Assembly (NCBI GenBank): GCA_041674805.1
Contig: JBAYVA010000002.1
Location: 184,294-248,293, forward strand
Source of the DNA: Candidatus Magasanikiibacteriota bacterium
GTDB lineage: Bacteria; Patescibacteriota; Patescibacteriia; Magasanikbacterales; UBA922
Direction of reading: 5' to 3'
Length of the DNA stretch: 64,000 nt
Shown: in pieces, positions 1-64,000 of the stretch
How the letters are laid out: each line of letters begins with the position of its first letter
Numbering within the stretch: position 1 is the first letter of the stretch
Program-made: the position numbers and the translations under genes
The notes under the pieces: generated by a model
Database searches by the model: none
The model's input: only the letters and a program-made list of their open reading frames with translations
What the model was told of the DNA's origin: nothing

Positions 1-905
1 GTGTACATGAGGGTTCAAACATTTGGATGACTCCATATAGTGCAGATCGTGTCATAAAAGTAAATACTAATACAGGTGAGATGATTGGCTACAATAGTTG
101 GCCGGCTGGTTTTACAAAAGGAAATAATGCTTTTCGTAGTAGTGTATACGATGGAACAAATATTTGGTTGATTCCATTTAATGCAGATCGTGTTATAAAA
201 GTAAATACTAATACAGGTGAAATGATTGGCTATGATAGTTGGCCAGCTGGTTTTACAAAAGGATTCTCTGCTTTTGCGGGAAGTGTATATGATGGCACAA
301 ATATTTGGATGATTCCACATAATGCAGACCGTGTAATAAAGATAAATACTAATACAGGTGAGATGACTGGCTATAATAGTTGGCCAGCTGGTTTTACAAA
401 AGGATTCGTTTCTTTTGCAGGAGGTGTATATGATGGCACAAATGTTTGGATGATCCCACATACTGCAGATCGTGTTATAAAAGTAAATACTAATACAGGT
501 GAAATGATTGGCTATGATAGTTGGCCAGCTGGTTTTACAAAAGGAGCTGCTGCTTTTACAGGAGGTGTATATGACGGTTCGAATGTTTGGATGATCCCGC
601 AAGATGCAGATCGTGTTATAAAAGTAAATGCTAATACAGGTGAGATGACTGGCTATAATAGTTGGCCAGCTGGTTTTACAAAAGGAGGGTATGCTTTTGT
701 TGGAGGTGTATATGACGGTTCGAATGTTTGGATGATTCCATTAGATGCAGATCGTGTTATAAAAGTAAATGCTAGTACAGGTGAGATGACTGGCTATAAT
801 AGTTGGCCAGCGGGTTATACAGGTAGTTTTTGGAATTTTACCGGAGGTATATATGATGGTTCAAATATTTGGATGATTCCACATAATGCAGATCGTGTTA
901 TAAAA
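1..905. repeat. Eight tandem in-frame 141-nt coding repeats (47 aa each) inside the surface-protein gene.
   Basis: 'gcagatcgtgt(c/t)ataaaagtaaatactaatacaggtga' recurs starting at 42, 183, 324, 465, 606, 747 and 888. The minus-strand ORF 15..602 is a shadow ORF of this repeat. Confidence 0.85.
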
Positions 906-3122
906 ATTTCTACTATACCAAACGCTGCCCCAACCCTCACATCCCTCACCGCCACTCCTGCCACCAATGGCACTGGCAATGTTAGTATCGTGGCTACTGT
1001 AAGTGATGCTGACGCAAACACAAGTAAAATATCATATCACTACGAAAGCGGAACTTGTGGAAGTTTTAATTATCAAGATACAACTACAACAACTTTAAGT
1101 GCTTCTGTGGGTACTGGTAGTGTAGTAATATTAAATAATGAAGCGACAAATATTTCTACTGCTTCAGCTAATACGGTTACTTCTACCTGGAATACTCTAT
1201 CAGATTCTCTATCTTTAGCCAACGGCCCTTACTGTATCTACGCTTTCGCAAATGATGGTACTGTAGATTCAAGTGTTGTTACCACTACTGTCACTCTAGA
1301 TAACGTCGCTCCAGATTATGCTACTATAACTAGTTTTGACAACACCTCAACTACTGTTTATGGTGTCTGGGGAGCAGTCAGTGATACAAATGGTCCAGTA
1401 CTTTACCAAACACAAATAAATCCAGGTAGTACTTCAATATATTTTAATGGACTTAATACTAATCATAGTAATTTGACTCCTAATACACAGTATTCTTGGC
1501 AAATAAGAACTAAAGATGCTTATGGTAATACTAAAGGTTTCAATACCTCCACAAGTACTTACACCAACCCCGCTCAACCTCTCTCTGTCTCAGCCATCGC
1601 CAACGGCCAAACAGCTACCATCGTATCCTGGGAAGCAAACAATAACCCAACTAGTACTGCTTACCGTGTTTATAACGTAAACAAAGGTACTTTGTCAGAT
1701 CCAGTATATACAACAAAAACTACAATCACTGGTCTTTCTAGTGCTTCAAATTATACTTTCAAAGTTAGAGCTTATTACAACTCAGATAATACTACTTATG
1801 TAGAATCAGATGCTACGCAAACAGTTACCACCGCAGCACCAGCTAGAACTGTTGTTATGACTTTGCTTACCTCAGATGATAACGTCATCCCTGCTTACAC
1901 TTTCGTCGGCGTTAGAGAATCTCATACTGTACAATTAGAAGCTATTGTTACTAGTACTGATCCACTAGTCTTACCAAAGGCTAGACTTACTCTACGTTCT
2001 ACTCCAGTCACCGTTACTCTAGCCGCTGGTGAAAGCCAAAATGTAGATACTAATGGTAATGGTACAAATGATACCACAGTTACCGTTAATAGTGTTGATG
2101 AAAATACTGGAGAAGTAAATTTCACTTTAATACATATCCCACAAGGTGGTAGTATGATTGTGCAAAATCCACCAAAAGTAATAAATAGTAGTGGTAGAGC
2201 ATTAAGTATTAATGAAGATGCTAAAACAACTGTTAGTAAAATAGTAAAATTAAAATTAGATATTAGTAACGCTAGTCAAATGGCTGTGTCTAATGATCCA
2301 GACTTCACTAATGCCTCATTTGAAACATATAGTAGTAGTAAAGAATGGACACTAACTGACGGAAATGGTACTAAAATAGTTTACGTCAAATTTAGAGCTC
2401 CAGATGGTAGTAGTATCGTCTACTCAGATACTATAGAATTAATGGGACAAAGCTTCGCTGACCCAAATAGTATAAAAAATCAAGAGCTGTTGAATAAAAT
2501 AGAAGATAAGATAAGTTGTCCAGTAATAACTGAACAATCGTACCAAGTAAAAGGTGAGAAAGCAGTGTATTATGTAACAAAAGAATGTACAAAGAGAGTT
2601 TTTAAAAGATCAGAAGTGTACTTTACATATTTTGGAAGTTGGAAAGAAGTAAAAAGTATCGAGAAAGATATCTTAAATAAAATAAGTAATGATAAATTGG
2701 ACTTCATGCCAATGGGACCAAAATATGATCCAAAATATGGCGCTCTCGTTAAAGTAGTTAATGATCCAAAAGTATACCTTCTTCTAAATGAGAATAAATA
2801 TTGGATCACTAATGAAAATACCTTCAATAAATTAAATTATAATTGGAATTGGATAGAAGATGTAGATCAAAGATTGTTGGATAAATATACTACAAAAGAA
2901 GAAATCTTAAATATAATAAACCATCCCAATTATACTCTCGTAAAATACCAAAACGATCCAAAGGTTTATCGTATAGAACCAAACTCAACTGATATTACTA
3001 AACAAGTAAAACGTCACATTCCAAACGAAGCAGAATTCAATAAACTAAACTTCAGATTTGACCGTGTTGTCACTATTCCAGCGACAGAAGTCTATGAGAC
3101 AGGTGCAGAACTAAAGTCTTAG
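1..3122 (+). CDS. Large secreted or surface repeat protein, 5'-partial because the repeat reading frame continues to base 1. It has eight 47-aa repeats, then Thr/Ser-rich fibronectin-III-like modules, then a C-terminal region with duplicated 'NDPKVY...KYWI...FNKLN' modules.
   Basis: The ORF 27..3122 is open upstream in the same frame: VHEGSNIWMTPYSADRVIKV at bases 3-60 matches the repeat consensus. The unit ADRVIKVNTNTGEM(I/T)GY(N/D)SWPAGFTKG...VYDG(T/S)N(I/V)WMIP recurs with 141-nt periodicity. The C-terminal modules read 'KYDPKYGALVKVVNDPKVYLLLNENKYWITNENTFNKLNYNWNWI' and 'LVKYQNDPKVYRIEPNS...EAEFNKLNFRFDRV'. Confidence 0.75.
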   Translation, partial: VHEGSNIWMTPYSADRVIKVNTNTGEMIGYNSWPAGFTKGNNAFRSSVYDGTNIWLIPFNADRVIKVNTNTGEMIGYDSWPAGFTKGFSAFAGSVYDGTNIWMIPHNADRVIKINTNTGEMTGYNSWPAGFTKGFVSFAGGVYDGTNVWMIPHTADRVIKVNTNTGEMIGYDSWPAGFTKGAAAFTGGVYDGSNVWMIPQDADRVIKVNANTGEMTGYNSWPAGFTKGGYAFVGGVYDGSNVWMIPLDADRVIKVNASTGEMTGYNSWPAGYTGSFWNFTGGIYDGSNIWMIPHNADRVIKISTIPNAAPTLTSLTATPATNGTGNVSIVATVSDADANTSKISYHYESGTCGSFNYQDTTTTTLSASVGTGSVVILNNEATNISTASANTVTSTWNTLSDSLSLANGPYCIYAFANDGTVDSSVVTTTVTLDNVAPDYATITSFDNTSTTVYGVWGAVSDTNGPVLYQTQINPGSTSIYFNGLNTNHSNLTPNTQYSWQIRTKDAYGNTKGFNTSTSTYTNPAQPLSVSAIANGQTATIVSWEANNNPTSTAYRVYNVNKGTLSDPVYTTKTTITGLSSASNYTFKVRAYYNSDNTTYVESDATQTVTTAAPARTVVMTLLTSDDNVIPAYTFVGVRESHTVQLEAIVTSTDPLVLPKARLTLRSTPVTVTLAAGESQNVDTNGNGTNDTTVTVNSVDENTGEVNFTLIHIPQGGSMIVQNPPKVINSSGRALSINEDAKTTVSKIVKLKLDISNASQMAVSNDPDFTNASFETYSSSKEWTLTDGNGTKIVYVKFRAPDGSSIVYSDTIELMGQSFADPNSIKNQELLNKIEDKISCPVITEQSYQVKGEKAVYYVTKECTKRVFKRSEVYFTYFGSWKEVKSIEKDILNKISNDKLDFMPMGPKYDPKYGALVKVVNDPKVYLLLNENKYWITNENTFNKLNYNWNWIEDVDQRLLDKYTTKEEILNIINHPNYTLVKYQNDPKVYRIEPNSTDITKQVKRHIPNEAEFNKLNFRFDRVVTIPATEVYETGAELKS

Positions 3123-3196
3123 ACAATTAAACACTTCGTTACCTGATCATTTGAATACTCTAAAACCTAGTAACCTAAAACCTAATAACTTAAAAC

Positions 3197-3224
3197 AATC
3201 TCTTTGCGGAGATTGTTTTTGTTT
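3197..3224 (+). terminator. Rho-independent terminator after the surface-protein gene.
   Basis: aatctcTTTGCGgagatt followed by gtttttgttt. Confidence 0.6.
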
Positions 3225-3382
3225 GGGTGATTGATTGGTAGTGTGATTAGGTGATATAGTGATAAAGTGACAGATTGATAAGGTTACAAAGTGCTTAAGT
3301 TGTGGAGTTAAGATGTCTTGCCAGACTGTCAAAAATCTAGTATAATAGCTCTATAATTTTAGTCGTTTAAAATCATTAATTT

Positions 3383-3997
3383 ATGCATATTTCTTGGCTT
3401 GGCAATAGTGCCATAAAAATTCAGACAAAGCCTTTTGACAAAGATGTTACAATTGTCATAGATGCCTACAAACAAGCAAAAGGTAATTCCCCACGTAGTC
3501 TTACACCTGATATAGCTCTTTTTACTCATGGTGAAGAAGAGATTATTACTTTGTCAGGAGAACCTTTTATTTTTTCTACACCAGGTGAGATAGATGTAAA
3601 AGGTGTTTTAATTACAGCTGTTGAAGGTCATAATCCTGGTGAAATAATGTTGCGTATAGATGCAGAGAGTATGACATTGGTTCATGTTGGTATGGTAAGT
3701 AAACAATTGAATGCTAAACAAGTAGAAATATTGGCAGGTGCCGATATATTGTGTTTGCCTGTAGGACATCCAAATTCTTTTGATGCTGAGTCTGCTGTAA
3801 AAATGGTTACAGAGCTTGAACCTAGAGTAGTAATTCCTTATGCTTTTCATTCGGACAATGATCCTGATGCAAAAGCAATTGATGGTTTCTTAAAAGAAAT
3901 TGGCAGTAAAGGTGTACAACCAGAAACAAAAGTAATATTGAAAGAAAAAGATTTACCACAAGAAGAAATGCAAGTAGTTGTATTGGAAAAGGAATAA
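3383..3997 (+). CDS. MBL-fold metal-dependent hydrolase (UPF0173-like).
   Basis: The N-terminus 'MHISWLGNSAIKIQT', then 'ALFTHGEEE' and a 'VGHPNSFD' segment resemble beta-lactamase-fold hydrolases. Confidence 0.55.
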   Translation: MHISWLGNSAIKIQTKPFDKDVTIVIDAYKQAKGNSPRSLTPDIALFTHGEEEIITLSGEPFIFSTPGEIDVKGVLITAVEGHNPGEIMLRIDAESMTLVHVGMVSKQLNAKQVEILAGADILCLPVGHPNSFDAESAVKMVTELEPRVVIPYAFHSDNDPDAKAIDGFLKEIGSKGVQPETKVILKEKDLPQEEMQVVVLEKE

Positions 3998-4020
3998 ATT
4001 ATCTATTTATCTAAAATAGT

Positions 4021-4662
4021 ATGCCTGTCAGCAAAAAGAGCCCTAAAAAAGCTTCCAAAAAACAATCTAAAAGCAAAAAAATAGCCAAAAAAACTGTTGC
4101 TAAAAAGGTAAACAAAAATGATAAAGAAATGCAGGAAATAAAAAAAGCTGTGAAAGATTTACCAAATATTTTAGCTCAAGAATTCAAAAATATTTCTGTT
4201 GAAAAAACTTTGGATATAAAACCAGTATTGGTTGCTCGTGAAGAAAAATCAATTCCTTTCGATGTTGCCAAAACTCCAGAAATTTCTGAGGTTTATATTG
4301 CCCCCAAAAATAGTCGTTTGTGGCTTTGGTCTGCTGTTAGTTTGTTTACTGTTATTATTTTAGCTTTATGGGTTTTGAGTGTAAGTAATTTATTTTATAA
4401 TTCAAAAAATTCACCAGATAATCCTTTGGAATCTTTGAAAGGTAGCAAAGAAGAATTAAAAGGGATATTCAAAAATTTTGAAGATAGTAAACCTACTACT
4501 ACCATAAAAGATATTATTGGAGAAAGCATGTTTACTACTTCTACGGTGTCTAGTACATTGAGTACGACTACTGTAGATGTAAAAAAAATTGAAGAAGCTA
4601 TATCTGGTTTGTTTGTAAGTAGTAGTGATAATAATTTAATAGTAACAAATACAAAAGAATAA
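4021..4662 (+). CDS. Hypothetical membrane protein with a Lys-rich, histone-H1-like N-terminal tail and a single TM helix.
   Basis: Starts MPVSKKSPKKASKKQSKSKKIAKKTVAKK; the hydrophobic segment is LWLWSAVSLFTVIILALWVLSV. Confidence 0.5.
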   Translation: MPVSKKSPKKASKKQSKSKKIAKKTVAKKVNKNDKEMQEIKKAVKDLPNILAQEFKNISVEKTLDIKPVLVAREEKSIPFDVAKTPEISEVYIAPKNSRLWLWSAVSLFTVIILALWVLSVSNLFYNSKNSPDNPLESLKGSKEELKGIFKNFEDSKPTTTIKDIIGESMFTTSTVSSTLSTTTVDVKKIEEAISGLFVSSSDNNLIVTNTKE

Positions 4663-4684
4663 TAGTGAAATTAATTAAAAAAAT

Positions 4685-7192
4685 ATGGCACGTTTGAAAA
4701 GTATTATAAAATCAAAAAGTAGCACTGAAGAGAGTGCTGTGGAGGGAACTATTGTCGAAAAAATCGAACCTATCAATTTGGTGAAAGAAATGGAAACATC
4801 TTATTTGGATTATGCTATGAGTGTTATCGTTTCTCGTGCTTTGCCAGATGTGCGCGATGGTCTAAAACCTGTGCATCGTCGTATTTTGTATGCTATGTGG
4901 GAACTTGGTCTCAAACATAATTCTAAGTTTCGTAAATCAGCGCATGTGGTTGGTGGCGTAATGGCCAAATTCCATCCGCATGGTGATAGTGCTATTTATG
5001 ATTCGTTGGTACGTATGGCCCAAGATTTCAATATGCGTGAAATGTTGGTAAATGGTCAAGGTAACTTTGGTTCAATGGACGGAGATGGTGCTGCTGCTAT
5101 GCGTTATACAGAAGCCAAACTTCGTGCGATTGCTGAAGAATTGATTTTTGATATTGAAAAAAATACTGTAAATTTTTCACCTACTTATGATGGCTCTTAT
5201 AGAGAACCAAATGTTTTGCCTGCCAAATTACCAAATTTACTTTTGAATGGTAGTATGGGTATTGCGGTTGGTATGGCTACAAATATTCCTCCACATAATC
5301 TGACAGAACTTTGTGATGGTATTATGGCCTTGATTGAAAATCCAAAATTAGGAATTGAAGAATTAGGAAATTATATCAAAGGACCAGATTTCCCAACTGG
5401 TGGTATTATTTATAACAAAAAAGATATTGAAGTAGCTTATGCTACTGGACGTGGTGGTATTGTGATGCGTGCTAAAACAGATATTCAAGAATCTGAAAAA
5501 AATGATAAAATGCAAATTATCATTACCGAAGTTCCTTATCAAGTAAACAAAGCAACTTTGATAGAAAAAATTGCGAGCTTAGTACAAGAAAAGAAAATTG
5601 AAGGTATCAAAGATTTGCGTGATGAATCAAACAAAGAAGGTGTCAGAATTGTGATTGAGTTGAAAAAAGATTCTTATCCAAAAAAAGTTTTGAACAAACT
5701 TTTCAAATTAACAGAATTGCAAACAACTTTTCACGTTAATATGTTGGCTCTTGTAGATGGTATTCAGCCTCGTGTTTTGAATTTGAAAACTATTTTGGAA
5801 GAATACTTGAAACATCGTCAAATAGTTGTGCGTCGTCGTACTCAATTTGATTTGGATAAAGCTTTGGATAGAGCTCATATTTTGGAAGGTTTGAAAAAAG
5901 CTTTGGACAAAATTGATCTTATTATTGCTCTTATTCGAAAATCAAAAGACAAAGATGAAGCCAAAATAAATTTGATGGAAAAATTTTCTTTTACCGAAAA
6001 GCAAACTATGGCAATTTTGGAAATGAGATTGCAACAACTTGCTAATTTGGAACGTCAAAAAATAGAAGATGAACTTAAAGAAAAACAAAAATTGATTGCA
6101 GAATTAGAAGCTATTTTGAAGAGTGAAAAAAGAATTATGAGTATTATCAAATCTGAAGTAGAAACTATTAGACAAGTTTATGGTAATGCTAGACGTACTC
6201 AAATTGTTTCTCATGGTGTCAAAGAATTTAATATTGAAGATTTGGTACCAAATGAACCAACTCTTATTATCTCTACTCGTGATGGTTATATCAAACGTTT
6301 GCCTCCAGATACTTTCAAACAACAAAGCCGTGGTGGCAAAGGTGTGATTGGTTTGACCACCAAAGAAGAAGATGTTGTAGACAAAATTATTTCTACCAAT
6401 ACTCATGATAATATTTTGTTTTTTACTACACGTGGTCGTGTATTTCAATTAAGTGCTTATGATATACCTTTGACTGCTCGTACCTCAAAAGGACAAGCTT
6501 TGGTAAATTTCTTACAACTTGCACCAAATGAAAAAGTTTCTGTATTTTTGTCACTTGCTAATTTGAGTAGTTATGAATCATTAGTGATGGTGACAAGTAA
6601 AGGTAATATCAAAAAAACTAAGATTGAAGATTTTAAACACGTTCGCAAATCTGGTTTGATTGCTTTAAAACTAAAAGAAAATGATTTGTTGGAATGGGTA
6701 CAACCAACAGCTGGTAACAATGATGTGATGATTACTACTTCTATGGGTCAATCTATTAGATTTAGAGAAAAAGATGTTCGTCCAATGGGTCGTACTGCTT
6801 CCGGTGTACGTGCTATCAAATTAAAATCAACAGATGAAGTAGTAGGTATGAGTATTTTGGATAATAGTTTGGTAAAAATGAAAGTCTTGGAATTGTTGGT
6901 AGTCTCTGAAAATGGTTTAGGCAAGAAAACTAAAGTCAATGAATACAAAGTGCAAGGTCGTGGTGGTAGTGGTATCAAGACGATGGCTGTTACTTCCAAA
7001 ACCGGTAAAATTATTAGTAGTCAGATGGTAAATAGTACTGAAGAAAAAGATATTATGATAATTTCGGTCAAAGGACAAGTCATTCGTACTTCTCTTAAGA
7101 GTATTTCTACTCTTGGCAGAGCGACTCAAGGTGTTCGTATTATGCGTTTCAAGCAAGAAGGGGACAAAGTAGCAGCGATAGCATTTGTTTAA
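4685..7192 (+). CDS. gyrA: DNA gyrase subunit A.
   Basis: YAMSVIVSRALPDVRDGLKPVHRRILYAM and the catalytic-Tyr region; 835 aa with C-terminal beta-pinwheel repeats. Confidence 0.95.
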   Translation: MARLKSIIKSKSSTEESAVEGTIVEKIEPINLVKEMETSYLDYAMSVIVSRALPDVRDGLKPVHRRILYAMWELGLKHNSKFRKSAHVVGGVMAKFHPHGDSAIYDSLVRMAQDFNMREMLVNGQGNFGSMDGDGAAAMRYTEAKLRAIAEELIFDIEKNTVNFSPTYDGSYREPNVLPAKLPNLLLNGSMGIAVGMATNIPPHNLTELCDGIMALIENPKLGIEELGNYIKGPDFPTGGIIYNKKDIEVAYATGRGGIVMRAKTDIQESEKNDKMQIIITEVPYQVNKATLIEKIASLVQEKKIEGIKDLRDESNKEGVRIVIELKKDSYPKKVLNKLFKLTELQTTFHVNMLALVDGIQPRVLNLKTILEEYLKHRQIVVRRRTQFDLDKALDRAHILEGLKKALDKIDLIIALIRKSKDKDEAKINLMEKFSFTEKQTMAILEMRLQQLANLERQKIEDELKEKQKLIAELEAILKSEKRIMSIIKSEVETIRQVYGNARRTQIVSHGVKEFNIEDLVPNEPTLIISTRDGYIKRLPPDTFKQQSRGGKGVIGLTTKEEDVVDKIISTNTHDNILFFTTRGRVFQLSAYDIPLTARTSKGQALVNFLQLAPNEKVSVFLSLANLSSYESLVMVTSKGNIKKTKIEDFKHVRKSGLIALKLKENDLLEWVQPTAGNNDVMITTSMGQSIRFREKDVRPMGRTASGVRAIKLKSTDEVVGMSILDNSLVKMKVLELLVVSENGLGKKTKVNEYKVQGRGGSGIKTMAVTSKTGKIISSQMVNSTEEKDIMIISVKGQVIRTSLKSISTLGRATQGVRIMRFKQEGDKVAAIAFV

Positions 7193-7244
7193 GATGCGGA
7201 TAAATGCAGATTTGAACGCTGATTTAAGCAAAATTTTTAGAAAG

Positions 7245-7272
7245 GACTCGTTATAAAGACGGGTCTTTTTTT
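7245..7272 (+). terminator. Rho-independent terminator after gyrA.
   Basis: gactcg-ttataaaga-cgggtc followed by ttttttt. Confidence 0.65.
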
Positions 7273-7640
7273 GTAGCAGATACAGCCATCAGCAAATACA
7301 GCAGACTCAGCAGATTAAGCAAATATAAATGTTATTATCACCTAATCACTTTGTCACCTAAACACTTGATCACTTTATCACTTAAACACTCTAACACACC
7401 TAAAACCTAGTTCACCTATAACCTAACACCTAATACCTAGAACCTAATTCACCTAAACTCCCTTGACAAATAAAAAGTTTTTTGATATATTAGGCAAGCC
7501 TCAAAAGCCTTTATTTTAGGCAAAAAGGTAATTATTTATCCCCAATTTGGGGGCTTAGGTTTACTAATTTTGATACGTGTTACGTGTCTTGTGTTATGTG
7601 ATCCTGGGTTAACTTGCGAGAAATCGCGTTTTATTAAAAT

Positions 7641-8822
7641 ATGTCAAAACAAAATTTTGAAGAACTTTTGAAAGACTATTTTGCTAACATTCCAAAAGTG
7701 AATGATTTAGTAAAAGGAAAAGTTATCGCTATTGATAAAGGTGAAGTACGTGTTGACGTCAACGGTATTATCGTTGGTGTGGTACGTGGACCTGAACTTT
7801 TCACAGAATCAAAAGAATTCTCAGATATCAAAGTAGGTGACGAAGTAGAAGCTACTGTTATCGAAGACGAAAATGAAAACGGTGAAATGGAATTATCTTT
7901 CCGTGTCGCTGGCAACAAATTGGTCTGGAACAGAATGGCAAAAAATGTACAAGAAGGTACTATTGTCAAAGCAAAAATATTGGCAGCTAACAAAGGTGGT
8001 TTGATGTTACAATCAGATGCTTTGGTAGGTTTTATGCCTGTATCACAATTGAATCCAAACAATTATCCACGTGTTCAAGGTGGTGACAAAAATAGAATTT
8101 TGGAACACTTGAGAAAATTCATTGGTGAAACTATCAAAGTAAAAGTTATCAATGCTGACATGGATGGAGAAAAACTTATTTTCTCTGAAAAAGAAGTTTG
8201 GGAAGAAGAACAAAAAAATGTATTAGATTCTTTCAAAGTAGGTGATATCGTAGAAGGTGAAGTAAGTGCTCTTACATCATTTGGTGCTTTCATCAAATTT
8301 GGAAAAAATTTAGAAGGTCTTGTACATATTTCTGAAATCGTTTGGCAAAGAATTAGTCACCCTCGTGAAGTGTTAAAAGTAGGTGATAAAATCAAAGCTC
8401 AAATTATTGATTTGAACAAATCAAAGATTTATTTGTCAATCAAGAGATTGGTAGATGATCCTTGGAAAAAAGTAAAAGATACTTATAAAGTTGGTCAAAT
8501 TATCAATGCAGAAGTTCACAAAATTGAACCATTTGGTCTTATGGTCAAACTTGATGAAGAAATTCATGGTTTAGCTCATATTTCTGATTTGAGTGAAAAA
8601 CGTGTACCAGATGCAAAGATGCTTCTTTCAAAATTCACTGTTGGTCAAAAATATAATTTTGAAATTATTTCTATTGAACCAGCTGAACACCGTTTAGGTT
8701 TGAAACTTGAAGGTGTAAATAAAAAAGAAGAAAAGAAAGAAGTTAAAGCTGAAGAAAAAGTGGAAGAAAAAAAAGAATCAGCTCCAGCTGAAGCTCCTGT
8801 TGAAAAAGAAGAAAGTAAATAA
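7641..8822 (+). CDS. rpsA: 30S ribosomal protein S1.
   Basis: Four S1-domain repeats (GKVIAID..., G(D/E)IVEGEV..., VGDKIKAQIIDL...) and an acidic Lys/Glu-rich C-terminus. Confidence 0.9.
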   Translation: MSKQNFEELLKDYFANIPKVNDLVKGKVIAIDKGEVRVDVNGIIVGVVRGPELFTESKEFSDIKVGDEVEATVIEDENENGEMELSFRVAGNKLVWNRMAKNVQEGTIVKAKILAANKGGLMLQSDALVGFMPVSQLNPNNYPRVQGGDKNRILEHLRKFIGETIKVKVINADMDGEKLIFSEKEVWEEEQKNVLDSFKVGDIVEGEVSALTSFGAFIKFGKNLEGLVHISEIVWQRISHPREVLKVGDKIKAQIIDLNKSKIYLSIKRLVDDPWKKVKDTYKVGQIINAEVHKIEPFGLMVKLDEEIHGLAHISDLSEKRVPDAKMLLSKFTVGQKYNFEIISIEPAEHRLGLKLEGVNKKEEKKEVKAEEKVEEKKESAPAEAPVEKEESK

Positions 8823-8833
8823 TATTTACAAAA

Positions 8834-8870
8834 TAAAAAAATCGTCTTGAAAGAGACGATTTTTTATTTT
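8834..8870. terminator. Bidirectional rho-independent terminator (rpsA on + / photolyase on -).
   Basis: aaaaaaatcgtctt-gaaa-gagacgattttttatttt. Confidence 0.7.
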
Positions 8871-9077
8871 TAATTAGTATTTACTTTTGTACTTTATGTC
8901 CTTACTTTTTATAACTAAAAAGTAACAAAAAGTTTTGAGGGGAAAAGAACTCGCTTGTGTTGCCAAGGGCAAAATAATCATTGGCAAACAACGAAGCTCA
9001 GACAGTTTCCCCCTCAAACTCCCCTTGGGTTATTTAAAATAGAGGAAATTGTTTAGTTGAATTAATAATTTTTATTT

Positions 9078-10418
9078 TCAAATAAATTTTTTAATATAGC
9101 TATTTACATCAAATTTATTTTTGCAACCATTATAATTCATATAACGTATTTTGCCAAAAACTTCTCTCTCAAACCAAGCTCTGTCATGTACACCAGCGAT
9201 AGACCAAGCGACACCGACGTAGCCATTTGGATCACGACCATCTAGTTCATATTTATCGTTTAAATATATCGCAATTTTGAAAGCTTCTTTTGCAGATTTA
9301 CTCCATTCCAAAATTTTCTTGGCCCAGTACATACGCATATAACCGTGCATTTTGCCTGTTGTCACCATTTCTTTTTGAGCAGAGTTCCACAAGTCGTCAT
9401 GAGTCTTGGCTTCTTCAAATTGTTTTTTGCTATATAGATATTCACGTTTGTCTTGTGAGTGTTCTTGCAAAGTTGTCAAAGCCCAGTTTGGTGCTCCTTT
9501 TAGAGAATCATAGTTTGGATTATAAAAACAATAATTATCACTTAGCTCACGTCTGACAATCAATTCTTCCAAAAAAGTTTCTTTGGCTGTTTTGCTAGCT
9601 TCGGATTTGTTTATTTCTAGAGCAATTCTTTGAGCGGAAATTTGTCCAAAGTGTAAGTAAGGAGACAAATTGGAAACAGCATTTTTGTTTGGATCATTTT
9701 TGTCTAAGTGATATTGATTTAGAGAATTTTTTATAAAACTTTTTAGTTGTTGTTTGGCAAAATTTTCGCCTGAGGATAACCAATCAATAGGTTTTACATT
9801 TTTGTCCACCTCAATCTTTTTGTAAACATTCTTCCAGTTTATTTTTTTTGCTTTGGTTGGAAAATTTATTTTTTGAATAACAACTTTGGGAAATTCAGTT
9901 AGATAATCTTTTAGTATTTTGTTTATTTTTGGTCTAAGAGTATAAGCTCCATATTCTTGCTTGTTTGAAGCTACAAAACAGGGAACAATATTGTGGGCGT
10001 CAACTTCTAAAAAAGGTATCTCAATATTTTTGATAATACTATTTTTCCAATTTCTATTTATTTTTAGTGGTGAGAAATCAGAAACGATAATACCAACTTT
10101 GTTTTTCTTTACAAATTTTGGAATCTCTTCTTCGGCCTTGCCCCAAGTCAAAAAAAATGGGATATTATATTTTTTTAGTTCAGTTTCCAAAGTTTGTAAA
10201 CCTTTTAGCATGAAATCGTATTGTCGCAAAGTTGCCCCAAGGAATGTTGGTACTAGATTGAAGACTACTGCAACAGGAGCTTCATTTTTTTGTCCCGCTT
10301 TTAGAGCGTAGAGCAAAGCCCAATTGTCATGCACACGCATATCACGACTCATCCAATAGACAATAGCGCCTTTTTTATATTCAAAATTGTTTAGTTGTCG
10401 GCTTCTGTTTGGGAGCAT
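9078..10418 (-). CDS. phr: Deoxyribodipyrimidine photolyase, class II (CPD photolyase).
   Basis: 'YWMSRDMRVHDNWALLYA' is the class II signature region; 446 aa with a Trp-rich FAD-binding C-terminal half. Confidence 0.8.
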   Translation of the reverse strand: MLPNRSRQLNNFEYKKGAIVYWMSRDMRVHDNWALLYALKAGQKNEAPVAVVFNLVPTFLGATLRQYDFMLKGLQTLETELKKYNIPFFLTWGKAEEEIPKFVKKNKVGIIVSDFSPLKINRNWKNSIIKNIEIPFLEVDAHNIVPCFVASNKQEYGAYTLRPKINKILKDYLTEFPKVVIQKINFPTKAKKINWKNVYKKIEVDKNVKPIDWLSSGENFAKQQLKSFIKNSLNQYHLDKNDPNKNAVSNLSPYLHFGQISAQRIALEINKSEASKTAKETFLEELIVRRELSDNYCFYNPNYDSLKGAPNWALTTLQEHSQDKREYLYSKKQFEEAKTHDDLWNSAQKEMVTTGKMHGYMRMYWAKKILEWSKSAKEAFKIAIYLNDKYELDGRDPNGYVGVAWSIAGVHDRAWFEREVFGKIRYMNYNGCKNKFDVNSYIKKFI

Positions 10419-10421
10419 AAG

Positions 10422-10772
10422 TTATTTTGTTAAGTTTTCTTTTACTCTAAATTTTACCATTGCTGTTATCAAATCATAAGGTACGGACTCTTCCACAGGA
10501 AATTGGATAGCACCTTTTGATGTCTTATATTTTTTGAGTTTATTAGCAAATTTTGTAATGGCAGAAGGTCCAGGATAAAAGCCAATATGATTTTCATAAG
10601 CAGCAAAATGGACTAGATTTTTTTTCAATACAAAAGTAGGTATACCATAACTTATTTTTTCTGTAGCTTCTGTGGCATTTGCTATTATTATTTTTCTGAT
10701 AGATTGCAATATGTTTTGAATTTCTTTGGGAAAATTATTTATATAAGAATCTATGTCAGAGTATTTTTTCAT
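10422..10772 (-). CDS. DUF1801 (YdhG-like) domain protein.
   Basis: ISYGIPTFVLKKNLVHFAAYENHIGFYPGPSAI...FPVEE pattern. Confidence 0.55.
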   Translation of the reverse strand: MKKYSDIDSYINNFPKEIQNILQSIRKIIIANATEATEKISYGIPTFVLKKNLVHFAAYENHIGFYPGPSAITKFANKLKKYKTSKGAIQFPVEESVPYDLITAMVKFRVKENLTK

Positions 10773-11242
10773 ATTTTTTTTGATAAAATATAAGTCGTTA
10801 CTTTTTGATTTTCAATCAAGTCAAAAGATTTTTTTTGTAATTTGTAACCTTGTTTTTGATAAAATGCTTTGGCTGTAATAGTTGATTGTACTTTTATTTT
10901 TTTACAGCCTTGTTTGCACAAAGATTTTTCAACTGTTTTGATAAGTTTATTACCAACACCTTTGCCAATATAATCTTTGTGAACATAAAGTCCCCAGATT
11001 TCACATTTGTAAAAAGGATGATCTGTAAAACCAATAATTTTTTCACCATCAAGAGCGACCCATCTTTTGCACTTGTTGGCGCTATCACGAAAACGCTTAG
11101 CAGAAGTGCGACCAGACCAAACTTTGATTACTTCAGGAGTGTAATCATTTTTATTTACGTTTCTGATTGTTTGTCTATGCATGCGAGCTATGGCTGCATA
11201 ATTTTCATCGCGAGCAAAGCGGATTTTCATATTTTTGTTCAT
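10769..11242 (-). CDS. GNAT-family N-acetyltransferase.
   Basis: The acetyl-CoA motif region 'VHKDYIGKGVGNKLI'; 157 aa. Confidence 0.7.
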   Translation of the reverse strand: MNKNMKIRFARDENYAAIARMHRQTIRNVNKNDYTPEVIKVWSGRTSAKRFRDSANKCKRWVALDGEKIIGFTDHPFYKCEIWGLYVHKDYIGKGVGNKLIKTVEKSLCKQGCKKIKVQSTITAKAFYQKQGYKLQKKSFDLIENQKVTTYILSKKI

Positions 11243-11258
11243 TATTTATGTATATATT

Positions 11259-11462
11259 TTAGCTTGTTGTTGGTTTTTTGGCAAACATTTTTTTAATTTT
11301 GGATAAACTTGGATAAACAAAGTCGTTTTCTCCATCTATAAAACCTATAAAATATTTTTTTTCTAATTTTTGTAGAATGTATAGATTTTTTATTATTTTT
11401 TTATAATCATTTTTAGTATATAATGCTTTTTCAGGATATTGATTAAATACAAAGATTAACAT
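11259..11462 (-). CDS. Hypothetical small protein.
   Basis: 67-aa ORF with an AAGGTGA Shine-Dalgarno about 8 nt upstream. Confidence 0.35.
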   Translation of the reverse strand: MLIFVFNQYPEKALYTKNDYKKIIKNLYILQKLEKKYFIGFIDGENDFVYPSLSKIKKMFAKKPTTS

Positions 11463-11582
11463 TTTAAATTTACTTTCACCTTCTTTTAATTGAGTTAATT
11501 TATCTTCTATTTTTGAATTAAATTTTTTTATAAATCTATCATCATCAAGAATATAATAATTTTGTTTTTCATTTTTTTTGCG

Positions 11583-11915
11583 TTAATGTTCTTTGGTAAA
11601 GCAAGTTACTTCTATATCAAATTTATCATTTGATAAACTGGCTAATATATCAACATTTTTCTTTTTTTTATGTCTTTTTAATATTTCTATATTTTTAAAA
11701 GATATCGTATTTAAAAAAATTACAGAACGAAGTTCTGCAAGAATAGATTCTAGTTTTTCTTTTTTAGTGTCTACTATAATATAATCACATTTTTCTAAGA
11801 TTTCTTCTTTTGTATATTTTGTTATTTTAGATACTTTTTCTAATAAAATTTTTACTTTGTTTAGATTATCATTTGTATACCCTAAATTTTTTATATAATT
11901 AAAAAATGGTTCTAT
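11583..11915 (-). CDS. Hypothetical protein; the start is taken at MIEPFF, downstream of the tRNA.
   Basis: The listed ORF 11583..12017 runs through the tRNA-Ser gene, so the realistic start is the internal Met. Confidence 0.4.
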   Translation of the reverse strand: MEPFFNYIKNLGYTNDNLNKVKILLEKVSKITKYTKEEILEKCDYIIVDTKKEKLESILAELRSVIFLNTISFKNIEILKRHKKKKNVDILASLSNDKFDIEVTCFTKEH

Positions 11916-11932
11916 CATATTTTTAAATTTAG

Positions 11933-12023
11933 CGGAGAGAGAGGGATTCGAACCCTCGGTCCCGATATGATCGGGACACCGCTTTTCGAGAGCGGCACCT
12001 TCAACCAACTCAGACATCTCTCC
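11933..12023 (-). tRNA. tRNA-Ser (anticodon CGA), a type II tRNA with a long variable arm.
   Basis: Reverse complement GGAGAGATGTCTGAGTTGGTTGAAGGTGCCGCTCTCGAAAAGCGGTGTCCCGATCATATCGGGACCGAGGGTTCGAATCCCTCTCTCTCCG. The acceptor GGAGAGA/TCTCTCC pairs fully, the anticodon loop is CTCGAAA, the variable stem is TCCCGAT/ATCGGGA and the T-arm is GAGGGTTCGAATCCCTC. Confidence 0.85.
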
Positions 12024-12041
12024 ATGTTAATTATACAGAAT

Positions 12042-13295
12042 TTAGTTTGTATAATTAATTATTTTTTTTGATAAACTTAAATATATTAAAAACCAAAACA
12101 GAATGGCTAAATCGTTTTTTATATAAGGTGAATCTACTAAACCTGTTATAAGTAACATTAGTAAACTTAATAATAAAAAGTTATTATAAATATTTTTTTC
12201 TTTGATATTTTTGTGTAATATATATACTAAGATTATTATAAATGATAGCAAACCTATTAATCCAGTATTTACCCAAATTGTCAAAAATATGTTGTGAGGA
12301 TGATGGTATATTTCAATATATTCACCATTTACTTTTTGATGATATGTTTTTATTTCTTGGCTATAAGAACCTAAACCACTTCCTTTTATTGGATGATCTT
12401 TTAAATACTCTAAAGTTTCTTTCCAAATTCCAATTCTAATTTGTCCAGATCTGTCTTGTAGTATTAATTCTGTTTTTATATTTTGTAATTTTGGTAAATT
12501 AAAAATTAATAGTGATGAAAATATTGTTAATATTATGATAATCCAACGTGTTTTTTTATAGAATAGAAGAATTAAAAATATTGCACTGAAAATACTTACC
12601 AAAGCTCCTGTAGACTTGGCAAAGAATATAGCAGGTAATGATGTAATTATAAATAAAGTTCCTAATAAAAAAGGCCATGATTTCACTGAGTGGTTTTTTA
12701 GATTATATAGTGCTATTGCAAAAATTGGTGCCAAAAATAATCCAACTCCATTTGGAAATCCATACCATGCTGTTACTCTGTAAGTATTAAGATTTTCCCA
12801 AAAAGCATATGGTACAAAAAATCCTGTAAAATGTTGATAAATAGCAAATAAGGATGTGGCTAGTCCAGACATTAATAAACCATTTATTATATATTTTTTT
12901 ATATCTATAGATATATTTGTAATTATAAAAAATAGTATTATTGGTTCTAGATAAAAAGCTTTCCATTCACCTAATGCTTGTTTTGTGTTGTGGTTAAATA
13001 ATATAGATACAGTAGCAAAAAATAAAAATAATAAAATTGAGATGTATAATAATTTATTTTTTTTAAAATTTATTTTTAAATTATTTATAATTTCATTTTT
13101 ATATTTTATAAAACTAATTATAATTAGTATGATAATTTGTAATTCTAAAAAAGTTGTTGGAATTTCTAAAAAATTAAAACGTAATAGATAAGTAGGTAAA
13201 AACAAAGCTAATAAAAAAAATGAGTATTCAATTTTTTTGAAACTAATAATTGTAAAAATACTTAAATAAACAATTGTTAAAAACCACATTATCAT
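12042..13295 (-). CDS. O-antigen ligase / Wzy-like polysaccharide polymerase family membrane protein (paralog 1).
   Basis: 12 predicted TM segments; 'HPHNIFLTIWVNTGLIGL' and 'LVDSPYIKNDLAILFW' motifs are shared with the gene at 13732..15006. Confidence 0.65.
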   Translation of the reverse strand: MIMWFLTIVYLSIFTIISFKKIEYSFFLLALFLPTYLLRFNFLEIPTTFLELQIIILIIISFIKYKNEIINNLKINFKKNKLLYISILLFLFFATVSILFNHNTKQALGEWKAFYLEPIILFFIITNISIDIKKYIINGLLMSGLATSLFAIYQHFTGFFVPYAFWENLNTYRVTAWYGFPNGVGLFLAPIFAIALYNLKNHSVKSWPFLLGTLFIITSLPAIFFAKSTGALVSIFSAIFLILLFYKKTRWIIIILTIFSSLLIFNLPKLQNIKTELILQDRSGQIRIGIWKETLEYLKDHPIKGSGLGSYSQEIKTYHQKVNGEYIEIYHHPHNIFLTIWVNTGLIGLLSFIIILVYILHKNIKEKNIYNNFLLLSLLMLLITGLVDSPYIKNDLAILFWFLIYLSLSKKIINYTN

Positions 13296-13466
13296 ATTAT
13301 TTTTTTATACTTAAAATTTCTTTTATTTCGTTTTTATTTAATAGGTGTTTATTGAATATGATATTAATATACTAAATAATATAACAATTAGTAGTTGCAA
13401 CTTATATTTTAGATTTCTTTTTATTACTGTCATCCATGCAGCTCCATACATACCATATTTTGGTAT

Positions 13467-13555
13467 AAATGAGAGAGGGATTCGAACCCTCGGTCCAGCT
13501 TGCGCAGAACAACTGATTTCGAGTCAGTCCCATTCGACCACTCTGGCATCTCTCC
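13467..13555 (-). tRNA. Second tRNA-Ser(CGA)-like gene whose 3' acceptor strand is replaced by unrelated sequence; possibly a pseudo-tRNA.
   Basis: Reverse complement GGAGAGATGCCAGAGTGGTCGAATGGGACTGACTCGAAATCAGTTGTTCTGCGCAAGCTGGACCGAGGGTTCGAATCCCTCTCTC, but then ATTTATACC follows instead of TCCG. The D-arm, anticodon arm (CTCGAAA) and T-arm are canonical. The last three acceptor pairs would be A-A, G-U and G-U. Confidence 0.55.
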
Positions 13556-13731
13556 ATCTTTTAAGTAATAAGCAAATTAAGCAGAATATGCAGAATAAGT
13601 GGCTTATTGTGTGTAAGCACCTTGTAAGCATTGTTAATGTTATTACAAATTAACCACAAAAGCAAGTTCATGTCTAAATTTGCCAAAAGCTCTTTTTTTG
13701 GCTATGATATATTTGCTTAATCAAATATATT

Positions 13732-15006
13732 ATGCTTATTTTAGCTCTTATTTACTTTGTTACAATTTTGTTTGTTAGTTACAAGAATTTTGCTTTTGGA
13801 CTTTATAGTTTTGCTTTGGTTTTGCCATTATATTTTTTACGTCCACAAATTGGATTTTTGCCAACGACTATCTTAGAAATTCATTTTGGAGCGGTCTTTT
13901 TGGTCTGGCTTTTTTCTTATGCCAAACAAGATTGGAGCAGAATCAAAGAATTTTTGCAAAATAATAAATTATTTAGTTGGGGTTTGTTTGTTTTTTTTGT
14001 AGCTTCTTTTGCAAGTATTTTCGTCAGTGCCATTGGTTCATTTGAACCTCTACAAAAAATTATTTTGGCAGCTGGTATTTGGCGAGCTTATTTCTTGGAG
14101 CCAATCATATTATTTTTTATTTTAGTTGGTCGTCAGCAAAATTTTTCCAAAATGAAAATGATTTGGGCTTTTTTTATCAGTGCTTTTTTAGTTAGTCTGG
14201 TAGCTGTAGCACAAGAAATATTTTTTGTTTTAAACTGGCAATTTCCATATTTTGGTATGGCTATTCCTGGTCGTATGAATAGTGTTTATACCACACCAAA
14301 TGCGATTGGACTTTTTACTTTGCCGATTTTATTTTTGAGTTTGTTTTTACAAAATAATTTTTACAACAACAATCAAAAATATTTTTATTATTTTTCAATT
14401 CTCATCATTTTACTTGCCAATTTTTTTTCTTTTTCGCAAGGTGCTTGGGTAGCTTTGGCAGCGGCTAGTGTGGTTTATCTATTTTTTGTTGGTTACAAAA
14501 AGTTTAGTATAAGTTTGGTGGTTTTGGGTATGATGATTGTCTTAGTAATACCTTCTTTCCGTTCTGTAATACTGTTTCAAGACAAAGCAGGTAATAATAG
14601 ATTTGTTTTAGCTGAGTTTACTTGGGATTATTTGACTGATTCTCCTAGACAATTTGTGACCGGAGCAGGACTTCGTAATTTTTATGATGCGGTAGAGAAT
14701 CCTCGTCGTGATCCAAAAAAATTGGAACCTTTGACTTTTCCTCACAATATTTTTTTGAATTTTTGGTCAGAAGTTGGTTTGTTTGGTATGTTGTCTTTTG
14801 TTTTTATTTATTTTTTACTGGTGAGGCAATCTTTCAAACTTGATCACAAAAAAAGAGCTATTTTTTTGGCTCTTTTAGTTGCTATATTCGTACAGGGATT
14901 AGTAGATGTTCCTTATTTCAAAAATGATTTAGCTTTTGCTTTTTGGATTATTGTTTTTTTTATTTTTTTCAATCAAATAACTTTAGTAGAAAAAAAGTCT
15001 GTGTAG
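13732..15006 (+). CDS. O-antigen ligase / Wzy-like family membrane protein (paralog 2).
   Basis: 'FPHNIFLNFWSEVGLFGM' and 'LVDVPYFKNDLAFAFW' are paralogous to the gene at 12042..13295; multi-TM. Confidence 0.65.
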   Translation: MLILALIYFVTILFVSYKNFAFGLYSFALVLPLYFLRPQIGFLPTTILEIHFGAVFLVWLFSYAKQDWSRIKEFLQNNKLFSWGLFVFFVASFASIFVSAIGSFEPLQKIILAAGIWRAYFLEPIILFFILVGRQQNFSKMKMIWAFFISAFLVSLVAVAQEIFFVLNWQFPYFGMAIPGRMNSVYTTPNAIGLFTLPILFLSLFLQNNFYNNNQKYFYYFSILIILLANFFSFSQGAWVALAAASVVYLFFVGYKKFSISLVVLGMMIVLVIPSFRSVILFQDKAGNNRFVLAEFTWDYLTDSPRQFVTGAGLRNFYDAVENPRRDPKKLEPLTFPHNIFLNFWSEVGLFGMLSFVFIYFLLVRQSFKLDHKKRAIFLALLVAIFVQGLVDVPYFKNDLAFAFWIIVFFIFFNQITLVEKKSV

Positions 15007-15037
15007 TTTTAAACTAAAAATTTTGTTTGAGTTCAAA

Positions 15038-16528
15038 TTATTTTTTCAATATGAGCAACTCTTTGAGTTGTTCTTTTGATATTGCTTTACTAACTAAGAT
15101 CATAACAAAATATACTAAGGCTGCTAGTATAATTAAGATTATAATTGGTAAATTTTTCCACCAAATTATGGCAAGACCCATCACAGCACTAGACAAGATT
15201 ACTTTAATCAAAAAAACAAAGTTTAGTTTTTCTTTGATATTTTTTTGTGCGACCAAAGTCAACATAATAGCGGCATACCATTCAGAAAAAACTGTCATCC
15301 AAGCTGCACCATACATGCCATATTTTGGTATAAAAATCATGTAGCCAATCAAAGTCAAAAAAGCATTAGTAATATATACCCAAAGTACTTTTTTTTGTAA
15401 ATTGACAGCGACTGCTAGATGACCAAAAATACCTGCCCAAAAGACACCAAAGACAGCTAAAGATAAAATTTGTAAAGCATCACCAGATAAAAAGAATTTA
15501 TTTCCAGCTACCAAAATCATTATTTCGTGTGATAACAAAAATAAACCAGTAAACATTGGTATGGCTACTAGCATCATTGAGTTTACTGACATTTGATATC
15601 TTTTTTGAAATTCTTCTTTATTATTTTGGGCCCAAGAAGCTGCTAAGAGTGGAAGCATTATGCCCATAATCATCATAGCTGTTTGAACTACGATGTCTAT
15701 GACACGGTAAGCTGCTCCATAAATACTGACCTCTGCTTGGCTGGCAAAATAACTTAAGATTAAGATATCTCCTTTTAAATAAATAACATTAAAAATTATA
15801 GCGATAGCTATGGGCCACATTTTTATTATAATTTGTCGCCAGATTATTTTGTCAAATTCAAATTTTATTTTGTTGATTTTGTTTATATACAAATAGAGAG
15901 TCAGCGTATAAGCCAAACTAGCTAAAATGATAATAAACATTATATTCAAAAAATTGCTTTGGTAATAAATACCAATTACAAGTCCTAATACCAAAATTAC
16001 TCTACCAATAATTTCACCTAATGCTTGAATTTGCATTTTTAATTTTTCTTGTAAAAAACCTATAAAAACTTGGTTTAGAGCGATAGAAAAAAATGATATA
16101 GCTGTAAAAAAGATAGCTACTTTAACAATGCTTGGATAAGGCAAAAGCAAAGATGTTAGTGGGGCGATTGTCAAAAAGAATAAAGCTGAAAAGAATCTAA
16201 AGGTTATTAAATTATTAAAAATCTTTTCTTGTTCTTGTTTGTTTTCACTTAGCATTTGGGCAGTAAGGGGAGTCATGCCAAAATCAATCAATATACCAAT
16301 GACGCTCAAAAAAGAAATAGTAGTAATGTACCAACCAAATTTTTCTACACCTAAATAGCGGGTCATCATGGCTATAGCTACGAGTCCTAAAACGGTAGAT
16401 ATGATTTTACCTGCCATTTGAAAGAAAGTATTATGTGCGACTTGTTTTACAAGAGACATATGTTTATATATTTTAGTATTTTGTTTTATTTTTATGTTAA
16501 TTTTAGCAAATTGAGCTAAAATTAGCAA
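15038..16528 (-). CDS. Polysaccharide/oligosaccharide flippase (Wzx, MOP superfamily).
   Basis: 496 aa, about 14 TM helices, starting 'MSLVKQVAHNTFFQMAGKIISTVLGL' as is typical of Wzx. Confidence 0.7.
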   Translation of the reverse strand: MLILAQFAKINIKIKQNTKIYKHMSLVKQVAHNTFFQMAGKIISTVLGLVAIAMMTRYLGVEKFGWYITTISFLSVIGILIDFGMTPLTAQMLSENKQEQEKIFNNLITFRFFSALFFLTIAPLTSLLLPYPSIVKVAIFFTAISFFSIALNQVFIGFLQEKLKMQIQALGEIIGRVILVLGLVIGIYYQSNFLNIMFIIILASLAYTLTLYLYINKINKIKFEFDKIIWRQIIIKMWPIAIAIIFNVIYLKGDILILSYFASQAEVSIYGAAYRVIDIVVQTAMMIMGIMLPLLAASWAQNNKEEFQKRYQMSVNSMMLVAIPMFTGLFLLSHEIMILVAGNKFFLSGDALQILSLAVFGVFWAGIFGHLAVAVNLQKKVLWVYITNAFLTLIGYMIFIPKYGMYGAAWMTVFSEWYAAIMLTLVAQKNIKEKLNFVFLIKVILSSAVMGLAIIWWKNLPIIILIILAALVYFVMILVSKAISKEQLKELLILKK

Positions 16529-16613
16529 TCATAAGGGGGTGTTGGTTAAAATATACAAAATGTGTTATAATAATTTAGATAATAAAAAATAATTTTTATT
16601 TTTATTTAATTTT

Positions 16614-18521
16614 ATGTTTAAAAAAACAAATTTATTTTTAGTAGTTTTTTTCGCTCTGTGTAGCTTATTTATTTTCAATATTACCAAAGCACAAGAAATT
16701 TTGCCAGTAGTAAGTATTAGAGATGAAGGTTTGGTAGCTAAATATGTCAGTCAAAGTGTAAATGATCCTATCAAAATTGAAGCTGGGTCAACTTTGAATA
16801 TAGATATAAAATTCAAAAATGTTGGTACTAAAATCTGGGATAATAGTGGCAAAAATTTTATTTCGGCTTTTACCATGGAACCTCGTTATCGTGCTTCATC
16901 TTTTGTGGGTAGTAATTGGATAGATAAAACACAAACTACGAAGATGTCACCAGCTGTTGTCAAAGTAGGAGAAACAGGTACTTTGAGTATTCAAATAAAA
17001 GCACCAGAAAAAGTTGGTGTGTATAAAGAAAAATTTTGGTTAGCCTCTCAAAATTATTCTTGGTTAAAAGGTGGTTATTTTTATTTTGAATTTAGTGTAG
17101 TTTCTAAGACAACAGTAAGTAGCAATAATAATGCAGTTCCAAATAATACTGTCTCAAATAATACTTCATCTACCAATACTAATGAAATAAGTTCATATAA
17201 AGCAAAAAAAGTAATGTTTAATAAAAAAGAAGTATTAGCCAATGGTGGTCAAGCTGTAAAATTGATTTTAGGTTTACAAAATTTGGGTTCAGTTGCTTGG
17301 AAAAAATATACTATTTTAGCCAATAGTCCAGCTTCTGTTTCTAGCAGTAATACTAGTGCAACTTTTGCTGATAATTCTTGGATAAATAATAATACAGTTT
17401 TAGAAAACAATACTACCGTAGAACAATGGTCTACAACTAGAGATGAATTTAATTTTGTAACTCCTGCTAAACAAGGTAATTATAATTTGACTTTGAAATT
17501 GATGGCAGACGACAAAATGATAGAAGATTTTGAATTAAATATTCCAGTCACTGTAACTGCAGATGCTCCAAATTATGTATCTCCTCAGTTTGATACAGAT
17601 AGTAGCAATATTGTTGTAGAAGAATCTCCACGTTTGGCTGAAGAACCAAAAATTAGAGTAGGTCTTTGGCAAAATCCTGAAGATCAAGTTATTTTCAAAT
17701 CAAACGAAGATGATTTTGTTGTTTTTGCTGGTAGTGAAGAAAAAGGTGTTTTGTCTCAAAGTAATGTAGCTAAGATGTTTTACAAAGAAGGAGTTTATTA
17801 TTTTAGTTCTGCTGATTTGAATTTTGAATCATCGGAATATTTACGTTTAGTTCCTGCCAACAATTGGCATGCAGTATTTGATCTTACTAATTTTGAAAGA
17901 AAAGTAACTTGGAAAGGTCCTTCAAATTTCAATAAATATCGTGGAGCAATGGAATTACGCAAAGTAAGTAGTGGTTCTGATGTTTATGTAATTGAAGAAG
18001 TTTTGATGGAAGATTATGTTGCTGGCATTGCTGAAACTTCCAATGCTGGACCAAAAGAATATATCAAAGCCCTTTTGACAGCTGCTCGTACTTATGCTTA
18101 TTATATAAAAGAATATACTACCAAACATGATGCCCGCAATTTTGATGTAGTTGCTCATACTGGTGATCAATTATATTTGGGTTATGCTAGTGAATTATTG
18201 ATGCCAAATGTAGTCAGTGCTCAACAAGAGACTCGTGGTTATATGGTTACTTATAATAAAGATTATATTATTACACCATATTATAGTACTAGTGATGGAC
18301 GAACGAGATCTTGGACTGAAGTTTGGGGTGGAGCACACAAACCTTGGTTGGTTTCAGTGCCTGCTATTTATGATGCAAAAGACAAAAAAGCTATGGCTGG
18401 TCATGGTGTAGGTATGAGTGCTCGTGATGCTGCTTATATGGCTGATGAGGCTGGTACTCTTTGGAAAGATATTCTAAAATATTATTATACAGGCGTAAGT
18501 ATAGATCTTATTTACAGATAG
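16614..18521 (+). CDS. Secreted SpoIID/LytB-domain protein with N-terminal Ig-like/CARDB-like domains.
   Basis: A signal peptide; the C-terminal 'YVAGIAETSNAGPKEYIKALLTAARTYAYY...VVAHTGDQLYLGY...TRGYMVTYN...PYYSTSDGRTRSWTEVWGG' is SpoIID/LytB-like. Confidence 0.75.
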   Translation: MFKKTNLFLVVFFALCSLFIFNITKAQEILPVVSIRDEGLVAKYVSQSVNDPIKIEAGSTLNIDIKFKNVGTKIWDNSGKNFISAFTMEPRYRASSFVGSNWIDKTQTTKMSPAVVKVGETGTLSIQIKAPEKVGVYKEKFWLASQNYSWLKGGYFYFEFSVVSKTTVSSNNNAVPNNTVSNNTSSTNTNEISSYKAKKVMFNKKEVLANGGQAVKLILGLQNLGSVAWKKYTILANSPASVSSSNTSATFADNSWINNNTVLENNTTVEQWSTTRDEFNFVTPAKQGNYNLTLKLMADDKMIEDFELNIPVTVTADAPNYVSPQFDTDSSNIVVEESPRLAEEPKIRVGLWQNPEDQVIFKSNEDDFVVFAGSEEKGVLSQSNVAKMFYKEGVYYFSSADLNFESSEYLRLVPANNWHAVFDLTNFERKVTWKGPSNFNKYRGAMELRKVSSGSDVYVIEEVLMEDYVAGIAETSNAGPKEYIKALLTAARTYAYYIKEYTTKHDARNFDVVAHTGDQLYLGYASELLMPNVVSAQQETRGYMVTYNKDYIITPYYSTSDGRTRSWTEVWGGAHKPWLVSVPAIYDAKDKKAMAGHGVGMSARDAAYMADEAGTLWKDILKYYYTGVSIDLIYR

Positions 18522-18524
18522 TTT

Positions 18525-19223
18525 ATGGTAGAGTTGATAACATTTAAGAAAAAATGTTTGGTGCCTAGCGAAAGAGTCTGTTTCAGACTCAAATTTTTGC
18601 GTGAACAAAAAAATATTTCTTTGTCTGAATTGGAAAACAGAACAAAAATTAGTAAGCTATATTTGGAAGCTATAGAACAATGTCGTTTTTCAGATTTACC
18701 ACAATCAAGTTTGTACAAAAAAAATTTTATCAAAAAATTTGTCAAAGCTTTGGGAGAAGATCCAAAATGTTTTGTAGATCAATTTGTCAAAGAAGAACTT
18801 ACTTATATACCACAAAATTCAAATACACCAAAACTAAAATATAATAAATATTATTTTAGTAATATGCCTAGTATTTTGCGTATTTCTACTTTTGTTTTAG
18901 TTATTGGTTCGTTGTTATTTTTTTTAGGATTTCATATCAAAAATATTTTGACCCCTCCTAATTTGATGGTTGTTTCTCCAGAAAATGGTTATATCAGCAA
19001 CAATAATTTTGTAGATGTGCATGGTAAGACTGACCCAGAAATTCAAATTACTATTAATAATCAAGCAGTAAAAAATGATTCAGATGGTAATTTTAATCAA
19101 AATATAAACCTTTTGCCTGGTATCAATACTTTTGTGATAAAGGCAAAAAATAAGCATGGTAAAACTACAGAAGAAATAAGAAATGTTATTTACAAAAACT
19201 CAGGATCTGTTTCTTTAAAGTAA
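18525..19223 (+). CDS. RodZ-like protein: an XRE-type HTH, a TM helix and a C-terminal beta domain.
   Basis: 'ISLSELENRTKISKLYLEAIEQ' HTH, TM 'ILRISTFVLVIGSLLFFLGF', then an extracytoplasmic domain. Confidence 0.55.
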   Translation: MVELITFKKKCLVPSERVCFRLKFLREQKNISLSELENRTKISKLYLEAIEQCRFSDLPQSSLYKKNFIKKFVKALGEDPKCFVDQFVKEELTYIPQNSNTPKLKYNKYYFSNMPSILRISTFVLVIGSLLFFLGFHIKNILTPPNLMVVSPENGYISNNNFVDVHGKTDPEIQITINNQAVKNDSDGNFNQNINLLPGINTFVIKAKNKHGKTTEEIRNVIYKNSGSVSLK

Positions 19224-19225
19224 AA

Positions 19226-19253
19226 ATAAAAACGACGTAATGTCGTTTTTTTG
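19226..19253. terminator. Bidirectional terminator.
   Basis: aaacgac-gtaat-gtcgtttttttg. Confidence 0.65.
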
Positions 19254-19259
19254 TTTGTA

Positions 19260-19601
19260 TTATTTTCTATTATAATCGTCTTCCAACCTCACAATATCAT
19301 TTTCATCAAATTCTCCAAAAGATATTTCCATGATTTCTAGTGTATCATTAGTTGTCATCATGCGATGTTTTGTTTCTTTTGGTATAGAATGTTCATCACC
19401 TTTTTTCACATCAATAGTCTCTTCACCAATAATGATTTGCCCATTTCCACTGACTACTCGCCAGAACTCATCACGCTTGTGATGATATTGTAGACTAAGT
19501 CGGGAGTTTGGTTTGACTGTAATTATTTTCACAGTCACTTGTTCATTGTGACAGAATTGTTCAAATTTGCCCCAAGGTCTTTCTTCGGAGTATTTGTCCA
19601 T
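19260..19601 (-). CDS. Cupin-domain protein (mannose-6-phosphate isomerase type II C-terminal-like).
   Basis: 'EERPWGKFEQF...VKIITVKPNSRLSLQYHHKRDEFWRVVSGNG'. The start is taken at MDKYSEERPWG, 1 nt after the HD gene's stop codon (19603..19605). Confidence 0.65.
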   Translation of the reverse strand: MDKYSEERPWGKFEQFCHNEQVTVKIITVKPNSRLSLQYHHKRDEFWRVVSGNGQIIIGEETIDVKKGDEHSIPKETKHRMMTTNDTLEIMEISFGEFDENDIVRLEDDYNRK

Positions 19602-19602
19602 A

Positions 19603-20214
19603 TTATCTATTTTTATTCGTATAAATATTCTCCCACCACTCAGATATTTTACCACTCATTATTTCTTCAGCTAATTTTTTGGCAGATGCCGTTTTGAGAC
19701 TTTTGTATTGGATGTTTTCAGTCTGACCTTCACCTTTACCATGAAGCCAGATTGGTGCTTCTTGGTTGCCTTGATGAGTATATTCTTTGAGTAGAAGTAT
19801 TTGATCTATCATGTCAGCATCTTTGGCGACTATGGCTTCTTTGCTTTCACGTTTTTCGAATTCTGTACTCATCTCAAATAAGTCTATGAAAGGTAATTCT
19901 CCAAGTTGATCTTTCATTATTTCTTCTTCAAAAATTTTGACATATTTTTTGTGAATATAGTTGTGGTCGCCACTTCTGATTTCACCCAAATCGTGAGTGA
20001 GTGCCATCATAGTTGTTTTATATGGGTCGACGTTTTCTAATTTGGCCAAGAACCAAGCGATCAGACCGACGCGGTAAGAGTGAGTAGTAATATTATCTGA
20101 CAAATCTTGAGTAAGCAATACTTGCTGATGCATGCGAGGAAGTTTGCGCATGGTGCCGACTTCGAATAAGAAGTTGGCGATTTTTTTGTAGGAGTTTGGG
20201 GAAGTGTTTTTCAT
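19603..20214 (-). CDS. HD-domain phosphohydrolase (YfbR-like 5'-deoxynucleotidase family).
   Basis: 'HSYRVGLIAWFLA', 'ALTHDLGEIRSGD' and 'AKDADMIDQILL' make up the H..HD..D motif set. Confidence 0.7.
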   Translation of the reverse strand: MKNTSPNSYKKIANFLFEVGTMRKLPRMHQQVLLTQDLSDNITTHSYRVGLIAWFLAKLENVDPYKTTMMALTHDLGEIRSGDHNYIHKKYVKIFEEEIMKDQLGELPFIDLFEMSTEFEKRESKEAIVAKDADMIDQILLLKEYTHQGNQEAPIWLHGKGEGQTENIQYKSLKTASAKKLAEEIMSGKISEWWENIYTNKNR

Positions 20215-20234
20215 ATTATATTTTATAAAATTTA

Positions 20235-21338
20235 TTATTTCATTTTGTCAGTGTACCAAACTATAACTGAGTGTTGTGTGTTTTGTTCATCGTCACAATC
20301 TTCTATAAGTAAGTCATATTTGTCTAGTGACGTTGTACTAATATGGAACATGTCATCTGAAGCAGGTATTATTTTCATTTTAAATGAAGTTAAATAATCA
20401 TAATTTATTTGTCCTGGTTCTTTGTATGTTATTTCTAAGTTAATTTTTTTCAATATATAGCATAGATTTGTTGGTGGTGGTAATTCACAATCTAATAAAA
20501 GATTATAACCTATTTCTATTCCTTGATTGGGACTTATGTAGTCTTCGTTTGAAAGTCTAGGCTTGATACTGCAAGGCCATCCATTTAATTTTGAAATAAA
20601 GTTAGCTGGTGTTTTGCCAGTATTTTTTATAGAAGCTTTTATAATTAGATAATCATTACCATTATTCATCATCACAACTCCGTTTCTTTCTTCAATATTT
20701 AAATATGGCCTGTCTAGTTTTTTTGCATTATAATATGTAAGTATAGAATAAAAACTAACTACCACTGTTAGTATACCTGTAATGGATATGCCAAAATTTT
20801 TTATTAATTTCCAATTAATAAAATGTTTTTTATTTTGCAATTTTTGTTGCATAATATTTTTATATTCAAAAGAAATTTTATTATATTCTTCCGTATCGTA
20901 AATACAAATACCTTCTTCGTGCCACAAAACAAATTCACTAATTCCAACATCCAACGCCATTTTACTACAGATTGTGCAATATGGTTGACCAGCAAAAGTT
21001 GGTTTTTCTTCTTTATCTAATCTAATAAAATATAGTCGTGAACCTAGAATCTTATTTGGATTATTTTTTAATGCATCTATTATAGCTCTTTGTTCAGCAT
21101 GTATACAACAAGTTTTGTCAGTAACTTTTTTATCATAACTTTCTTTGTCACAGTTACATCTTCTTTGATTTTCTAAATTTTTTGGAGGACTGTTAAAACC
21201 TGTAGCAATTATTTCATTATCTTTTACAATTATAGAACCACATTTGGATTTTTTGCAGGTTGAATTGAAGGCAATTTTAATTGCTTGATTCATGTAATCT
21301 TGTTCGTATTTTTCTTCAGTGTATTTTAGATGTTTCAT
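20235..21338 (-). CDS. Fusion protein: an N-terminal dCMP/cytidine-deaminase-like zinc domain, one TM helix, and a C-terminal domain of unknown function of about 170 aa.
   Basis: 'CCIHAEQRAI' (HAE) and 'PCTICSKMALDVGISEFV' (PCxxC) with an extra Cys cluster 'RRCNCDKESYDKKVTDKTCC', as in ComEB-type dCMP deaminases. The hydrophobic helix is 'FGISITGILTVVVSFYSILTYY'. Confidence 0.65.
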   Translation of the reverse strand: MKHLKYTEEKYEQDYMNQAIKIAFNSTCKKSKCGSIIVKDNEIIATGFNSPPKNLENQRRCNCDKESYDKKVTDKTCCIHAEQRAIIDALKNNPNKILGSRLYFIRLDKEEKPTFAGQPYCTICSKMALDVGISEFVLWHEEGICIYDTEEYNKISFEYKNIMQQKLQNKKHFINWKLIKNFGISITGILTVVVSFYSILTYYNAKKLDRPYLNIEERNGVVMMNNGNDYLIIKASIKNTGKTPANFISKLNGWPCSIKPRLSNEDYISPNQGIEIGYNLLLDCELPPPTNLCYILKKINLEITYKEPGQINYDYLTSFKMKIIPASDDMFHISTTSLDKYDLLIEDCDDEQNTQHSVIVWYTDKMK

Positions 21339-21498
21339 ATTTTTATAGTTATTTTAGTATATCATTTTACTCACAAAAAACAAGTTTGACACTGAATCTA
21401 ATAAAGTGTAAAATTAAGCACGGAGGAGAGGATTTTACCTCTTTTTTATTCTCAAATACAAGCCTGTCTTTTTTAAATTAAGTAATTTAAGTACTATT

Positions 21499-22554
21499 AT
21501 GGCTATCAAGAAAGAAAATCCAAAAATGGAAGCTGCTAATACAGCTATAGAACAAATTAGACAAAAATATGGTGACAACTCAATCATGCGTTTTGGGGAA
21601 GCTAAGACAATGGAAGTAGATGCTGTTTCAACTGGCTCTGTCTCTTTGGATATTGCTTTGGGAGTAGGTGGTGTACCACGTGGACGTATTATTGAAATCT
21701 TTGGACCGGAAGCTTCTGGTAAAACTACTTTAGCTCAACACATTATCGCAGAAGTTCAAAAACTTGGTGGTATTGCTGCTTTCATTGATGCTGAACATGC
21801 TCTTGATCCAGAATATGCCAAAAAAATTGGTGTTGATGTCAATGCTCTATATATCTCTCAACCAGACACAGGTGAACAAGCTTTAGAAATCTTAGAAACT
21901 CTTGTTCGTTCCAACGCTGTCGATGTTGTCGTTGTCGACTCTGTGGCAGCTCTTGTTCCTAAGGCTGAAATTGAAGGTGAAATGGGGGATAGCCATATGG
22001 GTCTTCAAGCTAGACTGATGTCTCAAGCTTTACGTAAATTGACAGGTATTGTGAGTAAGACTAGAACTGTAGTTGTTTTCATTAACCAAACAAGACAAAA
22101 GATTGGAGTATTTTTTGGCAATCCAGAAACTACTACTGGTGGAAACGCTTTAAAATTTTATTCTTCAATTCGTGTAGAAGTTCGTCGTAGTGCTCAAATC
22201 AAACAAGGTGATAAAATCATCGGCAACAGAGTGAAAGCTAAAATTGTGAAGAACAAAGTAGCTGCACCTTTTCGTACAACTGAATTCGATATCATGTACA
22301 ACGAAGGTATTTCAGTTTCTGGTGATATGTTGGATACGGGTGTAATTTACAAAGTTTTACATAAATCTGGTAATAGTTATAGTTTTGGTGAAGAAAAATT
22401 GGGTGTAGGTAGAGAAAAGGCTAAACAATTTTTACGTGAAAATCCAAAGATGATGGCTGAAATAAAAGCCAAAGTTTGGGAAGCGGTAAAATTGGGAGAA
22501 TCTCCAGAAGAAGTAAAAGCTGAAGCTGGTGAAAAAGAGAGTGTAGAAGAATAA
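21499..22554 (+). CDS. recA: Recombinase RecA.
   Basis: Walker A 'GPEASGKTT', '[14 protein letters not shown]' and the L1/L2 loop regions. Confidence 0.95.
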
Positions 22555-22592
22555 ATTTTTTCATTAAAACATGAAAACATAAAAACATTAAA

Positions 22593-22622
22593 ACAATCCC
22601 GATAAAATTGGGATTGTTTTTT
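22593..22622 (+). terminator. Rho-independent terminator after recA.
   Basis: caatccc-gataaaatt-gggattgtttttt. Confidence 0.7.
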
Positions 22623-22693
22623 GTTTGATAATTTTTTAACCACATAGACTTTTGACTTTATAAACTTGTAGACTTTATGAACTTCTAAAAACG

Positions 22694-22702
22694 TGATATA
22701 AT
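22694..22702 (+). promoter_or_regulatory. Extended -10 promoter element (TGaTATAAT) upstream of ftsK.
   Basis: tgatataat lies 16 nt before the ftsK ATG. Confidence 0.4.
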
Positions 22703-22717
22703 ATATTCACAAATATT

Positions 22718-25210
22718 ATGTCACAAAATAAAAAGAAAAAACATTCACGTCTTGACCCTACATTATCTCGCGGCATTATTGCCGTGCTTTTGACTGTGTT
22801 TGCTATTATTATCTCTCTAAGTTTTTTTGAAAAAGCCGGATTTGTAGGTGTGATGCTCAATGATTATCTTTTGAGCTTTCTTTTTGGTTCTATTAGGTAT
22901 TTTACACCTTTAGTTATTATTATTTTGTCATGGTTTTTGGTACGTGATTCCAAATATAACTATCGTCCAACACATCTAATAGGTTCTTTGATTTTCTTTT
23001 TGTCATTGTCTAGTATCATGCATCTTAGTTTCGCTACGACAGATATGTGGCATGAAGCTTTGCGTGGCAATGGTGGTGGTGTGTTTGGTATGTTGGCTTG
23101 GCCAATGAAACAATATTTAGGAAATATTGCTAGTTATGTTATTTTGGCTGGTGTAGTTCTTATTTCCGTTTTTCTTCTTTTCAATACTGCAATTACTTCT
23201 TTTATTTTGATTCATAAGAAAATTTTTGAAGGTTTGGGTTGGATAGGTAAGGGGATTATTTTCCTTATCAAAAAATTGTTTGTGTCCACGCCTCGCAATT
23301 CTAGTAATGTCAAGATAAAAGGTGATTATGATGAAGATTTTGATGATGAAGAAGTGGAAATAGAAGATGAAAAACATAGTCGCAGATTTTTGAGTAAACG
23401 TATCCAAAAACAAGAAGAATCTGATGACGAAGATGTTCAAACAGTTGAAAAAGAAGTACCAAAATTCAAAGAAAAAGTAGAAGAAAAGCCAAACGATGTT
23501 TGGTCAAAAAGAGTTATTATCAAAAATTTGCCTCCGTTGGATTTGCTTACTACCAAAAAAGGTAAACCAACTAGTGGTGATATCAAATCAAATGCGGAAA
23601 TAATCCGTAGTACTCTTAGTGAGTTTCATGTAGGTGTGACTATGGGAGAAGTACGTGTTGGTCCTACTGTGACTCAGTATTCTCTGAAACCTGAAAAAGG
23701 TGTCAAACTAACTAGAATTACTACGTTGTCCAATGATTTGTCACTTGCTTTGTCTGCTCATCCAATACGTATTGAGGCACCTATTCCTGGTCAATCTTTG
23801 GTGGGTATTGAGGTACCAAATCAAAAATCAGCAATAGTATCTTTTCGTGAACTTTTGGAATCAAAAGAATTTGAAACACGCAAACACAATATGATGATTG
23901 CTCTTGGCAAAGATGTCGGTGGTAAAACTTGGTTTGCTGATTTACCAAAAATGCCACACATGCTTATTGCCGGTGCCACAGGTAGTGGTAAGACTGTTTG
24001 TATGAATACTATTATCATGAGTTTGCTGTACCAAAATACAGCAGAGACTTTGCGTATGATTATGGTCGATCCAAAAAGAGTAGAGCTCACTCTTTACAAT
24101 GGTATTCCTCATTTGCTCACACCTGTTATTACTAATACTCAACAAACAGTCAATGCTTTGAAATGGTGTATTGGTGAGATGGATAGACGTTTTGAAACTT
24201 TGGCTAAAGCTGGCAACAGAGATATTAGTTCTTACAACGAAACATTTCAAGCCAACAAAATGCCACATATTATTTTTATTATAGATGAATTGGCTGACTT
24301 GATGGCGACAGCTGCGGGTGAAGTGGAAGCTGGTATTATTCGTCTCGCACAAATGGCTCGTGCGGTAGGTATTCATCTTATCGTCGCTACCCAAAGACCA
24401 AGTGTCGATGTCATTACTGGTCTTATGAAAGCCAATATTCCAGCTCGTGTGGCCTTTTCAGTAGCTTCTTTGGTAGATTCTCGTACTATCTTGGATTCAT
24501 CTGGCGCAGAAAAACTTATCGGTCGTGGTGACATGTTGTTTCAAACAGCTGAATTGGGTAAACCAGTACGTATTCAAGGTGCTTATATTTCAGAAAATGA
24601 ATTGAAAAATGTTGTAAAATACTTGAAAGGTGATGAAGAACCAGAATATGATACTTCTATTGTGGAAATACGAAAAAATGGTGGTAATGGTACTATGAAT
24701 ATGTTTGGTGGTACTGCTGACGATCAGGATCCTTTGTTTGAAGAGTGTAAAGAACTTATTATTAAATATGAAAAAGCCAGTGCTTCATTTCTTCAACGTC
24801 GTCTCAAAATTGGTTATGCTCGTGCAGCTAGAATTCTTGATGAATTGGAAGAAGCGGGTATTGTAGGTCCTTCTCAAGGTGCTAAGCCTCGTGAGATTTT
24901 GGCAACCTCTGCTAGTATTGGTCGTACGATGAACTCAGGTGCTGAACATAATGTATTTACTTCTCCTCAAAAAGCAGAAAATCTTGATGAAGATTTGGCT
25001 CTAGATGATAATGAGGATTCTTTACTTGATGAAACACAGGATATGCTAGAAGAAGACATCCCAGAAGTAAAAGATCATTATGAGAATATTGATATAGATG
25101 CCGAGGCTGAAGATGAAAATTCTGAAGAGGAAGAATATGACGCAGATAGTGTGGAAGAAGAGATAGACGATGATCATACTCATAATTCAAGATCTAAGTT
25201 TGAGTATTAA
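22718..25210 (+). CDS. ftsK: DNA translocase FtsK/SpoIIIE.
   Basis: N-terminal TM helices, Walker A 'GATGSGKT', 'LIVATQRPSVDVITG' and a C-terminal winged-helix gamma-like domain 'IGYARAARILDELEE'. Confidence 0.9.
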   Translation: MSQNKKKKHSRLDPTLSRGIIAVLLTVFAIIISLSFFEKAGFVGVMLNDYLLSFLFGSIRYFTPLVIIILSWFLVRDSKYNYRPTHLIGSLIFFLSLSSIMHLSFATTDMWHEALRGNGGGVFGMLAWPMKQYLGNIASYVILAGVVLISVFLLFNTAITSFILIHKKIFEGLGWIGKGIIFLIKKLFVSTPRNSSNVKIKGDYDEDFDDEEVEIEDEKHSRRFLSKRIQKQEESDDEDVQTVEKEVPKFKEKVEEKPNDVWSKRVIIKNLPPLDLLTTKKGKPTSGDIKSNAEIIRSTLSEFHVGVTMGEVRVGPTVTQYSLKPEKGVKLTRITTLSNDLSLALSAHPIRIEAPIPGQSLVGIEVPNQKSAIVSFRELLESKEFETRKHNMMIALGKDVGGKTWFADLPKMPHMLIAGATGSGKTVCMNTIIMSLLYQNTAETLRMIMVDPKRVELTLYNGIPHLLTPVITNTQQTVNALKWCIGEMDRRFETLAKAGNRDISSYNETFQANKMPHIIFIIDELADLMATAAGEVEAGIIRLAQMARAVGIHLIVATQRPSVDVITGLMKANIPARVAFSVASLVDSRTILDSSGAEKLIGRGDMLFQTAELGKPVRIQGAYISENELKNVVKYLKGDEEPEYDTSIVEIRKNGGNGTMNMFGGTADDQDPLFEECKELIIKYEKASASFLQRRLKIGYARAARILDELEEAGIVGPSQGAKPREILATSASIGRTMNSGAEHNVFTSPQKAENLDEDLALDDNEDSLLDETQDMLEEDIPEVKDHYENIDIDAEAEDENSEEEEYDADSVEEEIDDDHTHNSRSKFEY

Positions 25211-25780
25211 GATTGTTAAGATAGCTTTAATCTAGTTTTGATTTATTAGCTTTTGTGGATAAACCTGTGGCTAAAAATTATACTAGCTTAGTATACAATT
25301 TACTAATTGGCTTATTTAAGCCAATTTTGTGTTTATTTGACAAAAAGTTATCCACGTGTTCTCAATTTGACAAAAAGCATTTTTAAGTGTATTCTATAGA
25401 AGCTATCAGAAACTTCTTGAATTTGCGCAAAATTCGCTAGATTTAGCCCAAATTCTGGTATTATCGCCCCTATATTAGCGTCCAAGCAGGGGACGGACTA
25501 TCCGGATCAACATGGCTCAAGCATTCTGTCACAAATAATTGAACAGAGAATCCTTTTTTAAAAGAGGAGTTTTTTTGTTGTCGGAAATAGGATAAAAATA
25601 ACTTTTGTTAGCTGATAAATATAATCAAAATTTGATTGTAAAAATTAGTTAATAAACAAGTTATTTATTACATAAACAGGTTTAAAATTTCTGACAGAAT
25701 CAGAAATAAGTTTCTTTCTTTAATCGCGCAAATTAAAGTAAAAAACGCCTCTTTTTGTAGTTTTCATAAATAAAATATTT

Positions 25781-28700
25781 ATGGCTCCATTGTACAAACG
25801 TCAAGCATTAAAGACTAAAGAACGTCAGTTCTTTACTCCAATTCGCGATGCTATTTCAGCACCGGATTTGATAGAGATTCAAAAATCTTCATATCACTGG
25901 TTTTTTGAAGAAGGTTTACGTGAACTTTTTGATGAATTATCTCCTATCACTGATTTTACAGGTCGTGATTTAGAAATTTATTTTGAAGATTATTATATTG
26001 ATGAACCAAAATTTGACCAAGTAACTTGTGTTAAGAAAAATATTACTTTTGAATCACCTTTGCGTGTAAATGTTCGTCTTGTCAACAAACGTGCTAACAA
26101 AACAGAAAAACAAGAAATATATTTAGGTGATATACCTCTTATGACTGACAGGGGTACTTTTATTGTCAACGGTATTGAGAGAGTTGTAGTCAATCAGCTT
26201 ATTCGTAGTGCTGGTGCTTTCTTTACTGCTGAATCAGTAAGAGGTCGTCGTTTTTATGGTGCTAAAATCATTCCAAATCGTGGAGCTTGGATTGAAATCG
26301 AAACAGACCAAAACAATGTCCTTTGGATTAAAGTAGATAGAAAACGTAAAGTCGCAGCTACTTCACTTTTGCGCGCTTTTGGTTTTTCAACTGATGAACA
26401 AATAAAAGAATTGTTTAAAGATGTAAACAATCATCCAAATATTGATTATATTGAAAATACTTTGAAAAAAGATGCTGCTTCAAATGAAGATGAAGGTTTA
26501 ATCGAAGTTTACAAACGTATTCGTCCAGGTGATTTGGCAACATCTGAAAATGCCAAAAGTTTGATTCATGCCATGTTCTTCAATTTTGATCGTTATGATT
26601 TGGGCAAAGTTGGTGTCTATAAATTTGGTATCAAATTTAATTTAGGCTTACAAAAAGAAGATTACGATAATAAAGATGAACGCGTGCTTTCTCCAGAAAA
26701 ACTTTTATTAGTATTAAAAGAAATTATTCGTTTGAATGTTACTCAAGAAGAAGCTGATGATATCGATCATTTGGGAAATCGTCGTGTGCGTGGTGTTGGT
26801 GAACTTGTACAAAATCGTTTTAGAATCGGTCTTGCTCGTATGGAACGTATTATTCGTGATCGTATGAGTACTATGGACATTGATACTTTGGTACCAAACA
26901 AACTTATCAATGCTCGTCCAGTAATTTCTGTGATTCGTGAATTTTTTATGAGTTCACAGTTGTCACAGTTCATGGATCAAATCAATCCATTGGCTGAACT
27001 TGAACACAAACGTCGTATTTCTGCTCTTGGACCTGGTGGTTTGTCTCGTGATAGAGCTGGCTTTGAAGTTCGTGATGTACATAGAACTCATTATGGACGT
27101 ATTTGTCCAATTGCTACTCCAGAAGGACCAAACATTGGTTTAGTTGGTCACTTATCAACTTTTGCTAAAATAAATAAATTTGGTTTCTTGGAAACTCCTT
27201 ATAGAAAAGTAATTAATCTTGTCAAAAATGAAGCTGCTTTGACTACTGGTGAAATTTCTGGAATTGATGTAAAAGGTATTGTCAAAGTTGGTGAGAAAAT
27301 TACTGCTGAAATTGCTAAAAAATTAGAAAAAGAAAAAACTATTTCAGAAATACAAGTAAAACCTCATGTGTCTAGTGAAGTAGTTTATTTGAATTCTTTT
27401 CAAGAAGAAAGAACTATCACAGCTAGTGCAACAACACCAGTAGATAAAGATGATTATTTTATTGAAGAAAGAATTTCTGCTCGTGTAAATGGTGAACCTC
27501 AAGTTATTGAAGCTGAAAAAGTTTCATATATTGATGTTGCTTCAAATCAAATTTTGTCAGTAGCAACTAGTCTTATTCCATTTTTGGAACATGATGATGC
27601 GACTCGTGCTTTGATGGGTACAAACATGCAACGTCAAGCTGTACCTTGTATCAAACCAGAACCTCCTTTGGTAGGAACAGGTGTTGAAAGAATTGCTGCT
27701 CTAAATAGTGGTTATGTGATGACAGCTCCTGCAAATGGTGAAGTTACTTTTGTCGATGGTGGTAAAATTGAATTTACTGATGCTAAAGGTAAAGTAACTA
27801 CTTACAATTTGTCAAAATATATTAGATCAAATGCTTCAAGTAGTATCAACCAACGTCCTATTGTTACTCTTGGTCAAAAATTGAAAAAAGGTGATCCAAT
27901 GACAGATGGTCCTTCTATCAAAGATGCTGAATTATCTTTGGGACAAAATGTTTTGGTAGCTTATATGGTTTGGGAAGGTTTCAACTATGAAGATGCTATT
28001 ATCGTTTCTGAAAGATTGGTCAAAGATGATAGATATACTTCTATTCATATTGAAGATTATACAATTAGTGTTCGTGAAACAAAATTGGGTGATGAAGTTA
28101 TTACTTCTGATATCCCAAATGTTAGTGAAGAAAAACTTCGTCATCTTGATTCAGAAGGTATTGTCCGTATTGGTGCAGAAGTTCGTTCAGGTGATATTTT
28201 AGTAGGTAAAATTACTCCAAAAGGTGAAACAGAACTTACTCCAGAAGAAAGATTGCTTCGTGCAATTTTCGGTGAAAAAGCTCGTGATGTACGTGATTCT
28301 TCATTGTATCTAGAACATGGTGAACAAGGAAAAGTAATTGATGTCAAAGTATTTTCTACAGAAAATGGTGACAAGTTACAACCGGGTGTTATCAAAGAAG
28401 TACAAGTTACAGTAGCTGACATGAGAAAAATTCAAGTTGGTGACAAAATGGCTGGTCGTCATGGTAACAAAGGTGTTATTTCTCGTGTAGTTCCTGCTTC
28501 AGATATGCCATTCCTAGAAGATGGTACTCCGGTAGATATTATTTTATCTCCACTTGGTGTTGTTTCTCGTATGAACTTGGGACAACTTCTTGAAACTCAT
28601 CTTGGTTTGGCTGCTAATGCTCTTGGTTATAAAGCTGCTACTCCAGTATTAAATGGTATTACTGAAGAACAAATTGAAGAAGAACTTATCAAAGCAGGTT

Positions 28701-29239
28701 TTCCAACAGATGGTCAACTACAACTTTATGATGGACGTACTGGTGAACCTTATGATAATAAGACAACCGTTGGTTACAACTATATGTTGAAATTGAATCA
28801 TATGGTGGAAGATAAAATCCATCAACGTTCAATTGGTCCATACAGTCTTATCACTCAACAACCTTTGGGAGGTAAAGCACAATTCGGTGGTCAACGTTTC
28901 GGAGAAATGGAAGTTTGGGCATTGCAAGCTTATGGTGCTGCTTATAATTTACAAGAAATTTTGACTATCAAGTCTGATGATGTTCCTGGTAGATCAAAAG
29001 CTTATGAAGCTATTATCAAGGGTGAAGCTATTACCAAAGTAAATTTACCAGAATCTTTCAACGTTTTGATACGTGAAATGAAAGGTTTGTGTCTTGATGT
29101 AGAGCTACTTAAGAAAAATGAAAATGATGAATATATAGAAATTGAAGAAGATTCTAGAGTAGACAAAGATAGAAAATTTATAGATATAAATTCGGATATG
29201 ATTGGTAGATCTGTAGATAAAAATGATAGTAATGAATAA
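25781..29239 (+). CDS. rpoB: DNA-directed RNA polymerase subunit beta.
   Basis: 'GDKMAGRHGNKGV', 'NMQRQAVP' and 'LGGQRFGEMEVWAL'. Confidence 0.97.
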   Translation: MAPLYKRQALKTKERQFFTPIRDAISAPDLIEIQKSSYHWFFEEGLRELFDELSPITDFTGRDLEIYFEDYYIDEPKFDQVTCVKKNITFESPLRVNVRLVNKRANKTEKQEIYLGDIPLMTDRGTFIVNGIERVVVNQLIRSAGAFFTAESVRGRRFYGAKIIPNRGAWIEIETDQNNVLWIKVDRKRKVAATSLLRAFGFSTDEQIKELFKDVNNHPNIDYIENTLKKDAASNEDEGLIEVYKRIRPGDLATSENAKSLIHAMFFNFDRYDLGKVGVYKFGIKFNLGLQKEDYDNKDERVLSPEKLLLVLKEIIRLNVTQEEADDIDHLGNRRVRGVGELVQNRFRIGLARMERIIRDRMSTMDIDTLVPNKLINARPVISVIREFFMSSQLSQFMDQINPLAELEHKRRISALGPGGLSRDRAGFEVRDVHRTHYGRICPIATPEGPNIGLVGHLSTFAKINKFGFLETPYRKVINLVKNEAALTTGEISGIDVKGIVKVGEKITAEIAKKLEKEKTISEIQVKPHVSSEVVYLNSFQEERTITASATTPVDKDDYFIEERISARVNGEPQVIEAEKVSYIDVASNQILSVATSLIPFLEHDDATRALMGTNMQRQAVPCIKPEPPLVGTGVERIAALNSGYVMTAPANGEVTFVDGGKIEFTDAKGKVTTYNLSKYIRSNASSSINQRPIVTLGQKLKKGDPMTDGPSIKDAELSLGQNVLVAYMVWEGFNYEDAIIVSERLVKDDRYTSIHIEDYTISVRETKLGDEVITSDIPNVSEEKLRHLDSEGIVRIGAEVRSGDILVGKITPKGETELTPEERLLRAIFGEKARDVRDSSLYLEHGEQGKVIDVKVFSTENGDKLQPGVIKEVQVTVADMRKIQVGDKMAGRHGNKGVISRVVPASDMPFLEDGTPVDIILSPLGVVSRMNLGQLLETHLGLAANALGYKAATPVLNGITEEQIEEELIKAGFPTDGQLQLYDGRTGEPYDNKTTVGYNYMLKLNHMVEDKIHQRSIGPYSLITQQPLGGKAQFGGQRFGEMEVWALQAYGAAYNLQEILTIKSDDVPGRSKAYEAIIKGEAITKVNLPESFNVLIREMKGLCLDVELLKKNENDEYIEIEEDSRVDKDRKFIDINSDMIGRSVDKNDSNE

Positions 29240-29279
29240 AATAATCTAACTAAAATAATCTAACTTCTTAAAAAAAATT

Positions 29280-32200
29280 ATGTCACGCGATACATTTCAC
29301 TCTATGAATTTTGACGCTTTGCGTCTAAAAGTCGCTTCTCCTCAGACTATCCGTAAGTGGTCTTTTGGTGAAGTCTATAAACCAGAAACGATAAATTATC
29401 GTACTCAAAAACCAGAAAAAGGTGGCCTTTTTGCTGAAGAAATTTTTGGACCTACCAAAGATTGGGAGTGTTACTGTGGAAAATACAAAAAAATTCGTTA
29501 TAAAGGAATTGTTTGTGATAAATGTGGAGTCGAAGTCACACATTCACTTGTACGTCGTGAACGTATGGGTCATATTGAATTAGCAACTCCAGTTTCTCAC
29601 ATTTGGTTTTTACGTACTATTCCTTCACGTATTGGTTTAGTTTTAGATTTGTCTATTCAATCATTAGAAAAAGTAATTTATTTTGCTTCTTTTATCATTA
29701 CTAATGTTGATGAAAATGAAAAAAAACTTATTGCTGATGCTTTGAAAAAAGAACATAAAACAAAAAAGAAAGAAATTGAAATTGAATTTAGTAGTAAATC
29801 AGCTAAAGCTGAAAAAACAGCTATCGCTGATTTAGAAACTGAACGTGATAGAAAATTTGAAAGTTTGGAAGAAGATTTCAAAGAAGCTGAAGAAGAATTA
29901 AAAGATATTGAAATGATGAGTATTATTTCTGAATCACGTTATCAAAATTTATCTTTACGTTACGGACATTTGTTTGAAGCTGGTATTGGTGCTGGTGCTA
30001 TTCGTGGTTTACTTGAAAGATTGGATCTTGCTGAAACAATCAAGAGATTAGAAACTGAATTAAAGAAAAGTAAAGGTGCTAAACGTGAACGTCTAATGCG
30101 TCGTATCAAACTTTTGAAGAGTTTGAACAAAAATAATATTCGTCCAGAATGGATGATTTTGACAAATTTGCCAGTAGTTCCACCAGATTTACGTCCTATG
30201 GTAGCTCTTGATGGTGGACGTTTTGCTACTTCAGATTTAAATGATTTATATCGTCGTGTTATCAATAGAAATAATCGTTTGCGTCGTTTGATTGATTTGA
30301 ATGCACCTGAAGTTATTTGTCGTAATGAAAAGCGCATGTTACAAGAAGCAGTAGATGCTTTGATAGATAACAATGCTCGTGCTACAAAAACAGTTCGTGC
30401 TTCAACTGGACAAAAACGTCAATTGCGTTCTTTGGCAGATATTTTGAAAGGTAAACAAGGTCGTTTCCGTCAAAATTTGCTTGGTAAACGTGTTGATTAT
30501 TCTGGCCGTTCTGTAATCGTAGTAGGACCAAATTTGAAAATTAGTGAATGTGGTTTGCCAAAAATGATTGCACTTGAACTTTTCAAACCTTTTATCATGT
30601 CGGAGATTATCAAGCGGGAACTTGCCCACAATGTTCGCAGTGCTTCTAGATTTATTGAAAGTAATGCTTCTGAAGTTTGGGATATTTTGGAAGAATTAAC
30701 AAAGAAAACTCGCGTACTTTTGAATCGTGCTCCTACTTTGCATAGACTTGGTATTCAAGCTTTTCGTCCTACTTTGGTTGAAGGTAAAGCAATTAGACTT
30801 CATCCTCTTGTTTGTGCGGCTTTCAATGCCGATTTTGATGGAGATCAAATGGCTGTTCATTTACCTTTGTCAGAACAAGCAAAATGGGAAGCTGAAAACT
30901 TGATGGCTTCAGAAAAGAATTTACTTAAACCAGCGACTGGTTCTCCTGTGATAACTCCTCAACAAGATATTGCTCTTGGTTCTTATTATTTGACAAAACT
31001 TGATTATGAAAATGTTGATGAAAAAAATATCAAAGTTTTTTCTAGTGTGACAGAAGCTAAGTATGCTTATAAAACTAGAGTTATCAAACTTCGTGAAACT
31101 ATCAAAGTAAGATTTGATAATTTGGATAAATTTGAAGCAGGTACAAATAAATTTGTGAAAACAAGTTTTGGTCGTATTCTTTTCAATGAAATTTTACCAG
31201 ACAAAATTTCTTATTACAATCAAACTGTAACTAAAAAAGATTTGAGTAATATTATCCAATTTTTACTTGAATTTTATGGTCAAGAAATTACAGCTGAACA
31301 TTTAGACAAAATAAAAGATTTGGGTTATAAATACGCTACAAAATCAGGTTATTCACTTGGTAAAAGTGATTTCCCTGCAATTCCTGCTAAAAAAGAATTA
31401 TTGGCTGAAGCTGATAAAAAAGTATTGTTGGTGCAAGAACAATATGCAGAAGGTTTACTTACAGACTCTGAACGTCATGGTAAAGTATTGGAAATTTGGA
31501 CAGAAGCCAAAGACAAGTTGGTGTCTATGAGTAAAGAAGTTTTGAGTCAAGATAAATCAGTATTTGCGATGATTGATTCTGGTGCTCGTGGTAGTTGGGG
31601 CCAATTGGGTCAAGTTATCGCGATGAAAGGTCTAGTAGCTTCTCCTTCTGGAGACGTTATTGAGTTGCCTGTAAAGAGAAACTTCAAAGAAGGTTTTGAT
31701 GTTCTTGAATTCTTTATCTCATCTCATGGTACTCGTAAAGGTTTGTCAGATATGGCTCTTCGTACAGCTAATGCTGGTTATTTGACTCGTCGTCTAGTAG
31801 ATGTTGCTCAAGAAGTTGTTGTAAAAGAAGAAGATTGTGGAGATAACGATGGTGAAATGTTTACAATAGAACAATCAAAACAAATGGGTGAAAAATTAGC
31901 AGAACGTGTGCTTGGTCGCTATGTTTTGGCTGATGTAAAATTTGGCAAAGAAGTAATATTAAAAGCAGGTGAAGTAGTAACAGCTGAATCTTCTCGTATT
32001 ATTGAAAAAGAAAATATTGATAATATTCATGTTAGATCAGTTTTACAATGTAAATTAGCCAAAGGTGTCTGTACCAAATGTTATGGTTTTGATTTGAGTA
32101 ATCGTAAACCTGTAAAAATTGGTACAGCTGTTGGTGTTATTGCTGCTCAATCTATCGGTGAACCTGGTACACAGCTTACTATGCGTACTTTCCATTTGGG

Positions 32201-33203
32201 TGGTGTTGCTGGTGGCGGAGATATCACACAAGGTTTGCCTCGTGTTGAAGAACTTTTTGAGGCACGTAATCCAAAACGTAAAGCTTTCTTATCTGAAGTT
32301 GCTGGTAGTGTAGAAATTGAAGATGCTGATGGCAAAATTATTACAGCTCCTACTGGTAGAAAAATCTTTGAAGGACGTCGTGGTCAAAAAATTGTCAAAG
32401 TTCATCATGAAGGAACTGAAGAAATGACTTTTGAAATTACAGAAAATGATGATGTCAAAGTTGCTGATGGTCAAAAAGTCAAAAAAGGTGATAAAATTGT
32501 TATTTTAGGTGGTTCTGGTGAAGAAATCAAAGCTCCTAGTGCTGGTAGTGTACGTATTGATGGTGAAACTTTGGTTTTATCTTATGACGGCAAAACAACA
32601 AAGGAATATATTATTCCTGTTGGTTACAAATTGTGGGTTAATAATGGAGACGTTATTGAAAAAGGTGATCAATTAACAGATGGTGCTGTTGAATTGAAAG
32701 AATTATTTCTATTAAAAGGACAAGATGCTGTGAAGAGATATGTGCTTGCAGAAATCCAAGAAATTTATGCTTCACAAGGTCAAAGATTGAATGACAAACA
32801 TATTGAAATTATTATCAAACAAATGTTTAGTCGTGTCTTCATAGAAGAACCTGGCGATACAGATTTGTTGCCTGGTGAAATAGTAGAAAGATCACAATTG
32901 ATTTTGGCCAATAGACAAGCTAAAAAAGAAGGTGTCAAACCAGCAAAAGCACGTGAAATGCTGATGGGTATTAGTAAGATTTCTCTTACAACTCAAAGTT
33001 TCTTATCATCTGCTTCTTTCCAAGAAACATCTCGTGTACTTGTTTCAGCTGCTATTACTGGTAAGATTGATTATCTTGAAGGTCTAAAGGAAAATGTGAT
33101 TATCGGTCGTCTTATTTCTGCTGGTACTGGTGTTTCTGGTATCCCAGAGTTGGAAGACAAAATCAAAGAAGTGGAACAAGTCGAAACTTCTAAAGCTGAA
33201 TAA
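29280..33203 (+). CDS. rpoC: DNA-directed RNA polymerase subunit beta'.
   Basis: The zinc finger 'CYCGKYKKIRYKGIVCDKCGVEV', the catalytic 'NADFDGDQMAVH' and the trigger-loop region. Confidence 0.97.
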   Translation: MSRDTFHSMNFDALRLKVASPQTIRKWSFGEVYKPETINYRTQKPEKGGLFAEEIFGPTKDWECYCGKYKKIRYKGIVCDKCGVEVTHSLVRRERMGHIELATPVSHIWFLRTIPSRIGLVLDLSIQSLEKVIYFASFIITNVDENEKKLIADALKKEHKTKKKEIEIEFSSKSAKAEKTAIADLETERDRKFESLEEDFKEAEEELKDIEMMSIISESRYQNLSLRYGHLFEAGIGAGAIRGLLERLDLAETIKRLETELKKSKGAKRERLMRRIKLLKSLNKNNIRPEWMILTNLPVVPPDLRPMVALDGGRFATSDLNDLYRRVINRNNRLRRLIDLNAPEVICRNEKRMLQEAVDALIDNNARATKTVRASTGQKRQLRSLADILKGKQGRFRQNLLGKRVDYSGRSVIVVGPNLKISECGLPKMIALELFKPFIMSEIIKRELAHNVRSASRFIESNASEVWDILEELTKKTRVLLNRAPTLHRLGIQAFRPTLVEGKAIRLHPLVCAAFNADFDGDQMAVHLPLSEQAKWEAENLMASEKNLLKPATGSPVITPQQDIALGSYYLTKLDYENVDEKNIKVFSSVTEAKYAYKTRVIKLRETIKVRFDNLDKFEAGTNKFVKTSFGRILFNEILPDKISYYNQTVTKKDLSNIIQFLLEFYGQEITAEHLDKIKDLGYKYATKSGYSLGKSDFPAIPAKKELLAEADKKVLLVQEQYAEGLLTDSERHGKVLEIWTEAKDKLVSMSKEVLSQDKSVFAMIDSGARGSWGQLGQVIAMKGLVASPSGDVIELPVKRNFKEGFDVLEFFISSHGTRKGLSDMALRTANAGYLTRRLVDVAQEVVVKEEDCGDNDGEMFTIEQSKQMGEKLAERVLGRYVLADVKFGKEVILKAGEVVTAESSRIIEKENIDNIHVRSVLQCKLAKGVCTKCYGFDLSNRKPVKIGTAVGVIAAQSIGEPGTQLTMRTFHLGGVAGGGDITQGLPRVEELFEARNPKRKAFLSEVAGSVEIEDADGKIITAPTGRKIFEGRRGQKIVKVHHEGTEEMTFEITENDDVKVADGQKVKKGDKIVILGGSGEEIKAPSAGSVRIDGETLVLSYDGKTTKEYIIPVGYKLWVNNGDVIEKGDQLTDGAVELKELFLLKGQDAVKRYVLAEIQEIYASQGQRLNDKHIEIIIKQMFSRVFIEEPGDTDLLPGEIVERSQLILANRQAKKEGVKPAKAREMLMGISKISLTTQSFLSSASFQETSRVLVSAAITGKIDYLEGLKENVIIGRLISAGTGVSGIPELEDKIKEVEQVETSKAE

Positions 33204-33223
33204 AATTATTGTTAATTGGAAGA

Positions 33224-33251
33224 ACTCCTCGTGAAAACGGGGAGTTTTTTT
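33224..33251 (+). terminator. Rho-independent terminator after rpoC.
   Basis: actcctcg-tgaaaa-cggggagt followed by ttttttt. Confidence 0.7.
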
Positions 33252-33407
33252 ATATAGCATAATATGCAGATTAAGCAAAATAAACAAAGTAAGTAACTTT
33301 ATGAACTTTTGACTTTATAACTTTATGAACTTATTTTGTTCTTGATTTTCCCTTCAAAATATGCTAAATTATATTCAACAAATAAGAATTATTTTAATCT
33401 AAAATAT

Positions 33408-34136
33408 ATGTCCGGACACTCAAAATGGCATAATATACAAGGTAAAAAAGGTAAAGCTGATAAGGCTCGTAGTAATTTGTTTACCAAATTGGCGAAAACT
33501 ATTACTGTAGCAGCTCAACTCGGTGGTGGCGACCCTGAGATGAATTTTTCTCTTCGTTTAGCAATTGACAAAGCCAAAGTTGGTAATATGCCCAAAGATA
33601 ATATTGAACGTGCAATAAAGCGTGGTACTGGTGAGTTGGAAGGTGGAACTTTGCAAGAAGTTGTTTATGAAGGTTATGGACCTGGAGGAGTAGCTTTACT
33701 TATTAAAACTGTTACTGACAATATCAATCGTACTATTTCAGAGTTGAAAGGTGTTTTCAATAAATATAATGCTTCTCTTGGTGCAAAAGGTTCTGTGCAA
33801 TGGCAATTCGAAAATGTGACGGTTGTTCGTATCACAGCTGAAGAAAAAGCAAAAATTAAAAATTGGGAAGAATCTCAACTTGAGCTTATGGATGCTGGAG
33901 TAGATGATATTCGTGAAAGTGAGGAAGGCGTAGAGCTTATTGGTGCTATGGATAAATTTCAATCTATTATGGAAGCTGTTGAAAAACTTGGGGTTGGTAT
34001 AGAAACTTCTGGTTTAGAGTGGCTTGCCAAAGAAACAATTGAACTTCCTGCAGACAAGTCTGAATCATTAGAAAAGTTAGTAGAAGCTTTGCATGATTTG
34101 GATGATATTGAGGATGTTTATACTAATGAACAATAA
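33408..34136 (+). CDS. YebC/PmpR-family probable transcriptional regulator.
   Basis: 'MSGHSKWHNIQGKKGKADKARSN' is the canonical N-terminus. The start is taken at the internal Met rather than the ORF-track start at 33336. Confidence 0.85.
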   Translation: MSGHSKWHNIQGKKGKADKARSNLFTKLAKTITVAAQLGGGDPEMNFSLRLAIDKAKVGNMPKDNIERAIKRGTGELEGGTLQEVVYEGYGPGGVALLIKTVTDNINRTISELKGVFNKYNASLGAKGSVQWQFENVTVVRITAEEKAKIKNWEESQLELMDAGVDDIRESEEGVELIGAMDKFQSIMEAVEKLGVGIETSGLEWLAKETIELPADKSESLEKLVEALHDLDDIEDVYTNEQ

Positions 34137-34137
34137 A

Positions 34138-34191
34138 GGCTTACAAAGCTTACTAGGCTAACAAGGCTAACAAGGCTTACAATGCTAAAAA
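34138..34191. repeat. Six tandem 9-mers (GCTTACAAA/GCTAACAAG type) directly after the YebC-family gene stop codon.
   Basis: ggcttacaa agcttacta ggctaacaa ggctaacaa ggcttacaa tgctaaaaa. Confidence 0.8.
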
Positions 34192-34256
34192 TTAGAAATT
34201 GAAAATTAATTCATTGTTTGAAAATTTAAAATTTCTAAATTTCTAAATTATAAAAT

Positions 34257-34754
34257 ATGTCCAAAAAAAATGAACGTATCTTAGGTGTGGATCCTGGCTT
34301 CGGTCGCATCGGTTGGGGAGTGATTGAAAACAAAAAAGGCAAATGGGTTGGTGTGGCATATGGTTGTATTGAAACTGACAAAAAAGCTGATTTCGTGACA
34401 AGATTAGAAGAAATTAGTATTGATTTGACTGCTATAATAAAAAAATATAAACCAGAGTTTAGTGCGGTCGAAGAATTATTTTTTTACAAAAATGTGACGA
34501 CAGCTATCAAAGTTGGACAAGCGCGTGGAGTTATTTTACTTACTTTGAAACAACAAAATGTAGTTGTATACGAATATACTCCTTTGCAAATAAAGCAAAG
34601 TATTACCGGTTATGGTCGGGCTGAAAAAGGGCAGTTGCAGCGTATGGTAAAGATGATGCTTGGGGTGAAGAAAGCAATCACTCCCGATGATGCTGCAGAT
34701 GCTTTGGCCGTGGCATTGACTTGTAGTACTGGGTTGAGGATGCTTAGAATGTAA
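34257..34754 (+). CDS. ruvC: Holliday junction resolvase RuvC.
   Basis: 'ILGVDPGFGRIGWGVIE' with the catalytic Asp/Glu pattern. Confidence 0.85.
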   Translation: MSKKNERILGVDPGFGRIGWGVIENKKGKWVGVAYGCIETDKKADFVTRLEEISIDLTAIIKKYKPEFSAVEELFFYKNVTTAIKVGQARGVILLTLKQQNVVVYEYTPLQIKQSITGYGRAEKGQLQRMVKMMLGVKKAITPDDAADALAVALTCSTGLRMLRM

Positions 34755-34765
34755 TATATAAAAAT

Positions 34766-35104
34766 ATGGATAATAATATAACTCCAAAGATGTCTTTTTT
34801 TAAGAGGATAAAAGATCCGATAGCTTTAAAAATTTTACTTTTTGCATTTTTATTTTTTATATTTTCGAAAATAATTGTTAAATTAGCTAATTTTTTAAAT
34901 TTGTCTAGTATCGATCTTGTTTTTTTGTGTTTGTTTTTTGCATCATATACTACGTTTGTAATGTTGGTAATTTACTTTATACTATTTTTAATAAAACCAG
35001 GGCTAATAAAAAAAGACTTTTTTAAGTCGGTATTTATTTTTTTTATAAAAGTATTTATTATTTTTATTTTAATTATAGGTTTTTTTTCTAGTTTTATGGG
35101 GTAG
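34766..35104 (+). CDS. Hypothetical small membrane protein.
   Basis: 112 aa with three hydrophobic helices. Confidence 0.35.
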   Translation: MDNNITPKMSFFKRIKDPIALKILLFAFLFFIFSKIIVKLANFLNLSSIDLVFLCLFFASYTTFVMLVIYFILFLIKPGLIKKDFFKSVFIFFIKVFIIFILIIGFFSSFMG

Positions 35105-35170
35105 ATAAACTACTCTGTAAATCAAAAAACACCAGCTCAATCGAGACTGGTGTTTTTAAATTTAAAAAAA

Positions 35171-35662
35171 TTATTTAGTCTTTACTACATAAGTCCTAGC
35201 CAACAAATCATGCCAAGCTCTTTTTTGTGGCTCAAATCCAGCCCAGATGAAACCAATGAAAAATGGAACAGCACTAACTATTGTAGAGAAAAAACGTATA
35301 AAAGATTGTGATGTATTAATATTTTCTCCTTGTTCATTTACAATTTTTAGTCCTAAAATAATTTTGCCAGGAGTAGCTGATTTCCAAATCCAAAATCCTA
35401 TAATGTAAGTCATAGGCACTATAACTTTCCATCCAGTATAAGTGAAGGCTAAACCAGCAGGTCCAAGACTACTTGCCCCAAAGAAGAAACCTATTATATA
35501 TAGTCCAACACAATCTAGAATAATCGCCAAAAATCTAATCCAAAATCCAGCATATTGTCTTTCCTCAGGTTTTACATTTATAGTTGTTGGTGTTGGTATT
35601 GTGCTAGGTGTATCCATTTTTGAATTTAATACTTCTGTGTTTTGTTTTGGTTGTGTTTCCAT
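35171..35662 (-). CDS. RDD-family membrane protein.
   Basis: 'ILGLKIVNEQGENI...RAWHDLLARTYVV' is a typical RDD C-terminus. Confidence 0.65.
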   Translation of the reverse strand: METQPKQNTEVLNSKMDTPSTIPTPTTINVKPEERQYAGFWIRFLAIILDCVGLYIIGFFFGASSLGPAGLAFTYTGWKVIVPMTYIIGFWIWKSATPGKIILGLKIVNEQGENINTSQSFIRFFSTIVSAVPFFIGFIWAGFEPQKRAWHDLLARTYVVKTK

Positions 35663-35788
35663 ATAGTATGTTAATAAGTAAATATATTATTATATTATCA
35701 TTGTTTATATATTTTTGACAACAGTCATCTGGTTTTTGTTTATTAGATATGATAAAATATACATATATTAAATTATAACAAAAAATTT

Positions 35789-36799
35789 ATGTCTAAAAAA
35801 ATAAAAATTGCTATCAATGGTTTTGGTAGAATAGGTCGTCATGCTTTCAAAGTTGCCATGACCAAAAAAAATTTGGAAGTAGTAGCTATCAATGATTTGA
35901 CTGATACTAAAACTTTGGCGCACTTGCTCAAATATGATACTGCTTATTCAAAAACTAATTTGAAAATAAGTTTTGATGAAAAAAATCTTATCGTCAATGG
36001 TAAAAAAATACCATGTTTTGCGATGCGTGATCCAAAAGAATTACCTTGGAAAAAGATGTCAGTAGAGGTAGTGATTGAATGTACTGGCGTGTTTTTGACC
36101 AAAGAATTAGCTGGTTTACATTTACAAGCTGGTGCCAAAAAAGTTGTTTTGTCAGCTCCTGCTAAAGGTGATGATATTACTACTTATGTACGTGGTTTGA
36201 ATTGTGAAAGCTACAAAAAAAACAAAGAAACAATTATTGATAATGCTTCTTGTACTACCAATTGTGCTGCACCAGTGATGAAAGTATTAGAAAGTGATTT
36301 TGGTGTAGAAAAAGCAATGTTAACAACAATTCATTCTTATACAGCAGACCAAAATTTGCAAGATGGTCCACACAAAGATTTGCGTCGTGCTAGAGCTGCT
36401 TGTCAAAATATTGTACCAACTTCTACCGGTGCTGCCAAAGCTACTACGAAAGTTGTGCCAGAATTACAAAATAAATTTGATGGTCTAGCGATACGTGTGC
36501 CGACTATTACAGGTTCTTTGACAGATTTTACTGTTTTATTGAAAAAGAGTGTTACAAAAGAAGAAGTAAACAAAGCTTTGATAAAAGCAAGTAAAACTTA
36601 TTTGAAAGGTATTTTGACTACAACAGAAGAACCTATAGTTTCATCAGATGTTATTGGCAATGTTTATTCTTCTATTGTGGATTTGGAATTGACAAATGTA
36701 GTTGGTGGTAATTTGGTAAAAGTAATTTCTTGGTATGATAATGAATGGGGTTATGCTAATAGATTGGTAGAAATGGTGGAGATAGTGGGAAAAAACTAA
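35789..36799 (+). CDS. gap: Glyceraldehyde-3-phosphate dehydrogenase.
   Basis: 'KIAINGFGRIGR' Rossmann motif and the active-site 'SCTTNC'. Confidence 0.95.
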   Translation: MSKKIKIAINGFGRIGRHAFKVAMTKKNLEVVAINDLTDTKTLAHLLKYDTAYSKTNLKISFDEKNLIVNGKKIPCFAMRDPKELPWKKMSVEVVIECTGVFLTKELAGLHLQAGAKKVVLSAPAKGDDITTYVRGLNCESYKKNKETIIDNASCTTNCAAPVMKVLESDFGVEKAMLTTIHSYTADQNLQDGPHKDLRRARAACQNIVPTSTGAAKATTKVVPELQNKFDGLAIRVPTITGSLTDFTVLLKKSVTKEEVNKALIKASKTYLKGILTTTEEPIVSSDVIGNVYSSIVDLELTNVVGGNLVKVISWYDNEWGYANRLVEMVEIVGKN

Positions 36800-36867
36800 A
36801 GAGGAATGAGGAACGAGTAATGTGGAATGAGGAATCAAAATATTAAATTAAAAAATTACAAAAAGGG

Positions 36868-36966
36868 TTCTCCCCCTATTAGGGGGAGTTAGAGGGGGTC
36901 CATCTTTGAACAAGACGTTTTATCTTATAAAAGACCTCCCCTAGCCCCTCCTAATAGGAGGGGGAT
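36868..36966. repeat. GC-rich palindromic interspersed element, copy A (about 100 nt).
   Basis: tctccccctattagggggagttagagggggtccatctttgaacaagacgttttatcttataaaagacctcccctagcccctcctaataggagggggattc. The terminal hairpins are CCCCCTAtTAGGGGG and CCCCTCCTAaTAGGAGGGG. Confidence 0.8.
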
Positions 36967-36984
36967 TCATAAAATTTATTTTTT

Positions 36985-38181
36985 ATGAAGACTATTAGTA
37001 AACTAAAAGATCTTACAAATAAAATTGTACTTTTAAGAGTAGATTACAACGTTCCACTAAAAAAAGGTGAGATTTTGGATGATGAAAAAATTGTAAAATC
37101 TTTGCCAACCATAAGAATGTTGCAAGCCAAAAAAGCTAAGATTATTATAGTTACTCATTTGGGACGTCCTGAAGGCAAAGTAGTAGCTTCTTTGAAAGTA
37201 GATCCCATAGCTGTAAGATTGGGTGAGTTATTAAAACAAAAAATTGTAAAATTGGATACCAAAGATTGGTCAAAAAATAAAAATGACAAAATCCGTTTGG
37301 ATTTGATTACGACAGTAGATGCTTTGCGTCCAGCTGAAGTCGCTATGATGGAAAACATTCGTTTTTCACCAGATGAAGAAGATAATAAAGGTGATTTGTC
37401 ACAAGAATTGGCTAATCTTGCAGATATTTTTGTACTAGATGGTTTTGCTGTTGCTCATCGGGCGGATGCCTCTGTTGTTGGTGTAGACAAATATTTACCT
37501 AGTTATGCTGGCTTACTTTTGGAAACAGAAATAAAAATTTTGACAAAAGTTTTGAAAAATCCAAAAAAGCCTTTTGTTTCTATTATTGGTGGCATAAAAG
37601 CAGAAACAAAAATTCCTGTGATGAAAAATTTGTTGAAGACAAGTAATCATTTATTGATTGGCGGAGGTATTGTAAATACTTATTTGTATGCACTTGGTTA
37701 CAAAGTAGGAGCTTCTATTATTGATAAAGATTATGCTCAAGAAATTTTGAAATATTGTAAAAATAAAAAAGTAGTAAAACCTTTGGATGTAGTGGTAGGG
37801 GATATAAAAGGTAAAAAATATTTTGTCATGGATATAAATGAAAAATTCAAAATTACTGACAAAAATTTAGCAATTTATGATATTGGTCCAAAAACTATTC
37901 ATGAATTTTCTAAAATTATCAAAAAAGCTAATACCATTATCTGGAATGGAGCCATGGGATATTTTGAACAAAATCCGTATCAATATGGTACTTATAGTAT
38001 AGCTCGTTTGGTAGCTAGTAGATCAAAAGGTAAAGCTTTTGCTGTGGTTGGTGGAGGAGAAACAATTTTGAGTTTGGAAGCTGTAAAGATGACAGAATAT
38101 GTTGATCATGTTTCTACTGGTGGTGGTGCTATGCTTGAATTTTTGTCTGGTAAAAAATTGCCTGGATTAAAAATATTATAG
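36985..38181 (+). CDS. pgk: Phosphoglycerate kinase.
   Basis: 'LLRVDYNVP' N-terminal motif and the 'GGGA' hinge; 398 aa. Confidence 0.93.
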   Translation: MKTISKLKDLTNKIVLLRVDYNVPLKKGEILDDEKIVKSLPTIRMLQAKKAKIIIVTHLGRPEGKVVASLKVDPIAVRLGELLKQKIVKLDTKDWSKNKNDKIRLDLITTVDALRPAEVAMMENIRFSPDEEDNKGDLSQELANLADIFVLDGFAVAHRADASVVGVDKYLPSYAGLLLETEIKILTKVLKNPKKPFVSIIGGIKAETKIPVMKNLLKTSNHLLIGGGIVNTYLYALGYKVGASIIDKDYAQEILKYCKNKKVVKPLDVVVGDIKGKKYFVMDINEKFKITDKNLAIYDIGPKTIHEFSKIIKKANTIIWNGAMGYFEQNPYQYGTYSIARLVASRSKGKAFAVVGGGETILSLEAVKMTEYVDHVSTGGGAMLEFLSGKKLPGLKIL

Positions 38182-38215
38182 TTCACAGTTCGGAGTTCAT
38201 AGTTCATAGAAAAAT

Positions 38216-38476
38216 ATGAAAAAAATAAAATGTTTGCGTAAAAAAATAGATTGTGTTGATAAAAGAATTTTGAAATTGCTTGCAAAGCGTTTTGTTTTGA
38301 CTGACAAAATTGGTGCAATCAAAAAATTAGAAAAGATTGAAATAGAAGATAAAAGTAGGGAAGTAGAAATTTTAGAAAAATTTGAAAAACTTTCACAAAA
38401 ATTTAATCTTGATAAAAATTTTACAACCAATCTTCTCCAACTAATTTTGCAAGAATCAAAAAAGAGACAATCTTAG
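38216..38476 (+). CDS. Chorismate mutase (AroQ class, monofunctional).
   Basis: 'LRKKIDCVDKRILKLLAKRFVLTDKIGAIK' matches the AroQ helix 1 pattern. Confidence 0.7.
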   Translation: MKKIKCLRKKIDCVDKRILKLLAKRFVLTDKIGAIKKLEKIEIEDKSREVEILEKFEKLSQKFNLDKNFTTNLLQLILQESKKRQS

Positions 38477-38609
38477 CAATTTGTTTTTATGTTTTCATGC
38501 TTTTCAGCCCTAGGCTGATCCGCCTTGGTCGGAAATGTTTTAATTTGATGTCTCTTGCCATCACCCTCATTTTGAGATAAACTAAAGATGTAAATAATAA
38601 CGAAAAACT

Positions 38610-39596
38610 ATGAGTAAAAAAATAATCTTCTCCGCTATTCAACCGACTGGCAACTTGCATATCGGTAATTATCTTGGCGCTGTCAAAAATTGGGTAGAAC
38701 TACAGAAAAATGAGGACTATGAGTGTATTTTTTGTATTGCAGATTATCATGCGATGACCGGCGACAAGACAGCTCAAGATAGACGAGATCAGATTGTGCT
38801 TATGGCGGCTGAGCTTTTGGCTTTGGGAATTGATCCTAAGAAATCTACTTTCTTCGTCCAATCTCATGTGCCAGAGCATACTGAGCTTGCTTGGATTTTC
38901 AATACTGTGACTCCGATTGCTGAATTGGAAAGAATGACTCAATACAAAGATAAATCTCAAAAACAAATAAAAAATATCAATACAGGACTTCTGACATATC
39001 CTACTCTTATGGCTGCTGATATTTTGCTTTATCATACAGATTTGGTTCCTGTTGGAGAAGACCAAATTCAGCACGTAGAGCTTACTCGAGATATCGGTCG
39101 CTGGTTCAATAATAAATATGCTGAAAATTATTTTGGAGAAGTGAAGCCTTTGCTCACAGAAATTCCTAGAGTAAAAAGTTTACTAGAACCAACTAGAAAA
39201 ATGAGTAAGAGTTATGGGCTAAATCATGTTTTGGAACTTGCAGATGAACCAGAAGTGATTTTGGCTAAGCTCAAAAAAGCTGTAACCGCTAGTGAGCCAG
39301 GTGAAAAATCTCCAGGTGTAGAAAACTTATTATTACTATTAAAAAACTTTGCAGATGAGGCTGTGTATAACAAATTTGTAGAAGCTGAAAAAGGTGGTAC
39401 TATTAAATACGGAGAGTTAAAAAATATTTTAGCAGAAGCGATTGGTGCTTACTTCGTTGAATTCAGACAGAGACGGACAGAACTTTTGGAAAATAGAAAT
39501 GAACTTGCTTCTATATTAGCGGAAGGTGAAGAAAAGGCTAGCAAGATTGCAAAGAGTACTATGAGAGAAATCAGACAGCTCATTGGAATTAGGTAA
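38610..39596 (+). CDS. trpS: Tryptophan--tRNA ligase.
   Basis: The HIGH-like motif 'TGNLHIGNYLGA' and the 'KMSKS' motif. Confidence 0.93.
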   Translation: MSKKIIFSAIQPTGNLHIGNYLGAVKNWVELQKNEDYECIFCIADYHAMTGDKTAQDRRDQIVLMAAELLALGIDPKKSTFFVQSHVPEHTELAWIFNTVTPIAELERMTQYKDKSQKQIKNINTGLLTYPTLMAADILLYHTDLVPVGEDQIQHVELTRDIGRWFNNKYAENYFGEVKPLLTEIPRVKSLLEPTRKMSKSYGLNHVLELADEPEVILAKLKKAVTASEPGEKSPGVENLLLLLKNFADEAVYNKFVEAEKGGTIKYGELKNILAEAIGAYFVEFRQRRTELLENRNELASILAEGEEKASKIAKSTMREIRQLIGIR

Positions 39597-39639
39597 GAAT
39601 CTTTATTCATCTAAACATTATAGAAAGGGGGTGAAAAAT

Positions 39640-39852
39640 ATGAAAGCATTACATATGGTAGCTTTTTTACTAGTCGTAGTAGGAGCTTTGAATTGGTTGT
39701 TGGTAGGTCTATTTTCTTTCGATTTAGTTACATTTCTTTTCAATGAAAATTTGTACATTATCGCTAGAATAGTTTACGTATTGGTAGGTCTATCTGGTCT
39801 TGTGCTTCTTTTCACTCATAAAAAGGATTGTAAAGAATGTACTGGTCAATAA
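39640..39852 (+). CDS. DUF378-family small membrane protein.
   Basis: 'MKALHMVAFLLVVVGALNWLLVGLF'; an AGGGGG Shine-Dalgarno lies 8 nt upstream of this internal Met. Confidence 0.6.
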   Translation: MKALHMVAFLLVVVGALNWLLVGLFSFDLVTFLFNENLYIIARIVYVLVGLSGLVLLFTHKKDCKECTGQ

Positions 39853-40078
39853 TAAAATTAGTGTTAAAACAAAAAAGATGCTACATGCTTGTGGGCGTCT
39901 TTTTTGTTTTTAGTTATAATTGACATGAATTAAAAAATTATGTAGTATGAGTAAACTATAGAACACGAATTGAACTAATTTAACGAATAAAAACGAATTC
40001 GTTCCAATTCGTTAAATCTGTTAGATCCCTGCCTGCCGGCAGGCAGGCGTGTTCCATTAAATTATTTTAAAAAATAGC

Positions 40079-40384
40079 ATGAAAGTAATAAATACTCCAG
40101 ATTTGTTAGAGTGGCAAAAACAAAATAAACAATTTAGAATTATTGATGTTCGTACTGAGTATGAATACAATGCTGGGCATATCGAAGGTTCAGAGCTTAT
40201 TTCTCTTGATGTTTTCGACAGAGTTTTTGTTGAAAAATTAGCTGACAAAGATGAAACTATAGTCTGTGTTTGTCGCAGTGGTGGACGCAGTAGTATGGCG
40301 GTAGATTTTTTGAATAATCAAGGTTATAGTAATGTTTATAATCTCATTGGTGGTTATACTATGTATAGATTGTCAGCAATGTAG
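40079..40384 (+). CDS. Rhodanese-domain protein (single-domain sulfurtransferase).
   Basis: Active-site loop 'CRSGGRS'. Confidence 0.8.
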   Translation: MKVINTPDLLEWQKQNKQFRIIDVRTEYEYNAGHIEGSELISLDVFDRVFVEKLADKDETIVCVCRSGGRSSMAVDFLNNQGYSNVYNLIGGYTMYRLSAM

Positions 40385-40447
40385 TCTATTTGACATCATA
40401 TTCTAAAAATAGTAGAGTTGAAGTATTAATTTAAAAATTTTTAAACT

Positions 40448-40720
40448 ATGCCTAAATTATTTTTAGCTTATCTTGGTGGTAAAATGTTACCAAATAGAAT
40501 AGGTGAAGATCATGAAGTGGTGCTGGTGGTGGCTGAAGATAAAGTCGAGGCCAAAGCCAAAGCACAAGCCAAGTGGAAGGGTGAAGGAGCCGCACATTTG
40601 GACATGTTAACTGAGGTTGATATTGTTGATAATTATGTTATAAATTTGGAGAAGACTATGAAACAAGATAAGATGATAAGTGACGATGATTGGCATGCTT
40701 TAAATGATGTAGATAAATAA
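40448..40720 (+). CDS. Hypothetical protein.
   Basis: A 90-aa ORF followed by a strong terminator. Confidence 0.4.
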   Translation: MPKLFLAYLGGKMLPNRIGEDHEVVLVVAEDKVEAKAKAQAKWKGEGAAHLDMLTEVDIVDNYVINLEKTMKQDKMISDDDWHALNDVDK

Positions 40721-40838
40721 TTTGACAGTTTGTGACTATTATAGTAAAGTATTAAAGCTATGACACAATTATTTAACAATAATAATTTGAATAATAATAT
40801 CAGCCAATAAGTGGGTGTCATTTTTGTAAATAGAAAAT

Positions 40839-40870
40839 AACCCGCTTAAAGAAGCGGGATTTTTATTTTA
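40839..40870 (+). terminator. Rho-independent terminator.
   Basis: aacccgctt-aaaga-agcgggatttttatttt. Confidence 0.7.
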
Positions 40871-40876
40871 AAATAT

Positions 40877-41038
40877 TCCGAGGTAGTTTAGTGGTAGAAT
40901 CCCGATAAGGGCTCCCAGATAGTTCAGTGGTAGAACGCAGCGCTGTTAACGCTGATGTCGTAGGTTCGAATCCTACTCTGGGAGCTTTTATCGGGACTGT
41001 TAACGCTGATGTCACAGGTTCGAATCCTGTTCTCGGAG
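40877..41038 (+). other. Disrupted or split tRNA-Asn-like gene whose 5' part (40877-40900) and 3' part (40996-41038) flank the intact tRNA-Asn. The insert is bracketed by the inverted repeat TCCCGATAA/TTATCGGGA.
   Basis: The 5' part TCCGAGGTAGTTTAGTGGTAGAAT has an acceptor and D-arm. The 3' part ACTGTTAACGCTGATGTCACAGGTTCGAATCCTGTTCTCGGAG has the anticodon loop, T-arm and an acceptor strand complementary to TCCGAGG. The 5' strand of the anticodon stem is missing. Confidence 0.5.
40913..40984 (+). tRNA. tRNA-Asn (anticodon GTT).
   Basis: TCCCAGA TA GTTC AGTGGTA GAAC G CAGCG CTGTTAA CGCTG ATGTC GTAGG TTCGAAT CCTAC TCTGGGA G. The cloverleaf is fully canonical with a 7-bp acceptor stem. Confidence 0.9.
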
Positions 41039-41180
41039 CAAACTCAAAATTTTCCTAATGAAACATTTATATACAAACAATAATAATCAAAATAATATTT
41101 TTAGTTATGGGATGTAGTTTATTGTTGAAATTTGTATAAATTAATAATTTCGTGATAAGCGGGTTTTTTTATTAAACAGT

Positions 41181-41777
41181 ATGGAAAATATAATAATATC
41201 AAGTTTTACAATTGGTTTTATAGCGGCTGCTTTACCTGGAGCCGTACAGACTACCATTTTGCAGAGTTCTATTATTGGTAAGGCTAAGAGTAGTCTCAAA
41301 TTTGCGTTGGGAGCCTCCACAATGGATGGTTTGTATTTGGGATTAGCTTATTTTGGTTTAGTACAAATACTCATCAGTTATCATTGGTTGAAAGTAATAA
41401 TTGGTATTTTAGGATCACTATATATTGGATATATTGGTATAGTTGGTCTGAGGGACAGTTTAAAGAACACAGATGCAAAAGAAATAAGAAATAAATCATT
41501 TTTTAGTGGTTTTGTGCTAGTTTTATTACATATACCCACATTACTATATTTTGTCAGTGTCGCCGGTACTTTTTTTAAAAACGGAGTGGATTTGTTGACG
41601 GTAATTTTGTCTTGTATAGCCTTGAGTTTTGGTGCAATGGCTTGCTTTATTTTTGTCTCTTTAATTGGAAAAATGATAAACAAATTTGGTTCTAGATGGT
41701 TGGTCAAAACATTTAATATATTGGCTTCATTAATTTTGATATTTTTTGCTTTGAAAGTTATTTGGCAATTGTTTTAG
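41181..41777 (+). CDS. LysE/RhtB-family amino-acid exporter.
   Basis: Six TM helices, starting 'MENIIISSFTIGFIAAALPGAVQ'. Confidence 0.6.
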   Translation: MENIIISSFTIGFIAAALPGAVQTTILQSSIIGKAKSSLKFALGASTMDGLYLGLAYFGLVQILISYHWLKVIIGILGSLYIGYIGIVGLRDSLKNTDAKEIRNKSFFSGFVLVLLHIPTLLYFVSVAGTFFKNGVDLLTVILSCIALSFGAMACFIFVSLIGKMINKFGSRWLVKTFNILASLILIFFALKVIWQLF

Positions 41778-41842
41778 TATATTTTAGGTATTTGTTTTTT
41801 TATGTTACCATTACAATATCTAAATTTATATTTTTTTCACCT

Positions 41843-42412
41843 ATGAAAAACGCCATAATAATTCATGGCAGACCAACCAAAGAAATTTATTATGATGCAA
41901 GTAAAACTTCATCTAGTAATTTTGCTTGGATTCCTTGGCTACAAAAACAATTGATAATAAAAGATATCAAAGCCGATACACCGGAAATGTTTTTGGCCTA
42001 CGAACCGCAATATGAGATTTGGAAAGAAGAATTTGAGAGGTACGAGGTTAACGAAGAAACAATCTTAGTCGGACATAGTGCTGGTGGGGGATTTTTGCTC
42101 AGATGGCTGTCTGAAAATAAAAAAATTTTTGTTAACAAACTTGTTTTGGTTGCGCCTTCAGTTGATCCATTTGAAAAAACGGGATTGGAATTTCATAAAT
42201 TTGCCATAGACAAAGATTTGAGTAACAGAGTCCGGAAAATGATTCTCATCATGAGCGACAAAGATTCTGACGGCATAATGGAAACGGCGAATATACTTAA
42301 GAAAACATTCCCAGATATAGTATATAAAGAATTTCCTGGCTATGGACATTTTATTCCTCAAGATATGGGAAAGAGCGAATTTCCTGAGCTACTAGAAGAA
42401 ATTTTGAGATAA
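41843..42412 (+). CDS. Alpha/beta serine hydrolase (YdeN/RBBP9-like).
   Basis: 'IIIHGRPTK' and the nucleophile elbow 'LVGHSAGGG'. The start is taken at the internal Met. Confidence 0.6.
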   Translation: MKNAIIIHGRPTKEIYYDASKTSSSNFAWIPWLQKQLIIKDIKADTPEMFLAYEPQYEIWKEEFERYEVNEETILVGHSAGGGFLLRWLSENKKIFVNKLVLVAPSVDPFEKTGLEFHKFAIDKDLSNRVRKMILIMSDKDSDGIMETANILKKTFPDIVYKEFPGYGHFIPQDMGKSEFPELLEEILR

Positions 42413-42559
42413 TTTAGGTAAATATTCAAGTAAAAACAGTCCCGATTTTGTCGAGGCTGTTTTTTATAATTTTCCACTTTTTCGACTTGTTGACTTTTAT
42501 TTTTTTGTGCTATAATAATATTATACAATTTTAGTATAATTTATCTAACCACAAATCAT

Positions 42560-42994
42560 ATGTCAAAAGTCAGCACTTATATCAATTTTCCTCGCAACAC
42601 AGAGGAAGTATTCAATTTTTATAAATCAGTTTTTGGGACAGAATTTGAAGGTGAAATCAATCGTATGGGTGATATGCCTTCACAAGAAGGTCAACCTGCA
42701 ATAAGTGAAGAAGACAAAAATTTGGTAATGCATGTAGCTTTACCAATTTTGGGTGGACACGTACTTAGGGGTACTGATGCTCCAGAAAGTATGGGTTTCA
42801 CAGTAAATATGGGCAACAATATTTATATTAATTTAGAACCAGATACTCGCGAAGAAACCGAACGACTTTTTCAAGCTCTTTCTTCTGGCGGAGAAGTGGA
42901 GATGTCGTTAACAGATATGTTTTGGGGTGATTACTTTGGTTCTTGTACTGATAAGTTTGGTGTGAAATGGATGTTCAATTGTTCTCAAAAATAG
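42560..42994 (+). CDS. VOC/glyoxalase-family protein (PhnB-like).
   Basis: 'YINFPRNTEEVFNFYKSVFG' and 'DYFGSCTDKFGVKWMF'. Confidence 0.65.
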   Translation: MSKVSTYINFPRNTEEVFNFYKSVFGTEFEGEINRMGDMPSQEGQPAISEEDKNLVMHVALPILGGHVLRGTDAPESMGFTVNMGNNIYINLEPDTREETERLFQALSSGGEVEMSLTDMFWGDYFGSCTDKFGVKWMFNCSQK

Positions 42995-43037
42995 AATTAG
43001 TCTTTATACTGCAGATTGAGGAATTGGAAATTGGATT

Positions 43038-43071
43038 CTCCCTCTCCTCGTAGGAGAGGGCTGGGGTGAGG
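43038..43071. repeat. Partial third copy (terminal hairpin only) of the GC-rich palindromic element.
   Basis: ccctctcctcgtaggagagggctggggtgagg, against the family end cccctcctaataggaggggctaggggaag. Confidence 0.6.
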
Positions 43072-43127
43072 TTCGTTTAGAAAAAATAATTCTCTCAAAT
43101 TTTAATTCATATTTAATCAGTAATCAT

Positions 43128-43583
43128 ATGAAAAAACTATATTTTTCCATATTTATAAGTGCCTCACGCGAAAAAGTCTGGGAAACGATGCTTTCTGATT
43201 CTTCTTATCGTGAGTGGACAAAATCTTTCAATCCTGGTGGTTCATATTATAAAGGGGATTGGAGTCAAGGTTCTAAGATATTATTTTTGGGGCCAAATCC
43301 AGATGGTAGTGGTGAAGGTGGTATGGTTTCTCGCATCAAGGAAAATCGTCTTTATGAATATATTTCTATTGAACATTTGGGTATTATAAAAAATGGTGTG
43401 GAAGATACTACTAGTGAAGAAGTAAAAAAATGGACACCAGCTTTTGAGAATTATATTTTTAGAGAAAAAGATGGTGGCACAGAAATTGTCGTGGATATAG
43501 ATAGTAACGAAGAATACGCCAAAATGTTTTCTGAGATGTGGACAAAAGCTCTGCAAAGTCTAAAAGAATTGTGTGAAAAATAA
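43128..43583 (+). CDS. SRPBCC (AHSA1/START-like) domain protein.
   Basis: 'FSIFISASREKVWETMLSDSSYREWTKSF'. Confidence 0.55.
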   Translation: MKKLYFSIFISASREKVWETMLSDSSYREWTKSFNPGGSYYKGDWSQGSKILFLGPNPDGSGEGGMVSRIKENRLYEYISIEHLGIIKNGVEDTTSEEVKKWTPAFENYIFREKDGGTEIVVDIDSNEEYAKMFSEMWTKALQSLKELCEK

Positions 43584-43623
43584 TTTCGTATTCCTTAAAA
43601 CTTAGTGCCTAATATTTAATTTT

Positions 43624-44997
43624 ATGACTGCAGAACACAATATAAAAGATTTGACAGTGGGAAATATTCCTAAACATCTTTGGTCACTAGCTTGGCCGAT
43701 GATGCTCTCCATGTTTTTTTATACACTCTATAGCATTGTTGATACTTTTTGGGTTAGCAAATTATCCACCGAGGCTATTGCCGCTGTCAGTATCTCGCAG
43801 ATTACTCTGTTTGTGATGATTGCCCTTAGTATGGGTATTGCCGTTGGTTCAGGAGTCTTTATGGCTATGAGTATTGGTGCTAAGAATAAACCAGAAGCTG
43901 AGAGAATCTTAGGACAATCGTTTGTCCTGGCTGCTATTTCTGGTGTATTTTTTACTATCATTTCTTTGCTTTTCAAGCATCAATTATTGACTGTTTCAGG
44001 AGCTACTGGTCTTATTTATGAGCCGGCTCTGGAATATTTCACTGTTACTGCTGGAGGCTCTATTCTTTTTTTCTTTCTCATGAATGTTATGTTTGCTTTT
44101 AATTCCGAAGGTGACACTTTTACCTTGACCAAATTGTTTGCTGTTTCTACTTTGGTCAATGTGGTGCTTGATCCTATCATGATTTTTGGTAAATTTGGCA
44201 TGCCGGCTCTGGGAATTTCTGGAGCAGCTTATGCGACACTTATTTCTCAAGTCGTTTTTTTGGTTTTAGGTATTATTGTTTTGTCTGGCAAAAAAAGAAA
44301 TATTAGATTTTCTTTTCACAATTTGAGTTTCAATTTTGCGTCTGTCAAACAAATTTTGAAAATAGGTATTCCTGCTTCTCTCACCCAAGTTATTAATCCA
44401 ATTGGTCTGGCTGCTCTGATTTTTATTACTTCTCAAATTTTTTTGGAAGCTGGAGCCATTGCTTTTAGTCTGGTTTTTCGTGTAGAATTTTTTGCTTTTT
44501 TGCCAGCCGCTGGTTTTGGTTTTGCTGCTATGGCGATGATTGGTCAGAGTATGGGTGCTGGCAAACTGGAGCGCGCGCAAGCAGTTTTTAAAAAAGCTAT
44601 TGTCTTAGGATTTTTGTCAGCTTCTGGTTTTGGCGTGTTGGCAATATTATTTGGTGGTTATATCGTCGGTATTTTTACCACAGATCCTCAAGTTATGAAG
44701 TATTCTTTAATGTATTTGTGGATTGTCGGTGGTACTTATGGCTTTTTAGCGGCGGCGATGATTGAGGCTAGTGTTTTTCAAGCTATGGGACGTTCTTGGC
44801 CGGGCTTTTGGATTTTCTTTACCAAGTTCATGTTTATTTCTTTGCCTCTGGGTTATGTTTTGACTAGTGTTTTTAAATTTGATATTTGGGCTATGTGGAC
44901 TGCGATTGCCTTATCCAATGTTGTCGTTGCTGTCTTTGGTTATTTGTGGAGCCGGAGGACTGTTGAAACTAAAAAGACAATGGAAGTATTAATGTAA
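43624..44997 (+). CDS. MATE-family efflux transporter.
   Basis: 12 TM helices with two-fold internal repeat symmetry, starting 'LWSLAWPMMLSMFFYTLYSIVDTFWVSKL'. Confidence 0.8.
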   Translation: MTAEHNIKDLTVGNIPKHLWSLAWPMMLSMFFYTLYSIVDTFWVSKLSTEAIAAVSISQITLFVMIALSMGIAVGSGVFMAMSIGAKNKPEAERILGQSFVLAAISGVFFTIISLLFKHQLLTVSGATGLIYEPALEYFTVTAGGSILFFFLMNVMFAFNSEGDTFTLTKLFAVSTLVNVVLDPIMIFGKFGMPALGISGAAYATLISQVVFLVLGIIVLSGKKRNIRFSFHNLSFNFASVKQILKIGIPASLTQVINPIGLAALIFITSQIFLEAGAIAFSLVFRVEFFAFLPAAGFGFAAMAMIGQSMGAGKLERAQAVFKKAIVLGFLSASGFGVLAILFGGYIVGIFTTDPQVMKYSLMYLWIVGGTYGFLAAAMIEASVFQAMGRSWPGFWIFFTKFMFISLPLGYVLTSVFKFDIWAMWTAIALSNVVVAVFGYLWSRRTVETKKTMEVLM

Positions 44998-45062
44998 TTT
45001 TGTAAAGTAATTAAAAATAAAAACAGACTATTTGCATAGTCTGTTTTTTAGTATAAAAGTTA

Positions 45063-45260
45063 TTAAACTCTTTGTACGTTTGTTGCTGCTTTACCTTTTG
45101 GTGTACTTTCTACATCAAAAGTAACTTCGTCACCTTCTCTCAATTGAGAGAAACTAACACCAGACAAACTATTAGCATGGAAGAATAAATCTTCGCCTTC
45201 TGCTTGTAGAATAAAACCAAAGTTTTTTTCTACAACTAATTTTTTGATAGTACCTTGCAT
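45063..45260 (-). CDS. cspA: Cold-shock protein (CspA family).
   Basis: '[30 protein letters not shown]' carries the RNP1/RNP2 motifs. The start is taken at the internal Met. Confidence 0.85.
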
Positions 45261-45356
45261 ATGTATGTAAAGATATTGTGAATGAAATACCAAAAGGCAG
45301 AAATTCGACTTATCTCTACACTATTAATATGTGTGTAGCACTAAGCTACAAAAAGT

Positions 45357-45385
45357 AGTATAACATAGAATGGCTTTTTTGTCAA
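45357..45385 (-). promoter_or_regulatory. Sigma-70-type promoter for cspA (TTGACA-N17-TATACT on the minus strand).
   Basis: The plus strand reads agtata(45357-62)...tgtcaa(45380-85), a 17-nt spacer and a 5'UTR of about 90 nt. Confidence 0.5.
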
Positions 45386-45451
45386 GGTAACACGAATATT
45401 AGTACTAATAGACATGAATAATAACAAATATTAATATTTGATTGGTTTTAC

Positions 45452-45480
45452 TTGACAAAGTATTACTTTTTTGCTATACT
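45452..45480 (+). promoter_or_regulatory. Sigma-70-type promoter for the DEAD-box helicase gene (TTGACA-N17-TATACT).
   Basis: ttgaca at 45452-57 and tatact at 45475-80. This is divergent from the cspA promoter and uses identical hexamers. Confidence 0.5.
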
Positions 45481-45622
45481 TGGGTATTAATTTATAGGCA
45501 AGGCTAGCAATAGTCTTGCGACTCGATTTTTTTTGTGTCATTCCGTTCACAGCCAAAGGCTCGTGTTGCAAGGCGGACAAGTATGTGTGACTTTCAGAAA
45601 TTTTGGGTCACACATTTTTTTT

Positions 45623-46915
45623 ATGAACAAAACACAAATCGATACTGTTCGTTTTGACGATCTTGGTATCAAAAAGAATTTTTTAGAAATTCTAAAATAT
45701 AAAGGTTTTATTACTCCAACTCCAATTCAACACCAAGTAATACCAGGTGCTCTTGAAGGTAAAGACGTGGTAGGTATAGCACAAACAGGCACAGGTAAAA
45801 CTTTGGCTTATGGTATTCCTTTGATTCAAATTTTATCTAGCCAAAAAGGTCAAGGACTTGTTTTGGTGCCTACTCGTGAGTTGGCTCAACAAGTAGCAGA
45901 TGCTTTGAATAATATTGGCAAAAATTTAGGTTTACGTTTGGCTGTTGTGATCGGTGGAGTTTCTTCACGTCCTCAAATAAGAGATTTACGTAATAGTCCA
46001 CATATTGTCATTGCAACACCAGGTCGTCTTGATGATTTGATGGAACAAAGACATTTTAGATTAAATGATGTTAAAATGCTTATTTTGGATGAAGCTGATA
46101 GAATGTTGGATGTTGGATTTTTGCCTCAAATAAAACGTATTTTTCAACAAGCTCCAAAAGATAGACAAACTATGCTTTTTTCTGCTACAATGCCACCAGT
46201 GATTGCTAGTTTGGCTAGTGCTTTTATGAGAATGCCTTTGAGAATAGAAATTGCTCCACAAGGTACTTCTGCTGAAAATGTAGAACAAGAAGTTTTCGTT
46301 GTAAGTAAACCAGATAAAATGCGTCTTTTGTTTAATCTTTTGCAAACTTACAAAAAAGATACTATTCTTATTTTTTCTCGTACCAAACATGGTGCCAAGC
46401 ATATTACTAGAGATTTGCGTGATGCTAATTATACTGCTACAGAAATTCATTCCAATCGTACACAAGCACAACGTAAAACAGCGTTAGATGGTTTTTCTAA
46501 TGGTAGATTTCGTATTTTAGTAGCTACAGATATTGCCGCTAGAGGTATTGATGTAAAACAAATTTCTGTAGTAATCAATTATGATTTACCAGACAATAGT
46601 GAAGATTATGTACATCGTATTGGTCGTACAGGACGTGCTGGCAGATCTGGAAAAGCAATTTCTTTTGTAGCTCCATCTGAAAAAGCAGATATAAGAAGAA
46701 TTGAAAAATTGATTCGTAAAAGTTTGCCAATTTTGGACTTGCCTATACAAGTTTCAGAACCTTTTGAAAGTAGGGTAAGACAAGTAAATGAAAGAATAAC
46801 AAATAATAATTTTTCTACACGTAATCGTGGTGGAAATAATTTTCACAAAAAGAATAATCGTAATTCTCGTTTTGAACGTCGTTATGGACGTACTGATGCT
46901 AGAGGCGAAAGATAA
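45623..46915 (+). CDS. DEAD-box ATP-dependent RNA helicase.
   Basis: Q motif 'TPTPIQ', Walker A 'AQTGTGKT', 'DEAD', 'SAT' and 'HRIGRTGRAG'. The start is taken at MNKTQID, directly after a 5'UTR hairpin and U-tract. Confidence 0.9.
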   Translation: MNKTQIDTVRFDDLGIKKNFLEILKYKGFITPTPIQHQVIPGALEGKDVVGIAQTGTGKTLAYGIPLIQILSSQKGQGLVLVPTRELAQQVADALNNIGKNLGLRLAVVIGGVSSRPQIRDLRNSPHIVIATPGRLDDLMEQRHFRLNDVKMLILDEADRMLDVGFLPQIKRIFQQAPKDRQTMLFSATMPPVIASLASAFMRMPLRIEIAPQGTSAENVEQEVFVVSKPDKMRLLFNLLQTYKKDTILIFSRTKHGAKHITRDLRDANYTATEIHSNRTQAQRKTALDGFSNGRFRILVATDIAARGIDVKQISVVINYDLPDNSEDYVHRIGRTGRAGRSGKAISFVAPSEKADIRRIEKLIRKSLPILDLPIQVSEPFESRVRQVNERITNNNFSTRNRGGNNFHKKNNRNSRFERRYGRTDARGER

Positions 46916-46956
46916 AATTATATTCTATAATTTATTTTTTATATTAATTTAATTGT

Positions 46957-47151
46957 ATGTTGAGTAAAGTATTGCAAAATCTAAAAAAATTAGAGAAGAA
47001 AAAAAGTTCTGATTTAAATATAAATCTACAAGGTCTAAAAACACCTAAACCTCAAAAAACTGGTTTTCATGCTAAAGCAAAAAGTGAAGCCGGTGCACTT
47101 CGTCAAAGAAGTATGGGTAATAGAATGAGTAAACCTAGTAGATCAAAATAA
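46957..47151 (+). CDS. Hypothetical small basic protein.
   Basis: 64 aa, Lys/Arg-rich, with a terminator 47150-47180 downstream. Confidence 0.35.
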   Translation: MLSKVLQNLKKLEKKKSSDLNINLQGLKTPKPQKTGFHAKAKSEAGALRQRSMGNRMSKPSRSK

Positions 47152-47309
47152 GATCTACAAAAACAGAGTGTTTTACTCTGTTTTTTTACATTTTTCAAAT
47201 TGGTAATAAATTTGTAAAGATGATATTGAAAAATATTTATTTGTTTATTGTTGACAACAATCTTTTTTTTGTTTACAATGCAGCGAAAAATGTAGTAAAA
47301 TAATAACAT

Positions 47310-48503
47310 ATGAATAAAAAAATAAAAATAATTTTGTTAGTATTAAGCCTTTTCATAATTTTGGCTTTGTTATGGTATTTTTGGTGGATAAAAAGAGACA
47401 GTGTTGATGCTGAAAAACAAGAGGAACAAAAGCAGGAAATATTGAAAGTTATTGAAGATAGAATTGCTACACAAGTACGTGAAAATGACGATGCCGATCC
47501 TTTTGGTGAAGATGGATTAGCACGTATTCTTCTGATTGGTCTTGATAGTAGAGCTGGACAAACTTTTGGGCATTGTGATGTGATTCAAATGTTGGAAATA
47601 GATAAAAACAAAAGTAATGTACAAATTACAGCTGTACCTCGTGGTACTTATTCTTCGTTACCTCCTGGTAAAGCTGTGACTTCTACAGATTATTATGTAT
47701 CCAATGCTTGTGGTTTGGCTGGTCTTGATTATGGTATCAAACAAATTGAGAAAATATTAGGTAAAAAAGCTGATTATTTGGTGGTAGTAGGTTTTTCTGA
47801 AACTTTGGGCATTTTGCGTAGTTTTGATTTGCCTACAACAGAAACTTTGCAATGGTTACGTCAAAGACAAGGTTATCGTATTGGTGAACCTCAAAGAGCT
47901 CGTAATCATTCTACTTTTATCAAACAAATGATGACAAAATATATTCCTGAAAAAAATTCAAAGTTTGATTTGCCTTTTCATTATTTAATTTACAAAATTA
48001 TAAAGACAGATTTGAGTTTTGAAGAATCAGAAAAAATAATAGGAGTACTTAGTGAGATGGAATTGTCAAAAAATTCTGATAAAATTTCTTTGGCGATGCG
48101 ACCAAGTTATGATGTAGAAGATATACCTTATAATTCTGAAAACGTTGAGGAATACGTAAAAAAAATGATAGACCCTGTCAAAAATTATTTGAAAGGTAGT
48201 AGTTATACGGGAGTTACTTTAGAAGAAGCTGATGCTAAAGTTTTGGCTACTTATAATGAAAGAAAAACTGAAAAAGAATTTGTAAATTGGGCTTTTGAAA
48301 ATAATTTATGGATGCAAGTGGAAGATGAAGAAGCAAGAGAAACTTTGCATTTAGAAATTTTGCAAGATTATTTAAAAAGTATTTCTGAAGTAAAAAAGAA
48401 AGAAGATATTTTGACAGATTATATTTTAGAAATGAAATATCTTGGTTTAGAAGATTGGGCTAGTAAAGGGGAAAAGATTTTGGAAGAAGAAATAGTAAAA
48501 TAG
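47310..48503 (+). CDS. LytR-CpsA-Psr (LCP) family protein.
   Basis: N-terminal TM helix and 'ARILLIGLDSRAGQTFGHCDVIQMLEID', the LCP core. Confidence 0.7.
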   Translation: MNKKIKIILLVLSLFIILALLWYFWWIKRDSVDAEKQEEQKQEILKVIEDRIATQVRENDDADPFGEDGLARILLIGLDSRAGQTFGHCDVIQMLEIDKNKSNVQITAVPRGTYSSLPPGKAVTSTDYYVSNACGLAGLDYGIKQIEKILGKKADYLVVVGFSETLGILRSFDLPTTETLQWLRQRQGYRIGEPQRARNHSTFIKQMMTKYIPEKNSKFDLPFHYLIYKIIKTDLSFEESEKIIGVLSEMELSKNSDKISLAMRPSYDVEDIPYNSENVEEYVKKMIDPVKNYLKGSSYTGVTLEEADAKVLATYNERKTEKEFVNWAFENNLWMQVEDEEARETLHLEILQDYLKSISEVKKKEDILTDYILEMKYLGLEDWASKGEKILEEEIVK

Positions 48504-48516
48504 TTTTATTTTTTAA

Positions 48517-49368
48517 TTGAATTCTATGTCAAATAAATTACAAAATTTTTTTTTGGCAATCTTGTTTATTCTTGTTTTGGTTTTGACTTTTTGGTTAGTT
48601 ACTGTTTTGATTTGGAACAATATTTTGGTAAAAAATTTGGAAAATAAAAATGATGCAAATTCTAATTTAGAAGATGTAGTTGCTTGTACGATGGATGCTA
48701 AGATGTGTCCTGATGGTTCTTATGTTGCTAGAGTAGCGCCTGACTGTGAATTTGAAGCTTGTCCTGAAGAAGAAACAAATATTGATAAAGATTCTGGATT
48801 TTTACCAGAAGATAATACTACTTTTGAAAATCAAAATATGATGAATTGGTATGAAAATAAACCATTATCTTTTGATAATCTTGATTGGCAAGAAATTACA
48901 AGATCTGATGGTGTAAAATTCATAGCTCCTATACATGCACCTTTCTTTAATTGGTCACCAGAAGTAAAAATATCCAAAGGAAAATTGAATTGTCCTATAT
49001 CAGATATTCCTTCAAATAGTCCTGCACCTCATTTTGTTGAAAAAAATATTGGAGATAAAAAATACTGTTTATATGTCTATGGGGAAGGTGCGGCAGGAAC
49101 TTCTTATAGTAGTAGTTTATATATCACTGAGGTTGAAGAGGGACTTTTAGTAGAAATACCTGTTGTAGTATCACATACTAATTGTGGAGTTTATGGGGAT
49201 GAAGATATTGAAAAATGTGAGATTGGACAAAAATCCTGGAATAATTTTATGGAAGCAAATTTAGATAATTTTATAAATAAAATAATAAATAGTATAGAAA
49301 TTCCAAACAATATTAAAGCTGATTTTCCTGAATATAATATACAGGAGTTTATAATTAATAATTTTTAA
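48517..49368 (+). CDS. Membrane-anchored Cys-rich secreted protein, paralog 1.
   Basis: N-terminal TM helix and the shared motif 'CTMDAKMCPDGSYVARVAPDCEFEACPEE'. Confidence 0.55.
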   Translation: MNSMSNKLQNFFLAILFILVLVLTFWLVTVLIWNNILVKNLENKNDANSNLEDVVACTMDAKMCPDGSYVARVAPDCEFEACPEEETNIDKDSGFLPEDNTTFENQNMMNWYENKPLSFDNLDWQEITRSDGVKFIAPIHAPFFNWSPEVKISKGKLNCPISDIPSNSPAPHFVEKNIGDKKYCLYVYGEGAAGTSYSSSLYITEVEEGLLVEIPVVVSHTNCGVYGDEDIEKCEIGQKSWNNFMEANLDNFINKIINSIEIPNNIKADFPEYNIQEFIINNF

Positions 49369-49373
49369 AAAAC

Positions 49374-50081
49374 ATGAATATGAATGAAAAAAAATCATGG
49401 TTAATTATAATTTTGGTTTTTGTGATGTTAGTCGTGGCTACTTTTGTTGTAATTTTTATTTTATTTAAAGATTCTTGGTTTGAATCACAATCCAATAATC
49501 CAAATAACAATAATGAAGATAATACAGTTTATTGCACTGCTGACGCCAAGATGTGTCCTGATGGTTCTTATGTTGGTAGAGTAGCACCTGACTGTGAATT
49601 TGAAGCTTGTCCTGAAGTAATTAGTAGTTCTACCAATGAGGGTTTCTTGCCAGAAGTAAATAACAGTTTTGATGCTGTAATTTGGGAAGAAGTAAACAAA
49701 AATAATTTAATTTATCAAGTACCAAAAGAAATTGGTGGTTTCAATTTTGTAAAATTAAACGATTTCCCAACAGAGGTAAAATTATTAGATGAAAAATTTT
49801 CTTGTGAAGAAGAAGGTGATACAAAAAAAATAATTAATAGTACAACATATTGTGTAAATGTTTTTTCTGAAGGTGCTGCTGGTAGTATATTTGATACTTA
49901 TAATTACACTACATCTTTTTCTGATAACAAAGTATTAGAAATTGTGTTTACTGTAATTTTTCCACAATGTATGAATTATGATGGTTTGAGAGCAGAAGAT
50001 TGTATTCAAGAAGAAAAAGATTTTAATATAGATTATTTGATAGGTAGAGTTGCAAAAAGTGTAAATGAAGTTAGTAACTAA
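49374..50081 (+). CDS. Membrane-anchored Cys-rich secreted protein, paralog 2.
   Basis: N-terminal TM helix and the shared motif 'CTADAKMCPDGSYVGRVAPDCEFEACPEV'. Confidence 0.55.
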   Translation: MNMNEKKSWLIIILVFVMLVVATFVVIFILFKDSWFESQSNNPNNNNEDNTVYCTADAKMCPDGSYVGRVAPDCEFEACPEVISSSTNEGFLPEVNNSFDAVIWEEVNKNNLIYQVPKEIGGFNFVKLNDFPTEVKLLDEKFSCEEEGDTKKIINSTTYCVNVFSEGAAGSIFDTYNYTTSFSDNKVLEIVFTVIFPQCMNYDGLRAEDCIQEEKDFNIDYLIGRVAKSVNEVSN

Positions 50082-50097
50082 ATAATTTTTTTCAAAA

Positions 50098-50131
50098 TAA
50101 AAATCACCATAGATTGAATGGTGATTTTTTA
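50098..50131 (+). terminator. Rho-independent terminator.
   Basis: aaaatcaccat-agattga-atggtgattttttatt. Confidence 0.7.
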
Positions 50132-50203
50132 TTGATTATTTTTTTTGTTGGGGATAAGTAGTTATTGCGATTTTGTCGCAGTTGTGTTATTATAACTTTG
50201 ACT

Positions 50204-50581
50204 ATGAAAAGTATTATCACACAACTTACTCAAGCTGGCTACAAATGTACTAAGCCTAGAAAAGAGGTTTTGGATTTTTTGGAAAAAAATCATCATGCTA
50301 TTTCTGCTCAAGATTTGCACAAACAAATTTCCAAAGTAGATAGAGCCTCTGTTTATCGCACTTTAAATTTGTTGGAAGAATTGGGGATAGTCAATATTGA
50401 AAATTTTAATAATGAAAAATTGTATTGTTTGTCAGCTGAACCTCATCATCATATCATTTGCAAAAAATGTGGGTTTAGTGAGGAAGTACCTTGTACTTAT
50501 GAACATTATAATTTTAGTAATTTTAGTAATGTACAACATCAGATGACTTTGACCGGTGTTTGTAATAAATGTAATAAATAA
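50204..50581 (+). CDS. zur: Fur-family metalloregulator (Zur-like).
   Basis: 'KPRKEVLDFL' DNA-binding helix, 'HHHIIC..CG' and C-terminal 'CNKCNK' metal sites. The start is taken at the internal Met. Confidence 0.75.
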   Translation: MKSIITQLTQAGYKCTKPRKEVLDFLEKNHHAISAQDLHKQISKVDRASVYRTLNLLEELGIVNIENFNNEKLYCLSAEPHHHIICKKCGFSEEVPCTYEHYNFSNFSNVQHQMTLTGVCNKCNK

Positions 50582-50586
50582 AAAAT

Positions 50587-51510
50587 ATGTTGAAAAAAAT
50601 ATTTTTGTCTGTCGTTTTGTTTTTTGCTGTAACTCTTTTTTTAGGTGGTTGTAGTTTGCAAAATTCTTCTGAAGATACAAAAAATAGTGAACAAAAAATA
50701 AAAGTAGCTGCTAGTATTTTTCCTTTATATGATATAACAAAAGAAATTGCGGGAGATAAAATTGATGTTAGTTTGATTCTTCCTCCTGGCGCTAGCCCTC
50801 ACACTTTCGAAGTTTCAGCTTCTCAAATAAAAAAATTACAGGGTGTAAAATTGTTTTTTGTTATTGGTCAAAATTTGGATGCTTGGGTAGAAAATATTTC
50901 TTCAACAATCTCAGACTCGAAAACTGTTGATTTGAGTATGGTAGTAGAATTGCAACAACTAGATGAGAATAATCCAAATCATAGACCTGATGAAGAAGAT
51001 GAAGGTTTAGATCCTCACTATTGGCTAAGTCCAAAAAATATTTATACTGTATCTGAAGAAATTTTGAATCAATTGGTATTATTATCTCCAGAAAATGAAA
51101 GTTACTTTTTGGGTAATTATAATAATTTTGTAAATCAATTGCAGACCAAAGATGTCGAGTGGCAAGAAAAGATGAATAGTTTGACTAACAAAAATATTGT
51201 AGTATTTCATGATGCTTGGGGCTATTTTGCGGATCATTTTGGTTTGACTGTTGTTGGTACTTTTGAACCTTTTCCTGGACAAGAGCCTACTCCTCAATAT
51301 TTGAAAGAATTACAAGCTTCTGTCAAAGAATATAATATTAAAGCATTGTTTGCAGAACCACAGTTGTCTCAAGATTCTATCAAGACTTTAGCTAAAGATT
51401 TGGGAGTAGATATAAAAGTTTTGGATCCTACTGGTGGTGTAGAAGGACGTGCTAGTTATATTGAGATGATGGATTTTAATGTGAATAATGTATTTGATTT
51501 ATTAAAATAA
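50587..51510 (+). CDS. znuA: Metal (Zn/Mn) ABC-transporter substrate-binding lipoprotein, TroA/ZnuA family.
   Basis: Lipobox 'LGGCS', a His/Asp/Glu-rich loop 'NPNHRPDEEDEGLDPHYW' and the 'FHDAWGYF' motif. Confidence 0.7.
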   Translation: MLKKIFLSVVLFFAVTLFLGGCSLQNSSEDTKNSEQKIKVAASIFPLYDITKEIAGDKIDVSLILPPGASPHTFEVSASQIKKLQGVKLFFVIGQNLDAWVENISSTISDSKTVDLSMVVELQQLDENNPNHRPDEEDEGLDPHYWLSPKNIYTVSEEILNQLVLLSPENESYFLGNYNNFVNQLQTKDVEWQEKMNSLTNKNIVVFHDAWGYFADHFGLTVVGTFEPFPGQEPTPQYLKELQASVKEYNIKALFAEPQLSQDSIKTLAKDLGVDIKVLDPTGGVEGRASYIEMMDFNVNNVFDLLK

Positions 51511-51518
51511 TATTTGGA

Positions 51519-51612
51519 AGTTCCCCTCCTATTAGGAGGGGCTAGGGGAAGTATAGAGTAATATAAAACGTTTTATTCAAAGATGGACCCCCTCTAACTC
51601 CCCCTAATAAGG
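51519..51612. repeat. GC-rich palindromic interspersed element, copy B, in inverted orientation relative to copy A.
   Basis: Its reverse complement matches 36868-36966 over about 95 nt with about 12 substitutions. Confidence 0.8.
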
Positions 51613-51630
51613 AAAAAATAATAAAAAAGT

Positions 51631-52350
51631 ATGTTAATAAAAGTACAAAACCTATCCTACAAATTCAACGATTTCACAGCCTTGGAAAATGTGTCTTTTG
51701 AAATTGCCAAAGGAGAGATTGTGGCTATCATTGGTCCAAATGGCAGTGGTAAGACTACTTTGATAAAAAATATTATAGGAGTTTTGGAACCAACTGAAGG
51801 AAGTGTGATGATTGATGGCAAAAAACCAAAAGAAATAAGACACAAAATTGGTTATGTGCCACAAAAATTTGAATTCGATAAAACAATTCCTATCAGTGTT
51901 CATGAATTCATGAGTCTAGAAAAATGTGGCAAAAAAGGTCATGATGAAAAAAATATTATAGAAGCTCTAAGAGAAGTTGGTTTGGAAGATGTGGAAGAAA
52001 AACAATTGGGTAGTTTGTCTGGTGGTCAATTTCAACGAGTTATGATTGCTCGGGCACTGCTTCATGAAAAAGAAATCTTAATTTTTGATGAGCCTTCTAC
52101 GGGAATAGACATTGCTGGAGAAAAAACTATTTATGATTTGATAAAAAAAATAAATGAAGAACGTGGTACTACTTGTCTGATTGTTTCTCACGAACTTAAC
52201 GTTGTTAACAAATATACCAAAAAAGTAATTTGTATCAATAAAGAAATGGTTTGTTTTGGAGCACCAGAAATTGTGATTACCAAAGAGACTTTGGAGAAAC
52301 TGTATGGTAGTGATACTGGTTTGTTTCATGCGCATGATCATATTCATTAG
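51631..52350 (+). CDS. znuC: ABC-transporter ATP-binding protein (ZnuC-like).
   Basis: Walker A 'GPNGSGKTT', the signature 'LSGGQFQR' and Walker B 'ILIFDEP'. Confidence 0.8.
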   Translation: MLIKVQNLSYKFNDFTALENVSFEIAKGEIVAIIGPNGSGKTTLIKNIIGVLEPTEGSVMIDGKKPKEIRHKIGYVPQKFEFDKTIPISVHEFMSLEKCGKKGHDEKNIIEALREVGLEDVEEKQLGSLSGGQFQRVMIARALLHEKEILIFDEPSTGIDIAGEKTIYDLIKKINEERGTTCLIVSHELNVVNKYTKKVICINKEMVCFGAPEIVITKETLEKLYGSDTGLFHAHDHIH

Positions 52351-52357
52351 TATAGTA

Positions 52358-52387
52358 ATCCCGATTCGCTGAAAGACGAAGAGGGAT
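52358..52387. promoter_or_regulatory. Hairpin-family copy 1 (ATCCC-GA-TTCG-loop-CGAA-GA-GGGAT), 8 nt after the znuC stop codon.
   Basis: aATCCCgaTTCGctgaaagaCGAAgaGGGATc. Confidence 0.5.
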
Positions 52388-52477
52388 CTGTAGACCCTGT
52401 TAACTTTTATCTATTCAAAAACGTTTTTTAGAATCAATTTCAGGTTTATTAAATAAAAATATTTATACTTAAAAAAG

Positions 52478-52505
52478 ATCCCTCGTCGTATTCTCGACTC
52501 GGGAT
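52478..52505 (+). promoter_or_regulatory. Hairpin-family copy 2, immediately 5' of the znuB start.
   Basis: ATCCCtcGTCGtattctCGACtcGGGAT. Confidence 0.5.
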
Positions 52506-52506
52506 T

Positions 52507-53340
52507 GTGAGATACTCTATGCTAGAATTCCTACAATATCCCTTCATGATCAGAGCTCTGGTGAGTGGTATTTTTGTTTCCATTTTGCTTGGCTGGCTCG
52601 GTACTTTTGTGGTGACTCGCAAGATGAGTTTTATTGGCGACGGAATTGCTCATGCTTCTTTATCGGGTATTGCCTTGGCTATTTTGCTTGGTTGGGCACC
52701 GATTCCGACAGCTGTAATTTTGGCTAGTATCATCGCTGTAATTATTTATTTTTTGGAAAAGAAAACCAATATATCTAGTGATATGGCTATCGCTATTATG
52801 CTGACGACTGGCATGGCGATTGGTATTATTTTGCTAAGTTTTTATCAAGGTTATCAACCAGAACTAATGAGTTATTTGTTTGGAAATATTTTGGCTATCA
52901 ATAGTTATGATATGTTTTCTATTTTGATTATTGGTTTTTTTGTCTTGTTAATTTTATTTATTTTTTATCGCAAAATTTTGTTTAGTACTTTTGATCCAAT
53001 AGGTGCATATTTAGCTGGTATAAATATTTGGATTTTTGATTTGTTGCTTTATGTTTCGACTGCTGTAGTAATTATTCTTAGTATCAAGCTCGTTGGTGTG
53101 ATTCTGGTGAGTTCATTGCTTGTGACGCCTAGTGCGATTGCTAAAATGTTTGTCAGAAGTTTCAAAGCCTTTACTTGGCTGACTGTATTATTTTCTGTAC
53201 TTATAATTTCTTGTGGTTTGATTTTATCTTACTATCTTGATTTGCCATCTGGTGCGACGATTATTCTCACGGGAACTGGTTTGTTTATTTTGGCGTTTTT
53301 GTTTTCTCTTGCCTTAAAAAATAAAAGCATTAAAACATAG
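52507..53340 (+). CDS. znuB: Metal ABC-transporter permease (ZnuB-like).
   Basis: Eight TM helices typical of the ZnuB/TroCD fold; GTG start at 52507 or ATG at 52519. Confidence 0.75.
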   Translation: MRYSMLEFLQYPFMIRALVSGIFVSILLGWLGTFVVTRKMSFIGDGIAHASLSGIALAILLGWAPIPTAVILASIIAVIIYFLEKKTNISSDMAIAIMLTTGMAIGIILLSFYQGYQPELMSYLFGNILAINSYDMFSILIIGFFVLLILFIFYRKILFSTFDPIGAYLAGINIWIFDLLLYVSTAVVIILSIKLVGVILVSSLLVTPSAIAKMFVRSFKAFTWLTVLFSVLIISCGLILSYYLDLPSGATIILTGTGLFILAFLFSLALKNKSIKT

Positions 53341-53390
53341 AAACATTTCACCCTACGGGTGATCAGCCAAAGGCTGAAAAATAATTGAAC

Positions 53391-53421
53391 AAAAAAACAA
53401 CTTTGACGAGTTGTTTTTTTG
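53391..53421. terminator. Bidirectional terminator.
   Basis: aaaaaaacaac-tttgacga-gttgttttttt. Confidence 0.65.
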
Positions 53422-53434
53422 TTCAAAATAAATT

Positions 53435-53746
53435 TTATTTTATTTGTGCGTAAGCTGTATTTAAACATTTTGAGATATCTAATTTATCAGGGTCATCTCT
53501 ATGTAAATCTGGATGAAATAATTTGATTAATTCTCTATACCTTTTCTTTATTTCATCTTTTGATGATCCTACTGGTATGCCTAATATTATATAAGCATCC
53601 GGTTTTTCTCCATTTTTTAATTGAGATAGATAAGTTAATATTCTTTTTTCTTCTGTTATTTTGTTTTCTCTATCATCATTATTTTCCTCAAGTATACTTT
53701 TTAGTTTTTCCTCTTTTTGAAAAGGGGGAATGTATTGTTCTTGCAT
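53435..53746 (-). CDS. J-domain (DnaJ-like) small protein.
   Basis: 'DAYIILGIPVGSSKDEIKKRYRELIKLFHPDL' carries the HPD motif. Confidence 0.7.
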   Translation of the reverse strand: MQEQYIPPFQKEEKLKSILEENNDDRENKITEEKRILTYLSQLKNGEKPDAYIILGIPVGSSKDEIKKRYRELIKLFHPDLHRDDPDKLDISKCLNTAYAQIK

Positions 53747-53817
53747 ATTTTTAAGTTATTTATTATTCTAAAAAATTTATTATATAAATATTTTTTTATT
53801 TTGTACTAGCAAAATTA

Positions 53818-55644
53818 TTACAACTTCCAATCCACTGGCAATTTTCCAGTAAAATCAAAATCTCCAAACAAAACATCGGCAACACCTTGTCCTTCACTGC
53901 CGGGGAGCCAAGAGGCTATAATTCCGTCCCAATTTTTGGCATAGTCTTTTATATCTAGTGGACGTCCAGAGACTATTATTACTACTATTTTTTTGCTTTT
54001 TGCTTGTACCTTTTCTATTACCAATAAATCCTCAGGACTTAAAATTGGATTGGCAATATCTCCCCAGCCTTCGGCATAAGGTTTTTCACCGACAATAGCA
54101 ATGCCAACGTCGGCTAGATTATTTGTGGTAGCAAAATTTCCTTCTTTATTATAATCAATTTCAGTATCTTTGGAAATAGTATTTTTGATAGCTTCAAGAA
54201 TGGTCGTGCCCAAAATACCAGCATTGCCATCTATACCTTGCCATTCAGTCGTCCAGCCACCTGCTTGGCGACCCAAATTATCGGCTGATCCACCTGCCAC
54301 GATGATTTTTTTCAATGTTTTGGATAATGGTAATACTGAATTTTTATTTTTTAATAATACTTGAGATTTACGAACTGCTTCTCTGGCTATTGCGCGGTGC
54401 TCTTCACTGCCTATCACGGACAAGCCTTCTGCTAGAGCTTCCGGACGATCGAATAAGCCTGTCTCAAATTTCACGGTCAAAATTCTTTTGACAGCATCGT
54501 CTATGCGCTCTTTTGTGATATCACCATTAGTCACGGCTTTTTGCATATTGGAGATAAAATCTTTGTAATCAAATGGTGTCATCACCATATCGATCCCGGC
54601 GTTCACTGCTCTGACTAATGAATTATATTTATTATTTTCGATGAGATAGACACCGTACCAATCGGAAACTACAAAACCATAAAATTTCATTTCATTTTTT
54701 AGAATTTCTGTCAAAAGATGATAATTGTCAGAGTTTTTGGTATCTTGCCAACTAGCAGTACCTACCATAATGACGCGCGCTCCAGCTGTGATTGCTTTTT
54801 GGAAAGGAGGTAAATGAACTTGACGTAAAGTTTTTTCGTCAATAGTTATATTGCCTTCTTCTATTTGAAAATCTTTATTGCGGGATGTGCCATATATCAT
54901 ATCTCCTCCACCAATAAAATGTTTTGGGTTGGCTAAGACATTGAAATAGCCAGAGGATGAATCTTGTGTACCTTCTAAATAAGCAACTCCCAGTTGCGCG
55001 ACAGTGTCTGTATTTGAGCCAAAAGTTTCGTAGTTTTTGCCCCAACGGATATCTTGGGCAACATCAAGATTGGGAGCAAAATTCCAATAAATTCCTGTCG
55101 CGGCCATTTCATCGGCCGTTGCTTTGGCGACTCGTTTCACTAAATCTGGATCCTGGCTAGCGCCCAAACCAATAGCATGAGGGAAAATGGTAGCTCCAAG
55201 TACATTGCCATGGCCATGGACAGAGTCAATGCCATACAAAAGTGGTATGCCTAGACAAGTATCTTTGGCAGCGTCTTGGAAATTATTTATCATTTGTAAC
55301 CAGGCTAGTGGAGTATCAGTTTTTGGTCCAGCTCCACCACCGCTTAATAATGCTCCTAAATTATATTTGCTAATATCATTAATATTATTGATACTATTTT
55401 TTTCAATCAAAACCATTTGTCCTATTTTTTCTACCTCAGTCATTCTACTCATTAAGTCGGTGACTCTTTCGTCAATTGTTAATTTTGAATTTTGGTAAGG
55501 AAGATTTGTTTGATGACAATTAATATTTTCATTAGTAGGTGATGAAGATGGTAATTTGAGAAAAACAAAAATTGATGTCACAATTAGTAGTGACGGTATA
55601 ATTAAAAAGGTAATCAATTTTGAACGATAAAAATTAGAATTCAT
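53818..55644 (-). CDS. Glycoside hydrolase family 3 (beta-glucosidase / beta-N-acetylhexosaminidase-like), secreted.
   Basis: Signal/TM anchor, 'GIDSVHGHGN' and the 'FVVSDW' catalytic-Asp region. Confidence 0.8.
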   Translation of the reverse strand: MNSNFYRSKLITFLIIPSLLIVTSIFVFLKLPSSSPTNENINCHQTNLPYQNSKLTIDERVTDLMSRMTEVEKIGQMVLIEKNSINNINDISKYNLGALLSGGGAGPKTDTPLAWLQMINNFQDAAKDTCLGIPLLYGIDSVHGHGNVLGATIFPHAIGLGASQDPDLVKRVAKATADEMAATGIYWNFAPNLDVAQDIRWGKNYETFGSNTDTVAQLGVAYLEGTQDSSSGYFNVLANPKHFIGGGDMIYGTSRNKDFQIEEGNITIDEKTLRQVHLPPFQKAITAGARVIMVGTASWQDTKNSDNYHLLTEILKNEMKFYGFVVSDWYGVYLIENNKYNSLVRAVNAGIDMVMTPFDYKDFISNMQKAVTNGDITKERIDDAVKRILTVKFETGLFDRPEALAEGLSVIGSEEHRAIAREAVRKSQVLLKNKNSVLPLSKTLKKIIVAGGSADNLGRQAGGWTTEWQGIDGNAGILGTTILEAIKNTISKDTEIDYNKEGNFATTNNLADVGIAIVGEKPYAEGWGDIANPILSPEDLLVIEKVQAKSKKIVVIIVSGRPLDIKDYAKNWDGIIASWLPGSEGQGVADVLFGDFDFTGKLPVDWKL

Positions 55645-55782
55645 GATATTTTTTATATTTTTTTTAGGATTTGATGATAAAGAAAAATAATTTTATTTTA
55701 GCCAAAAGATGCTTGCTAGTCGTATATTATGTCGTCAGTCTTATAACTAGCAAACATAGATAGAACAAACTAATATTGTTTG

Positions 55783-55932
55783 TTATACTATTTTTTGACC
55801 TTTAATCAGTCTTACGAGTACTACGATAACAGCTACTACAAGTAGGATGTGAATGAAACCTCCGATTGTGTAGGAAGTCACTACTCCTAGTAACCATAAG
55901 ACGATTAGAACGATAGCGATAGTCCAAAGCAT
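55783..55932 (-). CDS. Lmo0937-family small membrane protein.
   Basis: 'MLWTIAIVLIVLWLLGVVTSYTIGGFIHILLVVAVIVVLVRLI'. Confidence 0.6.
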   Translation of the reverse strand: MLWTIAIVLIVLWLLGVVTSYTIGGFIHILLVVAVIVVLVRLIKGQKIV

Positions 55933-56193
55933 ATGGGTATGTATTAATGAATTAATTTTTGTAATTACCCCTCTATTTGAGTATAGCATAGAAACGTACT
56001 TATGCCATAGTGTATTTTTTTGAGAAAATTTTTGGATTTAGGTTTCTACTGTTTTTAGGTATTATAAAAAACCTTTGTTTAAAAGGTTTTTTATTATTTC
56101 GTAGGATATTCGCGCATATATAAGTTTTTTGTGCTGTACAATGATTTAGTTTAGTGACTATAAAGATTGAATTGCAAGGTGATGCGTTAATTT

Positions 56194-56481
56194 TTATTTT
56201 TCGAAATCCTGAAAGTAAACATATTCACATTTCATATTTGTTTTTTTCTCAAACTCAGCTATTTCTACTCTTATTTGTCTTAATCCAATCCAAACACACT
56301 GTATTTCATCGATGCCATAAACATAAAATTTTTTTTCGTAGTTAGGACCAGAAATTTTGCATTCACAACGACGATCATCATTTGGTGATTTCGGATCAAG
56401 TTCAGGTTGACCTATTGAAATTTCAATGAAGTCTTTCGTACCTATAAGAGGATATTTAGCTTTTAGATATAGCTTTAACAT
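56194..56481 (-). CDS. Hypothetical protein.
   Basis: 95-aa ORF with no recognisable motifs. Confidence 0.3.
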   Translation of the reverse strand: MLKLYLKAKYPLIGTKDFIEISIGQPELDPKSPNDDRRCECKISGPNYEKKFYVYGIDEIQCVWIGLRQIRVEIAEFEKKTNMKCEYVYFQDFEK

Positions 56482-56643
56482 GTTGTGATTTTTTTAAAAA
56501 ACTATTTATTTGTTAATAATGTTACTTTGCTGTTAAATGTTATATAACGTTCGCGTGTATGAGAAGTTTACGAATTACATTTGGGTGGAGATTTTTGAAA
56601 AAAAACGTAACCTTATATATGTTGTTGTGTGATGTAACAAAAT

Positions 56644-56820
56644 TATTCGCCAGCCATTGTTCCAAGTAAAAGTAAAAATAATACAACTATCGCACCAATA
56701 GTTACAACTTTTTCATAGATGGAACGTTCTTTCCATGATTTCATAAATTGAATCACTACGAAGTGAATCAGAAGGTAAATCATTATAACTCCTATTACAA
56801 TGTAAAAAATTTCCATTACA
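56644..56820 (-). CDS. Possible small two-TM membrane protein (58 aa), below the ORF-track length cutoff.
   Basis: Manual translation of the reverse complement gives MEIFYIVIGVIMIYLLIHFVVIQFMKSWKERSIYEKVVTIGAIVVLFLLLLGTMAGE. Confidence 0.25.
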
Positions 56821-57059
56821 AAAGTTCAAACAAGAAATGAAACTTCGAAGATTTAGCAATAAGACTATAAAAAGCTATCTGTATTATACACAAGAGTGCC
56901 TGCGCTTTGCAAGGACTGTGAATAACTATTTTTTTATTTAAAGTTCATTTTTATTTTACATTTATCCCCATTTGTTCTAAAATAGAAAAGTAGTTAAACT
57001 ATACGAGTTGTATTTACTAAATTTATTTGATTATATAGTGAAGCTCTTACTTATGAAAG

Positions 57060-57087
57060 ATCTTTCGCTGTATTCTCAGCTTAAGAT
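57060..57087 (+). promoter_or_regulatory. Hairpin-family copy 3 (outer stem ATCTT/AAGAT), 9 nt before the ATG at 57097.
   Basis: ATCTTtcGCTGtattctCAGCttAAGAT. Confidence 0.5.
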
Positions 57088-57096
57088 GGCAAAAAA

Positions 57097-57531
57097 ATGT
57101 CTCATCCTTTCAAAAAAATGTTAAAAAGTCATTATTGCAAAATTGTTTTTGCTTTCTTTTTTGTACTTAGTTTTTATCTAGTACCACACAAATTGTTTCA
57201 AGGTTTGTACTTGCTTTTGGTAGTCTTGTTTTCGCTTAGTTTTTCGGCTGTGATGACTTGCTTAGTCTTGAATATGAAAGAGAGATACAAGAACGCCAGA
57301 GATGCTGGCAAAAGCGTCCTGGGTATTGTAGCGGCCCTTCTGGGCTTGTCTGCTTTGCAGGTTTGTACGGTTGGTGGAGGATTTTGTGCAATATCACTTG
57401 GTAGCAGTATTGTGGCCACGATTTTCCCTGGTACAGCTTTTCATTTTTTGGGACAACATGCAGTAATTATTATTATTTTATCTATTTTGATTCAGTGGTA
57501 TTCGTTGTATAAGATGAAGTGTTTTAGGTAA
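57097..57531 (+). CDS. Hypothetical integral membrane protein.
   Basis: 144 aa with four hydrophobic helices. Confidence 0.45.
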   Translation: MSHPFKKMLKSHYCKIVFAFFFVLSFYLVPHKLFQGLYLLLVVLFSLSFSAVMTCLVLNMKERYKNARDAGKSVLGIVAALLGLSALQVCTVGGGFCAISLGSSIVATIFPGTAFHFLGQHAVIIIILSILIQWYSLYKMKCFR

Positions 57532-57624
57532 GCAGAGACAGCAGAAACAGCTGTCAGCAGATACAGCAGATTCAGTTGTTTATCTCAATGTATCTCTATT
57601 TTATCTCAATTTTATTTAAGAAAG

Positions 57625-57652
57625 ATCCCTCGCTGTATCCTCAGCTCGGGAT
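57625..57652 (+). promoter_or_regulatory. Hairpin-family copy 4, 12 nt before the ATG at 57665.
   Basis: ATCCCtcGCTGtatcctCAGCtcGGGAT. Confidence 0.5.
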
Positions 57653-57664
57653 GACGGAAAAATT

Positions 57665-58897
57665 ATGAAAGTAGCAATAATAGGTGGAGGAGCGGCTGGC
57701 ATGATGTGTGCGGCGACAATTGTAGAAGAACATCCAGAGGTGGAAGTGTTTTTGATTGAAAAAAATAATTCTTTGGGTAAAAAAGTGATTATCTCTGGGG
57801 GTGGGCGTTGCAATGTGACGACTGGAATTGATGATTTGAAATTGGTTTTGAGCAAATATCCTCGGGGTAATAAGTTTTTACAATCGGCTATGCATAGATT
57901 TCCACCAAGCAAAGTTTTTGAATGGTTTGAAAATCATGGAGTAGAACTCAAATGCGAAGATGATTTGCGGGTTTTTCCTGTTTCCAATGATGGTCATGAT
58001 ATTGTTGCTGTATTTGAAAAAATATTTAAAAATGCAAAAACAAATTTACTTTTCAAACACAATATGAAAAATATTGTGAAGAAAAAAAATAAATTTGTAA
58101 TATCTTTTGCTGAACAAGAAGATTTGGAAGTAGACAAAGTCGTCATGGCTCTGGGTGGACAGGCTTATCGTCAGACTGGCTCAACTGGAGATGGTTATGA
58201 TATTTTGGAAAAACTGGGTCACAAAATTACTGAGTTGTCACCAAGTCTAAACTCTTTTTTAACTCAAGAAAAATGGCCAAAAGAATTGTCAGGTCTTTCT
58301 TTTGTCAAAGCTGTGATAAAAGTCAAAGGTCATAAAAAATATCAATTCACAGGACCTTTTCTGTTTACACATACGGGTGTAAGTGGACCAGCTGTTTTCG
58401 CTTTGTCAGCGATGATTGCTTTTGAAAAATATGATAGACAAAACCCGTTAGAAATTTTGATAGATGTTTTGCCGGACAAAAATGTAGAAGAATTGTTTGT
58501 TGAATTGCAAAGATTGCGTGAAGAAAGTTTACAAAAAACATTCAAAAATACTTTGCACAATTTTTTGGTAAAATCTCTTAGTGAAAAAGTTTGTGAAAAT
58601 TTGAAGATTGATTTTGAAAAGAAAAATGTTGAGATGAGCAAAAAAGATTTGCGAGCAGTAGCCGAATATATCAAAGCTTTGCCTCTAAAAATTATTGGTC
58701 GTGGGGCAGGGGACGAATTTGTGACTGCTGGTGGAGTAGAGTTGTCAGAAGTCGATCCAAAGACTATGGAATCAAAAATTTGTTCTGGGCTCTATTTTGC
58801 GGGAGAAATTCTGGATATTGATGGTTTTACTGGTGGATTCAATCTCCAGGCTTCTTGGGCGACGGGGAGAGCGGCGGGACTGGCGGTTGTTGACTAG
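57665..58897 (+). CDS. FAD-dependent oxidoreductase of the HI0933/BaiN family.
   Basis: 'KVAIIGGGAAGMMCAA' dinucleotide fold, 'ISGGGRCNVT' and C-terminal 'GEILDIDGFTGGFNLQ'. Confidence 0.8.
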   Translation: MKVAIIGGGAAGMMCAATIVEEHPEVEVFLIEKNNSLGKKVIISGGGRCNVTTGIDDLKLVLSKYPRGNKFLQSAMHRFPPSKVFEWFENHGVELKCEDDLRVFPVSNDGHDIVAVFEKIFKNAKTNLLFKHNMKNIVKKKNKFVISFAEQEDLEVDKVVMALGGQAYRQTGSTGDGYDILEKLGHKITELSPSLNSFLTQEKWPKELSGLSFVKAVIKVKGHKKYQFTGPFLFTHTGVSGPAVFALSAMIAFEKYDRQNPLEILIDVLPDKNVEELFVELQRLREESLQKTFKNTLHNFLVKSLSEKVCENLKIDFEKKNVEMSKKDLRAVAEYIKALPLKIIGRGAGDEFVTAGGVELSEVDPKTMESKICSGLYFAGEILDIDGFTGGFNLQASWATGRAAGLAVVD

Positions 58898-58940
58898 TTG
58901 TGGTAATATATTTTTGTAATTTTGTTATATTTATATATTT

Positions 58941-61535
58941 ATGGCTGATAAAAGAGAACCTTTTGGGGGAACATTATCATTAGAAATAGAATCAAAAGAA
59001 GAGGGTAATGCTGAACTTGATTTTTTATTGAGTAAAATAAGAGAAATAAAAAGTATTTTAGAGTTGTTTCCTTATATGGATATGACAATACTTTATGATT
59101 TAACTAGTAAAGAAGAAAAAAAAGAAACGGTTCAAGATTTATTGGATCTTTTGAAAAAAGTGGAAGATGAGATAAAAACAAAATTTGAGTCTGGGGAATT
59201 AGTTAGTCAAGATGATGTTGATAAGTATCTTAAATTATTAAATTTTTTGGAAGTAGATTTTTGGAGTTTGATGTCAGAAAAAATTTCTCAAAAAGCAGGG
59301 TTTTCTTACAAAGCAGTACTTGAATGGCCAGAAGAATATTTAGATCGTGATTTTCTTTCTCAAAAAACAAAAGTTTTTGATACATTTGTTAAATCAGTTT
59401 TGACTTCAGCAGAATATTCTTATGAAGCTGTGTTGAGTTGGCCAGAAGAATATTTGGACAAGACTTTGAAAGGAGAAAGTGAAACAGTTTTTGCTAGATT
59501 GGTAAGGGAAGTCTTGACTTCTATAGAATATTCTTATGAAGCTGTATTGAGTTGGCCAAAAGAATATTTGGATAAAACTTTGGATGGTGATAATGAGACC
59601 ATTTTTGCTAGATTAGTAAAAGAAGTTAGGATATTAGCGGAATATTCTTATAAAGCACTAATGAATTGGAAGGAGGAATATTTACTTAGAACTTTGGAAG
59701 GTTGTAATGGCAATGTCGTGTCTATCTTGACTGCGGCGGTTTCTGATCCTGAGATTGAATCTTCTTCACTTTATTCAAGTCAAATGATTTTGGGATGGTC
59801 AGACATCTACAAAAAAAGTCCTTATAATTATACACCTGAAGACTATGCTAGATTTTTTAATCAAGTTTTAACAAATCCAAAATTAGTCGTTGATATTTTT
59901 GAAGAAAATTTTTCTTATTTTTCTGTGTCCGAGTTAGAATCATTGTTGAAAAGTGTTGTTTCTTCGCAGAAAGCTATTTATTATGCGTTAACAACTTGGG
60001 ATAGTAGTACACTTGATAAAAAAATAGGAAAAGATGGTAAAGATATTTTTTTTGTTTTAGCTTCAAATCTGGATTTTAATCATGTTGACAATTTAAATCT
60101 TAATAGTTTGTGTTTGTTATCAGAAGATAAATATTTAGATAGAGTTTTGGATGGAAAAAATACTTTTTTTACAAAATCAATATTGGCAATTCGTGATAGT
60201 ACAAATTTGTTTATTTATCTTCCAGCTTATTTTAGCAAAGATTATTTGTCTAGAAGTATGCCAGATACAGACAAAACTATCTTTGATCTGGTGGTGGAAA
60301 AAGCCCTAAAAATACCTTATTTTGCCTATGTGGCTGCTTTGAATTGGCAAAAAGAATTTTTGGATATAGTACAAGAAGGTGAAAATGAAAGTATACTTTC
60401 TAGACTTTTGGATGTTGTCAAAAAAGATAGCGAGTATTCTCAATTATTGTTAGTTACTTATAGCGAAGACAGTTCTACTCTAGATAGTCATTTTGTTGAT
60501 TTAGTTGAAAAAGTATTAGAATCTCCAGAATTTTCATATGAGGCTTTGTTGACTTGGCCAGAAGATCATTTGAATAAAATTATTTCTGGAAGTGCTGAAA
60601 CTGTTTTTTCAAGACTTTATGAAAAAGCATTACTTTTTGTGGAAGAGAAAAAAGAAAATAAATATAAATTATTTTTATTTTTGACAAAAAAACAGAGTGA
60701 ATCTAGTAGTATAAAAGATATTACACAATTTTTAGCTAGTTTGAGAGAAAGTTTAATAAAAGATGAGAGTTTTTATTTTTGGATTATTGGTAAATTGTAT
60801 CAGAAAGATAAAGATGTGTTAAAATTATTGGAGGATTTAGAAATTTTTGAAAAACTTATTGAATCTGTTTCTAATGATCCTAAAGATAGTGGTATTTTGT
60901 TAACTTCTTTGCCAGATTATTTATTGGATAAAACAGTTGGGGATAAAGAAGACAATACTTTTTCAAAATTGGTGAGAAAAAGTTTTGATGCTGAAAATTA
61001 TACTATTGTTCATACTTTATTAAATTTGGATTATTCATATTTAAATAGATGTTTACCTGGTGATGCTGAAAAAATATTTTATAAATATATAAGGTTAGTA
61101 ATTAATGATCCAAATTCTGCTCATTCACTTTTGTTGTTTTTGTCTGATAATTTACTTTTTGATACTTTGCCAGGTGATGATATGAGCATTTTTTTTAGAT
61201 TGGTTGAAACTGTTTCAACAAGTCCAAAATCTTCACTAGATTCTATTAAAGAAATATCTGAAGCAAAATTATATAGAAAATTTCCAGGTACAGGCAAAAG
61301 AGTTATTGAAATGTTTGTTGATTCTGTTTTGCAAGATCATCGATGGGTAAGTGATTTGATTCTTCATTGTGAAATACTTTTTTTAGAGTATATCATTCCA
61401 GATGATAACAAAAGTGTTTTAAAAAAGTTAGTTTCGGTTTTATCTGATGATGAGATCGTTAGATTGAAAAACCTTTTTTTAAGTAATAATCGAAAATTAC
61501 GTAGGAAGGATTTATTTTTAGAAGCAATTAAATAA
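58941..61535 (+). CDS. Large cytoplasmic helical-repeat protein of unknown function, with about 38-aa repeats.
   Basis: '(Y/F)SYEAVLSWPEEYLDKTL.G..ETVFARLV.EV' recurs at least 12 times with increasing divergence; no signal peptide or TM helix. Confidence 0.6.
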   Translation: MADKREPFGGTLSLEIESKEEGNAELDFLLSKIREIKSILELFPYMDMTILYDLTSKEEKKETVQDLLDLLKKVEDEIKTKFESGELVSQDDVDKYLKLLNFLEVDFWSLMSEKISQKAGFSYKAVLEWPEEYLDRDFLSQKTKVFDTFVKSVLTSAEYSYEAVLSWPEEYLDKTLKGESETVFARLVREVLTSIEYSYEAVLSWPKEYLDKTLDGDNETIFARLVKEVRILAEYSYKALMNWKEEYLLRTLEGCNGNVVSILTAAVSDPEIESSSLYSSQMILGWSDIYKKSPYNYTPEDYARFFNQVLTNPKLVVDIFEENFSYFSVSELESLLKSVVSSQKAIYYALTTWDSSTLDKKIGKDGKDIFFVLASNLDFNHVDNLNLNSLCLLSEDKYLDRVLDGKNTFFTKSILAIRDSTNLFIYLPAYFSKDYLSRSMPDTDKTIFDLVVEKALKIPYFAYVAALNWQKEFLDIVQEGENESILSRLLDVVKKDSEYSQLLLVTYSEDSSTLDSHFVDLVEKVLESPEFSYEALLTWPEDHLNKIISGSAETVFSRLYEKALLFVEEKKENKYKLFLFLTKKQSESSSIKDITQFLASLRESLIKDESFYFWIIGKLYQKDKDVLKLLEDLEIFEKLIESVSNDPKDSGILLTSLPDYLLDKTVGDKEDNTFSKLVRKSFDAENYTIVHTLLNLDYSYLNRCLPGDAEKIFYKYIRLVINDPNSAHSLLLFLSDNLLFDTLPGDDMSIFFRLVETVSTSPKSSLDSIKEISEAKLYRKFPGTGKRVIEMFVDSVLQDHRWVSDLILHCEILFLEYIIPDDNKSVLKKLVSVLSDDEIVRLKNLFLSNNRKLRRKDLFLEAIK
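59298..59753. repeat. Four tandem 114-nt coding repeats, the middle two nearly identical at the nucleotide level, inside the helical-repeat protein gene.
   Basis: 'gaatattcttatgaagctgt' recurs at 59412 and 59526, with related units at 59298 and 59640. Confidence 0.8.
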
Positions 61536-61557
61536 TTAATAATTAATAATTAATTTT

Positions 61558-61818
61558 ATGCCAAAAGAAACATACAAAGTATCTGGTGACAAACTTGTCA
61601 CTAAAGTAAAACAAATTATCAAAGAAGGTAATGCTCGTAAGATTATTATCAAAAATGAAGAAGGAAAAAAACTAATTGAATTTCCAATCACTATTGGAGC
61701 TATTGGAGTTTTGGCAGCACCACTTATCGCAGCTGTCGGTGCTATGGCAGCTTTGCTTACTAATTGTGAGATTGAGGTAGAGAAGAAGAGTACTGTTAGT
61801 GACAAAAAGTCTAAGTAA
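61558..61818 (+). CDS. DUF4342-domain small protein.
   Basis: 'KIIIKNEEGKKLIEFPITIGAIGVLAAPLIAAVGAMAALL'. Confidence 0.55.
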   Translation: MPKETYKVSGDKLVTKVKQIIKEGNARKIIIKNEEGKKLIEFPITIGAIGVLAAPLIAAVGAMAALLTNCEIEVEKKSTVSDKKSK

Positions 61819-61955
61819 AACAATCCGGATATACAGATAATACGGATTTACGGATTTGGCCTACGCAAAAAATTGTCTGTGGTAATTTGTGTAATATTTG
61901 TGTTATTTAATATAGTATAATCTAAAAAATTTTTAATACAGTAATAATATAATTT

Positions 61956-62276
61956 ATGGATTTAGTTATTGAAATAATAAAAGAAGGAGAAGGTCAAGAA
62001 GCTCAACATGGTGATACTGTTTCAGTACATTATGTTGGTACTTTTGAGGATGGTAATAAGTTTGATTCAAGTGTAGACAGAGGTCAGCCTTTTTCTTTTT
62101 TACTTGGTCGTGGTATGGTTATTGAAGGTTGGGATAAAGGTGTACAAGGTATGAAAGTAGGAGAGAAAAGAAAATTAACAATTCCTTATGAGCTTGGTTA
62201 TGGAGAAAATGGTTATGGTCCAATTCCACCCAAAGCAACTTTGATTTTCGAAGTAGAACTATTGGGAATTGAATAA
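61956..62276 (+). CDS. FKBP-type peptidyl-prolyl cis-trans isomerase.
   Basis: '[21 protein letters not shown]...[33 protein letters not shown]'. Confidence 0.9.
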
Positions 62277-62319
62277 TTATCTGTTATAATATAAACATTA
62301 TTTATATAAGTTATACAAT

Positions 62320-62910
62320 ATGAAGAAAAGTAACTTGAGTTTGTTAGTAGTAGCTTTTAGTATGCTTTTTGTGGGAGCTGGTTGTTCTTACGAAGCATCA
62401 GTTGGTGAAGTAAAAGATTTACCTCTTCCTGTTAGCGAGGTAAAAGAAGTTACTGTAGCTGATAAAAGTGGTAATTTTAATATCAGTGGTAATATTGCCG
62501 AAGATTGGACAGAAAACAAAGAAGCTGACCCTCGTGTATTAACAATGTTTTTTTCTCCAGAAGCAGAAGGTGATGCTTTTCGTGAAAATATAAATATTAT
62601 GGGTTTTCTTTTTGCCGAAGGTGAAGCAGAAATGACAATTGATGAATATGTAGATAGTGCAATGGCTGGATCTGAACAAGCTCCTGGTTACAAACTTTTG
62701 TCTAGAAAATCTCTTACAGTAGATGGTTATCCTGCAATTACTGTTGCTTATCAAGCTGATAATGCTAAAGCAGGACGTTTACAATTTGAACAAACACTTT
62801 TCAAAACAGAAAAAGAAGGTTTTCTTGTAACTTTTACAGGAACTCCAGAAGGTGTTGTAAAATTTGAACAAGATTATCAAGATTTCTTGAAGAGTATTAG
62901 TGTAAAATAA
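62320..62910 (+). CDS. Putative lipoprotein.
   Basis: Signal peptide with lipobox 'FVGAGCS'; 196 aa. Confidence 0.5.
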   Translation: MKKSNLSLLVVAFSMLFVGAGCSYEASVGEVKDLPLPVSEVKEVTVADKSGNFNISGNIAEDWTENKEADPRVLTMFFSPEAEGDAFRENINIMGFLFAEGEAEMTIDEYVDSAMAGSEQAPGYKLLSRKSLTVDGYPAITVAYQADNAKAGRLQFEQTLFKTEKEGFLVTFTGTPEGVVKFEQDYQDFLKSISVK

Positions 62911-62964
62911 TTTTTACAAAAAAATAAAAACAGTCTCGTTAACGGGACTGTTTTTTGTTATATT

Positions 62965-63174
62965 TTATTTTTTCTTTTCTAGACTATCTGTAATAAGCAT
63001 TATGAGTAGACCTGCTAGGAAAATTGCTCCAAATGTATAAGAAGTTTTCCAAAGAGCATCTACAGCCACTGCTTTATCAAGCATATCCCAGATATACATG
63101 AGACCTATAGCAAGAGAAACTAGCAATAAAATTACAACCAAGATTCCTAAAAATTGTAATATTTTTTTGAACAT
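62965..63174 (-). CDS. Hypothetical small membrane protein.
   Basis: 69 aa with two TM helices; a terminator-like hairpin lies at 62921-62950. Confidence 0.35.
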   Translation of the reverse strand: MFKKILQFLGILVVILLLVSLAIGLMYIWDMLDKAVAVDALWKTSYTFGAIFLAGLLIMLITDSLEKKK

Positions 63175-63377
63175 ATATTTTTAGTTTATTAATTATTGTT
63201 TAATTATAGCATTTTTTAATTTAAAATCAAGCTTGCTTTTAGCAATTTTTCTTCAAACTTGTTATAATACATTCTCATTTAATTTGCACTCGCCTTCGTT
63301 TAATGCGGATTAAGTAAGGCGAACTTTAAAGTTTGATTTCTTACAGATTTCATCTAGACTGAGAATAAATTGATTTT

Positions 63378-64000
63378 ATGATTAACAAAACACAAAAAAT
63401 TCTTTTCGTTGATTTTTATGGTATTTTATCTAATACCCGTTTTTGGTTTAGTTTGCAAAATCCTGAGCATAAACACCATAAATATTTGGAGAATATTCAA
63501 GATTTCTTATTTGTACAAAATAGACCACTGCTCGATGAATGGATGCGTGGTAAATATACTAGCGAAGATATTCATAGATTATTGGAAGAAAAATTTGGAG
63601 TAGAGTTTGATGAATTGTTTGATGTTTTTGTAAAAGATTGTGAACAAATTGAATTGTCACAAAACATTTTAGATAAGTTGCAAACTTTGCCAGATGAGTA
63701 TTTGCGTATTATGGTGACGGACAATATGGATTCTTTTGATAGATTCATTTTGCCAGCTAATAAGATTTTGCAAAGTAGTTTTCATGGAATCAATAATTCT
63801 TTTTACGTTAAGAAATTAAAATCTGACAAAAATGGTGAATGGTTTCTGGATATCGCAAATAAATATGATATTAGAATAGAAGATTGTATTTTGATAGATG
63901 ATTCATTGCAGAATTGTGAGACATTTCAAAAATTGGGTGGAAAGTATTATAATAGTCAGACAGAAGACGATGTCTTGTCAGCTTTAAATAATTTTATCAA
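63378..64000 (+). CDS. HAD-superfamily-like hydrolase, 3'-partial (runs off the window). It is absent from the ORF track because no stop codon is reached.
   Basis: Manual translation from the ATG at 63378 gives MINKTQKILFVDFYGILSN...RIMVTDN...ILIDDSLQN with no stop through 64000. These read as HAD motif I-like 'FVDFYG', a motif II-like Thr and a motif IV-like 'DD'. Confidence 0.45.
   Translation, partial: MINKTQKILFVDFYGILSNTRFWFSLQNPEHKHHKYLENIQDFLFVQNRPLLDEWMRGKYTSEDIHRLLEEKFGVEFDELFDVFVKDCEQIELSQNILDKLQTLPDEYLRIMVTDNMDSFDRFILPANKILQSSFHGINNSFYVKKLKSDKNGEWFLDIANKYDIRIEDCILIDDSLQNCETFQKLGGKYYNSQTEDDVLSALNNFI

Follow-up and report, generated by a model that had tools for sequence, protein, structure and literature searches.

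Results

The window, that is, the whole stretch of 64,000 nucleotides that was analyzed from Candidatus Magasanikbacteria, a group of ultra-small bacteria, carries four short hairpins next to genes of the znu operon, a membrane protein gene and a flavoprotein gene. The features of this region are as follows.

51631..52350, plus strand: znuC-like ABC ATPase gene (Pfam ABC_tran, 7.5e-36); its 3' end adjoins copy 1
52358..52387, minus strand: copy 1 (class 2), inverted relative to znuC; forms an inverted dimer with copy 2, of which it is the left arm
52388..52477, no strand: dimer spacer, 90 nt, A/T-rich, between copy 1 and copy 2
52478..52505, plus strand: copy 2 (class 1), sense, 13 nt 5' of the znuB ATG at 52519
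52519..53340, plus strand: znuB-like permease gene (Pfam ABC-3, 8.5e-71), with copy 2 upstream
57060..57087, plus strand: copy 3 (class 1), 9 nt 5' of the ATG at 57097; covarying outer stem ATCTT/AAGAT
57097..57531, plus strand: gene for a predicted membrane protein of 144 aa, between copies 3 and 4
57625..57652, plus strand: copy 4 (class 1), 12 nt 5' of the ATG at 57665 of the HI0933-family flavoprotein gene
57665..58897, plus strand: HI0933-like flavoprotein gene (Pfam HI0933_like, 1e-80), with copy 4 upstream

The membrane protein encoded at 57097..57531 had no Pfam match. Gaps between co-directional genes of the window measure only 3-43 nt, and a Shine-Dalgarno sequence was found before none of its 42 genes. 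The gap between znuA and znuC is occupied by a second, unrelated MITE-like repeat. The copies of the window lie together in a 12-kb segment, close to znuACB and a Fur-family regulator.

All four hairpins described in the initial annotation are present and share one architecture, reading ATCCC GA TTCG CTGAAAGA CGAA GA GGGAT in copy 1, ATCCC TC GTCG TATTCT CGAC TC GGGAT in copy 2, ATCTT TC GCTG TATTCT CAGC TT AAGAT in copy 3 and ATCCC TC GCTG TATCCT CAGC TC GGGAT in copy 4. Their predicted folds agree with this description, at -9.8 to -14.6 kcal/mol, and the outer stem is effectively of 4-5 bp, its innermost pair often being C.A in relatives (18/44). Copy 1 does follow the znuC stop codon, as reported; what had been missed is that it holds the element in inverted form. 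Taken as its reverse complement, it reads ATCCC TC TTCG TCTTTCAG CGAA TC GGGAT, with the TC/TC internal loop of the other copies, so that copies 1 and 2 form an inverted pair 90 nt apart. Copy 1 starts 7 nt past the stop codon (52348-52350), which it faces at +8, and its flank, read on the minus strand, is GGGTC-TACAG. The spacer (52388..52477) holds a degenerate central box, TTTTAGAATCAATTTCAGG, at about 52426-52444, where relatives read GTCTTTTAGAATCAATTAACG, and its 3' end is closed by the class-1 flank TATACTTAAAAAA.

The 5' flank gaAAGATC, described as shared by copies 2 to 4, is present but was drawn too short, the longer form being T-W-T-A-Y-TTAWRAAAGATC. These copies lie just before start codons, at distances of 13, 9 and 12 nt; znuB almost certainly starts at the ATG at 52519, and a start at the GTG at 52507 is unlikely, judging from ATGCTAGAATT, conserved in the orthologue in L024. 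Copies 3 and 4 flank one and the same gene, that of the membrane protein. A fifth, more divergent copy (c5, L001:16973-17004), with the outer stem ATCCT/AGGAT, lies outside the window at about position 64637, ~640 nt past its end and 12 nt 5' of the ATG of an exonuclease gene.

The pattern ATCCC-N14-26-GGGAT occurs 3 times against 0.12 expected, a number reached in 0/100 shuffles, and a scan for the exact architecture returned the four copies together with ordinary A/T-flanked terminators. With a covariance model the four window copies scored E = 4e-9 to 1e-14 (copy 1, matched at 52354-52392 on the minus strand, 39.6 bits, E = 3.8e-9; copy 2, 54.7 bits, E = 5e-14; copy 3, 51.5 bits; copy 4, 56.7 bits). 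In L024 an orthologous copy precedes znuB, and the orthologue of copy 1 shows compensatory changes in the inner stem; copy 3 has near-identical counterparts in L013 and L003, and copy 4 an orthologous one before the same gene in L047, where the orthologue (53 % identity) of the gene after copy 3 is without a hairpin.

A pattern scan that left both stems free found 44 loci in six Magasanikbacteria/Patescibacteria MAGs, compared with 19 scattered loci elsewhere, approximately the chance expectation; matches from the Candidate Phyla Radiation (CPR) pair at 8-9 of the 9 stem positions, whereas most of the others do not. The covariance model recovered 82 copies in about 380 kb, a density that refers to sequence around the seed copies only. 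Their conserved frame is GAAAGATCCYTC…TCRGGAT-GAC, enclosing a variable inner hairpin of roughly 8-35 nt, and inverted dimers, of which copies 1 and 2 are one example, are frequent in Magasanikbacteria, with the arms ~90 nt apart. When covariation was assessed statistically, pairing was found to be kept among the copies of relatives above the level of shuffles: 94.2 % of stem cells were paired against 86.5 %, and the covariation score of 0.339, against 0.187, was equalled in 0/500 shuffles. Pairs 14-28 and 15-27 alternate between UA/CG and CG/UA with zero unpaired cells. At orthologous loci the inner stems differ in a compensatory manner, GCTG/CAGC versus GTCG/CGAT at pnp and TTCG/CGAA versus CCTG/CAG at the znuC 3' site. 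The 94 % pairing and the two cleanly switching inner pairs support the proposal that compensatory changes point to selection on a hairpin, as opposed to a double-stranded operator recognized by its sequence.

The copies are biased in both position and orientation. Forty-nine of the 82 lie in sense upstream of an ORF, 37 of these 9-15 nt before the ATG, while 21 of the 82 are inverted and lie at -7 to +11 nt from the preceding stop codon. Related genomes hold dozens of copies each, upstream of unrelated genes that include znuB, HI0933, NifU, Fe-S assembly proteins, ferredoxins, RNase H, SerRS, Fpg, ParA, UPP synthase, PNPase and GIY-YIG genes. Modules sit between the cistrons of the isc and znu operons, and isc operon genes are bracketed by a sense copy 5' and an inverted copy 3'. 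In some relatives the hairpin lies ~100 nt upstream of the gene (pnp) or before no ORF at all, and the single copies c3, c4 and c5 keep a spacing of 9-12 nt despite 90-240 nt of non-coding DNA. The earlier suggestion that the hairpin occludes the ribosome-binding region is not supported: 0/42 genes have a Shine-Dalgarno sequence, and the ATG always lies outside the hairpin, 9-15 nt past its end.

A flank yTTAA-GAAAG occurs upstream of sense copies only, with G at -4 in 62/67 against an A/T-rich background, and it keeps its position where an extra GC palindrome has been inserted between flank and hairpin. TANNNT stands at the required -10 position in only 14/67 copies, and no sigma-70-like site was found at a consistent position; a well-matching -10-like TAGAAT is present in the central box of the spacer. 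Wobble pairs show no strand preference in either class.

Between orthologous genes at 53-96 % protein identity, the hairpin may be present in one and absent from the other, and at an orthologous NifU site the inner hairpin has been replaced. Filled and empty sites differ by replaced gap content, and neither a target-site duplication nor a clean insertion boundary is visible at the sites compared. No transposase or other partner was found adjoining the copies; the sole Y1 transposase in about 2.2 Mb searched is bracketed by a different, GTAG-type hairpin, and GIY-YIG genes are only occasional neighbors.

Outside the CPR, metagenomes and viral contigs are very rich in the conserved frame, combined there with a minimal inner hairpin; scans returned at least 309 copies, at loci of 31-73 % GC among the matches listed. 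At the free Y/R position the matches listed have T-A in 199, C-G in 103 and another combination in 7, so that 302/309 covary. This wider family sits mainly at gene 3' ends, piles up at stop codons and forms inverted dimers with the tags pointing outward; among the matches listed, its dimer spacer is 8-80 nt long, many copies are single or in tandem, and a spacing to start codons is absent. Loci from Verrucomicrobiota carry BIME-like alternating clusters. The hairpins belong to a very widespread, cross-phylum and apparently unnamed bacterial repeat family; Rfam gave no match for the element, nor did the literature searched.

Discussion

Taking these observations together, we consider that the hairpins are probably copies of a REP/BIME-type repetitive palindromic element. 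Our best reading is that of a mobile "REP-like" repeat, not a dedicated gene switch, that comes closest to the CGTC/TGTC-tagged REPs. Of the three options offered in the initial annotation, the REP-like interspersed element is the best supported, by the many copies, the inverted dimers, the presence/absence differences and the cross-phylum frame.

The unit is a short imperfect palindrome. Its base, which reads (A)GATCCYTC in the 5' half and TCRGGAT, mostly with GAC after it, in the 3' half, combines the 4-5-bp outer stem with a fixed 2x2 mismatch, under a freely variable top of inner stem and loop. Since only folding joins both conserved halves at any length of the top, the state that is recognized would be the hairpin, whether formed by RNA, by single-stranded DNA or as a DNA cruciform, and it would be for this reason that the stems covary and the unpaired bases stay constant. 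Spread and turnover would take place at the DNA level, through some enzyme and/or conversion between copies; inverted dimers with the GAC tags outward are common. In a compact lineage that lacks Shine-Dalgarno sequences, surviving copies would accumulate at two tolerated places in the tiny intergenic gaps: directly past a stop codon, the TGA sometimes being part of the element, or one minimal leader (9-15 nt) 5' of a start codon. The window would then hold one inverted dimer, c1/c2, inserted in the znuC-znuB intercistronic gap, and the singles c3, c4 and c5 in 5' leaders. The copies would lie within transcription units, be passively transcribed and fold as stem-loops, selection filtering where they persist. 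By analogy with REPs in E. coli, such stem-loops may stabilize or uncouple mRNA segments, and a role in processing or stability, also suggested earlier, may be a secondary effect. The data show family membership, a conserved structure, the distribution and orientation bias of the copies and their turnover; the mobility mechanism at the DNA level and any effect at the RNA level are inferred.

Against the REP-like reading stand the lack of a transposase or other partner beside the copies, the lack of visible target-site duplications and clean insertion boundaries at the sites compared, and the fact that most Magasanikbacteria copies are in sense just upstream of starts and have a conserved TTAAGAAAG flank. 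The 9-12 nt spacing of c3-c5, in particular, resembles a selected function of the 5' leader more than passive tolerance, and the element may have been domesticated for such a role. Taken to its full extent, this argument would make the element, whatever its origin, a gene-boundary cassette now serving as an expression module in Magasanikbacteria, which we regard as unlikely. In the 5' leader, and possibly at the very end of the mRNA or close to it, a sense copy would form a stem-loop that shields the transcript from 5'-dependent decay and, in the absence of Shine-Dalgarno sequences, leaves exactly one unstructured landing pad of ~12 nt for the ribosome ahead of the AUG; an inverted copy past a stop would be a 3' stabilizer or processing hairpin, and the ~90-nt spacer would hold promoter or processing signals. 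The tight spacing, kept in single copies with ample non-coding DNA upstream, the flank specific to sense copies and its fixed position, the short leaders of this organism, the bracketed isc genes and the TAGAAT of the central box all agree with such a module. The hairpin also heads a pnp leader of ~100-130 nt and a hairpin-plus-terminator unit without an ORF, so that an element of the transcript 5' end fits better than one of translation. However, the rarity of TANNNT at the -10 position, with no consistent sigma-70-like site, argues against it, as do the orthologous genes that manage without a hairpin, the wobble pairs without strand preference and a wider family that, among the matches listed, ignores start codons. 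Moreover, inverted copies keep the strand asymmetry of the DNA; their sense RNA would present GA/GA at the place of the UC/UC of sense copies, and a single RNA-binding partner would not recognize both.

A mobile unit of the Correia/NEMIS type, in which hairpin, 90-nt spacer and hairpin together make a MITE of ~150 bp and single hairpins are decayed remnants, is improbable. It would explain the fixed geometry, in which about 45 nt separate either arm from a central GAATC, the fully symmetric version with the palindromic center CGTTAATTGATTC...GAATCAATTAACG, the insertion between cistrons and the presence/absence polymorphism, and a second MITE-like repeat does lie in the same operon; but target-site duplications were not found at the sites compared, the arms usually differ in inner hairpin and inner flank (TACAG versus GAAAG), the spacer sequence is mostly not conserved, and the widespread family has, among the matches listed, spacers of 8-80 nt and many single or tandem copies.

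We find it very improbable that the element is a double-stranded DNA site for a dimeric protein, be it a global repressor operator or the core site of a tyrosine recombinase (Xer/dif-like or attC-like, with 11-6-11 geometry and the bracketed genes as recombination modules). The commonest 28-nt form can indeed be read as 11-nt arms around a 6-nt center, some genes are bracketed by inverted copies and the frame stays on one DNA strand whatever the gene direction, but a rigid duplex site does not allow conserved halves to stand 7 to about 35 nt apart, the inner arms covary at positions at which protein contacts would be conserved, and neither a recurring recombinase or integrase gene near the copies nor GTTRRRY/RYYYAAC attC boxes were found.

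Least probable of all are gene-specific translational or metal-responsive riboregulators, which correspond to the first option of the initial annotation, cis RNA switches for znuB and its neighbors in the form of a Shine-Dalgarno-occluding hairpin, an RNA thermometer or a zinc- or redox-responsive protein site: clustering within 12 kb near the Fur-family regulator and znuACB, a place immediately 5' of start codons and structure-keeping covariation would suit them, but the distribution of the element largely refutes them already, with the same element before dozens of unrelated housekeeping genes in related genomes, inverted copies at gene 3' ends, presence that varies among orthologous genes, no Rfam match, no Shine-Dalgarno sequence that could be occluded, and a hairpin that leaves out the start codon as well as the 9-15 nt preceding it.

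Comparison with Known Systems

The 5'-terminal stabilizers of the E. coli ompA and the B. subtilis aprE and ermC leaders place a stable stem-loop ahead of a ribosome-binding stretch that is free of structure. Our element would be placed in keeping with this arrangement if transcription starts in the GAAAG flank; those stabilizers, however, are single-gene features and not repeated, and the promoter evidence for the element is weak. Correia/NEMIS elements of Neisseria, which bear some likeness to the element, are intergenic MITEs of about 150 bp with inverted ends, lie near or between genes, are transcribed into mRNAs and have a central protein-box-like motif and possible outward promoter activity. 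Here, in contrast, each end is itself a hairpin, complementarity between the two ends does not extend over their full length, conservation of the spacer is poor and there is no TA target duplication.

The initial annotation knew of no described motif with this shape, which agrees with the lack of an Rfam match but overlooks the general REP build of outer stem, 2x2 mismatch, inner stem and loop, to which the tagged-REP paper, in the sections cited here, adds close analogues (PMC3733652). As these sources describe them in the parts used (PMC3733652, PMC2817692), the REP/BIME/REPIN repeats of Proteobacteria, mobilized by RAYT, share with our element the 20-40 nt imperfect palindrome with a stem broken by a fixed mismatch, the multiple extragenic copies, which here too would lie inside transcription units, the occurrence as single copies, regularly spaced inverted dimers and alternating clusters, the location near or over stop codons, the heterogeneous stems within a family and the variable presence between related genomes. 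Unlike them, the element has no GTAG tag at the corresponding end and flanks no RAYT, the sole Y1 transposase found having another hairpin; its dimer spacer is long (about 90 nt) and its inner hairpin unusually variable in length, and the Magasanikbacteria copies are mostly in sense, 9-15 nt before starts, whereas REPs are mainly downstream of genes, at a variable distance to the next ORF.

The CGTC-tagged REP super-family of Di Nocera, De Gregorio and Rocco (2013, PMC3733652) includes Neisseria dRS3 and Rickettsia RPE-4/6. The comparison with its four families rests on their description in the sections cited in place of consensus sequences. As described, these repeats have uninterrupted stems of 8-9 bp, loops of 4-5 nt, a CCA tail and mostly head-to-head dimers, whereas the element has 5 bp, a 2x2 mismatch and 2-5 bp, a loop of 3-8 nt or more, a C-T-rich tail and dimers with the tags outward; the phyla for which CGTC repeats are listed there include neither Patescibacteria nor Verrucomicrobiota. 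Published REPs are, in the same sections, extragenic, form dimers, lie near ORF 3' ends and can supply stop codons, and those of the CGTC type have no dedicated transposase (PMC3733652). With the latter the element has in common that no dedicated transposase lies next to its copies, that several phyla carry it, that copies lie near ORF 3' ends, some being intragenic or overlapping a stop codon, and that its opposite strand, (C/T)GTC-AT-CC..., presents an unpaired tag resembling CGTC/TGTC and, next to it, a stem whose first pairs are A.T and T.A, as in the description of that super-family (PMC3733652).

Hairpin copies in the window and their genes

The four hairpins described in the initial annotation are present where it placed them, each built of a 5-bp outer stem, a 2x2 internal loop, a 4-bp inner stem and a 6-8-nt loop. 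Their predicted folds match that shape, at -9.8 to -14.6 kcal/mol, and the string ATCCC-N14-26-GGGAT occurs three times in the window where 0.12 would be expected, a count that none of 100 shuffles attained. A scan of the window for the exact architecture returned only these four copies and ordinary A/T-flanked terminator hairpins. The feature is real and statistically solid. Copies and genes are arranged as follows (L numbers are handles of compared loci; L001 is the public contig matching the window).

Hairpin copies c1 to c5 and the order of the genes around them
Upstream: genes for a Fur-family regulator, ZnuA and ZnuC, in this order
52358-52387, minus strand: c1, inverted
52478-52505, plus strand: c2, 90 nt after c1
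52519: ATG of the ZnuB gene
Further downstream: GH3 glycosidase gene and small opposite-strand genes
57060-57087, plus strand: c3
Next: gene for a 144-aa membrane protein
57625-57652, plus strand: c4
Next: gene for an HI0933-type flavoprotein
About 64637, beyond the window (L001:16973-17004): c5, a divergent fifth copy

Of the four copies, c1 is the same element on the opposite strand: its reverse complement carries the TC/TC internal loop of the other copies, so that c1 and c2 form an inverted pair. The ATG of znuB lies 13 nt past c2 and is conserved in an orthologue. The fifth copy, about 640 nt past the end of the window and 12 nt 5' of the ATG of an exonuclease gene, has a third covarying outer stem, ATCCT/AGGAT. 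The window has a G+C content of about 32 %, and its sequence matches a 133-kb metagenome contig. In the public contig the znuB start is called at L001:4882, too far downstream compared with window position 52519, and the exonuclease start at L001:16984, inside the hairpin, as against L001:17018. Automatic start prediction is disturbed by the repeats, and certain stop codons fall within the repeat.

A paired frame in many copies

For a wider scan, each species was represented by a single genome, and the pattern fixed only the loop and unpaired positions and left both stems free. The 63 loci obtained comprise 44 in six Magasanikbacteria/Patescibacteria MAGs, with 3-11 strict-pattern copies in each, and 19 scattered elsewhere, which is about the chance expectation. 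Matches from candidate-phyla-radiation (CPR) bacteria are paired at 8-9 of the 9 stem positions; most of the non-CPR matches are not. In the 44 copies, 94.2 % of stem cells are paired, against 86.5 % in shuffled controls, and the covariation score is 0.339 against 0.187, a value equalled by none of 500 shuffles. Two inner pairs switch between UA/CG and CG/UA with zero unpaired cells, and the innermost pair of the outer stem is C.A in 18 copies. The proposal that double substitutions uphold the pairing is supported.

A covariance model built from the copies, a check the initial annotation had suggested, was scanned over related loci and gave 82 distinct copies in about 380 kb, a density biased upward because these loci were chosen around seed copies. 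The copies are mostly extragenic, with only 7 of the 82 inside ORF calls. The unit is 28-32 nt long and has a common frame, GAAAGATCCYTC...TCRGGAT, usually followed directly by GAC, while both the sequence and the length (roughly 8 to 35 nt) of the inner hairpin are free to vary. Among the inner stems are GTCG/CGAC, GCTG/CAGC, GTTG/CAAC, ATCG/CGAT, TTCG/CGAA, GCCG/CGGC and CTCCG/CGGAG, and compensatory change is seen at orthologous sites, namely in the pnp leader (GCTG/CAGC versus GTCG/CGAT) and 3' of znuC (TTCG/CGAA versus CCTG/CAG).

Position, orientation and modules

Two positional classes stand out among the copies. Sense copies upstream of an ORF (class 1) number 49 of the 82, and 37 of these lie 9-15 nt from the ATG; a flank yTTAA-GAAAG is common to them. 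The genes downstream are unrelated and include znuB, HI0933, NifU, Fe-S assembly proteins, ferredoxins, RNase H, SerRS, Fpg, ParA, UPP synthase and GIY-YIG nucleases. In 21 of the 82 cases the copy is inverted and lies from -7 to +11 nt of the stop codon of the preceding gene, most of these copies having a different flank, CAGrGTC-TACAG (class 2); at -7 the TGA itself is the complement of TCA in the TCAGGAT arm.

The two classes usually combine into a module that reads stop codon, inverted copy, spacer of about 90 nt, sense copy, about 12 nt and ATG. Halfway between the arms, about 45 nt from each, is a central box, GTCTTTTAGAATCAATTAACG. There is also a fully symmetric module, whose two arms are both class 1 and stand back to back. 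Besides c1/c2 there are at least 14 further (-)(+) pairs, mostly spaced by about 80-130 nt. Modules separate the cistrons of isc/nif Fe-S operons in three genomes and occupy the znuC-znuB gap in the window.

In three genomes (L053:174-330, L066:1490-1640 and L044:7472-7620), the polynucleotide phosphorylase gene pnp has a conserved leader that starts with the hairpin, and the ORF follows roughly 100-130 nt downstream; the E. coli pnp leader is an autoregulatory target. A unit lacking an ORF, conserved in three other genomes (L062:2796-2900, L052:519-620 and L028:4307-4410), consists of the hairpin, about 45 nt and an intrinsic terminator; it could encode a small RNA of about 85 nt or be a short antisense stub facing the convergent gene. 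The hairpin is thus not tied to start codons.

In some copies (L010:1590-1650, L030:1255-1313, L052:495-555, L035:6175-6240 and L044:544-610) the TTAAGAAA flank and the hairpin are separated by an additional perfect G+C palindrome, either CCTGCCTGCCGGCAGGCAGG or a shorter version. This insert is absent from the orthologous copy in another genome (L054) and may be a further mobile mini-palindrome.

Turnover between orthologous sites

Presence of the element varies between orthologous genes. RNase H is 96 % identical between loci L005 and L006, and a copy is present in L006 only; three Fe-S operon genes likewise differ in presence or absence, and the 144-aa gene of the window has a copy that its orthologue in L047 lacks. 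At the orthologous NifU site the inner hairpin differs from genome to genome. Between filled and empty sites the entire arm or gap content is replaced.

The same frame outside the CPR

Two matches from Verrucomicrobiota pair perfectly and keep the flanks, and their inner stems, GGCG/CGCC and GCCG/CGGC, are new. At one of these loci (L020), the stretch between two amidohydrolase genes holds hairpins of alternating orientation with a period of 95-107 nt. We then ran a frame-only pattern, GATCCYTC-N7-14-TCRGGATGAC, on metagenomes and viral contigs and obtained at least 309 copies, in loci of 31-73 % G+C. Most of the matches listed have a minimal inner part (GCTTCGC, GCTGCGC), and ACTTCGT, GGCTTCGCC and GGCCTGTCGGCC are among its covarying variants. 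The free Y/R position is T-A in 199, C-G in 103 and otherwise in 7 of the listed matches, so that 302 of 309 are paired, and a closing pair is present in 88 % of their 128 distinct inner sequences, compared with about 44 % after shuffling.

Dimers of this wide family, again among the matches listed, are nearly always (-)(+) with the GAC tags outward. The listed copies accumulate at one position, the stop codon of whichever gene adjoins the tag, with TGA inside ATCCTGA in at least 18 of them, and show no preferred distance to a downstream start. One locus (L074:383-539) carries five wide-type hairpins head-to-tail with a 33-nt period, a tandem amplification and not the usual inverted dimer. On these results, the repeat is very common in bacteria and the Magasanikbacteria copies form a branch of it specific to their lineage; the start-proximal arrangement is peculiar to the Magasanikbacteria lineage.

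Translation starts, promoters and terminators

A Shine-Dalgarno sequence was found for none of the 42 window genes. Their leaders are A/T-rich, and a TATAAT box is frequent 8-25 nt before the ATG across the 42 starts, which implies very short or absent leaders and Shine-Dalgarno-independent initiation. Intrinsic (Rho-independent) terminators are G+C-rich hairpins followed immediately by a U-run. A terminator function was rejected, as a T-run is absent after either orientation of the element; the real terminators of the window are perfect A/T-flanked hairpins at other places.

A probable DNA-level process and its alternatives

With conserved halves 7 to about 35 nt apart, covarying stems and invariant unpaired bases, what is recognised is most likely the base of the folded hairpin, in single-stranded DNA, cruciform DNA or RNA. 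The DNA-strand asymmetry of the element is the same whichever way the neighbouring gene runs, and the dimers are two-fold symmetric; together with the occurrence across phyla and on viral contigs, this favours a DNA-level process. We infer that the element would spread by replication or conversion at the DNA level through some enzyme. Gaps between co-directional genes of the window measure 3-43 nt, so a copy would persist in two places only, directly downstream of a stop codon or just beyond the shortest unstructured leader with which Shine-Dalgarno-independent initiation could work. Such a restriction of the tolerated places would explain both distance peaks with no dedicated function. Copies inside operons would necessarily be transcribed and fold, and an effect on mRNA stability or on the uncoupling of cistrons, both known for E. 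coli REPs, is plausible by analogy.

The main alternative, which we consider improbable, is that the element has been domesticated as a 5'-leader and gene-boundary cassette. An ancient REP-like palindrome would then have been taken over in compact CPR bacteria lacking Shine-Dalgarno sequences; the stem-loop of a sense copy would lie close to the 5' end of the mRNA or right at it, leave exactly one ribosome landing pad, about 12 nt, between itself and the AUG, and so protect the 5' end and serve initiation as a 'bumper', and an inverted copy would give the preceding gene its stop codon and a 3' hairpin, insulating from one another the cistrons of operons like znu and isc. The flank specific to class 1, the hairpin heading the pnp leader and the 9-12-nt spacing held by the single copies c3, c4 and c5 despite 90-240 nt of free upstream DNA all speak for such a role. 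However, a -10-like hexamer (TANNNT) stands at the required offset in just 14 of 67 copies and sigma-70-like sites have no consistent position, which also disposes of a promoter at the hairpin; moreover, orthologues manage without the element, the usage of wobble pairs (G.U versus C.A) shows no strand asymmetry in either positional class, and inverted copies would expose complementary unpaired bases in RNA. There is likewise only a small chance that both parts of a broader proposal are correct, namely cassette domestication in Magasanikbacteria and a place for GATCCYTC-hairpin-TCRGGATGAC among the most widespread repeat families, unnamed and with no known mobilising enzyme. If functional, the start-proximal arrangement would be a clear example of exaptation, with a selfish repeat turned into a 5'-leader element in bacteria whose translation initiation does not use Shine-Dalgarno pairing.

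A gene-specific riboregulator is unlikely. The suggestion that the hairpin occludes the ribosome-binding region failed on two counts: 0 of 42 genes have a Shine-Dalgarno sequence, and the hairpin stops 9-15 nt short of the ATG. A cis-regulatory 5'-UTR RNA (RNA thermometer or riboswitch) was rejected on the unrelated downstream genes, the variable presence at orthologous sites and the lack of an Rfam match.

Also unlikely is an operator or recombination site read as duplex DNA, the conserved frame notwithstanding, since variable spacing, covariation and fixed unpaired bases exclude a rigid duplex site. A Zur/Fur operator was ruled out by the copies preceding unrelated genes, and a tyrosine-recombinase core site (Xer/dif-like 11-6-11, pdif or attC) by the varying distance between the halves and the covarying inner arms. 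Finally, a classical MITE of the Correia-like kind is an unlikely description. The module geometry is fixed, but three filled/empty comparisons gave no target-site duplication or clean insertion boundary.

The DNA-level reading replaces a gene-specific riboregulator with a genome-wide phenomenon: the very short intergenic gaps of CPR bacteria have been invaded by small palindromes of REP-like type, here in an unusual start-codon-proximal arrangement. Our literature searches gave no description of REP-like repeats for CPR bacteria.

Other features of the window

Further repeats and duplications in the window
36874-36982 and 51504-51612 (inverted): second, unrelated intergenic repeat of about 95-109 nt, copies 84-86 % identical, with G+C-rich hairpins as ends, CCCCCTATTAGGGGG ... 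CCCCTCCTAATAGGAGGGG
11932-12023 and 13467-13555, minus strand: two tRNA-Ser(CGA) genes around a 417-aa ORF (12042-13295)
40913-40985: tRNA-Asn, its 3' half repeated 54 nt downstream at 88 % identity (40943-41039)
1-1005: tandem coding repeats of 141-nt units at the start of a 1031-aa ORF
59294-60598: tandem coding repeats of 114-nt units in an 864-aa ORF with no Pfam match

One copy of the second repeat fills the znuA-znuC gap, so the znu operon holds two different repeat insertions. The duplicated tRNA-Ser(CGA) could mark an integrated element, and the partial repeat of tRNA-Asn could be an integration scar.

Comparison with known repeat families

No Rfam family was found at the element in gathering-threshold and permissive scans of the window, related loci and typical wide-family copies. 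Literature searches by taxon with repeat terms, and by sequence strings, returned nothing relevant to it, and no comparable sequence was found in the supplements of the general REP literature. The hairpin frame ties the CPR copies to a family that is ubiquitous, apparently unnamed, absent from Rfam and without a known transposase.

Like REPs and BIMEs, the element is a short imperfect palindrome with a fixed mismatch and many extragenic copies, arranged in inverted dimers and clusters, near or overlapping stop codons, with heterogeneous stems and variable presence; a REP-like interspersed element, the third option of the initial annotation, is the best supported. REP, BIME and REPIN palindromes have a conserved unpaired GTAG tetranucleotide on their 5' side. 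Unlike RAYT-mobilised REPs, the element lacks this tag: its 5' flank is GAAAG, TACAG or CAGGG, its 3' flank GAC, and the CTAC on the 5' side of class 2 copies, the complement of GTAG, is on the wrong side.

An approximate query found one Y1_Tnp gene in about 2.2 Mb of fragments, and no transposase recurs beside copies in the loci examined. The gene, an IS200-like Y1 transposase with an in-frame stop (L041:4879-5440; Pfam Y1_Tnp, 7e-19), lies between GTAG-TCCCAGAGGGAC hairpins, and this unit is GTAG-tagged, REP/RAYT-like or IS200-type, and distinct from the studied element. Its flanking hairpins differ from the element, so that this one gene offers no link between the element and RAYT in the fragments searched.

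ORFs inside modules, and the ending '...DPSLRSG' known from GIY-YIG proteins, had raised the idea of a GIY-YIG nuclease as a general partner. It was rejected because such ORFs are few: 380 kb of CPR loci hold 6, and 620 kb of metagenome loci at least 2. The small free-standing GIY-YIG genes (L007:1898-2227, L007:4035-4370, L009:1561-1884, L047:6384-6677 and L059:5691-5996; Pfam 1e-13 to 1e-15) look like separate selfish insertions; one interrupts the spacer of a hairpin module whose counterpart at the orthologous locus is intact, and another lies between duplicated tRNA 3' halves.

The nearest published description is the CGTC/TGTC-tagged REP super-family, which has an unpaired tag (CGTC, or TGTC/CCTC), a stem starting with A.T and T.A, a distribution over several phyla and no dedicated transposase (PMC3733652). 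The opposite strand of the element reads (C/T)GTC-ATCC..., its stem starts AT...AT in 43 of 44 copies, and no dedicated transposase adjoins its copies in the loci examined; the missing mobiliser of the wide family poses the same kind of question as the 'orphan' CGTC-type REPs. The 3' flank on the forward strand has G in 33, A in 49 and C in 22 of 67 copies, so that GAC, equivalent to an (N)GTC tag, is common and not invariant, while the frame-only pattern used for the wide family already contained the tag. CGTC-tagged REPs have an uninterrupted 8-9-bp stem, a 4-5-nt loop, a 3-nt CCA-like tail and mostly head-to-head dimers (PMC3733652), whereas the element has a stem of 5 bp, a 2x2 mismatch and 2-5 bp, loops of 3-8 nt or more, a tail (A)GATC (GATCT on the other strand) and dimers with tags outward. 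With stem, loop, tail and dimers differing, and the families compared by description, the element is a relative in kind and not a demonstrated member. It is best classed as a dispersed palindrome of REP-like type rather than a novel riboregulator.

Follow-up and report, generated by a model that had tools for sequence, protein, structure and literature searches.

The window analysed here, 64,000 nt of a contig from a Candidatus Magasanikiibacteriota bacterium, carries an 864-codon ORF that encodes an acidic, cytoplasmic, all-alpha repeat protein (NCBI label MAG Candidatus Magasanikbacteria, WC070_03560). It lies in a block of genes with the conserved order membrane ORF, HI0933-like, DUF4342, FKBP, PsbP_2. 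The locus contains the following features:

57665–58897, + strand: HI0933-like flavoprotein gene, the conserved left flank (Pfam, synteny)
58898–58940, + strand: upstream spacer (alignment to locus L008, spacer comparison)
58923–61538, + strand: presence/absence segment, found in the window and in L001 and L010–L013, absent from L002–L008
58941–61535, + strand: the 864-aa ORF
58941–59297, + strand: N-terminal non-repeat helical domain, aa 1–119 (no match to the unit HMM)
59298–61475, + strand: whole repeat array, about 19 units of about 38 aa, aa 120–845 (unit HMM, consensus)
59298–59753, + strand: the four best-conserved tandem 114-nt units, u1–u4, in the phase of the sequence-only reading (pairwise DNA identity)
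61476–61535, + strand: C-terminal basic tail (FLSNNRKLRRKDLFLEAIK) and stop codon
61526–61554, + strand: (AATTAAT)x4 microsatellite across the stop codon and into the spacer (TRF, spacer comparison)
61558–61818, + strand: DUF4342 gene, encoding an 86-aa basic protein with one hydrophobic segment at about aa 42–68 (PF14242)
61956–62276, + strand: FKBP-type PPIase gene, right flank (Pfam, synteny)
62320–62910, + strand: PsbP_2-like gene, right flank (Pfam, synteny)

The N-terminal domain is predicted to contain helices at aa 24–41, 62–83 and 90–117, although these are taken from the full-length model, which is of low confidence. The array that follows has a period of 38 aa, or 114 nt, and TRF places a 114-nt array at 59374–59709. 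Iterated searching with a unit HMM detects 15–16 units, the best of which have E-values of 1e-18 to 1e-23, far above chance. Their starts are spaced by 38, 38, 38, 151 (about 4 x 38), 37, 38, 33, 37, 80 (about 2 x 38), 38, 39, 38, 38 and 38 residues, and u5–u6 and u13–u14 are degenerate. The unit consensus is xxW(P)xxYL(D)xxxxGxxxxxFxxLVxxVxxxxxxSYxAx, in agreement with that of an earlier, sequence-only reading of this DNA, whose description of a helical repeat of about 38 aa is upheld by both the TRF array and the HMM. That reading was also correct in finding no signal peptide; a transmembrane segment is likewise absent, the maximum 19-residue Kyte–Doolittle mean being 1.28. The protein has a pI of 4.8, with 17.3% D+E against 12.3% K+R.

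The same reading had recognised no known repeat class in the unit, and the database searches agree with it. Scanning Pfam-A at E ≤ 1 gave no TPR, Sel1, HEAT, ARM, ankyrin or PPR match in the 864-aa protein, and its sole matches at that threshold, NBAS_11th and DUF2335, are sub-threshold and unrelated. None of these six families was matched by the related proteins P0124 and P0129 either, and Pfam identifies no known domain in the 864-aa protein or its paralogue P0124. NCBIfam returned no family for the repeat, PDB sequence and profile searches with it were negative, and neither PADLOC nor PHROGs gave a match to the protein. Unit length and signature point in the same direction. TPRs have 34 residues with the pattern W4-L7-G8-Y11-A20-F24-A27-P32, ankyrin repeats have 33 with a TPLH motif, and ARM repeats comprise about 42 residues in three helices; the present unit has 38 residues and a consensus of its own, matching none of TPR, Sel1, HEAT, ARM or ankyrin. 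These comparisons support the assignment of the 38-residue unit to no described sequence family. A resemblance of the 'DKTLDGDNET' loop to an EF-hand was dismissed on inspection, since the key positions vary between units.

AlphaFold modelling of the repeat and of the array, which had been suggested as a check, was informative for the units. A model of aa 127–283 (u1–u4), based on a pseudo-alignment of four-unit stretches drawn from the intragenic repeats and one paralogue, reached a pLDDT of 86 and a pTM of 0.81, with the same secondary structure in every unit. The full-length model, from a two-sequence alignment, was poor (pLDDT 51) and was not used for the fold search. In each modelled unit, helix A has about 9 residues ('VFARLVREV') and helix B about 10 ('EYSYEAVLSW'); a third helix spans four residues ('EEYL'), and the loop 'DKTLxGxxET' forms a closed hairpin. 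The conserved positions (W, Y, L, F, L, V and V) are hydrophobic and presumably form the core of the unit. Tandem helical-hairpin or three-helix units stacked into an elongated, non-globular array are the hallmark of the alpha-solenoid class in its generic sense, and the predicted structure fits this description.

Among known solenoids the closest likeness is to ARM and HEAT proteins, in which tandem units of about 37–47 residues with two or three short helices are stacked in the same way; the best structural neighbours, weak as they are, include ARM, HEAT and designed ARM proteins. Such proteins are usually protein-binding scaffolds. The unit plan, in which a hairpin-like loop comes after two antiparallel helices, is also reminiscent of ankyrin repeats, where that loop forms the binding surface, and a few giant-virus ankyrin proteins occur among the weak viral fold matches. 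However, the unit is of 38 rather than 33 residues, the TPLH and GH motifs are absent, Pfam gives no Ank match, and ankyrins are missing from the top PDB structural matches. The protein is best described, at the level of prediction, as a cytoplasmic alpha-solenoid in which some 19 tandem units of 38 residues would come after a helical N-terminal domain of about 119 residues. Its variable acidic surface and hairpin loops would engage partner proteins, which would make it a scaffold or adaptor for protein binding.

A different reading is that the protein binds nucleic acid in the manner of PPR, OPR, Pumilio or mTERF arrays, each 38-residue unit making contact with a single nucleotide or a few. 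The unit has the length of octotricopeptide repeats, 38 residues, and the C-terminal tail is basic. OPR proteins are, however, basic RNA binders of organelles, whereas the present protein is strongly acidic, has no sequence match to them and lacks a RAP domain. The PPR, PUF, mTERF and RAP families are unmatched in Pfam, and the conserved positions correspond to a hydrophobic core rather than to a basic or aromatic ladder. A nucleic-acid-binding array is consequently highly improbable, and the protein-binding scaffold is preferred: the 864-aa product is an accessory protein of a new repeat family and probably serves this purpose.

The family is exceedingly small. An exhaustive phmmer search of 1.84 billion (1.84e9) representative proteins gave four matches, three of them true and all three tied to Magasanikbacteria or their metagenomes; the fourth, a Chloroflexota WD40 protein (P0125, E 3e-4), is spurious and matches 'LRTLEG'-type strings. 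A word-indexed search returned the protein itself and one relative, and a metagenome scan returned a single match, an allele already known. No member was found in the GTDB representative genomes scanned with the window protein and P0124, by a method that detects close relatives only, nor in viral contigs and phage records. Literature searches on DUF4342, PF14242 and Magasanikbacteria repeats yielded nothing relevant. The only true distant relative is P0124 (HAO52840.1), a 525-aa hypothetical protein of Candidatus Magasanikbacteria (E 1e-16, 36% identity). It contains about eight units with the same W-x3-Y-L ... F-x2-L-V ... S-Y signature, but these are shorter (31–38 aa, with the hairpin loop trimmed) and are accompanied by an additional non-repeat C-terminal region of about 170 aa. 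Its gene lies at a different locus, where an unrelated 79-aa ORF and then iPGM come after it, and has no DUF4342 neighbour. The gene for the 864-aa protein is rare and fast-evolving, and is found in one small group of Magasanikbacteria.

Comparison with related loci suggests how the gene came to its present position. In seven of them (L002–L008) DUF4342 comes immediately after the HI0933-like gene; the flanks are about 91% (L002–L007) or 79% (L008) identical to the window and the flanking gene order is kept without the repeat gene. The blastn breakpoints fall at 58922 and 61539 against L008, whose spacer runs colinear with the window at both junctions, and at 58881 and 61557 against L002–L007. 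Positions 58898–58922 correspond to the ancestral upstream region of DUF4342, and the last 18 nt of the spacer belong to the inserted segment. A promoter-like TGTGGTAAT at 58899–58907 is conserved with the L008 spacer, and this region may have promoter function. A second copy occurs in the window, both being 5' of genes; two copies are not significant as a count alone, and the idea of a recurrent promoter motif was rejected. By synteny, the repeat gene sits in the short spacer between the DUF4342 upstream region and its start codon. We infer that it was gained by an ancestor common to the window and L010 lineages. The L002 spacer contains no remnant or scar of the gene; the spacers of L002–L007 nevertheless differ from both other states, so that loss from these loci could have occurred instead. 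At the 3' end the sister lineage has three AATTAAT copies and a spacer of 15 nt, as opposed to 22 nt in the window.

The difference in presence among close relatives would fit a gene, perhaps for a defence or anti-defence factor, that arrived by horizontal transfer as cargo of a prophage remnant or mobile element. The gene evolves fast, its G+C content is somewhat low (28% against about 32% in the window, falling to 25–26% in the 3' half), and its neighbourhood is variable, with a tyrosine-recombinase gene about 4 kb upstream in relatives of which the window keeps only a 95-nt fragment. The inserted segment does not have the structure of a transposon or insertion sequence, however: it contains a single non-transposase ORF, no terminal inverted repeats or flanking direct repeats (target-site duplication) were found around it, and the two junctions share only the AT-rich microhomology 'TAATT'. 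The recombinase gene occurs both with the repeat gene (L010) and without it (L002, L003), GC3 and codon usage lie inside the range of the other genes in the window, and the sole relative is another Magasanikbacteria protein. Together with the negative PADLOC, PHROGs, phage and viral-contig searches, this makes mobile cargo quite unlikely, and a lineage-restricted accessory gene is preferred.

Downstream, the identity of the neighbouring gene is secure. As previously proposed, a DUF4342 gene starts 22 nt 3' of the repeat gene; its product matches PF14242 over model positions 5–81 of 81 with 87.5 bits (cut-off 25, E 6e-25), and the same annotation is carried by 219 homologues. The sequence-only reading went on to suggest that the two genes form a module, and in such an arrangement the solenoid could dock on the cytoplasmic part of a membrane-anchored DUF4342 protein. 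The two genes share a strand, no terminator-like site separates them, the short gap is retained in both lineages that have the repeat gene, and the charges of the products are complementary (pI 4.8 against 9.6). This suggestion does not survive comparison across independent lineages, where co-occurrence fails: DUF4342 is present without the repeat gene in the seven syntenic loci; it is widespread and a solitary gene in distant phyla, as seen in Bacteroidota-type contigs and, for homologues of 60–70% identity, in Bacteroidales-type genomes; and P0124 lies elsewhere. Since the two lineages that have the arrangement are closely related (dS about 0.15), it represents one event and not independent conservation. 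A functional module is accordingly unlikely, and adjacency in one genome is weak evidence for one. The same observations point to insertion of the repeat gene into the upstream spacer of DUF4342, which, judged by synteny, is the conserved resident of the locus, and the repeat protein would have no obligatory link to it. Given the 22-nt gap and the lack of a terminator-like site, the two genes are now probably co-transcribed, in which case the repeat gene would be expressed together with DUF4342 from the latter's former promoter region. Co-transcription would leave room for a functional link between them that arose recently.

Internal similarity shows that the gene grew through successive tandem amplifications of a single 114-nt unit. 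The sequence-only reading had taken the adjacent units at 59412–59525 and 59526–59639 as nearly identical and recently duplicated, and neither point holds. They are alike at 89 of 114 nt (78%), while 59298–59411 and 59640–59753 are 61% and 58% identical to the first. In the phase of the HMM (aa 127, 165, 203 and 241) the DNA identities are 67% (u1/u2), 76% (u2/u3) and 49% (u3/u4), and the pair, 76% identical in this phase, has a dS of 0.76 and a dN of 0.20. Orthologous units of the window and the sister lineage differ by dS values of 0.0–0.4 (0.15 for the entire gene), so the duplication is old; as u1–u4 are common to both lineages, it predates their split.

Ongoing expansion or contraction had also been proposed, and here the gene does differ in length, at 864 aa in the window and 1037 aa in the sister lineage, but by a larger block and not by 114-nt units. 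The difference of 519 nt corresponds to the N-terminal domain plus two units, tandemly duplicated in the longer allele, which is intact and identical in DNA sequence across four independent assemblies. The P0129 gene contains an internal duplication (nt 54–547 against 561–1072, 84% identity), and the window gene is 91.6% identical to copy 2 and 83.6% to copy 1. Its first 95 or so nucleotides resemble copy 1 and the remainder copy 2 (Fisher p ~0.01, for a breakpoint picked post hoc). The gene thus still changes in length, through unequal recombination of larger blocks. Premature stops in relatives, raised in the sequence-only reading as a sign that would speak against the gene, were not borne out. 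L001 shows an apparent in-frame stop and a lost N-terminus, but these lie 87 nt from a contig end and intact full-length copies exist in the same lineage; this is an assembly break and not a pseudogene. P0123 also terminates in a repeat-induced break.

Selection on the gene is detectable. Against its orthologue it shows 63 synonymous and 125 non-synonymous differences, with a dN/dS of 0.48 that is significantly below 1 (p = 1.2e-5); the neighbouring genes have lower values of 0.06–0.29. The ratio fits weak constraint, or diversifying pressure at a subset of sites. The ORF is also an orphan of very narrow distribution, with a raised dN/dS, many degenerate units and close relatives that manage without it, as would fit a decaying or non-functional by-product of repeat amplification that does nothing in the cell. 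Such a by-product is very unlikely in view of the significant constraint, of frames of 2.6–3.1 kb kept intact in two lineages despite AT-rich DNA, and of core unit residues conserved with a paralogue of only 36% identity. At 28% G+C one would expect stops at about 8% of random codons (estimated from base composition), yet 864 codons are open. This openness, the dN/dS and the identity of the 1037-aa allele in four assemblies establish the ORF as a genuine accessory gene; its distribution is confined to a single lineage.

Taken as a whole, a lineage-restricted alpha-solenoid, inserted beside DUF4342 and acting as a protein-binding scaffold, is the best explanation of the locus, with a probability of roughly 0.6. 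The importance of the finding is modest, since it makes no long-standing question testable and the function is an inferred one. The alpha-solenoid class gains a repeat sequence family not described before, and the locus provides a clean, small example of accessory gene gain in genome-reduced CPR bacteria. In a bolder and rather unlikely reading, the 'W-P-E-E-Y-L ... hairpin ... F-x-x-L-V' unit would define a new alpha-solenoid class confined to Magasanikbacteria, whose members would be strain-variable accessory factors, diversifying as blocks are duplicated or deleted. Such factors might be intracellular specificity determinants in phage defence or in the episymbiotic life of these CPR bacteria, and in the present case the gene would have captured the promoter of DUF4342, a conserved membrane-protein gene, and may be evolving a new partnership with it.

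The repeat protein consists of a repeat array flanked by two non-repeat regions, and its gene lies directly upstream of a DUF4342 gene:

58941..61535, + strand: repeat-protein ORF, 864 aa (WC070_03560, on a 317 kb contig of an NCBI MAG of Candidatus Magasanikbacteria)
aa 1-119: helical, non-repeat N-domain preceding the repeat array
after aa 120-845: short, basic C-terminal tail following the repeat array
61558..61818, + strand: DUF4342 gene (PF14242, E 6e-25), 22 nt downstream of the repeat gene; basic product with one hydrophobic segment

An iterated unit HMM matches 15-16 units in the 864-aa protein, the best at E 1e-18 to 1e-23, with start-to-start spacings of 38 aa or near-multiples of 38. 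By inspection, aa 120-845 hold approximately 19 units once degenerate stretches are filled in. Tandem Repeats Finder places a 114-nt tandem array at 59374-59709. The derived unit consensus, xxW(P)xxYL(D)xxxxGxxxxxFxxLVxxVxxxxxxSYxAx, agrees with that proposed in the sequence-only reading. The protein is acidic (pI 4.8) with neither a signal peptide nor a TM segment, and the rest of the 64-kb window contains no paralogue.

The same reading had placed the unit outside known repeat classes, and the searches concur. There was no relevant match in Pfam at E<=1, no match in NCBIfam, PADLOC or PHROGs, and none among PDB sequences queried with the whole protein and with the unit profile. AF2 modelling of the full-length protein with two sequences gave a poor result (pLDDT 51). 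A second input, in which 4-unit stretches of the window protein were combined with those of its orthologue and its paralogue as a pseudo-alignment, gave a confident model of aa 127-283 (pLDDT 86, pTM 0.81). Each unit of this model contains a 9-residue helix (VFARLVREV), a 10-residue helix (EYSYEAVLSW), a 4-residue helix (EEYL) and a closed loop with a β-bridge (DKTLxGxxET). Its hairpin loops stick out as the fingers of ankyrins do. Foldseek found only generic helical-repeat neighbours below significance, both in the PDB (best E 0.36, TM <= 0.35) and in a viral library (best E 0.34). On the model, the array is thus without a specific structural relative among solved structures. Taken with the negative sequence searches, the confident helical-unit model and its generic fold neighbours identify the protein, as modelled, as an α-solenoid from a new sequence family.

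A word-indexed search of 5.8e9 proteins recovered, apart from the protein itself, only a single fragment at 85% identity. Exhaustive phmmer against 1.84e9 cluster representatives matched four proteins: two orthologue fragments, a WD40 protein rejected as a false positive, and a paralogue, P0124 (HAO52840.1). The latter, a 525-aa protein from Magasanikbacteria, is 36% identical to the repeat protein; it carries about 8 units, shorter than those of the window protein, and its C-terminal region lies outside the repeats. No match came from scans of phage records, viral contigs or GTDB representative genomes, and a metagenome scan gave only a known allele. Directly upstream of P0124, three independent contigs carry about 4 kb without called genes (L015 3797-7810, L016 1011-5024, L017 335-4166), which may be an rRNA operon or other non-coding feature.

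That the ORF is non-functional is contradicted by selection and frame conservation. The frame stays open through 864 codons in 28% G+C DNA, and comparison with the orthologue gives a dN/dS of 0.48, above the values of neighbouring genes (0.06-0.29) but significantly lower than 1 (p=1.2e-5). An intact 1037-aa allele, P0129, occurs in the sister lineage, and its DNA is the same in each of four independent assemblies. A stop and lost N-terminus in another copy from that lineage (L001) were rejected as a real disruption, as both lie at a contig-end break.

Two adjacent units (59412-59525 and 59526-59639) had been described as near-identical and recently duplicated. They share only 89 of 114 nt (78%), and the dS between them, 0.76, is about 5 times that of the window gene against its orthologue (0.15). 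Since the four best-conserved units are also retained as orthologues in both lineages, the unit duplication is old relative to the lineage split. The proposed expansion or contraction does operate, not on single units but on a 519-nt block, whichever history applies. In P0129 the N-domain and two units are duplicated in tandem (nt 54-547 and 561-1072), with 84% identity between the copies. Copy 2 is the orthologue of the window gene, at 91.6% identity; copy 1 matches it less closely, at 83.6%. Past nt 98, the window gene and copy 2 have 9 unique sites each and 54 sites set copy 1 apart from both, so this duplication does not postdate the divergence of the two lineages. Over its first ~95 nt the window gene instead resembles copy 1 (Fisher p about 0.01 for a breakpoint picked after inspection), which suggests an origin of the 864-aa allele by unequal crossover with loss of one copy. 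Alternatively, this allele may represent the unduplicated ancestral state, copy 1 having evolved fast.

A functional module with DUF4342, as originally proposed, was considered. The two genes are likely co-transcribed, judging from the 22-nt gap and the lack of any terminator-like site found within it. However, a conserved module is not borne out. The nearest DUF4342 relatives lie in loci that share the window's gene order (144/145-aa membrane ORF, HI0933-like, DUF4342, FKBP, PsbP_2) but lack the repeat gene, namely L002-L007 (flanks about 91% DNA identity) and L008 (79%). DUF4342 homologues are many and highly conserved; those in Bacteroidales MAGs still share 60-70% identity, and there the gene stands alone, surrounded by unrelated genes. 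P0124 occupies a separate locus, and the 79-aa ORF that comes after it is unrelated. The arrangement is therefore a single insertion common to two close lineages. In L008 a 41-nt spacer, which includes the TGTGGTAA(T/G) motif, follows the window sequence colinearly to 58922 and resumes at 61539, placing the repeat gene between the old upstream region of DUF4342 and its start codon. No trace of the repeat gene remains in the L002 spacer, and the insert has no transposon-like termini.

A microsatellite, (AATTAAT)n, at 61526-61554 overlaps the repeat gene's stop codon; its copy number, 4 here against 3 in the sister lineage, alters the length of the spacer before DUF4342 (22 versus 15 nt). TGTGGTAAT at 58899 recurs at 61878-61886 upstream of the FKBP gene, in sequence kept in L002 and L010. 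The pair may represent an extended -10-like promoter element, but a count of two is not statistically significant. Downstream of DUF4342, the sister lineage (L010 8360-8440) has an extra insert of ~40 nt containing a pair of GC-rich hairpins, GCCTGCCGTCAGGCAGG and CCGCCTTGGGCGG; this insert is absent from the window (61819-61860) and L002. A further small GC-rich hairpin (AAGAAAGATCCCTCG ... TCGGGAT; window 52478-52505 and 57625-57652, L002 4885-4925) sits just upstream of starts (GTG 52507, ATG 57665, and DUF4342 in L002-L007). Its inner stem varies with compensating changes (GUCG/CGAC vs GCUG/CAGC). Rfam gave no match for the motif, which may be a regulatory structure of the 5'-UTR or else a miniature repeat element. 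Elsewhere, two tRNA-Ser(CGA) genes (11932-12023 and 13467-13555) bracket an ORF (12042-13295) of unusually low G+C (21.8%, GC3 12%); the first tRNA called by ARAGORN overlaps a listed 144-aa ORF.

Upstream of the locus the sequence is rearranged: window 56819-56913 is a 95-nt fragment that matches, at 94.7% identity, the 5' part of a gene for a tyrosine recombinase (Phage_integrase). Relatives have this gene intact (L010 206-1048), and in the window other small ORFs take the place of the DUF1801 / Pyr_excise / HD block adjacent to it. This variable neighbourhood with its recombinase remnant, and the slightly low G+C of the repeat gene, would fit mobile-element or phage cargo, but mobile-element hallmarks and viral or defence matches are absent.

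The best-supported reading is that the protein would act as an accessory, fast-evolving cytoplasmic scaffold. Conserved hydrophobic positions presumably make the solenoid core and variable positions are presumably exposed; with the ankyrin-like loops and overall acidity, this architecture points to protein binding over catalysis or nucleic-acid binding. An RNA-binding, OPR-like array is contradicted by the acidity. The α-solenoid class is already well known, and insertion, promoter capture and block recombination are ordinary for accessory repeat proteins; what is new here is the repeat sequence family, with its very narrow distribution.
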